From positions 118,111,649-118,156,751 of the forward strand of contig NC_068981.1 of NCBI RefSeq assembly GCF_001194135.2: a stretch of DNA of 45,103 bases, in the 5' to 3' direction. The notes beneath the pieces are model-generated. The model was not told the DNA's origin. It searched no databases and saw nothing but the letters and a program-made list of their open reading frames with translations. This document shows, piece by piece, positions 1 through 45,103 of this stretch. This DNA is from Octopus bimaculoides (Eukaryota). Position 1 is the first letter of the stretch; the number at the start of each line of letters is the position of its first letter. The position numbers were made by a program, and so were the translations under genes.

Positions 1-888
1 TATATATATATATTAAACATATACAAATGTATGTATGTATGTGTGTATGTAAGATGTAAGTATGAATGTATGTATGTATGAATGAATGTATGTATTGCAG
101 GAACATAACTAAACCTGTTGGGGCTACTCTAAAGAGTGTGTCTCAGTATACTGTCTTGGAACCATTTCCTTTTCTAACACCACTTTCAGAAAATGTCACT
201 TAGTGACAAGATCACATTCGAAACAAGAATAACAGTTGTGATGGCTTCAAGACAAAATACTCATATGAAATAATTGCTACCTGTTTTACATTACTGTATT
301 TTCAAGCTCACTTCTGAAATTGGAGCATTCCAAAGATAATTGCCAATGTGCAACAACTGAATGCTTGAATAAGGTGTCCGGATACTGAATATTATTGCAT
401 ATCACCAACATTCGCTTATTCCTCTCTCCGAGTAAGGTCTATTTTCTTCAATATTCTTTGGTATACATTAAGTGTAGAAAAAAAAAAGCAGTATACCCGA
501 ACAATTACACATCAGCATATATGGACACAAAAACTCATATGAGAATAGCAGCATTGGACACGAGGGATGAAAAGCCTCAATGGCTCACAAGAACACATAT
601 ACGGTCATAGTGACCTATAAATACATATATACACACACATAAACACACACACACTCACATACACACACATGTACAACTATATATGAGTTATATAATACTG
701 TGTATATGTCTATACGTGTGTGAGGGAGTGTAGTGGAAATAGATGTGCTAGATGCATGACAAATTACTGTAGAAGGTTTTGGCTTTTGGAAAAGTTTGCG
801 TTAAACTCAATGTGCAATAAGATACGATAGATAAATGTAGGGACAGTATACTAATATTACGTAGTATAGAGAGAACATTGTAAATGAG

Positions 889-959
<71 letters not shown>

Positions 960-1057
960 TAGGTACATACATACATACCTACATACATACATACCTACAT
1001 ACATACAGATAGATAGACAGATACGTACATACATACATAATACCTACATACATACAC

Positions 1058-1130
<73 letters not shown>
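889..1130. repeat. Compound (GATA)n/(TACA)n microsatellite
   Basis: Directly visible. It is the source of the YLSI-repeat pseudo-ORFs. Confidence 0.98.
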
Positions 1131-1131
<1 letters not shown>

Positions 1132-1485
1132 CAAATTTAGAGAAAGCAAAAAACTAAGACAGGTGAGAGAACAACATGCAGATTTATTAGTGTCACGCTC
1201 GGGTATTATAGAAAAGAATCTGACGTTTCGAGCATACGTCCGATAGAAAGGGTTGGGAGGAGAAAAATGAAGAGAGGACGGAAGGGAAAAAAAAAGCACG
1301 AAGTGTGAAAAAATACATGTTGGGATTAATGGTTCGGCATGATGAATTAGGCAGAAAAAAGAGTCTGGGTGAATGAGAGATAATAACAATGACCCGGTTA
1401 ACTACAGTGCGGAAGCGCGTGTGTGTATGAATAGTGAGCGTGAATGTGTACAGCTGAGCTTAAAATTATGTGGGCTTCCTTGTGC

Positions 1486-1519
<34 letters not shown>

Positions 1520-2435
1520 NNNNNNNNNNNNNNNNNNNNNNNNNNNNNNNNNNNNNNNNNNNNNNNNNNNNNNNNNNNNNNNNNNNNNNNNNNNNNNNNN
1601 NNNNNNNNNNNNNNNNNNNNNNNNNNNNNNNNNNNNNNNNNNNNNNNNNNNNNNNNNNNNNNNNNNNNNNNNNNNNNNNNNNNNNNNNNNNNNNNNNNNN
1701 NNNNNNNNNNNNNNNNNNNNNNNNNNNNNNNNNNNNNNNNNNNNNNNNNNNNNNNNNNNNNNNNNNNNNNNNNNNNNNNNNNNNNNNNNNNNNNNNNNNN
1801 NNNNNNNNNNNNNNNNNNNNNNNNNNNNNNNNNNNNNNNNNNNNNNNNNNNNNNNNNNNNNNNNNNNNNNNNNNNNNNNNNNNNNNNNNNNNNNNNNNNN
1901 NNNNNNNNNNNNNNNNNNNNNNNNNNNNNNNNNNNNNNNNNNNNNNNNNNNNNNNNNNNNNNNNNNNNNNNNNNNNNNNNNNNNNNNNNNNNNNNNNNNN
2001 NNNNNNNNNNNNNNNNNNNNNNNNNNNNNNNNNNNNNNNNNNNNNNNNNNNNNNNNNNNNNNNNNNNNNNNNNNNNNNNNNNNNNNNNNNNNNNNNNNNN
2101 NNNNNNNNNNNNNNNNNNNNNNNNNNNNNNNNNNNNNNNNNNNNNNNNNNNNNNNNNNNNNNNNNNNNNNNNNNNNNNNNNNNNNNNNNNNNNNNNNNNN
2201 NNNNNNNNNNNNNNNNNNNNNNNNNNNNNNNNNNNNNNNNNNNNNNNNNNNNNNNNNNNNNNNNNNNNNNNNNNNNNNNNNNNNNNNNNNNNNNNNNNNN
2301 NNNNNNNNNNNNNNNNNNNNNNNNNNNNNNNNNNNNNNNNNNNNNNNNNNNNNNNNNNNNNNNNNNNNNNNNNNNNNNNNNNNNNNNNNNNNNNNNNNNN
2401 NNNNNNNNNNNNNNNNNNNNNNNNNNNNNNNNNNN

Positions 2436-2475
<40 letters not shown>

Positions 2476-2632
2476 TATATACATATATACACACATATAT
2501 ACGTACAAACGTAGAACGTAGAAGTGTACAGTATAAATTTCTTCCTCCTTCAGATTTCCCCCCTATTCTATCCAGTAGTATTATTATTCGTATTTCCATT
2601 TTTGCGTTTGGGCTTCCGTCGTGTGTGAATAA

Positions 2633-2972
2633 ATAATTGAGACAATTGGAGTCAACAAGAAGGAAACGATTGGACGCTTATTTTCGACCGTTACAATTCT
2701 ATCTACGCAACCTAGTTCTACAAGTGTGCAGGTACTTGATTATGCAACCGTTTTCCTGTGTTACGAGATCTACTGATGTTTCCTCAGGCGACATGTAAAT
2801 ATTGTCTCCGTAAGGTAAAATTCCTCTCCGTCATGGCCTGCAGTCAGGTGTGGCCAATGAGATAATCAAGGTGTGAAGGCCTGGAGAACAACGTTGCGTA
2901 GAAAGAATTGTAGTGCTTGAAAATAAACGTCCAACCTTACTCCTTCTTGTTGAATCCAAACTTTTCAGTTAT
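2633..2972. repeat. Foldback element with about 80-bp imperfect inverted arms
   Basis: tcaacaagaaggaaacgattggacgcttattttc...ttacaattctatctacgcaac pairs with gttgcgtagaaagaattgtag...gaaaataaacgtccaaccttactccttcttgttga. It abuts a (TA)n run. Confidence 0.85.
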
Positions 2973-3136
2973 ATATATATATATATATATATAGGTAAGT
3001 GGTAGGTTTGCCTCGATCCTTCAGGGGTAGTCTGAAGCATCCAAGCAACCAGGGGGTGTTTAAATCCGGAGGCACTCCTGGGGATCACCTGTATGGGTAC
3101 CGTCTTGGGAAGAGGGCGTCCAGAGGCAGGTATATA

Positions 3137-3170
<34 letters not shown>

Positions 3171-3514
3171 NNNNNNNNNNNNNNNNNNNNNNNNNNNNNN
3201 NNNNNNNNNNNNNNNNNNNNNNNNNNNNNNNNNNNNNNNNNNNNNNNNNNNNNNNNNNNNNNNNNNNNNNNNNNNNNNNNNNNNNNNNNNNNNNNNNNNN
3301 NNNNNNNNNNNNNNNNNNNNNNNNNNNNNNNNNNNNNNNNNNNNNNNNNNNNNNNNNNNNNNNNNNNNNNNNNNNNNNNNNNNNNNNNNNNNNNNNNNNN
3401 NNNNNNNNNNNNNNNNNNNNNNNNNNNNNNNNNNNNNNNNNNNNNNNNNNNNNNNNNNNNNNNNNNNNNNNNNNNNNNNNNNNNNNNNNNNNNNNNNNNN
3501 NNNNNNNNNNNNNN

Positions 3515-3557
<43 letters not shown>

Positions 3558-4444
3558 CACATAGAAATATATCATACAAGTACCTCGTTTAGTTTATAGC
3601 AATTTTGTATATGTTGTGCCAATCTAAATATCATTTGTAATGGATAGGACCTGATGCAGAAAGCTCTACCTAGACATACTAGAAAGAGCAACCATATTTT
3701 CTTCTCTTCTTCACAAATTAGCAATAATTTCATATACACCGAGAAAATAAAAAAAACAATATTCTCATAGCTAGATCATCTTGGTTCATTGTCCTCCTCA
3801 TTCAGAATCCCAATATCTTACTTGGTGCTAAATAAACAGCAAATTTTTTCCCTCTTTTTTTCTTTGGTCAATTTCATTACCATCATAACACTATATCACA
3901 ATCCTCATTGCATATCCAGGACAGCTATGACATAGCTTTTTCAAGATAGTACGTCATAGCTGTCACGTGGATGTTTTTCTTTTCCTAGCATCTCTCAGAA
4001 GGCTCCCTTGCTATTTTTCTCTACTTGTGCTTGGTTTTTGCTTTTATATAATTTTATAGTTTCTGGAGTTGTGATGATGTCTTACCGTATTCAGTTGCAC
4101 TCTTTGATATTTTCAATGATAGATTACCTATATATCTGGCAAATAGAACAAATCGCTGTGCAAATAGCTGGAAACCGTTTCATCCCTAGCTTTAAAACGT
4201 CTATGGATCATTCTTTTGATTCTTGTTATTTACCGTAAGGTGTATCTTTGTCCATTGTGCTTCAGGCATCCTGCCCTAGTCAACTTTGCGTTCCATCTTT
4301 GAATGACAATTTAGAAGAATGTCTCGAGCCTCTGAAACAAACTACTTTACAGTAATTTTCCGACTCTTTATATTTTGAGTTCAAATCCTGCTGAAATGAA
4401 CTTTGTCCTTCATACCTCGAGTATCAATAAAATAAAGTACTTCC

Positions 4445-4827
4445 CTTGTACTTTTGTTGTTGGCACTCCGCCGCTTACGACGTCGAGGGTTCCTGTTGAT
4501 CCGATCAACGGAACAGCCTGCTCGTGAAATTAACGTGCAAGTAGCTGAGCACTCCATAGACACGTGTACCCTTAACGTAGTTCTCGGGGATCTTCAGCGT
4601 GACACAGTGGGTGAAGGCTGACCTTTTGAATTACAGGCACAACAGAAACAGGAAGTAAGAGAAAGTTGTGGTGAAAGAGTACAGCAGGGTTCGCCACCAT
4701 ACCCTGTCGGAGCCTCGTGGAACTTTAAGTGTTTTTGATCAATAAACTCTCACAACGCCTAGCCTGGGAATCGAAACCGCGATCTTATGACCGCGAGTCC
4801 GCTGCCCTAACCACTGGGCCATTGCGC
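4445..4827 (-). mobile_element. tRNA-derived SINE, family D (long central domain), near full length
   Basis: Pol III A box TGGCCCAGTGG (4821-4811) and B box GGTTTCGATTCC (4778-4767). The central domain recurs at about 20480-20665 (+), 31850-31985 (-) and 35505-35740 (-). Confidence 0.85.
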
Positions 4828-6526
4828 TTTCACTTCTCTTGTACTAGAATCGATGACACCGAATAGTGCCCATAATCTTATCAAGAATTCTGGAATGCTA
4901 AGTACTTTAAAGTTGTAATAAGTTTTAAGACGCTATCCTTATAGAAATATTACTTTTAAATTTTCATTGATGTTAAGAACAATAATTCTTTCAAATGAGG
5001 ACTTAAGGTCAGAAGGTTTGAGGGAAGAGGCTAGACTGCTTCATCAACCCTTTTACTTGCATGGTATTTTATTTTATCTACCCAGAAAGTTGACATCACT
5101 GAGATTATATCTTCGAACGTCAAAAGTTCAGCATTTTGTCCAAGGCGCAAACTGTTATGCCAACTTCCCGCCTATTATTAAGAACAATAAGAGTCTAATT
5201 TCACAAAACTACTAATCTCTACTTCTCTTCTTTATATTCTATATTCATAATATTCATATTTCTGCTATAGTGGGGATGGTGATTATTACAAATATTCTCC
5301 CCAAAATTATGGAGACACTTGTAGTAAAGAAACTCTTACTCAAGCCAAGCTGATATTAAAATTGTAAGAAATCTACGTGTTATATTTCCCCCCCCCCCAA
5401 TTCAACACACGCTTCGTTGCACCCCCTCCGTTATATACTTTCACCTTTTGTGATTTTATTTCATATAATATGAGAAATTTTTATAAAACAAAGAATTAGT
5501 ATAAATTACTTTATTAGTGTTATGTTTTAATTTTATTTATGATGTTGTCAAACGAAATTCTTTTATTACCTTTTGGAGTGATGTGAAACCAAACGTATTA
5601 ATAAAAAAAAAAGGTGAACACTGAAGTCAAAAACAATTGTAACACCACACAAATCTTAATGCAAGTCAAGGCAAAACCGTATTATGCATTGTTTACTCCC
5701 CTTCGCATTTTCTTCTGAGAGAAATACTGTTGAATAGGGGTGGATAATGTTTCACTCACGTTCAAATTTGAAACTGTTCGCTGACGAACACTTTGAAACT
5801 CATGAGGCAAAAATGATTTAGGTCTTCGAACTAAAACTGTAATTCAATATTATTAGCACACCTAAATTGTTGTGAACATAACAATTCATTCATTTCCTTT
5901 TCGAGATGAAGCAGCACTGGTATATATGGACTTAAAATTCATCATTGGTACTAAAATAAATTCCCCACCCTATCACAGAATGAATGAACATATTTTCATA
6001 GCCTTTAAAGATTATTTCTAAGGTAGAATTTATTTTATCATTTCTTACCAAATCAACTGCAAACTGACATGGCAGCTATTTCTTAAACTCTTATTATGAA
6101 TGTAGTATCAGTATTCAGTATGGTCTAAATAAAGTAAATGGAATTTCAGCAAAAGTGTGTGTACTATAATATATAAATTCCACCAAAATGTTTGGAATTA
6201 GCACTAGACAGCTAAATGTTCCTTCATTACATATTAGCAATGTAGCTAGATAAAATAAACTAAGCGATTTTGTCCGCAGAAATGCTTGGTTACATTCCGA
6301 CATATACTTTTCAACTCCGCTGCATGCAGCACGAATGCAGAATTATAGACACATCATATGAGACGAAGGAGACTATAAACGCGATTGGTTGTAATAAACA
6401 TTACAGAATTACTTTTCAGAACTTTCCAATATGGTCGGTTTAAACATGTTCTAGTACCTAGCATAGCTTAGTTGCATGTATTATAAGGCTCATAGAAATA
6501 TAGATACTATTATATTAAATGCATGA

Positions 6527-6860
6527 AGGCGTATGGCTCAATGGTAAGAGCATCGGTCTCACATTCATGAGGTAGTGAGTACGATTTCCGGACTATGTGT
6601 TGTGTTCTTGAGCAAGACGCTTTATTTCGCGTTGCTCCAGGTCACTCATCTGTAGAAATGAGCCGTAACATCACTGATGCCAAGCTGTATCGGCCTTTGC
6701 CTTTCCCTTGGATAACATCGGTGGCGTGGAGAGGGGAAACTGGTATGCATGGACGACTGCTGGTCTTCCATAAACAACCTTTCCCGGATTTGTGCCTAGG
6801 AGGGTAACTTTCTAAATTCAATCTCATGGTCATTTATGGCCAAAGGGAGTCGTTACCCTG
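6527..6860 (+). mobile_element. tRNA-derived SINE, family C (CORE-like)
   Basis: Head ggcgtatggctcaatggtaagagc with A/B boxes followed by gtgttcttgagcaagacgctttatttc. Related heads occur at 31148-31293 (+) and 32268-32405 (-). Confidence 0.75.
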
Positions 6861-6959
6861 TTTAAGATATCCGGATCTTTAAGGTGAGCCAATTAGCCCG
6901 CATTGCCCGAGGAACCACATTACGATTTTCAGAATGTCAGGAGAAAATATCTACTTTAC

Positions 6960-6999
<40 letters not shown>

Positions 7000-7519
7000 C
7001 AATAACAATAAAACAAGCACACATACAGATATATTTGTGGAAAAAATTATATTCATTTATAGATATATGAGTGTATGTGCGTGTGTGCGCGCGCGCGCGT
7101 TGATGTACTCATGTATGCGTATATGATTGTCTATATGTTTTAATATAGATATATGCACTTATACAGGGTACTAAATACAAGGCTCTCGGTGTCTCGCGAC
7201 TTAGCCTAATTGATGAAAAGCTTTCAATTACATTAACTTTAATTACATTGGAGATATACATAACTTTGTTATGATTCCACACCTTTTCTTTTGTTCACCT
7301 TATTTAATTACTTTTGAAACAATGAAACGAAGCGCAATCATGTTCCAAATTGTTTAAAAGGTATTCCTGATTATTTGCATTCACCAATGGGTATTGTCAA
7401 CGCATGCTACTATAGTTTAAGTATCTAATTTTTAAAATGCATTTTTTCCCTTTCCGCAGTTGCTTCATAAGAAATGTTTTTAGGCCACAATAGGTATTAT
7501 TTTTATCAGCACTTATGTG

Positions 7520-7751
7520 TATACACACATGCACACACATGCAAACACAGGCACGCACACTCACACACACGCATACACACACACACACACGCATACATAC
7601 ACACACACACACATTCACACACATACACATATATATATGCGTGCATATATACACATGAATATATATTTACGTTATATATATATGTATACATATACATACA
7701 TCTACATATGTATACATACATACACATATATACATATATATACATATACAT

Positions 7752-7831
<80 letters not shown>
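7520..7831. repeat. Compound (CA)n/(TA)n/(TG)n microsatellite next to a gap
   Basis: Directly visible. Confidence 0.97.
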
Positions 7832-8821
7832 NNNNNNNNNNNNNNNNNNNNNNNNNNNNNNNNNNNNNNNNNNNNNNNNNNNNNNNNNNNNNNNNNNNNN
7901 NNNNNNNNNNNNNNNNNNNNNNNNNNNNNNNNNNNNNNNNNNNNNNNNNNNNNNNNNNNNNNNNNNNNNNNNNNNNNNNNNNNNNNNNNNNNNNNNNNNN
8001 NNNNNNNNNNNNNNNNNNNNNNNNNNNNNNNNNNNNNNNNNNNNNNNNNNNNNNNNNNNNNNNNNNNNNNNNNNNNNNNNNNNNNNNNNNNNNNNNNNNN
8101 NNNNNNNNNNNNNNNNNNNNNNNNNNNNNNNNNNNNNNNNNNNNNNNNNNNNNNNNNNNNNNNNNNNNNNNNNNNNNNNNNNNNNNNNNNNNNNNNNNNN
8201 NNNNNNNNNNNNNNNNNNNNNNNNNNNNNNNNNNNNNNNNNNNNNNNNNNNNNNNNNNNNNNNNNNNNNNNNNNNNNNNNNNNNNNNNNNNNNNNNNNNN
8301 NNNNNNNNNNNNNNNNNNNNNNNNNNNNNNNNNNNNNNNNNNNNNNNNNNNNNNNNNNNNNNNNNNNNNNNNNNNNNNNNNNNNNNNNNNNNNNNNNNNN
8401 NNNNNNNNNNNNNNNNNNNNNNNNNNNNNNNNNNNNNNNNNNNNNNNNNNNNNNNNNNNNNNNNNNNNNNNNNNNNNNNNNNNNNNNNNNNNNNNNNNNN
8501 NNNNNNNNNNNNNNNNNNNNNNNNNNNNNNNNNNNNNNNNNNNNNNNNNNNNNNNNNNNNNNNNNNNNNNNNNNNNNNNNNNNNNNNNNNNNNNNNNNNN
8601 NNNNNNNNNNNNNNNNNNNNNNNNNNNNNNNNNNNNNNNNNNNNNNNNNNNNNNNNNNNNNNNNNNNNNNNNNNNNNNNNNNNNNNNNNNNNNNNNNNNN
8701 NNNNNNNNNNNNNNNNNNNNNNNNNNNNNNNNNNNNNNNNNNNNNNNNNNNNNNNNNNNNNNNNNNNNNNNNNNNNNNNNNNNNNNNNNNNNNNNNNNNN
8801 NNNNNNNNNNNNNNNNNNNNN

Positions 8822-8860
<39 letters not shown>

Positions 8861-9231
8861 GTATGTATATTCTGTCGTACACTGAATGTCCAGCTTACTT
8901 CTTTGCTAGTATCATTTTTTATCATTACTTAAAAAAAGATATATATATATATGATATAAAAGAACAAGTTTATATCTATTATTGCCTTACACCTTTTTCG
9001 GTGTATGGTGTCTGGTAGAGTGGCGCATATGCTTAGGTGAAATCAAATCCATGCGATGTCGTTTACCTTGTTCATTGTGGTTTGATAAAGTAAGTACCAG
9101 TTATGTATTTTGCTTCATTCAAAGGATTATACTCCACCCCTCCACACAAAAAATAGACATTCGTCGTCTTGTGTATGTTAGACATTATTAGTGTTAATAC
9201 ATTGTGTTGTGATCTTATTATAATGAATGCT

Positions 9232-9299
9232 TTTATTCGTATTTAGTTTATACTTTCCGTTATTGTTACATTTTATATTTCTACCGATTTTATTTTATT
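9232..9299 (-). promoter_or_regulatory. Candidate AATAAA polyadenylation signals in the 3' UTR
   Basis: TTTATT on the plus strand at 9232, 9289 and 9294, about 220-290 nt after the stop codon. The context is AT-rich, so chance matches are likely. Confidence 0.25.
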
Positions 9300-9515
9300 T
9301 TTTCTATTTTTAAAAATGTTTCATTTTTGTCGTGCTCCTTATCAACATCGTCATCGTCATCATCAATGTAGTCGTCGCCGTCGTTATCTTCATCATCGTC
9401 ATCACCATATTTTATATTATCCATATTCATGTCACTCATTACGAATGTGCATTTGAGCTATTTGTTTTGTTTTGTTTTGTCTCGTTTTTTTTTCTCATCT
9501 GTGTTTCTGTCTGTT

Positions 9516-10052
9516 TTATAAATGGTAAGCGACTTTAGGAAATATAACCATGATAGATGCGACGATGCAAGAGAGATACATAAAAAAGAATATACGATCC
9601 AGAACTAAGGCCACGTGCTTCCATTCTCGGGCTATTATTTCGCCCGCTTCTTTTTCACTGACTTTGTCTGTCATTTCTTGCAGGTGTCTTCTAATTTCTT
9701 TAACATCACCTTCCAATGTATTAATTGCCTGCCAAGGGCCTTGATTTCCGTCATTACACTGTTGTTCAATATCAGAGGCCGGTGTTATAGCTGTTGCACC
9801 AGCAAGACTAGTTGTACCATTGACAATTGGCGCTAAAGCAGATGCTAAAATTGGGTTTCGGTTTCGAACCCAATTGTCTTCGGTTTGCATTTCGAAAGTT
9901 CCTACTTTGTCATATTTGATTTCTTGCATTTTTTTCCTATCTTTGCTTGATTTGCTATTTTTTCTTTTTCTACACCTCAGTGCCAGCAGCTCTTCTTTGG
10001 TGAGTAACTGTGTTTGCATGCAGAGCATTCGACCGAAAAAATCAACCATCAC
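9516..10052 (-). CDS. Terminal exon of the same subunit: M3-M4 intracellular loop, MA helix, M4, stop
   Basis: Acceptor ttttccag|GTG ATG, phase 0, 178 aa plus TAA. It contains MA-like LEGDVKEIRRHLQEMTDKVSEKEAGEII and the hallmark REWKHVALVLDRIFFF before hydrophobic M4 (MYLSCIVASIMVIF). The first 14 aa of the track ORF 9516-10094 are intron. Confidence 0.96.
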   Translation of the reverse strand: MMVDFFGRMLCMQTQLLTKEELLALRCRKRKNSKSSKDRKKMQEIKYDKVGTFEMQTEDNWVRNRNPILASALAPIVNGTTSLAGATAITPASDIEQQCNDGNQGPWQAINTLEGDVKEIRRHLQEMTDKVSEKEAGEIIAREWKHVALVLDRIFFFMYLSCIVASIMVIFPKVAYHL

Positions 10053-10221
10053 CTGGAAAAGAAAATATGGAAAGCTTAAATGCCATATATTCAATTATAT
10101 GACATATATCCAAACAGTAACGCACAAACGTGTATACATTGAACAAAAACAAAAACTTCACTGTCCAAGGTGTTATTCTCGAAAGTTGATTCTAATTTTC
10201 ACGTGTATCGTATACACATAA

Positions 10222-10437
10222 TGGTTTCAAATTTTGGCACAGGGCCAGCAATTTTGGGGAAGGGAATAAGTCGATTACATTGATCCCAGTGCTCAACTAA
10301 GTCTTATTTTATCGACTTCTAAGGGATGAAAGGTAAAATCAACTTCAGTAGAATTTGAACAGAGAACATAAAACCGGACAAAATGCCGCTTAGTATCTTG
10401 TTAGGCATGCCTACGATTCTGCCAGCGCACCACCTTA
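10222..10437 (-). mobile_element. SINE family A copy
   Basis: Reverse complement of the consensus seen at 38026-38260 (ggcgagctggcagaatcgttag...gagttcaaattccgccgagg...). Confidence 0.8.
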
Positions 10438-10470
10438 TAAATACACACAATATTAAAGATTTCTGACATT

Positions 10471-10587
10471 AAGGCACGAGCTGGTAGAAGCGTTATCATG
10501 CTGTAGCTCGACGTTCTAACTCCGCCGATGTTAGCTTTAGATTTCATCCTTTAGGAGTCGATAAAATAAGTACCAGTTGATCACTGA
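10471..10587 (+). mobile_element. SINE family A, internally deleted copy
   Basis: aaggcacgagctggtagaagcgtta...tttcatcctttaggagtcgataaaataagtaccagttg. Confidence 0.75.
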
Positions 10588-10689
10588 TAGTTAAGTAACA
10601 GTTTGTAACGAAAGCTTTGTAAGCTTTGTAAGTAAATTTCTAGTTAGATGTAACGGTATTTAACTTCCCAATTCTATTTGAAATACGTC

Positions 10690-11700
10690 AAAATCAGATA
10701 TATATATATCATTTCCTTTGAGATGTTGTAAATTTTATCATAACGGCATTTGTTGTATTGGCCCCATGTTCACTCCAAGCAAACAACCCATTCGTCTTGT
10801 TATTATTTATGAATTTCTAAAGGGAAATAGTGCAGGTGTAGCAGGAAAATCACTCCATAGCAGTTATGGTGATGGAGTAGTAACTGCAAGAACATGCAGT
10901 AGATTGCTTTTACGATTCAAAAACGAGGACTACGGGTTGTTAGATGAATTAACAGAGGGGCGCCCAAGTGGGTTGGATCTTGATATACTGGAAGCCACTG
11001 TTGACACAAACCTGGCTGCTACAGTTCCGAAACTAAGCACCGTTCATCATGAATCGGAAAGGCTTGGTAAAGTGTCGAAGGTTGGAAAATGGATCACGCA
11101 GACAATCGCAAACAAAGTGTTGACTGCTATGCATCATTGCTATCTCGTAAGCTGTAAATACCTCTTTTGGATAGAGTCATTACTGGAGGTGAATAATTGA
11201 CACGTTATCATAATGGTAAGAAAAAAACATCTGCGTCTCATTCGTGGGGAAAAACCAAGTAAATTCTTCTAAGTGCATGGTTGGTTATGCGTGGAATAAT
11301 TCATCTTGAGCTGCTAGACGATAACCAAGCAATAGCAGCTGATGTACAATGCCAACAGCTAACACATTTGAAAGTAGCTTTGCTGCAAAAACGTCCATCA
11401 TTAACAAACATAACAGGAGCCATCGTGTGTCAAAGGTCTAAAAAATATGCCGGGAAAATTATGCATCACCCACCATATTCTAGAGATCTGCAAATTACCA
11501 TGGTTTTGAAGTTTACAAAATCATTTAAATGGATTTAGACCTACTTGAAGAGCAGAAGTTGAAAATGAGTTACTTTCCTTTTTCACTTCTAAACCTAAAG
11601 AATTTATGAATGTGACATTAAAAAGCCGATTAACAGATGGAAAGATGTCATGGAGAAGAACGGTGATTATATAAATCAGATATTATTTTTAATTGTTTGC
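10690..11700 (+). mobile_element. Degenerate mariner (Tc1/mariner) transposase remnant in the last intron, antisense to the gene
   Basis: Frameshifted fragments IRLVIIYEFLKGNSA...GRPSGLDLDIL...KVSKVGKW; RGIIHLELLDDNQAI.ADVQCQQL; HHPPYSRDL (mariner HPPYSPDL motif); RWKDVMEKNGDYI. TIRs were not resolved. Confidence 0.88.
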
Positions 11701-12265
11701 TAAAACTAAAGAGATATACTCTTTACTGTATAATTTAAAATATACTGTAAATAACAGATTTCTAACATTCACATACAGAGATGTAAATTTTTATTGGGGA
11801 GTATCATGTATCAAATTGACGCCAGAATGTGGCTAGAATATTAATGTATTTATAAAATATGATTCTAATTACATGTATCATGTACATATAAATAATAAAC
11901 ACTATTAAGCGCGAGGTAGATATATGTTATGAAGCTTACAAATTATCCATAAATTACCAGAGTTTAAACATTGACAGATAGTCATGACTATATTTGTCTT
12001 GTATGTTATTTAAACCGGAAAGTTGAAATATAAGATTAATGCCAGACGAAAACATTTACAAGAAAAGATCACTAGACAGTTCGTCTGTCATTCTAAATAT
12101 CAGCTAATCCACACTGATTGTAATAAAATAGATATTGCATAATTAAACTTACGCATGTGCATAAAGTATATGTAAACACATGTATACTACATAACAGAGT
12201 TATACCTTTACAAACACCGATGATTGAAAGTACACGTACATAAAGATAGAAATAAACAGACAAAC

Positions 12266-12381
12266 CTTTTTCACGATAGGTGGCACTCGAGATCGTGATC
12301 CGTGGAAATATAGATTGACCACAATGACGGACAAGAATGTGGACAGAGTGATAAGTATCATGTTTAGACAGTAGTAGGCTC
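12266..12381 (-). CDS. Internal exon of the same subunit: M3 helix and MX
   Basis: Minus strand reads ttctattttcag|GA GCC TAC TAC TGT...GTG AAA AAG|gtttgt. The exon is 116 nt, phase 1 to phase 0, and translates (G)AYYCLNMILITLSTFLSVIVVNLYFHGSRSRVPPIVKK, a typical nAChR M3 followed by the VP..VK motif. The ORF track misses it (different frame). Confidence 0.95.
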
Positions 12382-13276
12382 CTGAAAATAGAATAAAACA
12401 AAGTCAAATCATATATACACAGGCATATATACATATATATATATATATANNNNNNNNNNNNNNNNNNNNNNNNNNNNNNNNNNNNNNNNNNNNNNNNNNN
12501 NNNNNNNNNNNNNNNNNNNNNNNNNNNNNNNNNNNNNNNNNNNNNNNNNNNNNNNNNNNNNNNNNNNNNNNNNNNNNNNNNNNNNNNNNNNNNNNNNNNN
12601 NNNNNNNNNNNNNNNNNNNNNNNNNNNNNNNNNNNNNNNNNNNNNNNNNNNNNNNNNNNNNNNNNNNNNNNNNNNNNNNNNNNNNNNNNNNNNNNNNNNN
12701 NNNNNNNNNNNNNNNNNNNNNNNNNNNNNNNNNNNNNNNNNNNNNNNNNNNNNNNNNNNNNNNNNNNNNNNNNNNNNNNNNNNNNNNNNNNNNNNNNNNN
12801 NNNNNNNNNNNNNNNNNNNNNNNNNNNNNNNNNNNNNNNNNNNNNNNNNNNNNNNNNNNNNNNNNNNNNNNNNNNNNNNNNNNNNNNNNNNNNNNNNNNN
12901 NNNNNNNNNNNNNNNTATATATATATATATATATATATATCTGGAGGCCTTCTCAATTTCCAAAACTGAAATGTTTAGTCGGTGACCTCACGTGAGAAAA
13001 CATGTTGGAGCCATAACCTTCTTCGCTTGCTGATTAGTGAACGTAAATCGTACATAAACTGACCGTTTTCGGACACAATCAGAACATATCTCCATCTCGC
13101 CCAGAAGGTATTTTAGCTTCGAAGAATTTCGTTTCACGAATTACTTTTCTGAATCTTGCTGACGAAATCTGTGTTCTTACCACCATTAGTAAAAAGGTTA
13201 GCTACCATGTGTGATGTGTTGCTTCCAAAACTGCCGGCCTTGTGCCATAATTTGAAATCAATATTACTCGTCTAGA

Positions 13277-13685
13277 AGGTATTGAGCTGGCAGCATCGTT
13301 AGCACACGGGACAAATATTTGGTCGCATTTAGTTTGTCTTGATGCTCTGAGTTCAAATGCCACCGGGGTCGACTTCATGTTTCATCCTTACAGGATCGTG
13401 AGCATCGTGGTCGACGTAATCTACTTATCCCTAAATTCCTCCTGGGTGGGTGGACTGTACCTTTCATCCTTGCGGCGTCGATAAAATAAGTCTCAGTCGA
13501 GCACTCTGGACATAATGCTTGGCGACATTTCGTCTGTCTGTATGTTTTGAGTCCTCCAAGGCCAACATTGCTTTTCATCCTTTTGGTGTGGAGAATATGT
13601 GTACCAGTTGAGCACCCGGGTCGATGTAATCGACTTACCCCTTCCCCCCTAAAATTGCTGGCTTTGTGCCAAGCTAGGAAAATAC
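13277..13685 (+). mobile_element. Nested or tandem SINE family A fragments
   Basis: gagctggcagcatcgttagcac...ctgagttcaaatgccaccggggtcgac and a later gtaccagttgagcaccggggtcgatgtaatcgac...gctttgtgcc tail. Confidence 0.7.
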
Positions 13686-13779
13686 TATTACTCCCCTTAA
13701 TTTTAAGTTAGAATCGGAAATGAAGCAGAAGCTCGAATCCAATTGGCAGAATTTCTCTGTTCAGATTTTCTCTCCAGTA

Positions 13780-14070
13780 AATTCATGTCCCGTCATTTCT
13801 GCTAATTCCCACTTCTCGACAGAGCGTAGCTCTGAGATTAGTGTCTCTTCCCAGGTCGAGTCACTCCCTATTGAAAGGTCACAGTACCGGTACTACAAAC
13901 ATATGATTAGAATGTGATAAGAACGATTCTCAAATATATTCTTGAAACCTAGGAGACCTAAGGGTAGAGCAAGATAAGATAATTGGGAATCCAGTCGTAT
14001 TCTAATGACGGTTTCTTGTGAAACCTCAGGACTCTTTTCATACGACCCAGCCTGGAATAGTACGCGGAGA
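13780..14070 (+). mobile_element. 5'-truncated RTE-clade LINE 3' end
   Basis: Translates SSEISVSSQVESLPIERSQYRYYKHMIRM...RRPKGRAR, like the RTE ORF2 C-terminus. Its 3' UTR (cctcaggactct...ctggaatagtacgcggaga) matches the copy at about 38740-38800 on the minus strand. Confidence 0.75.
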
Positions 14071-14190
14071 TTGATTGATTGATTGATAGATAGATGGATG
14101 GATGGATGGATGGATGGATGGAAGGAAGGAAGGAGGGAAGGAAAGAAGGAAGGAAGGAAGGAAGGAAGGAAGGAAGGACGGGTGGATGGA
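14070..14190. repeat. Graded tetranucleotide array GATT>GATA>GATG>GGAA
   Basis: Directly visible, immediately 3' of the RTE fragment. Confidence 0.95.
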
Positions 14191-14269
14191 ATACTACAAT
14201 AATTTTTCACGAATTTTACTATATGTAAAAACGTAATAATGATATATAGGCGGAAGCACGGGTCATGGG

Positions 14270-14612
14270 TACAGACATAGGTGCAGTGCTACGACGCTCG
14301 CTTTGCAACGGCGTGGCTTTGGGTCCAATCCCACGCACCTCCTTTGCCAAGTGTTTTCACTATAGCTCCAGAATTACCAACAATGCCTTCTGAGTGGATT
14401 AATTGATAGAGTCTGTGTGGAAGCCCATCATGTATGCATGTGTGACTTAGTGATCGTCCCCCACCACCGCTACATAATCTGTTTTGGCTGTTTACGTTCC
14501 CGTAACTTAGAGGTTCTCCAAAAACAAATGCTGGAGTCGATTTGCTCGGCTGAATTCTTCAAGTTGGTACCCCAGTATGGCCAGAGTCCAATGACTAAAA
14601 CACATAAAAAGT
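14270..14612 (+). mobile_element. SINE family B, degenerate copy
   Basis: ctttgccaagtgttttcactatagctc...gtcgatttgctcggct...ccagtatggccagagtccaatgactaaaac matches 24900-25390. Confidence 0.7.
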
Positions 14613-15166
14613 AAAAGATAGCAGATTTATTTTACAATGGTTGCGTTTATTACATTAGCCAGCTTTTGAAATAATTTCTGCTTTGTATATACACTACATA
14701 CATTTGAAGAGTTATTTATCATTTCCGAGAGACCAATATTTTTTTTATTTCAGAGTTTAGATTATTTCATATCTAAATATCCATAATTTTTTTGGCGCCA
14801 ATTTCTTGCCGGTAAAATAAATGTTCAATTTAGACAGTTTTGTCATTAATCCACGTACTGTTCTTTTAGACTTACTAGAAGGAAAGAAAAGTCTTTTTCA
14901 GTCTTGAATAGTCGCTAATATAATGCATTGCATTCCCCAGATATTAAGTTTTTTAATAGTCATAATAACGTTGAACATAACTGTGCTGGGGGGGCGGTGC
15001 TCGACGAATTATAGACAGAAGGAAAATAAAAGCAAAAGCTGGTGATATTAGGATTTTCAAGATAAGCTTATTAAGAGGTTCTCATATAGTCCTAGCTATT
15101 AATGATAAATCGAATAATATATACAAATACATACATAGATACATTCATATATACACATACACACAC

Positions 15167-15198
<32 letters not shown>

Positions 15199-15829
15199 TT
15201 AAGTCAGCAAATATACATGTATACANNNNNNNNNNNNNNNNNNNNNNNNNNNNNNNNNNNNNNNNNNNNNNNNNNNNNNNNNNNNNNNNNNNNNNNNNNN
15301 NNNNNNNNNNNNNNNNNNNNNNNNNNNNNNNNNNNNNNNNNNNNNNNTATATATTTGTGTTTCCATGTATGTGTGTGCGTGCGCGTGCACGTGTGTGTGT
15401 GTATGTATGTATGTATATATGTATGTATGTATGTATGTATGTAAATATAGATACGTATAACTATATTCAGATTCATAAACCCAATATCGCATACGATTAA
15501 CATGAAATTCTCGATAATATATAGAATTAGTGTCAATTTTATCTCTGGTTGATGGTATTCAAGATATAGATATTAAATATATGTTTGCAAATAGATCTTC
15601 AGTCTACATATATCACAGCCTGAGTATATATAACCTTAGTGCAACCTCGCCATAACCCCTTTGTGTTTTGATGTATCTCAGCAGACATATCGTGCAATTA
15701 TAATTGGTCTCTGTCTACTTGATTGCCGTTAATCTCTGTAAAATTATTAATACCAGTTCGTATATTTTACTAACTCGACACATGGAAGATACTGATCCGG
15801 ATGAATATTTGTTTCAAATTTTTTAACAC

Positions 15830-18055
15830 ATGCCCAGCAATTTTAGTGAGTGACAGTTAGATGATAACATCGACCCTAGTACCCTACTGCTACTTATTTT
15901 ATCAACTTCGAAAAGAGAAATGGCATATCGATCTCGTTGGAATTTGAACTCAAAAGGTAATAACTTGGAAGAAATACTCCTTAGCATTTTGTCCGATGCG
16001 CTAACGATTGTGTCAGATAGCCTTAGTAATCATATATTTTTTTGTTTCTACTACAGACACAAGGCCTAAATTTTGTGGGTGATGAGGATCGATTATATGA
16101 GATCCTCTGTGCAAATGGTACTTAATATATTGAGCCCCACGAAATTATAAATGCAAATTCGGCTTCAGCGGAATTTGAAAACAGAACGAAATGCGTCAGA
16201 AGAAATGCTGCTAAATATCTTGTGTGAAGTGCTAACAGTTCTGTTAGCCTTTATTGCTTCAAATTTTCGTAGAAATTCAGCAGTTTTGGGGAAGTGGGTA
16301 TGTCTTTACCATCCACCCCTCGGATATCAACTAGTACTTTATTTTATCGATACCGGGAGGATGAAAGGAAAAACCAACCTCTAAGTTATGCGAACGCGGA
16401 AAGTGAAAAGCTGGAAGGAATTCCGCTAAGCATTTGGTTCGACGAATTAAAGTTCTGCGAACTGCCTGCCTTTATCCGGATGCATGTTATGATGAATACA
16501 GTAATGAAGAATGTGATAACAGCATAAATAGCTTCTTTTTTTTTTCATTTTTGCACATGCCCAGATATTTGAAGGGAATGGTTAGTCAATTAATTCAGTG
16601 CCCAGTATTTGACTAACACATTTTTGACTAAAATAGTAACAGTGTTTAACTAAAACCTCAGAGTAATATTGATTTCAAATTTTGACACAAGGCCAGCAAT
16701 TTCGGGGAAGAGGGTAAGTTGGTTATTTCGGCCCTAGTGCTCAAATGGAATATATTTTATCAACTTTTAAAGGATGAAAAGTAAAGTTGACCTCGGCAGT
16801 ATTTGAACTCAACGTAAAGATGGACGAAATGTCGCTAAGAATTTTGCCAGGCCTGCTAACGACTCTAAACATTTAGGGGAATGGCAAGTCGACACTAATA
16901 TGCCATTGGTACCTATATCGACCGAGAAAAGGTGAAAGGCTAAATCAGCCTTGTCTGCATTTCAACTCAGAAATGAAATGCTAAGCACTTTGTGAGGCAT
17001 GCCAACGATTCTGTCAGTTTACCGCCTTCCTTAAGACAGTAATAATAAGAATGATTTCAAAATTTAGCAGCAGACCACACTCTGAGGGGAGAGGAGCTAT
17101 CGATAACATTGACTCGAATTAACGCAGTAGTACTTTCTTGAATTGAACCCGTAGAGCGAGAGGGAAAAATCAAAAGTCGGAAAACAATTCGGTATAGCTA
17201 AATAATCCAAAGAATTAAAATGCAAGAATACAAATACAGCTCATTTACCATTCTGATAGGTTCCCTCTTTTGTTTCGCCCATCCCGGCTAACTGTGACAA
17301 ATCCTTCAGTGTAATCATCATACTGTTTCAAATTTTGTGACATGACAGAACGATTTAAAGAGAGGGGTTAGTCGATTGCATCAACCACAGTTCTTGACTT
17401 ATACTTATTTTATCGATGCTGAAAGGATAAATAGCAAAGTTGACCTCGATGGTATTTCAACTAAGAATTTAAACTACCGAAAAGATTGCTGCCGTAAAAC
17501 ATTTTGTCCAATGCTCTAATTCTTCTATCAGTTAGCCTCTTTTGTAATTATAATCTTGTCTACGCTAGGCGCAAAGCCCGAAATTTTGGGGAAGGGGGCC
17601 AGTCAATTAGGTCGACCTCAGTACGCAACAGATACTTAATTTTTTGACCCCGAAAGGATGAAAGGCAAAGTCGATCACGGCGGAATTTGAACTCAGAACG
17701 TAAAGACAAACATTTCGACCGGCCTGTAAGGATGAAAAACAAAGTCAACCTCGACTGAACTTGAATTTAGAATGTAAAAACGTATGAAATTCTACTAAGC
17801 ATTAGTTCCGGTGTGCTAATGATTCTGCCAGCTCACCAATAATGATAATGATGATTTTCAATTTTGGCATGAGACCAACAATTTCTGGAGAGGGGTAAGA
17901 CGATTACAGCCACCCCAGTGTTTAACTGTTGCTTAATTTATCGAGCCCGAAAAGATAAAACGGAAAGTCGACTTCGCCGGAATTTGAACTCAGAAAGTAG
18001 CGACGGGCGAAATATCGCTAGGCATTCCGTCCAGCGCGCTAACGATTCTGCAACA
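15830..18055 (-). mobile_element. Cluster of about 8-10 co-oriented SINE family A copies
   Basis: Repeated ggaatttgaactcag...gaaat...ctaagca...ctaacgattctgccag motifs near 15950, 16170, 16400, 16800, 16970, 17460, 17690, 17760 and 17980, all in the same orientation. Confidence 0.85.
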
Positions 18056-18794
18056 AGAAGAAGAAGAAGAAGAAGAAGAATTTCTTAATTAGTAGACTGG
18101 ATTTACCTATTGAGTGGTTGAGAGGTTTTTTTTTTTTTTAAACAGTAACTAAGTTTCTCATGACTATATCATGTGCAATTCTATGTTAGCTCGTACATGA
18201 TTTTATATGCACATTTTTACGAGTGTGACCGTGCATGAACAAAGAATATTTCTAAGTTAATTCATATACTTTATACTATGTGACAATATTTATGCAACTC
18301 AATAAAAATTATCTGAAGAAAGAAATAATTAGGTGCCCACGTGATAAATCGTATATAATCCATGATTCAGATTTTGTACAGCGGACTGGAATAACAAGTA
18401 ATATCTATTTATTATCAAAATGGAAGTGCTAGTCTGTATTATTTATAAGACAGAGAAAAACATGAACACCATAATTAAATTTCATCTCGTTTCATCTTTG
18501 TGCCGAGTTTAGAAAATATATGGTGTTTGTTTTAATTTAGGAAATTGTATTTAATATAATTGTCTCCTCTTGGTAGTGACAACAAAGACCTAATCCTAGG
18601 CAAGTACCATATAGTAAGATTTAGTTTTGAAATTGAAACCATGACGTTAAGATAGAAATAGAGTTATTGGTAGATAGATACATCATTTTGTAATTTATAC
18701 AAAAAGTATTACGAGTTTAAAAATTAGAACGAAATATAAATGAGAAAAAGAAAGGAAAAATAATGAATGAATTAGGGATCAAAAGGGTAACATA

Positions 18795-18816
18795 CGTACA
18801 TACAGATAGACAGACT

Positions 18817-18862
<46 letters not shown>

Positions 18863-18945
18863 AACATCCATACATACATGCATACATACATACATGCATG
18901 CATACATACATACATGCATACATACATACATACATACACACACAT
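18795..18945. repeat. (GATA)n/(CATA/CATG)n microsatellite
   Basis: Directly visible. Confidence 0.95.
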
Positions 18946-19027
18946 TCAGACTAACGCACCACAATCATACCCATATATTTATGATGTATGAATTCCTACA
19001 TATATAACAGTGCGTAGGTTTGAATTG

Positions 19028-19066
<39 letters not shown>

Positions 19067-19070
<4 letters not shown>

Positions 19071-19428
19071 CATGGAAAAATGCGATCATGAAAAGTAGTA
19101 TTCTTAAGATTATAAACCTAGAAAAGTACGGGACAAGTTATTACACCTGTAAAAGTATAGGACAAACTATTACTTCAAATAAAGTAAAGAATAAGAAAAT
19201 TTTACTTAAAATATTGCAGCAAAGAATGCTAGTTCTAATTTATCTCTCTTTACAGTTCTCATCTTTTAGATTTATTGTACAAAACTGTTCAGCTAATTTC
19301 TTATTCTTTACTTTACTTCAAGTAATAGTTTGTCCTATACTTTTACAGGTCCAATAACTTGTCCTCTACGTTTCCAGGTTTATAACCTTAAACATATTAC
19401 TTTTCATGCACGCATTTTTCCATATAAT
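19067..19428. repeat. Foldback / MITE-like long inverted repeat
   Basis: Arms 19067-19202 and about 19295-19428 are reverse complements, with about 85% identity by eye and a roughly 90-nt spacer. Confidence 0.9.
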
Positions 19429-19880
19429 CCATGATTTTTCCAGGCATTGTAGTTATAAGATAATTAATAATGTGTCAAGGATTCAGGATTTTACCTTATA
19501 AAATACTGCGTAGGTGGATACATTGGCTGCTATTTTTTAGCGTGTCGGGCAACCAAGTAAAGACGCTTTCATTGGTTTGATTGCGTGATGAAATTGTTTT
19601 ACACATATATGTATAACATGCATATATATATCATCCTCAGAAGTTAGAGATTAAGTCAAAAACTGAGTTTCGTGTATTGGCACACGAATGTGTCCATTGT
19701 TGCTCAGTAACTTGTGACAAATTAACTTATAAAATACAAAATCTTGTCAAAAAGGTTAAGAGTAAACCCTGTCGTATGTCACACATTGTACCAGTATCGG
19801 AAGTTTCAAAGTGTTTAGTTAAACAAAATTAAAAAATAATCTGTACGCCAAATTGAATCGATTCGAAATGGATAAAATGC

Positions 19881-19978
19881 AAAGCCGACGTAATTTGAAC
19901 TCAGAACATAAACACAGGCGAAATACCGTGAAGCACTTCGCCAGGCGCGACAACGTTACTGCCAGCACGCCGTCTTAG
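19881..19978 (-). mobile_element. SINE family A head fragment
   Basis: taatttgaactcagaac...gaaataccgtgaagcacttcgccaggcgcg...tgccagcacgccgtctta. Confidence 0.7.
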
Positions 19979-20479
19979 TTCGTCAGAATTCATTTTAGCA
20001 ATATATTCTTTAATATTCTTATTGATAAGCATACTCCTTCACTCTCTTACACGAAATTTCGTGGTATTTACCCCCATAACTTTTCTTCCACTAAATTTTG
20101 TTCAATGCGACTAACGACTCTCAATTCCTCATACATTTTTCTATCATTTAAGCCTAAGAAAAGTATACTTTTATTTTAAAATGAAAGAGTTTATGTTAAT
20201 TGAAGGTGAATAGGTGCCTTGCTTCCCCCCTTTTTACTATTGAATCAAATCCCAAACTATTTATGCCAAACTGTAGCTGAGGATGTGTCCTCTTTCAGAC
20301 TGTTAACAGTTTGCAATTTATTTGAGAACTGAATTAGCGGTGAAGCTTGGAAGCTGCTGCGATTGACGAAATGGTGGACTTAAGAATAAATTCAGCCACT
20401 ATCGTGGTTGAATGATATATNNNNNNNNNNNATATATATATATATATATACTGGAGGCACACCTTTTTTCCTGTTTCTG

Positions 20480-20665
20480 TTTTATCTGTATTTCAAAGGG
20501 CCAGCTTTGTCACATTCTGTGTCACGCTGAATCTCCCCGAGGTCTACGTTAAGGGTACACATATCTGGGGAGTACTCAGCCACTTGCATGTTACTTTCAC
20601 GAGCAGGCTGTTCCATTGATCGGATCAACTTGAACCCCCATTGTCGTAACCGACGGAGTGGCACA
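20480..20665 (+). mobile_element. SINE family D, headless fragment
   Basis: Reverse complement of 4460-4640 (gagcaggctgttccattgatcggatcaac...). Confidence 0.8.
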
Positions 20666-22487
20666 ATATATATATATATACACACACAGCGACAGACAGA
20701 TAGAGAAACAGTTGAAAGAACGGTAATGGTGAGGATGTACATTAAATATGGATCACTAGCTAGCTGTCAAGTTACATTTTAAAACTTTGCAAGCTATAGA
20801 CACAGTTAACTTGATCAAAGCTTTCTTGCATATCGTATGACATTTACAACTTTCAATGCCTGTCTTCTTATGTTTGTCGCTTTGTGTTGTATGTGTCAAT
20901 AATAATCGCCAGACATCATAAGATTAATCTATGTAGAAGAGTTGACAGTTGACCCATGAATCTGCATAGGTTAATGAATGCAACTGATATATAGGCGACT
21001 TTACAAACACCGTTAAATATGATTTATGTTGCTATGTTAGCGAGTCTGCGAGATGATTTCGATTTTCATTTAAACCTCCTTTCCAGCCTGCTACCATGTT
21101 ATATGCATGAAGACCACGATTTAAAACTTAAACATGGGACTACAAATATTTTGATTAGCACACACTTGAATCTACTTGCAAATAAATACTGATTCCTTGA
21201 AAAGAAAATTGGCATTTATGAAGGTGGATACAGACCAATTAAATTTGAGACAGTTTTAATTACTGTTAATCTTTTTAGGGAAGAGATAGACAAAATAACA
21301 TATTCTTAAGTAAGTCTTAAAGACTAGGTGTCTACAAGGAAAATGCGGATTATAGACTTCATGTTAAAACTATTATCAAATGTCAGCTTTTTACACTCAA
21401 AAAATAAAGTTGATAGCAAATACACACTTGGGACTCGGCTAATATATGTGCCCCAATGACAGATGCAGGAGTCTTGATACCTAAATGCAATTGGCATATT
21501 CTTCAGATTTAAAGAAATGTAAGAATAAATTCAAACTCAATAAAATACGAGAAGAAGGAAAGAGAAGTTTGGATTAGATCATCTAAGTAGCATCGATTAA
21601 GTTTAAATGGAGACGATTTCTGACATATTTCAGCGGTGTAAAATAGGGGAAAGGGCATTAATCTGAAGCCAAGTAAAATTTCCGATCATGATTTGCTATA
21701 TTTCAAAACTTTAGGGTTCACAAGCACTAAATACTTCTTGCTGAACTTTCAGGAATTTTATTTCCGCAGTTTTGTTCTTAATATTCATTACGTTCCTGTC
21801 GGTGCATTGGTTTCGATGGCTCGTTCAATTTGTTGACGTTTCGCGTCAAGGAGTGATTCGTTGCATTGTATTTTAACTGAAACGGAATCAAATTTTCATG
21901 TGGTCATATGCAAAGAGCAATTCAAGTGTTCAAATATACAGGAAACCAAGAAAGCATTCGGTAATCTTCCAGAAACTTAGCTCCTTTTTAAAACTTATTT
22001 ATAATGCAAGAAAATTTTGTGATTTGAGATTTAAATCGAATCGTTGAGACGTGTAAAGAATATAAACTGCCGGTATCACGAAAGACAACGTGAAACAATT
22101 TCAATAATTTAGCGAAATTTGTTCTGTTTCTCGAAATTTATGTAATTAAAGAATTAATCATGAACATCCAAGAACTACGAATAAAAAGATTAACATTATG
22201 GAATATCAGCGTTGTGCAACTGAAACTTTTAACATTATGCAATTATATGTTTTACTTGAGACACAAATATGGCAGGATCCTGAAGAACTCATTTATGTAC
22301 TTCGAGCGAACCTTGTCTGTGACACAGTTGCGGCTGCTGTTCGAGCTTAAATCATTCCGCGGATGACATGCTGGAAGCATGAGGGTTACAGCTTGTCTTT
22401 TACCACTTTTGAAATAAATGGCTGTGCTCTCACTTTGATTAAGAATCGATAAGTAAATAATTCGAAAAAGGAAAAAAGTAGACTCAC

Positions 22488-22574
22488 CAATTAGTGGAAT
22501 TGCTGAGGCTGCAGGTGGTGTTGACTCTGCTAATAGTAATAGCAATACGAAGAAGGCAACAAATATATTCATCC
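22488..22574 (-). CDS. Internal exon of a nicotinic acetylcholine receptor-like (Cys-loop) subunit: M2 pore helix and M2-M3 loop
   Basis: Minus strand reads gttttttttctcaaag|GG ATG AAT ATA TTT...CCA CTA ATT G|gtgagt. The exon is 87 nt, phase 1 at both ends, and translates (G)MNIFVAFFVLLLLLAESTPPAASAIPLI(G). This aligns with the nAChR M2/M2-M3 pattern G..V/L.LLLxAExxP...PLIG and splices in frame to the next exon. Confidence 0.92.
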
Positions 22575-23199
22575 CTTTGAGAAAAAAAACGGGTCATTGA
22601 TCAATATAGTTAGACAGACATATATTTTAATACAAGATGCTAAATTAGTTATATCAAATTACTTATATCGTATCGTCTTGCTTCATATCAACTGTATTGT
22701 AATTTATTCTTCAATAGTAGTTTGTTTTTTATTAGATAAGTCGATCTGAGTGAGACGATCTTGATTATTAAAACTTTATGAAGAGAATTATTTGAAGATT
22801 ATTTGACTTAACTAATTTAAACTGCATTTAGTTTCAATAAAAGTTAAATTGCAATCATGACAGAATTATTTCAAGTCAACCAGAAAATTCAACAAGATGT
22901 GAAATGTTTTCTAGCGTAAAGACGAGACTTTATCCAAATATAATGGTAGACATGATGCCCTTGTTTTCTTATATATCTCCTAATACTTTATTTGAGATTA
23001 ACTGAAATTATCGAGGGCGGATACAAAGTTTGCTTCAGGACCCAATGCATTCCATATGTGCCCCCATTGCATTCGCCTAACTTTCACACATACGCAAATA
23101 TGAATATCACCGTTGGTAGTGAAACTGTGAACTGTCCATTGCAATATAGTTACCAACGTCGTTGCTGTTCATAAATTCCTATCTTTTATCTTTCATCTT

Positions 23200-23950
23200 T
23201 TATTACGGGCATGTTGGGACAATGCCTTGAATAATTTTTTACTCGAACGAATCGACCCCAGGGCCTACTTTTTTAAAGGATAGCTCCTAACTTATCGATT
23301 CTCTTGCTGAACCGCTAAGTTACAGGGGCGAAAACGCACCAACACTGGTTGCCAAGCGATGGTGGGGGACGAACAGAAAAACACACAACCATAGTTATAC
23401 ACAGATTCATATGACAGGCTTCTTTCGTTTTCAGTCCACTAAATTCACTCACGAGGCTTTGGTCGACCTGCGTTTATAGTAAAAGACACTTGTCCAAAGT
23501 GCCACGCACCGAGATTGAACCAGGAACCATATGGTTGTGAAGCAAACTTCTTACCACACAGTACAAAGAATGATTATTTTGTGTAAAATGGCTGCAAGAA
23601 GAAACTGTAATATGCTCATATATTTGGCTTACAGAGTAGTTATAGCTATTCTAAGCCATTAAATACAATAAAGACGAAAAATTCCTCAGAGGATGGACGT
23701 AAAAAACTTACACATTTCGCAGTGTGATTAAATACGAGCATGAAAAATGATTCGCTACATTTACAAAAAACATTAAACCATATATATATATATATGACGA
23801 TCTTGTTTTAGTTTCTGTCAACCAAATCCACTCGCAAGGATCTGGTCAGCGTGAGACTATAGTAGAAGACACTTGCCCATGGTGCCACGCAGTGGGAGTG
23901 AACCCGGAACCACGTGGTTGGGAAACAAGCCTCTTACTACACACCTACGC
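23200..23950 (-). mobile_element. Two SINE family B copies (about 23200-23560 and 23780-23950)
   Basis: aagacacttgtccaaagtgccacgcac and aagacacttgcccatggtgccacgcagtggg...aacaagc are reverse complements of the family B head and body. Confidence 0.78.
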
Positions 23951-24039
23951 CTGAGCCTATATACAAATGTGTATGTATGTATATATGTATGTATGTATGT
24001 ATGTATCTCCCCTTTTTCTTAGCTCCCCTGTGTGAACTT

Positions 24040-24240
24040 TCTGTCCGGCAGTCGCCATATAGATCGCTGACCACTACATTTAAATTTTTTTCTCCTTCTT
24101 TTTCTCCTTATTTCTTTCTGTTAAAGAGCGTAGCTCGAAACGTTAAAGACTTTCTCTATTCCCGAGCGTTAAACTAATACATCCTTTTGTTGTTTACACC
24201 ACCTGTCCTCGTCTGTTGTTGTTTTTTTTTCGTAAATTCT
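24040..24240 (+). mobile_element. Non-autonomous Penelope-like terminal-repeat element (second copy at about 1140-1330, minus strand)
   Basis: Both copies share gctcgaaacgt...cccgagcgt...actaata...cacctgtc. The GAGC-loop-GCTC-GAAACGT motif is typical of PLE pseudo-LTRs. Confidence 0.5.
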
Positions 24241-24243
24241 CCC

Positions 24244-24277
<34 letters not shown>

Positions 24278-24847
24278 AATTGCAGTGTGGAAGATGTTTG
24301 TTAGCCATTTAAGAACACACAAAAACGTTAGTTCCACTGCGACATTTAATTTGTGTCAAAATATGTTCGTCGCTTTGAAACCGCGACCTGTTCACTGACT
24401 GAACTTTGTGCTGCATATTCAAGTATATTTGCATGCATGCATGAACCTTCTGTGTACATATAAGTATATACTATACTGCATACATACATACATACATACA
24501 TACATACATACATACATACATACATACATACATACATGTGTATGTACATAGTATCTGTCGATTGAGCAAGTAGCGATAGATTACAGAATTCAATATATAA
24601 CGCTAGAATATTCTTTAGTAAATTTGTACTGAATGGTCCCAAATATCAGTACTTTGGATGTCTACTCATCACTATTGCAGTTGACAATCTGCAGCTGTTG
24701 CCTCTTTAATCCTGGACTATTTAAACATTTTGTCATGCATTATATGAAAGCACACAGGTAATACACTTTCCTCAATATTAACAATTTAGCGTGTAAACTT
24801 TTTGCTAGTTTTATCATAGTGCACTACCATATGAAACAGACTTAAGA

Positions 24848-25395
24848 ATAGCTGTGTGGTAAGTAGCTTGCTTACGAACCACATGGTTTCGTGTTCAGTC
24901 TCACTGCGTGGCACCTTGGGCAAGTGTCTTCAACTATAGCCTCGGGCCAACCAAAGCCTTGTGAGTGGATTTGGTTGACGGAAACTGAAAGAAGCCCGTC
25001 GAGTATATGTATATATGTATATATACATACATATATATATATANNNNNNNNNNNNNNNNNNNNNNNNNNNNNNNNNNNNNNNNNNNNNNNNNNNNNNNNN
25101 NNNNNNNNNNNNNNNNNNNNNNNNNNNNNNNNNNNNNNNNNNNNNNNNNNNNNNNNNNNNNNNNNNNNNNNNNNNNNNNNNNNNNNNTGTGTGTGTGTGT
25201 GTGTGTGTTTGTTCCCCACCATCGCTTGACAACCGATGCTGGTGTGTTTACGTCCCCGTAACCTAGCGGTTCGGCAAAAAAGAGACCGATAGAATAAGTA
25301 CTAGGCTTACAAAAAATAAGTCCTGGGGTCGATTTGCTCGACTAAAGGTGGTGCTCCAGCATGGCCACAGTCAAATGACTGAAACAAGTAAATGA
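24848..25395 (+). mobile_element. SINE family B with internal (TA/TG)n microsatellite
   Basis: Head agctgtgtggtaagtagcttgc..., body ggcaccttgggcaagtgtcttcaactatagcc..., an internal microsatellite with an N gap, and tail ...gtgctccagcatggccacagtcaaatgactgaaacaagtaaa. Confidence 0.85.
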
Positions 25396-26888
25396 GTAAA
25401 AGAGATAAATAAGCTTTTAACTAAAGTCAATCAAGTAAATGTAGATTTTTTGTGAAAATTGTCTTGTGGGCTATTTTTGGTTGGGAAATTCGGTAGTTTA
25501 TATCGGAAAAGTTGAAGCCAAAAGCAGCCATGAAGGAAAAAAATATACTACTGAAAATACTAAGTTGATAATTAGAAATTGATACCATAATTATAAATAT
25601 TTATTTGACAGTCTTTATAAAGAGCTATGATGTCAAAATTATCCTTGTTCTTAATGGGACATCTCCATCGAAATTCAAAATTACTTGTTAGGTTTGGCAT
25701 AAAGCAGAAGCCCACAGCAATGTTAAACTCTGATCCAAATTAGAGCGTGATGTTGTTTGAGCGAGAAAATAAGGATTCCATTCCAAAATAGAAATCGATT
25801 GGATGAGATAATAGAATTGTGAGCAGCCTTTACACAGAAAGCTAAGAGTCATTCGTGTAATCAGTAACCTAATTGACTTTCGGAGTGTTCCAGCGGAATT
25901 AAGAATAGTTTGAGAATAACATCCTTTTGATGTCATGCAATGATTTTGAAAGAACGAGGAAAGATTTATATAATCTCACTTTCTAGAAAGGCAAGAAATT
26001 AAAAACATGATTTCCAACAGCAGTTACTTTACAAATTAACGCATACTTAAATTTATTTATTAAAAAAACATTAATATGAACGTTTTTCCTGTATGATTTC
26101 GCATAATATTCGAAAGCATTTTCGAACATTCACCAGTATTAAAGCCTCAGCGAATCTCGCTGTAGTAGCCTTTTGAAACCATTGAGTTAATGTATGGTTC
26201 TGCGTGTGTGGGTGTGGGTGTCTGTACGAATGTATGCCTGCATGCTCCCATGTATATATGCGTATATATATACATATATATANNNNNNNNNNNNNNNNNN
26301 NNNNNNNNNNNNNNNNNNNNNNNNNNNNNNNNNNNNNNNNNNNNNNNNNNNNNNNNNNNNNNNNNNTATATATGAATCGTTTGTAGAAATACATGAATCC
26401 GGAGGAGAAGCACCCGCTAAGATGTAGAGCAGTTAATATTATAATGGGGTAGGCTGGTTTATGGGGTTACCCTGGGTTTCTTGCTCGTAAGGATTTTAGC
26501 CTTACGGCGTGTCTTCAGACCCAAAGCACTGCTGGCCCGATACCTCTGTGAAATATGGAGTGGCGAAAAGCCTCGTTTTTAAGGGTAAATAGCTAGGTGA
26601 TTATCTCATCGCGGTTCACCTATCGCGGACTCCTCAGGATATCGCGAGTTTCTGTGGCCAGTAAGTATTTGTATTTTTTAGATTTTAATTATTTCTGTGG
26701 TAAAATAAGTATTTTCATGGCTAAAAATTAATAAATTAATAAATAGAAATACAGCACTGCCCTGTATAACACATTAATTAAAATATATTAAAAGAAAATA
26801 CCTAGTGTATCGTGGAGAAGTAAACAAAGTATCGCATATACTGTATGGAAAACGAAACTCGGGAGGCGAGTGTGTGGTATTGTCTTGT

Positions 26889-26939
<51 letters not shown>

Positions 26940-27172
26940 TACAGTGTTGGCCACAAGTCACCCGGCGGTAAATCAAATTTCCATAAATACTTAATATTCA
27001 ATTTTACTTATTTCTTCCAATTATGAATGTTTAATAATTGAATGCTGTGCTTTTGTTTTGATCTTGGGATTAAATGGTTTTCATTTACTGTTAGGTGACT
27101 GTTAGCCATCCCTGTATATATAAATATATGTGTGTGTACATGTGTACATGTTTATATATATATGTGTGTGTA

Positions 27173-27177
<5 letters not shown>

Positions 27178-27268
<91 letters not shown>
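27178..27268. repeat. (TG)n microsatellite; similar long (TG)n at 28112-28217
   Basis: Directly visible. Confidence 0.97.
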
Positions 27269-27269
<1 letters not shown>

Positions 27270-28109
27270 TGATTCATGCATCAGATATGACAATGACAAA
27301 GTTTCTGCAAAGAGACAAAGGAAGCAGGTAATGTGTTATTTATAAGTTGTGAATATTTAGCAGAGAATTATTTGCCATAGAGTATACAGTGATGTTCACT
27401 TGCACTAGAACTGTTTGAGTGCGATGTGTCACCTTTCTGTGTGGACTCTGCAATACAGTTTCGTGAAGATACAATTATCTTGGAACCTGGTGCTCACTTC
27501 TGCCTTTACAGTGAGGTTTCGGTCACGCTCATCCCATCAATTTCGGCCAAACTTCTTAATTGAAGCCTCATAAACACAGACAAAATATAGTCCCAATAAA
27601 TATTCTGCTATTCTCTTGTTTCAGCAATTGCTTCGCACTTAATTTTTGTAATGAGCAACTTCGATGGTGCCAGTGATTTCACTATTGATAAACGAAACAT
27701 CAATCTGTATCTTGTAAGACAGACAGGCTCTCACATCTTCGGGAATGAATGTATTCCAATATCATGCATATATTTTATTGTTACATATATGATGTCATCT
27801 TCTATAAATGATATCACATTCTATATTATGTAATATATTTTCTATATTACATACAGCTATTTAATATTATTATAGCGGAAAGAGTAATGAATAGGGCGAA
27901 ATAATATAATACCTAACTGCTTCTTTGGTAAAATGTGGACCAAGGGAATCCTCAGTAGACCATATTAACTCTTCTACAAAGTAGGAAATTCAGTCAGGCA
28001 ATATGGTAATTGTTACGTACAAGAGAACTTAAGTCAAAATGTGTGGTAATCCTCTTGTTGCAAACCGATTAAACATGATGGATTCCATATTTTAGAAATA
28101 CTATGTGCA

Positions 28110-28220
<111 letters not shown>

Positions 28221-29479
28221 CCGTTTGTATAACCACCAGACTGTGCTCTTATCAGCTAACGATTCTGATTCTCTTTCTGCTGATTGAAAGCTTTGTGATC
28301 GAATTAATTGTTTTCCTTTTTCTCATTCTTTGTATCACTAGTTCTAACTCTCATTTTATCTTCTCTTACCTCTTTATTTTTTCTCTCTTTCTCATATACA
28401 TTCTTTTCCCATACTATCAACACACCTTTTATTTGTCTACTTACTCTTCTCTTCTAGAATCTAGTAATAAATTCACAGAATCAGCAGAAGACTTGATTGC
28501 AATGTTACTGGCATTTATAACGTAATAGCTGATTTATATTAAGCTACAACATACATTTTGCGATCACAAGTTCAAAACTCGTTAACAGTTAATTGCAGTT
28601 TCTTTTATAAGAAATTAGTTACAACTACTGCTTCTATCAACAATGCTACAGAAAACTATGGTTTACCATAAGAATAATTCGAATGTAGTGTATAAATAAG
28701 ATTCACTTGTAATAGATTGGTTTTGTCATATCTGCAGAGATTTTAGATGCACAGAGGGAGAAAGTGTTTGTTGAAAGTACTGGTGAAACCAAGGTGATTC
28801 ATGGCTCCTGTCACCATCCCAAATGAAGGTCACTTGCTTGGAAGCTAAGAAATGCAAGAAAGGGTTTTCAAGACCATTTAGCAAGGAAACCCAAACAACT
28901 GAAGAGAGCTATCCGTTTTAAAGAAGACGAAGATATTCTAATCATTGGTTAGAAAGGGCAAAATGAGGGACAATAGTTCTCTACCTTCTCCTGCTCCTCA
29001 CTGTGTCACTTAAGGAAAATCAGTTCTTTTTTCTGCAATACAGTAAAATCAAATAAATACCGACGCTGTAATAGCTTACAGCTTACAGTTGTAAGCTTTA
29101 TGTCTTTTCGATGTAAAATTGCCAACTTTCTTCAAACTATAGCAGCATGATCCATATCGAAAAAAATATTATATCATAAGGTTCTATCCTATTAAATATC
29201 AAATAATAATTAATGCGGATGAAGGATGTGCGATTCTTTTGTTGAAAGCCAGGTGAAAATATGCTTCACAGTACCATTACTAGAAATTATAATGCATACG
29301 TTAATCACCATAAATGCTTCTTTCTATAACTTCTCCATAAAATATTTCAAGATTTTCAAATAGTGAATGGCAAAATAAATCCACTTATTTTGAGTGAGAA
29401 GCATGCTTTATACTAGGATTACTAGAGAATGGTACTCAGTGAGATGCAACCTAATCAAGAGCCTTTCGGAGGTCAAACT

Positions 29480-30211
29480 GCCGAGAGGCTTAGCTTACTG
29501 CCTCTACGCGGAAAATTCCATTTTCGAATTTATCAGTCGCCTGTATTTCAAATCTACAAGAAGACCAAAATGATGCAGAAAGTCGGTACCAAGGAGATGA
29601 TAAGGAAGATTGGCAATTATAAGGATCCATTTGAACTGACGCCTCAAATTAAGACTCAATGTCAGATTTTTCACCGAAATGAGAAGTAAGATAACGCTTA
29701 ATAGCCTGTAATGTAATAGCTGATGGTTTCCACAAATCACATAAGAATTTCACCGGCCTAATGCTGCAAGCTTCTCGTGTATCAGATACGAATCGATATT
29801 TTGAAATCGTGTCATGGAGTAGAATATGTCACATATCGAAAGACCCCCTCGGCCCCCAGCGATGTAGTCGCACTTCATCCCTGGCGACGATTTCTCCTGC
29901 GGTTGGACAGATGATTTGAATGGATACGGTTGAATAAAGCTGTGGACATTAATAGAAAAGCGATTATGATACCAACAAAACATTGTAGGCCTTCTACACT
30001 TCCAAGAAATTCCATGGCGACGATAATTCGAGCGGGTTGATTATATTGAGAATTGCAACTGTTCGTGTTTATCAGATAAACCCTGAATTCTAGAAAGTCA
30101 AATCATGCTTAACGCTGATTGGTCGCTTATTCGGTCGATTACGAGAAGCTACTGTGGCTTGGTCGTGATATCTACTCGGCTGCCTAGTGATTCGGCTTGA
30201 AATTCGCTACA
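29480..30211 (-). mobile_element. Ty3/Gypsy LTR retrotransposon remnant (gag C-terminus and aspartic protease)
   Basis: CWYHNRF gag knuckle, frameshifted V-S-D-T-R-E-A-C-S-I-R-P (D-T-G-A-like site), and LNLRRQFKWILIIANLPYHLLGTDFLHHFGLLVDLKYRRLI protease C-terminus. TGTAG at 30211 on the minus strand may be an LTR start (unconfirmed). Confidence 0.82.
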
Positions 30212-30599
30212 GCCCAAAATTAATTAAAACGTATTAGATAGGATATTACGGGACTTGCATGACAAATGATCTGAAATCGGAGTATAAGCAGTGCTGTTGT
30301 CATGCACTGCTAATAATTCCAAATAGAACAAAAGCCGTTGAAATTAGCAGTTGCATTAAATTATCATCACTTTCGATCAAATATAAGAAAACTATCTATA
30401 AAAATGACCGTATTCTGTTTTGATAAAAAGAAAATATAAGCTAGAGAGGGAAAACTTTTATCTGAGAGTAATGACACCATAGATCCAACTCAAACAAGTG
30501 CAGGCGTGAGGACAGCAGATAATTTATACATCGAAATACTTCATCAAGTTGTAATATTGTCAATTAACCTGCAAGTGGCTATACAAAAAGTAGTGTCTG

Positions 30600-31118
30600 A
30601 AAAACTGCAAAAATTGGTAGCCTTTACTACCTCAAAAGCATACTCTCCACTCCAATTATGAAGAAAAGAGAGGATGAAACCGATAAACAGTCTGTCTACC
30701 CTATGTGAAAGTCCTCTCCGAAAAGATGCAAAAGATATGCGGCCCATATGACATCAGGACAGTATTCAAGAGTAATACAACACTTCGCATGTACTCCATC
30801 CCATGCAGCTGTGATAGGTTATACAAAGGCGAAACATGTCGCCCTCTCAAAATAAGGGTAGAGGAACATCGCAAAGCTGTGAAACGGGGAGATATTGATA
30901 AATCGGGCATAGTTCATCTTGTATGGAAAAATGGAGACCACCTCCGCTTGTGGGATGAAGATAAAATAATAGACAGAGAACACCACTGGAAAATACGAAA
31001 ACTAAAAGAAGCAGCACATATACTAGGACACAACAACCTCCTAAGGAGACAGAGTGCAGATATGAACAGCATATGGGAACTGGTATTAAGGAAGGATAGG
31101 AGAATATTAGATTTATAA
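30600..31118 (+). mobile_element. Penelope-like element remnant: linker and GIY-YIG endonuclease
   Basis: CLPYVKVLSEKMQKICGPYDIRTVFKSNTTLR-MYSIPCSCDRLYKGETCRPLKIRVEEH...H...W...IIDRE..W..RK.KEAAHI matches the PLE linker and GIY-YIG pattern. Confidence 0.88.
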
Positions 31119-31147
31119 GCTCTAAAATTCACTCCATAATTACCCAC

Positions 31148-31293
31148 GGGCATATGGCTTAGTGGTTAAGAGCGCGGGCTACTAACCCCAAGATTCCGAG
31201 TTCGATTCCAGGCAGTAACCTGAATGATAATGATAATAACAACAACAACAACATCGAAAAATACCTTAGGAAGAAGAACCCAGGTTCGAAATT
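31148..31293 (+). mobile_element. tRNA-headed SINE fragment
   Basis: TGGCTTAGTGG A box and GAGTTCGATTCC B box, followed by (AAT/AAC)n and a gap. Confidence 0.75.
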
Positions 31294-31509
31294 NNNNNNN
31301 NNNNNNNNNNNNNNNNNNNNNNNNNNNNNNNNNNNNNNNNNNNNNNNNNNNNNNNNNNNNNNNNNNNNNNNNNNNNNNNNNNNNNNNNNNNNNTTAATTA
31401 TATTTTAGTTAATTTCAATGGGGAAAATTGATTTGTAAAACGATTAAATCGTAAAACGAGTCATGGAACGAATTAAACTCGTACAGCGAGGTATCGTTGT
31501 TTGTTGTAG

Positions 31510-31680
31510 AGAGGCTCAGGCACGGCCGTGAGGTTAAGAAGCTCATTTTGTAACCACATAATGTCGGGTTCAGTCCTACTGTGCGGCACCTTAGGCAGGT
31601 GTCCTCTATAATAGCCCCGGATCAACCGGTGCCCTGTGAGTGAAGCTGGAAGACAGGAACTATGTGGAAGCCAATCGTTT
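31510..31680 (+). mobile_element. SINE family B, 5' fragment
   Basis: ggttaagaagctc...gggttcagtcctactgtgcggcaccttaggcaggtgtcctctataatagcc. Confidence 0.65.
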
Positions 31681-31849
31681 GTGTCTGCTTAAATCTCTGC
31701 ACCAAATCCTTTCTCCCCCCAAATGTCGACTTTTGAAATCCTTCCCCCATCAGAGCGTGAATGACATCAGTCTCGCCGGTTTTCGAATGGATGGGGGTGG
31801 GGCACTCCCAGAAGGACATAGATACAGCTCCTTTCTTCAGATCCCGCCA

Positions 31850-31985
31850 TCACAACTGGAGTGTTTGTTTGGCACTCCCTCGACGACGGTTCCAGATGAT
31901 TCAATCAATAGATCATCCTTGCTCGTGAAATTAACTCTGTAAGTGGCAGAGTTGTCAGGGCGATTCAAGGTGACACGGCGCATCC
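31850..31985 (-). mobile_element. SINE family D, fragment
   Basis: ttggcactcc...gttccagatgattcaatcaa...gctcgtgaaattaac matches 4460-4530. Confidence 0.65.
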
Positions 31986-31992
31986 TTTAAAC

Positions 31993-32260
31993 CAGTGGTT
32001 CCCAAACTTTTTCGTGCTGCCGCCCCCTTGACACCCTGGCCAAAATCCTAGCACTCCCACCCCAACTAACCATCACAACCATAGACCTCTTTCTGAAGCA
32101 AATTCAAACCAACTGTATTTCACAAATAAAACTTAACCCAATGACCCCATTATTTTGTTGTTTTTACATGAATCGTTATCCCATTATCGCCCCTCCTTTG
32201 GAACTTTCCACTGCCCCCAGTGTGATGGTGAGACAATACCGCCCCCTTTTGGAACCACTG
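31993..32260. mobile_element. Non-autonomous hAT (Charlie-like) MITE
   Basis: TIRs CAGTGGTTCCCAAA...TTTTGGAACCACTG and an 8-bp target-site duplication ctttaaac / ctttaaat (7 of 8 identical). Confidence 0.85.
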
Positions 32261-32267
32261 CTTTAAA

Positions 32268-32405
32268 TTACAACTTATTTTTACCAGCTGGACTGGACCA
32301 ACGTGAAATAAAGTCTCTTGCTCAAGGACACGACGAGTTGCCAGGAATCGAACTCTGACCTTACTATCGTAAGCTGCATGCCTTAACCACTTCGCCATGC
32401 GCCTT
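32268..32405 (-). mobile_element. SINE family C head
   Basis: Minus strand gcatggcgaagtggttaagg...agagttcgattcctgg...gtccttgagcaagagactttatttc. Confidence 0.75.
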
Positions 32406-32539
32406 CGCTGTTATCTAAATCTGTTATTTCAAGATTGATATTTCAAGGTTACATTCTCAAAATTACGTTATTTGACATTAAGTTCGACTAAATGAGTTTC
32501 ATGTTACTCATGTAATTTTTGTTGCTGTTGCGGCTCGTG

Positions 32540-32556
32540 CTGCTGTTGTTGTTGTT

Positions 32557-32618
<62 letters not shown>

Positions 32619-32968
32619 TGTTGTTGTTGTTGTTGTTGTTGTTATGCCTATGTTTCTTATCGTCTTCTGTCTTTTTTTTAATATTTTACTTTTTTTTATC
32701 TATGCTGTTGTTGTGGCTAGATTTCTCCTTGTTGTCTTTGCCGTAACTCATGTCACTGCCCTTCATGTTTGACCTCAACATTTCAGTTGAAATCTCGAAG
32801 TTTATTCCAAGAGAGAAGAGCAAGAATGAATTAATTTGTTGTGAAGCATGAAAGAGTTAAAACGTTTACGACACTTCTTCTTCTTTTTCTTTTTCTTCTT
32901 CTTCTTCTTCTTCTTCTTCTTCTTCTTCTTCTTCTTCTTCTTCTTCTTCTTCTTCTTCTTCTTCTTCT
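32540..32968. repeat. Trinucleotide arrays (GTT/GTA)n at 32545-32643 and (TTC)n at 32874-32968
   Basis: Directly visible. They produce the poly-L/poly-F pseudo-ORFs. Confidence 0.95.
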
Positions 32969-33452
32969 NNNNNNNNNNNNNNNNNNNNNNNNNNNNNNNN
33001 NNNNNNNNNNNNNNNNNNNNNNNNNNNNNNNNNNNNNNNNNNNNNNNNNNNNNNNNNNNNNNNNNNNNNNNNNNNNNNNNNNNNNNNNNNNNNNNNNNNN
33101 NNNNNNNNNNNNNNNNNNNNNNNNNNNNNNNNNNNNNNNNNNNNNNNNNNNNNNNNNNNNNNNNNNNNNNNNNNNNNNNNNNNNNNNNNNNNNNNNNNNN
33201 NNNNNNNNNNNNNNNNNNNNNNNNNNNNNNNNNNNNNNNNNNNNNNNNNNNNNNNNNNNNNNNNNNNNNNNNNNNNNNNNNNNNNNNNNNNNNNNNNNNN
33301 NNNNNNNNNNNNNNNNNNNNNNNNNNNNNNNNNNNNNNNNNNNNNNNNNNNNNNNNNNNNNNNNNNNNNNNNNNNNNNNNNNNNNNNNNNNNNNNNNNNN
33401 NNNNNNNNNNNNNNNNNNNNNNNNNNNNNNNNNNNNNNNNNNNNNNNNNNNN

Positions 33453-33778
33453 GACCTCGGCGGAATTTGAACTCAGAACATAAAGACGGACGAAATATCG
33501 CTAAGCATTTTGCCCGCGTGCTAACGTTTCTGCCAGCTCACCGCTCTACAGCTCTCAAATATTCTTTTCTACTCTAGGTACAAGACCCGAAGTTTTTGGG
33601 AAGGGGGCCAGTCGATTAGATCGGCCCCAGTACGCAACTGGTACTTAATTTATCGACCCCGAAAGGATGAAAGGCAAAGTCGACCTCGGCGGAATTTGAA
33701 CTCAGAACGTAGCGACAGGCGAAATGCCGCTAAGCATTTCGTCCAGGGTGCTAACGATTCTGCCAGCCCGCCGCTTTG
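33453..33778 (-). mobile_element. Two tandem SINE family A copies
   Basis: gacctcggcggaatttgaactcagaac occurs at 33453 and again at about 33680. Confidence 0.85.
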
Positions 33779-34111
33779 GAGGTTACCATTATAATGTTGG
33801 AATATAGAAAGAAGAAAAAAAAAAAGAAAAATAAGCGACTGGAGTAGGATTTTCGGTCCTTCGAAAGAAATACATTTAAGGATGGTGGCGAAGTGTGCGT
33901 GTGTGTAGGAGGGGTCATGATATTAAAAGGATACATTTTTGTTGATTTGATTTTATACAAATTTTATTGTTCCAACTAATTGCGAATTTTAGAAATACTA
34001 TTTTTATATTTTGTTATCTAGAATTGTAATTACTTGTTTAACGTAATTACAAATTTATATTTGGTTGTATCTCGGGAGGGTCATTGTGCTACTAATAAAT
34101 ACACACATTTC

Positions 34112-34112
<1 letters not shown>

Positions 34113-34192
<80 letters not shown>

Positions 34193-34241
34193 CATTATTA
34201 TCATTATTATCATTATTATCATTATTATTATTATTATTATT
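34113..34241. repeat. (ATT)n/(ATC) trinucleotide array
   Basis: Directly visible. Confidence 0.97.
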
Positions 34242-34470
34242 AGTCAAATAGTTAACCATTTAACCAAATAACTAATCGATTATTTGAATAATCGCTCAAT
34301 AGGTCAACCAGTCAGCTAGATTTGTCAAAGTCCTTCCGTTGCCATTCGCGACCTCATCAATGACATGCCTTCTCAAATCCGGATCTGCTTCAGGTCTGCC
34401 TGCCTGAGTTCAAACCATTAATCAAGCAATCGATCGGCTGATTGGTTAAATGGTTAACTAATTAGCTAAT
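34239..34470. repeat. MITE-like element with about 55-bp imperfect TIRs
   Basis: Perfect 19-bp core tagttaaccatttaaccaa (34249-34267) / ttggttaaatggttaacta (34442-34460), extending imperfectly on both sides. Confidence 0.75.
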
Positions 34471-34949
34471 AAAAAACAATGAAGTAAAACAGAACCAGTG
34501 CGTGCGTTTATCATTGGCATAGTGATCCTCCCGTGAAACAACAAAATATGTTTCAACACACGAGTTGGCATCAAAAATCTTTCAATCCAAATAAAAAGCA
34601 AACAATTCTATATAAAACATAAAACTTCGAAGACATTTCGTTACGACTTACTTTTCTTGTGTTTTCTTTAGGTTTATTTTTCTTCTTAATAATTATATTT
34701 TATTAAATGATAAATTTAGTTGTCCAACCATGCATGTATGTGTTTGTCTGTGTGTGTGGTCGACATGCAAATACGTCAAATTTCTCAGTCAATGGAGAAA
34801 ACAAAAACGAACATCTTTCATTGATTTTCGACCTTTATTGAGGTCTTATTTGAGGTGTTGACATCACTTCATTAATCTCAGAGAAACAGGAGCGAATCCG
34901 TTTGTACACACACCAAATCCAGCGCGCATGCACACACACACACACATTC

Positions 34950-35437
34950 TGTTCAGATGACCGGTAACTTCAATGTGGTCTTCCAACACAAGAAGGGTCA
35001 CCACCCCCGAACTGAAGTCAAGAAGGAGTTTTCTCAGCCATGTCCAGCCCCTTACAACATCACGGGGGAAAAAATCCTGACTCCAGCTCTGGTTGGAAAA
35101 GCTCCTCCAATTAACGTGTAACGTGAATCCTCACCATCCGGCTGATATCTTTCCCTGACTCAAAAACACCACGGAGGACACTCAACTGCGTCAGAATGAG
35201 ACGATCAAAAGTTGGTTTGGTCAGATGGGGCTGCAAGACCAGCCCAACCATCCGTGAATGTGGAGAAGCAGACCCATATCATGGATCACTGCTCTGCTTT
35301 CCCTTCACCTCAACTGCCCAACCTCTGCAGCTCAAAAGACCTGGCAGCATTCAACAAAAATGCAAAGAGCCGTGGAAGGAAATAGGAAACGGTTTTATAA
35401 CCATTTTACATTTTGAAGATTTGAAAAAAAAAAAAAA
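34950..35437 (+). mobile_element. 3' end of a non-LTR retrotransposon (clade undetermined) with poly(A) tail
   Basis: Translates ELKSRRSF...LNCVRMRRSKVGLVRWG...ECGEAD...H..LC.P, a degenerate ORF2 C-terminal CCHC knuckle. An A-run follows at 35425-35437. Confidence 0.7.
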
Positions 35438-35504
35438 CTATTTAATTCAATGCCAGGTTTTACTTGTGGGCTGTTTCTCAATTAAGATTGGATGAAAAAA
35501 AAAT

Positions 35505-35740
35505 CTGGTACTCCGTCGGTTACGACGACGAGTATTCTTGTCGATCCGATCAATGCAACAACATGCACGTGAAAATAACGTGTAAAGGGCTGAGTACTCC
35601 ACAAATGCACAAACATTTAACGTAGTTCCCAGGGAGATTCAGCGCAACACGGAATGTGAGAAGGCTAAACTTTTGAAAGGACACAATGTGCCGTCAGGAA
35701 TCGAGCTAACGACGTGACGATCGTGAACCCCCAAGTTAGC
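35505..35740 (-). mobile_element. SINE family D, degenerate copy
   Basis: tactccgtcggttacgacgacg...gatccgatcaa...gtgaaaataacgtg...ggaatcgagc matches 4460-4800. Confidence 0.75.
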
Positions 35741-35789
35741 AGTGAATGAAGTTGTGCCTCTGTTGCTATGGTAACTATTACTGGTAAGG

Positions 35790-36390
35790 TTAAGGCGGTG
35801 AGCTGGCAGAACCGTTAGCACGTTGGGCGAAATGCTTAGCAGTATTTCGTCCGTTCTGAGTTCAAATTCAACCGAGGACGACTTTGCCTTTTATCCTTTC
35901 GGGGCCGATAGATTAAGTACCAGTTGAGTACTGGAGTCGATGCAATCAACTATTACCTCCCCCAAACTTCAGGCCTTGTGCCTGTAGTAGAAAGGATTAT
36001 GATTATTATTAATGTGGCGAGCTGGCAGAATCGTTAGCACGCCGGGCAAAATGCTTAGCGGCATTTCGTCTGTATAATGATAATGATGATGGTGATGATG
36101 ATGATGATGATGATGATGATAATAATAATAATAATGATAATTTATTATTATTATTACCATTATACCTGCGTTTAAAGCGGTGAGCTAGTAGAAGCATTAG
36201 CAGGCCGGGCGAAATGCTTGGCAGTATTTAGCCTGTCGCTACATTCTGAGTTCAAATTCCGCCGAGGTCAATTTTGCCTTTCATCCTTTCGGGGTCGATA
36301 AATTAAGTAGCGGTTGAGTACTGGGGTCGATCTAATCAACTCACCTTTTCCTCCAAAATTTCGGGCCTTGTGCCTAGAGTAGAAAGGTCA
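35790..36390 (+). mobile_element. Three tandem SINE family A copies separated by (ATT/GAT)n tails
   Basis: Heads aaggcggtgagctggcag (35791), gtggcgagctggcag (36014) and aagcggtgagctagtag (36176). Confidence 0.85.
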
Positions 36391-37715
36391 TTACTGGTGA
36401 GATTGTTTAACCCTAGGTTTGTTAGAGAGAACAGAACTATGACCAAACCAATTACATCAGGGACAGAACAGGATTAAAACATAATTTATGTAATATCACG
36501 GTTCATTTTCTCTTTCTTTCTTTCTTTCTCTCTTTCTTTCTTTCTAGTGAATTTCTCGTGGAAAATAGAATCTTTCTAATGGACGTGCTTCTGTTTAGAA
36601 ATCTGTGTGGCTTCAGAGATAAGAGCAATGTCGTCAATGGGCCGCGTGCTATTCGGTTCATCCACAGTGGTATGCGTGTATACTCTACGGGTGGGTGTAT
36701 ATATAACTGGGTTTGTATTTGTAAGTGTGAATGTCAGCCTGTGTTGACATAATGAAAAGGTGCTCTTCAAAAAAAAAAAAAAAAAAAAAAAANNNNNNNN
36801 NNNNNNNNNNNNNNNNNNNNNNNNNNNNNNNNNNNNNNNNNNNNNNNNNNNNNNNNNNNNNNNNNNNNNNNNNNNNNNNNNNNNNNNNNNNNNNNNNNNN
36901 NNNNNNNNNNNNNNNNNNNNNNNNNNNNNNNNNNNNNNNNNNNNNNNNNNNNNNNNNNNNNNNNNNNNNNNNNNNNNNNNNNNNNNNNNNNNNNNNNNNN
37001 NNNNNNNNNNNNNNNNNNNNNNNNNNNNNNNNNNNNNNNNNNNNNNNNNNNNNNNNNNNNNNNNNNNNNNNNNNNNNNNNNNNNNNNNNNNNNNNNNNNN
37101 NNNNNNNNNNNNNNNNNNNNNNNNNNNNNNNNNNNNNNNNNNNNNNNNNNNNNNNNNNNNNNNNNNNNNNNNNNNNNNNNNNNNNNNNNNNNNNNNNNNN
37201 NNNNNNNNNNNNNNNNNNNNNNNNNNNNNNNNNNNNNNNNNNNNNNNNNNNNNNNNNNNNNNNNNNNNNNNNNNNNNNNNNNNNNNNNNNNNNNNNNNNN
37301 NNNNNNNNNNNNNNNNNNNNNNNNNNNNNNNNNNNNNNNNNNNNNNNNNNNNNNNNNNNNNNNNNNNNNNNNNNNNNNNNNNNNNNNNNNNNNNNNNNNN
37401 NNNNNNNNNNNNNNNNNNNNNNNNNNNNNNNNNNNNNNNNNNNNNNNNNNNNNNNNNNNNNNNNNNNNNNNNNNNNNNNNNNNNNNNNNNNNNNNNNNNN
37501 NNNNNNNNNNNNNNNNNNNNNNNNNNNNNNNNNNNNNNNNNNNNNNTAATGGATGCATTTGGTAGTGTAATTCTTTATCTCAGTTCTTCAACTTGCGATT
37601 CTTGATTTTCTTCGTAGAATTGATGTCGTAAAGAAGTAATCTGAGTAAAACTTGACATTTCCCTTCTGTCAATACAAAACCAAGCCCCGATTATTTCACC
37701 AAAGACTGACTTGTC

Positions 37716-37758
<43 letters not shown>

Positions 37759-38025
37759 AGAGCAATTATATTTTTGAGAGTGGTAATGTCGTTAAATGGT
37801 AAAATCTGAAGTTTAACCCCCCACCCACTACCCCGCTCGTCCTTCGATTCAAGCTCACAAAATATAAGTCTTTGTATTGCTAATAAAAGGGTCATTGACC
37901 GATGAATAGCAACCTGTGTTTTACTTCTGTTTACCAGAATCCCCGAGAGATATTCGAACCTGGTTGTTGTACGTTCGAATGTCGACTCAGTTATTCCTGA
38001 ATTTTTCATTAATTTATTTTATCCA

Positions 38026-38423
38026 AGGCGGCGAGCTGGCAGAATCGTTAGCACGCCGGGCGAAATGCTTAGCGGTATTTCGTCTGCCGTTACGTTCTGA
38101 GTTCAAATTCCGCCGAGGTAAACTTTGCCTTTCATCCTTTCGGGGTTAATTAAATAAGTACCAGTTACGCACTGGGGTCGATATAATCGACTTAATCCGT
38201 TTGTCTGTCCTTGTTTGTCCCCTCTGTGTGTAGCCCCTTGTGGGCAATAAAGAAATAAGAAACGTTAGCATGCCGGGCAAAATGCTTAGCCGTATTTCGT
38301 CTGCCGTTACGTCCTGAGTTCAAATGGTACCGAGGTCGACTTTGCCTTTCATCCTTTGGGGTCGATAAATTAAGTACCAGTTGCGTACTGGGTCGATCTA
38401 ATCGACCTGCCCCCCCTCCCCCC
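38026..38423 (+). mobile_element. Two tandem, little-diverged SINE family A copies
   Basis: aaggcggcgagctggcagaatcgttagcacgccgggcgaaatgcttagcggtatttcg...; a second copy starts at about 38260 and its tail lies beyond the gap at 38531-38548. Confidence 0.88.
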
Positions 38424-38719
38424 NNNNNNNNNNNNNNNNNNNNNNNNNNNNNNNNNNNNNNNNNNNNNNNNNNNNNNNNNNNNNNNNNNNNNNNNNNNNN
38501 NNNNNNNNNNNNNNNNNNNNNNNNNNNNNNNCCTAGAGTAGAAAAGATTAATTTGTTTTATTTGAGATAATTGGTCACTCTGTCCACTTCGCTGCTTTAG
38601 ATCGAACCCCCCCCCCGAATATCATGAAGCATCTCCCATATACAATACAGTGATATGAAAAGCTTCGATCAATAGAGATTTTCTGCGCAATTAGCAAATA
38701 AAGACTCCCTCTATAGCTA

Positions 38720-40062
38720 TTGCCATCCATCCATCCACTTTCTCCGCCCACTATTCCAGAGATGGCCGTGAGAACAGAGTCCTTAGGCATCGCCTCCAAA
38801 GGGTTCTATCAGGGGCAGTCGTTATTAGATTTTTCCGGCTGCATTCCCAAACGTAACCAATTTAGACAAGAGATATAATCCAACCATCTTTGTTCTTGGT
38901 CCATTCCTGGGTCTCCGGCCGGTTGGCTGGCGTTGAGAATCTGTTTTGTGAGTCTTTTCAGCGACATTCTAATCACATATCTGTAGTACCAGAGTTGTTA
39001 CCTTTCAATGCAGAGGAGTAGTGGTCCAACCTGGAGAGATTCCTTCATCTCTGAGTTACGCACCTTGCCGGTTCTTCGGAGAAGCCCATTTCGGCCACTT
39101 ACGATCGTACTCTTTCGGCCACTACACAACATTCTTGACCATAGGTGAGGATAGACACGAAAACCGAATTGAAGATGGCGAGCTTGGTTCTTTTCTTTTT
39201 TTCTTTTGTTTTTGCCAGCCTCTCCTCTTCTGAGGATCGAATGCCGGAGCTGGGGCATTAATGTACCAACACCGGCAATTCTAGCATGCAATTCAGCCTC
39301 CTGCCTGCCATCACTCGGGTATACAGCTCTGATTTCTTCTCCACTCGTTTCTGTGATCTACTAACACAAAGAGTGCATAGAGAAGAGTATCTTGACAGGA
39401 CTCGTGTCTCAGTCTCCGCAACACCAATCCTCATCTCTCGGCAACGAACCCATTCAGTGCAGACTGCAGATTATCTTCTGATAAACTTCCTAAGCACCTA
39501 ATCGTCTGCGTATATTAACCGACCGATCCTACACTTTCCGATTACGCAACGGTTATGCATGTCAATCCACCCATAAGAAACAATAAAAATTATATAAAGG
39601 TGAGGTGTCAATATGCTCCCTTCTCGAAGACCAACGTTGAAAGGTTTTGATTTTAGCACCATTTTTAACCGAACTCAAACATCTGAAAATTCGTACAAGG
39701 ACTTCACGGCAGTCAAAAGTTACCCATTGAATCCTCCACAGCATGTCTCCCGGCAGGCGGGCATATGATTTTTGGAGGTTTACAAAGCATGAGTATATCT
39801 CTTGGCAATACTTCTATGATTTCTTGAAGACCTGTCATAGAGGGAAAATCTGGGTGGCTGTTCTGCATCCCGGAAGAAATCCACGCTTTTCCTCAGCAAG
39901 TTCGGCAACACTTTCGTAAAATCGCTTTTCTAGACACCCAGGGTAGGCTTTGCAGGAGAAGCTCAGCAAGGGGATTCCATCATAATCAGAACACTGACTC
40001 TTGTCTCTTTTTAAAATTTGGGTTTATCACACCGGATTGCCATTGTTTTGGTGTCATGCAGC
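38720..40062 (-). mobile_element. Degenerate RTE-clade LINE (reverse transcriptase domain to 3' tail)
   Basis: Minus-strand translation PKQWQSGVINPNFKKRDKSQCSDYDGIPLLS...EEKRGF...TQIF...CFVNLQKSYARLPGDMLW (RT subdomains 0-3), then ESLQVGPLLLCIER and PTGRRPRNGPRT. It has many stops and frameshifts and ends in a (GGAT)n tail. Confidence 0.9.
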
Positions 40063-43000
40063 GGGCTGAGCTATTCAAAATCTAAAAATAGCAAACAAGG
40101 GAGATAACTCATATATATGTATATATATATGTATGTATGTATGCTATGTGTGTGTGTGTGTACATATATATATATATATANNNNNNNNNNNNNNNNNNNN
40201 NNNNNNNNNNNNNNNNNNNNNNNNNNNNNNNNNNNNNNNNNNNNNNNNNNNNNNNNNNNNNNNNNNNNNNNNNNNNNNNNNNNNNNNNNNNNNNNNNNNN
40301 NNNNNNNNNNNNNNNNNNNNNNNNNNNNNNNNNNNNNNNNNNNNNNNNNNNNNNNNNNNNNNNNNNNNNNNNNNNNNNNNNNNNNNNNNNNNNNNNNNNN
40401 NNNNNNNNNNNNNNNNNNNNNNNNNNNNNNNNNNNNNNNNNNNNNNNNNNNNNNNNNNNNNNNNNNNNNNNNNNNNNNNNNNNNNNNNNNNNNNNNNNNN
40501 NNNNNNNNNNNNNNNNNNNNNNNNNNNNNNNNNNNNNNNNNNNNNNNNNNNNNNNNNNNNNNNNNNNNNNNNNNNNNNNNNNNNNNNNNNNNNNNNNNNN
40601 NNNNNNNNNNNNNNNNNNNNNNNNNNNNNNNNNNNNNNNNNNNNNNNNNNNNNNNNNNNNNNNNNNNNNNNNNNNNNNNNNNNNNNNNNNNNNNNNNNNN
40701 NNNNNNNNNNNNNNNNNNNNNNNNNNNNNNNNNNNNNNNNNNNNNNNNNNNNNNNNNNNNNNNNNNNNNNNNNNNNNNNNNNNNNNNNNNNNNNNNNNNN
40801 NNNNNNNNNNNNNNNNNNNNNNNNGATGAACATAGTAATAACAACAATACTCCTTAGATGGCATTTAGAAATGTTTTAATGCATTGCTACATACGTTTCC
40901 ACAAAGCACATGTTTCTTTTAAGATCGTACTCTGTGTATTCCTGGGACGATTACAGTGCAGTCTGTAGTATCCATGGACATCGGGTGGATCATATTCATG
41001 CATTCGTTTCTTCGGACTAAATAACATTAATGAATGTTTAACTGAGGGTTGTTAATCAATTTTGACCAATGAGAAGATTGATTGGGGGTATGTGGGTATT
41101 TCTGTGTGTATTTGGTGGGGGTGGGGTGGAAGGTGATGGAAAGAAAGGAAGGAATGGTGGTTGTAAGGAGGTGGAGGTGTGTGTGGTGATGTTGGACTTA
41201 CCTTTGCTATGTGAGTCTGCAGATGTCTGGGTGGGTATTAGGGTCCTTTGGTTTGACCTTATTCGCAGCAGGCTTGTTGTGAATAAAATCAAACGAAAGA
41301 ATCATGATAAACACGAATACAATTTATACCGTTTGTTCCGTGCGAACGTTACACACACACACGCGCGCACACTCACACACACATATGAGTGTGTGTGTGT
41401 ACAAAAAAACAATGAAGGGATGTAATGGCGGAGAAAAATTTATTCCAAGTCGTGTGTATCAAATGTTAATAAAGTCCAATCTAAGTCATATGGTGAGTTG
41501 GAAAACTTAATCTTTTGAAATTATTCAAGCAACTCTCTGATAAAACGTCCCTCTAGCGGCGCTAAATGTCTTGCTATTATAAAAATACTGGTTTGCTTTT
41601 TGTCTAGTAAATGGCATTCGTTTTATTTATACAACATCACGCCTGATAGGTATGTATATATATATATATATATATNNNNNNNNNNNNNNNNNNNNNNNNN
41701 NNNNNNNNNNNNNNNNNNNNNNNNNNNNNNNNNNNNNNNNNNNNNNNNNNNNNNNNNNNNNNNNNNNNNNNNNNNNNNNNNNNNNNNNNNNNNNNNNNNN
41801 NNNNNNNNNNNNNNNNNNNNNNNNNNNNNNNNNNNNNNNNNNNNNNNNNNNNNNNNNNNNNNNNNNNNNNNNNNNNNNNNNNNNNNNNNNNNNNNNNNNN
41901 NNNNNNNNNNNNNNNNNNNNNNNNNNNNNNNNNNNNNNNNNNNNNNNNNNNNNNNNNNNNNNNNNNNNNNNNNNNNNNNNNNNNNNNNNNNNNNNNNNNN
42001 NNNNNNNNNNNNNNNNNNNNNNNNNNNNNNNNNNNNNNNNNNNNNNNNNNNNNNNNNNNNNNNNNNNNNNNNNNNNNNNNNNNNNNNNNNNNNNNNNNNN
42101 NNNNNNNNNNNNNNNNNNNNNNNNNNNNNNNNNNNNNNNNNNNNNNNNNNNNNNNNNNNNNNNNNNNNNNNNNNNNNNNNNNNNNNNNNNNNNNNNNNNN
42201 NNNNNNNNNNNNNNNNNNNNNNNNNNNNNNNNNNNNNNNNNNNNNNNNNNNNNNNNNNNNNNNNNNNNNNNNNNNNNNNNNNNNNNNNNNNNNNNNNNNN
42301 NNNNNNNNNNNNNNNNNNNNNNNNNNNNNNNNNNNNNNNNNNNNNNNNNNNNNNNNNNNNNNNNNNNNNNNNNNNNNNNNNNNNNNNNNNNNNNNNNNNN
42401 NNNNNNNNNNNNNNNNNNNNNNNNNNNNNNNNNNNNNNNNNNNNNNNNNNNNNNNNNNNNNNNNNNNNNNNNNNNNNNNNNNNNNNNNNNNNNNNNNNNN
42501 NNNNNNNNNNNNNNNNNNNNNNNNNNNNNNNNNNNNNNNNNGTGCGTGCGTGTGCGTGTGCGTGTGCGTGTGCGTGTGCGTGTGCGTGTGCGTGCGTGTG
42601 TGTGTGTGTGTGTCTAAAGAATTTATAAACATACAGAAGTGCTGAAGACTATAAATGCGTATATCTACATCAGGTGTGTATACTTGTCTACACCCTTTCC
42701 CGCTCGCTTCCAGATTTTCTTTGATTCTCTCCATTTTCACCTTTTTTGATTTCGTTAAGTCGACATTTACACACACACACACACGCGCACAAACACATGC
42801 ACACACACACATGCCATATATATATGTATGGATGTATGTGCGTATGCATATATGTGTGTATGCGTGTATGTGTGTGTGAAGAAAAAATCGCATATACACA
42901 TGTATAGATATCTACATATACACTTCATACATTCACTCACACATATAAAGACATACATATATACACACACAAACATATAGACAATCTGTTATACGCACAC

Positions 43001-43099
43001 ACATACAGATTTATATACACGCTCACACAAGTATAGTACTTCACATGCTTACACACTTATAGACATCGGCATACGCAAACATTTCTTCCCTTGATAAAA

Positions 43100-43215
43100 A
43101 TCAAAGCATGAACCAATATCTGCAGACACAAAGCAGGACACATTCCAGAAGAGGCATCAAACAGGGCGATATCCTCGTCTCAGCTCTCTTTTGTCACTCA
43201 CCTTCGTACTCTTTA
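43100..43215 (+). mobile_element. Tiny LINE reverse transcriptase fragment
   Basis: One frame reads RGIKQGDILVSALFCH, resembling the RT motif RG(I/V)xQGDxLSPLLF. It is very short. Confidence 0.4.
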
Positions 43216-43235
43216 GCAATGGCTGCGATTCTTTA

Positions 43236-43445
43236 AGGCGGCGGGCTGGCAGAATCGTTAGCGCGCCGGGCGAAATGCTTAGCGGTATTTCGTTTGTCTT
43301 TACGTTCTGAGTTCAAATTCCGCCGAGGTCGACTTTGCTTTTCATCCTTGCAGGATCAATAAAATGAATACCAGCGGAGTACTGAGGTCGATGCAGTAGA
43401 TTTATCATCTTCCCTAAAATTGCTGACCTCTTGCAAAAGCTTGAA
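43236..43445 (+). mobile_element. SINE family A copy
   Basis: aaggcggcgggctggcagaatcgttagcgcgccgggcgaaatgcttagcggtatttcg...gagttcaaattccgccgaggtcgac. Confidence 0.85.
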
Positions 43446-43449
43446 GCCA

Positions 43450-43653
43450 ACTCGTTTCAGTAGTTAGATTGCGGCCATGCTGGGGCACCGTCTTGGAGAA
43501 TTTCTATCGAATAAATCGACCCCAGCACTTGTTTTTTTTTTTTAAAGCCTGGCACATATTCTATTAGTCTCTTTTACCGAACCGCTAACACGTAAACACA
43601 CTAACACCTATTATCAAGCGGTGGCGGAGGACAAACACAGATACAAAGACACA

Positions 43654-43685
<32 letters not shown>

Positions 43686-43845
43686 TTTTAATTTCTGCTG
43701 CCAAATCCACTCACAAGGCCTTGGTCGGCCGGAGGCTATAGTAGAAAACACTTGTCCAAGGTGGGTGCCCCGCAATGGGACTGTACTCGGAACCATATCG
43801 TTGGGAGGCAAGCGTTTTCACCACACAGCTTCACCTGCGCCTATA
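43450..43845 (-). mobile_element. SINE family B copy with internal (CA)n
   Basis: cggccatgctggggcacc...accgaaccgctaa...ccaaatccactcacaaggcc...acacttgtccaaggtg matches 24850-25370 in reverse. Confidence 0.8.
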
Positions 43846-44717
43846 TAAAGGTTCTTGAATGATTTCTGTAGAAATGATTAAGACATATTCTGAACGTCAA
43901 CGGGTCCCCATGAACTCCAGACAGAGATTTAGAAGGTTAACCGAGGTTTGTGCATTGAGCCAGTGACACACTGACACCGTTTACGTAGGTTGGCCATACT
44001 GTTTAAATGAACGATCGAAGGATCTCGATGTAGACGCGGTATGATAAGTTTCTATGTGGAAAGCGCCCTCAACACAAACCAACCCTGCATTTTAAGGACT
44101 TTAAAGTGCCCCTTGAAAATATTTTAAATAACCGAAGTCAGTTAGAAAAGAAGCGACTCTGAACGGAACCAATGGAGAAACAATTAAGCGATTGTGCAGA
44201 TTTCGGAGTTTTTCGAAAGTCAGTATTTCAAAGGAAGGGTCTCACCCTTCAGCATTCAAACTGACCATATCTGGCCCAAATATTCAACCCGTTTTATGTT
44301 CAAACCGTCCACACATGAACTAAAATGTCATTCCGAAATTAAATAATCACATCATCAAAATCTCAAAGCTATGAGATAACGCATGATTGATTCAAAAGAA
44401 TGTGAATAAATAAGTATTGCATTTGACAGTAATGTGAATGCTGAAGGTTAAGCGACCTTCACGAAAACACAAAATTTGGGCAGTGGAAACGGAAGTGCAT
44501 GACGTAAACCTGTTCTGCAATATTTTTGGTTGATAAGTGTGTTTGCAAGGTGGAAGTCATTAGTCATCAGATAAAAAAAAATAAAAATGCGATTACAGCA
44601 TGCAATAACTGGGGCGGTAGAGGCGTTGGGGGGAGAGTGACTAATTTATGGGTGTTTTAAAAAGAGACAATATTGTGCAACGGAATATAATTCTGTACAC
44701 TAATATGCATATAATCT

Positions 44718-44774
44718 AAGGCGGCGGTGAGCTGGCAGAATCGTTAGCACACCGGGCGAAATGCTTCGCGGTAT
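44718..44774 (+). mobile_element. SINE family A head, truncated
   Basis: aaggcggcggtgagctggcagaatcgttagcacaccgggcgaaatgcttcgcggtat, then abruptly unrelated sequence. Confidence 0.8.
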
Positions 44775-44911
44775 AACGGCTCTGTGAATTATTGTGAATT
44801 ATTGTGAATACTGTTGTGTTACTTTGTGAAAACTGTCTCGGTAAATAATTGTGATTTTTGTGGAATTATTACGGTTGTATTTCACGTGAGCTGCTGCATT
44901 TTTACCCAGCT

Positions 44912-45103
44912 ATGGCAAGTGGTAGTGTCTCCAGTATGGAGAGCTACGCCAAGGCCACTGCGGTGAGGAAGCCAGTGCCGCTGGAAACCAAGTTAATCAA
45001 GTTGGATATGGAGGAGGTGACCAGAAGCAGGAATTTGATAGAAGTTGATGGAGACTCATACAAATTCTGCCCCCAAAAGAGACTAAAGAAGAAAAATTCT
45101 GAG
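44912..45103 (+). CDS. Open ORF running off the window edge, probably ORF1/gag-like protein of a retrotransposon
   Basis: ATG at 44912, 64 codons without a stop: MASGSVSSMESYAKATAVRKPVPLETKLIKLDMEEVTRSRNLIEVDGDSYKFCPQKRLKKKNSE. It is visibly more GC-rich than its flanks. The identity is inferred only. Confidence 0.45.
   Translation, partial: MASGSVSSMESYAKATAVRKPVPLETKLIKLDMEEVTRSRNLIEVDGDSYKFCPQKRLKKKNSE

What the first reader, a model, noticed from the sequence alone, without database searches (positions are those of the whole stretch)
9516..22574. Three scattered exons assemble into a candidate chloride-selective (inhibitory) acetylcholine receptor subunit
Seen: the exons at 22488-22574, 12266-12381 and 9516-10052 have matching splice phases (1/1, 1/0, 0/stop) and join into M2-M3-loop-MA-M4 (246 aa). 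Knowledge: molluscs such as Lymnaea and Aplysia have nAChR-derived anion-selective subunits carrying a Pro-Ala motif in the M1-M2 linker. From memory their M2 reads ...PAKMxLGMNIFVAFF.LLLLLA, which is what this exon encodes. Inference: this is a cephalopod member of that clade, an ACh-gated Cl- channel evolved from a cation-channel scaffold. The decisive -2'/-1' residues lie in the upstream exon, which is not visible here.
Basis: partly seen in the sequence, partly recalled or inferred. Interest (0 to 1): 0.72.

Follow-up and report, generated by a model that had tools for sequence, protein, structure and literature searches.

The report
Octopus chloride-conducting acetylcholine receptor gene, 3′ end

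Summary
Observation confirmed. On the minus strand, exons 22574..22488, 12381..12266 and 10052..9516 have AG/GT splice sites and phases 1/1, 1/0 and 0/stop. They join into 246 aa (M2 from 4′, M3, loop, MA, M4).

This peptide is 100% identical to residues 267-512 of XP_052825757.1, named "neuronal acetylcholine receptor subunit alpha-10 isoform X3" (Octopus bimaculoides).

The three assembly gaps all lie in the 10.1-kb intron between the first two exons and interrupt no coding sequence.

The exon with the decisive linker is not in the window. In the full RefSeq protein it reads FWLPPESPAKMQL|GMNIF: Pro(-2′), Ala(-1′), Lys(0′), and no Glu.

The protein groups with Lymnaea LnAChR B (NJ bootstrap 100). 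Its pore region is 36/36 identical to LnAChR B.

Courtney et al. (bioRxiv 10.1101/2025.04.02.646353) expressed O. bimaculoides AChRB1 (LOC106879694) in oocytes. They report a reversal-potential shift in low chloride and none in sodium-free solution. Their in-situ probes for the O. vulgaris ortholog map colinearly onto these exons and span both splice junctions without mismatch.

Verdict: interpretation supported, already known, low residual interest. The misleading RefSeq "alpha-10" name is worth noting.

The parts
22488..22574 (-). Coding exon A (87 nt, phase 1 in / phase 1 out). Encodes M2 from Gly4′ to Glu20′ plus the start of the M2-M3 loop: (G)MNIFVAFFVLLLLLAESTPPAASAIPLI(G).
   Evidence: AG acceptor with a poly-T tract, GTGAGT donor; identical to XP_052825757.1 residues 267-295. 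AChRB1 probe 33 maps to 22493-22517 with 0 mismatches.
12382..22487 (-). Intron between exons A and B. It is 10,106 nt as assembled and contains all three flagged assembly gaps (599 N in total). Its length is an estimate only.
   Evidence: The junction is validated by probe 34 (0 mismatches across A|B) and by colinear orthologues.
12266..12381 (-). Coding exon B (116 nt, phase 1 in / phase 0 out). Encodes M3: (G)AYYCLNMILITLSTFLSVIVVNLYFHGSRSRVPPIVKK.
   Evidence: Probes 29, 31 and 32 map here with 0-1 mismatches. An orthologous exon, 97.5% identical, is present in a second, unidentified genome, locus L001 2046-2165.
10053..12265 (-). Intron between exons B and C (2,213 nt, no gap). It hosts a Mos1/mariner-type transposase HTH fragment on the + strand at 10718-11200.
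   Evidence: Pfam HTH_48 E=8.6e-11. The junction is validated by probe 30 (0 mismatches across B|C).
9516..10052 (-). Last coding exon C (537 nt, phase 0, ends in TAA at 9518..9516). Encodes the large cytoplasmic loop, the MA helix (…EGDVKEIRRHLQEMTDKVSEKEAGEIIAREWKHVALVLDR) and M4 (IFFFMYLSCIVASIMVIF), then PKVAYHL*.
   Evidence: Ten AChRB1 probes map to 9519-10010 with 0-3 mismatches.
8866..9515 (-). 3′ untranslated region, at least this far. It may run on into the assembly gap at 7832-8821. AATAAA motifs lie at 9299..9294 and 9237..9232.
   Evidence: AChRB1 probes 1-3 and 5-17, designed on the O. vulgaris mRNA, map colinearly to 8866-9515 with 0-5 mismatches. AATAAA positions.

Best explanation
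The window holds the last three coding exons and the 3′UTR, on the minus strand, of the Octopus bimaculoides gene AChRB1 (LOC106879694). RefSeq lists six isoforms, X1-X6, auto-named variously 'alpha-10', 'alpha-9' or 'beta-like 2'.

The product is an α-type nicotinic-receptor-family subunit with a Cys-loop, a YxCC loop C and an intact aromatic ACh-binding box. Five copies assemble into a homomeric channel that ACh opens at micromolar concentration. The channel conducts anions (Cl−), so ACh inhibits the cell.

Mechanism, from established knowledge of the family. In cationic nAChRs a ring of Glu at −1′, at the cytoplasmic end of M2, selects cations. Here the aligned Gly-Glu-Lys is replaced without any gap by Pro-Ala-Lys. 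This removes the negative ring and reshapes the constriction, as in GlyR/GABA-A receptors and in engineered anionic α7 channels.

The window encodes the rest of the pore (4′ to 20′: G-M-N-I-F-V-A-F-F-V-L-L-L-L-L-A-E), M3, the cytoplasmic loop, the MA helix and M4.

Shown here: exon structure, identity with the RefSeq product, the PAK linker in that product, orthology to LnAChR B, and the mapping of the published AChRB1 probes.
Taken from the literature: anion selectivity, EC50 and expression pattern.
Inferred: that LOC106879694 / XM_052969792.1 is this very gene.
For: - Exons and join.
- Pfam transmembrane domain on the joined peptide at E=7e-20. The full product has LBD (6e-67) plus TM (6e-34) domains.
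- 100% identity to XP_052825757.1 residues 267-512. The residues just upstream read ...YYPCCSEPYPDLTFTLKIKRKVAFYNYILILPCVLLSSLTMVLFWLPPESPAKMQL.
- All six RefSeq isoforms share the three window exons.
- Ungapped alignment to human α4 puts PAK under GEK, and loops A, B, C and D keep their aromatic residues.
- NJ tree of 46 relatives: the window protein falls in a 13-taxon molluscan clade with Lymnaea LnAChR B (ABA60381.1), bootstrap 100/100.
- The end of M1, M2 and the start of the M2-M3 loop are 36/36 identical to LnAChR B.
- Among proteins carrying this M2 motif, nearly all of those surveyed have S-P-A-K before it.
- Literature. LnAChR A and B are described as the cation- and anion-conducting Lymnaea subunits (PMC4193815). 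The Pro-Ala schistosome and Lymnaea subunits form one clade within the nAChRs (PMC4055736). Courtney et al. (bioRxiv 10.1101/2025.04.02.646353) report octopus AChRB1 with ACh EC50 1.9 µM. For the O. bimaculoides ortholog LOC106879694 / XM_052969792.1 they report that the reversal potential shifts in low Cl− and not in Na+-free solution.
- Of the 34 probe halves for O. vulgaris AChRB1 (LOC115214201) that fall in this part of the mRNA, 31 map colinearly on the window at 0-5 mismatches. Both junction-spanning probes match my join perfectly. Probe 36 encodes ESPAKMQL.
Against: - The selectivity-determining linker, M1 and the whole ligand-binding domain are not in the window. What the window itself shows is only the M2-to-M4 part.
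- The identification with LOC106879694 is indirect. It rests on orthology to LOC115214201, on there being a single such gene in the 90% cluster, and on the constant XM/XP accession offset (XM_052969792 to XP_052825752). I could not fetch the mRNA record.
- The functional data come from a preprint and from oocytes. Native receptors could be heteromers with AChRB2 or AChRB3.
- The tree has no cationic outgroup, so it shows orthology groups and not the root.
Confidence: 0.93

Rival explanations
1. It is an ordinary cation-selective neuronal nAChR α subunit, as the RefSeq product name 'alpha-10' and similar names suggest.
For: RefSeq names. The closest solved structures are cationic α4/α3/α7 receptors. 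The YxCC α signature is present.
Against: The product has Pro-Ala-Lys where cationic subunits have Gly-Glu-Lys. It is orthologous to the anion-conducting LnAChR B with bootstrap 100 and has an identical pore. The published ion-substitution data show chloride dependence. The RefSeq names are automatic best-hit labels; the six isoforms of this one gene carry three different subunit names.
Confidence: 0.02
2. It is one of the paralogous octopus PAK subunits (AChRB2 or AChRB3). These gave no current as homomers, so its function would be unknown or strictly heteromeric.
For: Octopus has at least three PAK-type genes (P0096, P0126 and P0124/P0231). The preprint reports three, AChRB1-3.
Against: The probe set listed for AChRB1 (LOC115214201) maps onto these exons and this 3′UTR at 0-5 mismatches. 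3′UTR matches cannot come from a paralogue that is only about 50% identical in protein. The window protein is the LnAChR B orthologue, while the paralogues fall with LnAChR I and K.
Confidence: 0.03
3. It is a dead gene fragment: a 3′ remnant separated from its 5′ half, as the old annotation implied by calling a 245-aa protein here and a 295-aa protein elsewhere.
For: The old models XP_014784857.1 (245 aa, exactly these three exons) and XP_014781167.1 (295 aa, ending in read-through after ...PAKMQLG) are separate. The upstream exon is absent from 22.5 kb of upstream sequence.
Against: The newer chromosome-level annotation joins them into 512-523-aa products. The frame is open with canonical splice sites. 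Protein identity is 99.6% to O. sinensis and 96.5% to Argonauta. The ortholog's mRNA gives specific in-situ signal, and the cloned cDNA makes functional channels. Cephalopod introns of more than 20 kb are unremarkable (own knowledge).
Confidence: 0.01
4. It is a cephalopod chemotactile receptor (CR), an nAChR-derived contact chemosensor not gated by ACh.
For: CRs are nAChR-like and expanded in octopus (PMC13174522; PMC10338036).
Against: CRs are described as intronless and as lacking the canonical ACh-binding residues. This gene has large introns, keeps the aromatic box and YxCC, and has one-to-one orthologues across molluscs.
Confidence: 0.01

Closest known systems
Octopus AChRB1 (O. vulgaris/sinensis LOC115214201; O. 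bimaculoides LOC106879694 / XM_052969792.1), Courtney et al., bioRxiv 10.1101/2025.04.02.646353
   Same: Judged to be the same gene. The peptide is identical to the O. bimaculoides RefSeq product. The published probes for the O. vulgaris ortholog map colinearly on the exons and 3′UTR and cross both splice junctions.
   Different: Nothing known. The window holds only the 3′ part (residues 267-512 of isoform X3).
Lymnaea stagnalis LnAChR B (ABA60381.1 / Q2XWL1; van Nierop et al. 2005, J Neurosci 25:10617)
   Same: Orthologue (bootstrap 100). α-type with YxCC and a PAK linker. The 36 residues from the end of M1 through M2 are identical. Described as the anion-conducting Lymnaea subunit (PMC4193815); that it does so as a homomer is my recollection of the 2005 paper, which I could not open.
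   Different: 60.5% identity overall. The cytoplasmic M3-M4 loop is divergent and shorter in octopus.
Schistosoma mansoni SmACC-1/-2 and related flatworm subunits (MacDonald et al. 2014, PMC4055736)
   Same: Same Pro-Ala nAChR-derived clade. M2 is nearly identical: FWLPPESPAKMMLGMNIFVAFFVLLLLLAESTP.
   Different: Different phylum. The M2-M3 loop and the cytoplasmic loop diverge. These are more distant relatives, not orthologues of this gene.
Vertebrate α7/α4 nAChRs and the engineered anionic α7 (Pro insertion, Glu−1′Ala, Val13′Thr; Galzi et al. 1992, from memory)
   Same: Same fold and family (E~1e-85). The same principle of charge-selectivity switch at −2′/−1′.
   Different: The natural octopus sequence has PAK in place of GEK with no length change in the alignment. 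It keeps Val at 13′ and has Val rather than Leu at 9′ (read).
C. elegans ACC acetylcholine-gated chloride channels
   Same: ACh-gated anion channels of the Cys-loop superfamily.
   Different: The ACCs group with GABA/Gly-type receptors (PMC4055736). The octopus protein's best structural relatives are nAChRs. This is a convergent function on a different branch.

Membership tests
Cys-loop pentameric ligand-gated ion channels (nAChR branch) | Four-helix transmembrane domain (M1-M4, Pfam PF02932) | tested here: met
   Window peptive-level test on the joined peptide: E=7e-20, profile positions 31-233 of 233, i.e. M2-M4. Full product: E=5.9e-34 over positions 1-233.
Cys-loop pentameric ligand-gated ion channels (nAChR branch) | Extracellular ligand-binding domain with the 13-residue Cys-loop | tested here: met
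   In the full RefSeq product only, not in the window. PF02931 E=6.3e-67. The Cys-loop reads CSIDITYFPFDAQTC.
Cys-loop pentameric ligand-gated ion channels (nAChR branch) | Closer to nAChRs than to GABA/Gly/GluCl receptors | tested here: met
   The top 60 PDB matches are all acetylcholine-receptor chains (α4, α3, α7, α6, α9, α2, β and muscle subunits, plus one entry labelled only 'Acetylcholine receptor'). The best is E=5e-88.
α-type nAChR subunit | Vicinal cysteines in loop C (YxCC) and the aromatic box (loop A Tyr, loop B Trp, loop C Tyr×2, loop D Trp) | tested here: met
   KYYPCCSEPYPD, LYNYAD, GSWTYDG and NVWITYQW align to the human α4 equivalents. These lie outside the window.
AChRB family (lophotrochozoan nAChR-derived anion channels: LnAChR B/I/K, SmACCs, octopus AChRB1-3) | Pro-Ala-Lys at −2′/−1′/0′ of the M1-M2 linker in place of Gly-Glu-Lys | tested here: met
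   FWLPPESPAKMQL in XP_052825757.1, immediately before the window-encoded GMNIF. Probe 36 of the O. vulgaris mRNA encodes ESPAKMQL. The exon itself is not in the window.
AChRB family (lophotrochozoan nAChR-derived anion channels: LnAChR B/I/K, SmACCs, octopus AChRB1-3) | Family-specific M2 sequence LGMNIFVAFFVLLLLLAESTPPAAS | tested here: met
   Encoded by window exon A. Identical in LnAChR B, Aplysia, Pecten and other octopods.
AChRB family (lophotrochozoan nAChR-derived anion channels: LnAChR B/I/K, SmACCs, octopus AChRB1-3) | Phylogenetic placement with LnAChR B | tested here: met
   NJ tree on 471 alignment columns with 100 bootstraps. The 13-taxon clade containing LnAChR B has support 100. 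No cationic outgroup was included.
AChRB family (lophotrochozoan nAChR-derived anion channels: LnAChR B/I/K, SmACCs, octopus AChRB1-3) | ACh-gated current whose reversal potential follows Cl− | not testable with these tools
   Reported for O. bimaculoides AChRB1 in Xenopus oocytes by Courtney et al.. Not reproduced here.
Cephalopod chemotactile receptors (CRs) | Intronless gene and loss of canonical ACh-binding residues | tested here: not met
   The gene has introns of 2.2 and 10.1 kb within the window alone. The binding residues are retained. CR features as described in PMC13174522.

The most novel reading that the evidence does not exclude
Automatic naming labels this anion-channel clade as 'alpha-10(-like)', 'alpha-9', 'beta-3' and so on, and with such names goes the GO term for cation-selective activity. 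Cephalopod and other mollusc transcriptome studies that report 'chrna10' may therefore be reading out inhibitory AChRB channels. One example is the chrna10 hub gene correlated with CO2 treatment and behaviour in pygmy squid (PMC11202396). If that transcript is an AChRB orthologue, a chloride-conducting cholinergic receptor would be tied directly to the altered-Cl−-gradient hypothesis of ocean-acidification behaviour. Nothing in the window itself is new.
Probability: 0.25. Interest if true: 0.4.

Novelty: already known. Interest (0 to 1): 0.15.

Why it matters
Nicotinic-type receptors that conduct chloride make acetylcholine a fast inhibitory transmitter. In octopus this channel is reported in photoreceptors and dopaminergic optic-lobe neurons and is proposed to carry feedback inhibition in vision.

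For the scan, the case shows that a reader working from raw sequence recognised an anion-selective nAChR from M2 alone and named the correct decisive test.

For databases, it shows that the RefSeq product names are functionally misleading. One gene carries 'alpha-10', 'alpha-9' and 'beta-like 2' across its isoforms, and the older annotation called it 'unc-29-like' and 'alpha-L1-like'. These names could propagate a 'cation channel' annotation into expression studies.

The biological finding itself is already in the literature, so little discovery value remains.

Tried and rejected
- Upstream exon in the window. tblastn of seven full-length relatives and an exact 6-mer scan with nine octopus isoforms or models found nothing between 22575 and 45103. 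The scan included the read-through intron tail of the old 5′ model. Single isolated 6-mer hits were treated as chance. The exon is outside the window or hidden deep in one of eight gaps.
- The look-up of encoding contigs for XP_052825757.1: not on record. I could therefore not fetch the upstream exon's DNA or measure the intron.
- van Nierop et al. 2005 (PMC6725845): not held. LnAChR B's anion selectivity is cited second-hand from PMC4193815 and PMC4055736 and from memory.
- First tree attempt with Biopython distance routines timed out. It was redone with numpy distances.
- The first homology search, with the 246-aa peptide, missed the octopus RefSeq protein. A second search with a relative's ECD-M3 region found it.
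- 'Inhibitory-CL clade' of the MolluscaGenes preprint: rejected as the home of this gene. That clade lacks YxCC and has PAR-type motifs, whereas this protein has YYPCC and PAK.
- Chemotactile receptor, GABA/Gly-like ACC, pseudogene and cationic α subunit readings: rejected (see rival explanations).
- Literature searches for cephalopod anionic nAChRs found nothing relevant before one search turned up the Courtney et al. preprint.


Full report
**1. The observation**

- Exon A, 22574..22488, is 87 nt. Its acceptor is ...ttttttttctcaaag|GG and its donor is ATTG|gtgagt.
- Exon B, 12381..12266, is 116 nt. Its acceptor is ...ttctattttcag|GA and its donor is AAAAAG|gtttgt.
- Exon C, 10052..9516, is 537 nt. 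Its acceptor is ...ttttcttttccag|GT and it ends in TAA.

The phases are 1/1, 1/0 and 0/stop. The join reads (G)MNIFVAFFVLLLLLAESTPPAASAIPLI-G-AYYCLNMILITLSTFLSVIVVNLYFHGSRSRVPPIVKK-VMVDFFGRM...IFPKVAYHL*, 246 aa in all. Pfam's transmembrane model for neurotransmitter-gated channels matches it at E=7e-20 over profile positions 31-233, which cover M2 to M4. This is not a chance assembly.

**2. The assembly gaps**

The window has 14 runs of N, 6,033 bases or 13% of its length. The three gaps flagged in the finding all lie within the intron between exons A and B. That intron spans 12382..22487, is 10,106 nt as assembled and contains 599 N.

No gap touches coding sequence. The closest gap ends 68 nt upstream of exon B's acceptor, which is intact. 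The B-C intron (2,213 nt) has no gap.

The frame continues correctly across the gapped intron:
- The RefSeq protein and all orthologues are colinear at ...IPLIG|AYYCLNM....
- Published mRNA-derived probes cross the A|B and B|C junctions with zero mismatches to my join.

Only the intron's length is uncertain.

**3. Whose gene it is**

A first homology search with the 246-aa peptide returned mollusc, annelid and flatworm proteins. Every one that extended upstream read FWLPPESPAKM[QM]LGMNIFVAFFVLLLLLAESTPP.

A second search, with a relative's extracellular-to-M3 region, returned named proteins. One of them was XP_052825757.1, 'neuronal acetylcholine receptor subunit alpha-10 isoform X3 [Octopus bimaculoides]' (512 aa). 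Its residues 267-512 are 100% identical to the window's peptide.

The cluster listing shows six isoforms of this gene, which carry three different automatic names. It also shows orthologues in O. sinensis, O. vulgaris and Argonauta hians. For the O. sinensis and Argonauta proteins I compared, full-length identity is 99.6% and 96.5%.

The same listing holds two older, split models:
- XP_014784857.1, 'unc-29-like', 245 aa, is exactly the window's three exons starting at Met.
- XP_014781167.1, 'alpha-L1-like', 295 aa, ends ...FWLPPESPAKMQLG and then reads through into an intron.

All isoforms share the three window exons. Nothing of residues 1-266 is in the window, and neither is the read-through tail. 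It lies beyond 45103 or deep in a gap.

**4. The decisive residues**

In the full product the sequence preceding the window-encoded Gly4′ is ...VAFYNYILILPCVLLSSLTMVLFWLPPES-P-A-K-M-Q-L.

The ungapped HMMER alignment to human α4 places LPPESPAKMQLGMNIFVAFFVLLLLLAE under [28 protein letters not shown]. This gives Pro at −2′, Ala at −1′ and Lys at 0′, with no Glu.

The product also has these features:
- the Cys-loop, CSIDITYFPFDAQTC;
- the α signature YYPCC;
- the loop A, B and D aromatic residues;
- both Pfam domains.

The closest solved structures are cationic nAChRs (α4 at 5e-88, α7 at about 1e-84) and not GlyR, GABA-A or GluCl. It is unlike the C. elegans ACCs, which group with the GABA/Gly receptors (PMC4055736).

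Reading the pore directly: 6′ is Asn, 9′ is Val rather than the usual Leu, 13′ is Val and 20′ is Glu. These residues are shared across the family.

**5. Orthology**

I built a neighbour-joining tree of 46 full-length relatives, using 471 alignment columns, Kimura distances and 100 bootstraps.

The octopod proteins fall in a 13-taxon clade with gastropod and bivalve proteins that includes Lymnaea LnAChR B (ABA60381.1). Support is 100, and the topology follows the species tree.

Two other octopus PAK genes fall with LnAChR I and LnAChR K respectively.

From the end of M1 through M2 into the M2-M3 loop, octopus and LnAChR B are 36/36 identical. The tree has no cationic outgroup, so it establishes orthology groups but not the root.

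**6. What is already known**

- PMC4055736 describes the Pro-Ala motif as the hallmark of the Lymnaea and schistosome nAChR-derived chloride channels. It places them as one clade inside the nAChRs.
- PMC4193815 describes LnAChR A and LnAChR B as the cation- and anion-conducting Lymnaea subunits.
[quoted passage not shown] - EC50 is 1.9 µM for ACh and 98 µM for choline.
- It is expressed in photoreceptors and in dopaminergic outer-granular-layer neurons.
- Its reversal potential shifted strongly in low-chloride solution and not in sodium-free solution.
- They note the PAK motif and the relationship to Lymnaea AChRB and the Schistosoma channels.
- Two paralogues, AChRB2 and AChRB3, gave no homomeric current.

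**7. Linking the preprint's gene to this window**

The preprint's Supplemental file 5 (held here as supplement 3) lists the in-situ (HCR) probe pairs for LOC115214201. I stripped the initiator arms and mapped the first 40 of the 25-nt target arms to the window.

- Arms 1-34 map, in order, to the + strand, meaning they are antisense to a minus-strand mRNA.
- Arms 1-3 and 5-17 map to 8866-9515, the 3′UTR, with 0-5 mismatches.
- Arms 19-28 map to exon C, arms 29, 31 and 32 to exon B, and arm 33 to exon A.
- Three arms do not fit the genomic window at 5 or fewer mismatches. Arm 4 maps in order at 8939-8963 with 6 mismatches. Arm 18 finds no match (best is 8 mismatches, elsewhere). Arm 30 crosses the B|C junction.
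- Against my spliced join, arm 34 crosses A|B and arm 30 crosses B|C with 0 mismatches each.
- Arms 35-40 do not match the window. They encode TMVLFWLP, ESPAKMQL, VAFYNYI, LPCVLLS, PCCSEPYP and LTFTLKIK, which belong to the missing upstream exons.

Matches in the 3′UTR exclude a paralogue. The window's gene is therefore the O. bimaculoides orthologue of AChRB1.

That it is LOC106879694 itself is an inference. It follows from there being one such gene, and it is consistent with the accession offset: XM_052969792 pairs with XP_052825752, isoform X1 of this cluster.

**8. Mechanism**

Shown here:
- the gene structure;
- the identity with the RefSeq product;
- the PAK linker in that product;
- the retained ACh-binding residues;
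- orthology to LnAChR B and an identical pore.

From the literature: the homomeric ACh-gated anion current.

From established knowledge of Cys-loop receptors: the −1′ Glu ring selects cations. Replacing it with Ala next to a Pro removes the negative ring and narrows or reshapes the constriction, so that anions pass. With a typical neuronal chloride gradient, opening the channel hyperpolarises or shunts the cell.

The window contributes the upper two-thirds of M2, M3, the cytoplasmic loop, the MA helix and M4.

**9. Verdict**

The thing itself is already known: it is annotated in RefSeq, cloned, and functionally characterised in a preprint.

Interest is low. One practical residue remains, which is that automatic names for this clade are misleading. 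In one search many orthologues are called 'alpha-10-like', and this may mislabel inhibitory receptors as cation channels in expression studies.

**10. Other things seen**

- A Mos1-type transposase HTH fragment lies in the B-C intron.
- The tandem-repeat scan and the ORF translations show microsatellite runs next to most of the assembly gaps.
- A contig from an unidentified genome, presumably another cephalopod (ENA ERZ21867824, L001), carries the orthologous last two exons. They are 97.5% and 72% identical to the window's, and its intron is 7.9 kb rather than 2.2 kb.

Noticed in passing
window 10718-11200 (+), inside the intron between exons B and C: A 160-aa ORF with a Mos1/mariner transposase HTH domain (Pfam HTH_48, E=8.6e-11). 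It is probably a decayed mariner-type transposon fragment sitting in the intron, on the strand opposite to the gene.
   Followed up: partly
window 30705-31118 (+): A 137-aa ORF (…CSCDRLYKGETCRPLKIRVEEHRKAVKRGD…) with no Pfam match at E≤0.01. From memory it resembles the endonuclease part of a retroelement. It lies in the intron upstream of exon A.
   Followed up: partly
window gaps at 1520-2435, 3171-3514, 7832-8821, 12450-12915, 15226-15347, 20421-20431, 25044-25187, 26283-26366, 31294-31393, 32969-33452, 36793-37546, 38424-38531, 40181-40824, 41676-42541: There are 14 assembly gaps, 6,033 N or 13% of the window. Where the ORF translations and the tandem-repeat scan show the flanks, most gaps abut simple repeats (TA, CA/TG, CTT or A runs), so the gaps look like unresolved microsatellites. 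Non-N G+C content is 37%.
   Followed up: partly
RefSeq and older models of this gene (proteins P0096, P0204-P0208, P0211, P0213): The six isoforms of this one gene are auto-named 'alpha-10', 'alpha-9' or 'beta-like 2'. The older annotation split the gene into an 'unc-29-like' protein (245 aa, exactly this window's exons) and an 'alpha-L1-like' protein (295 aa). Across molluscs the AChRB clade is mostly labelled 'alpha-10-like', although it carries the anion-type PAK linker.
   Followed up: partly
window 22488-22574 (exon A), M2 positions 6′, 9′ and 13′: The pore has Asn at 6′. It has Val at 9′, where Cys-loop receptors almost always have the gate Leu. It keeps Val at 13′, the position changed to Thr in engineered anionic α7. 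These residues are identical in LnAChR B, Aplysia, Pecten and schistosome relatives.
   Followed up: no
L001 2046-2165 and 10031-10582 (ENA ERZ21867824, contig ctg121501l, 318 kb): A second, unidentified genome, presumably another cephalopod, carries the orthologous M3 exon (97.5% identical) and last exon (72% identical). Its intron is about 7.9 kb, against 2.2 kb in the window. Short Logan contigs L002-L004 carry a third version of the last exon (74% identical).
   Followed up: partly
PMC11202396 (pygmy squid transcriptomics), not in the window: [quoted passage not shown] Given how this clade is auto-named, it might be an AChRB-type anion channel.
   Followed up: no
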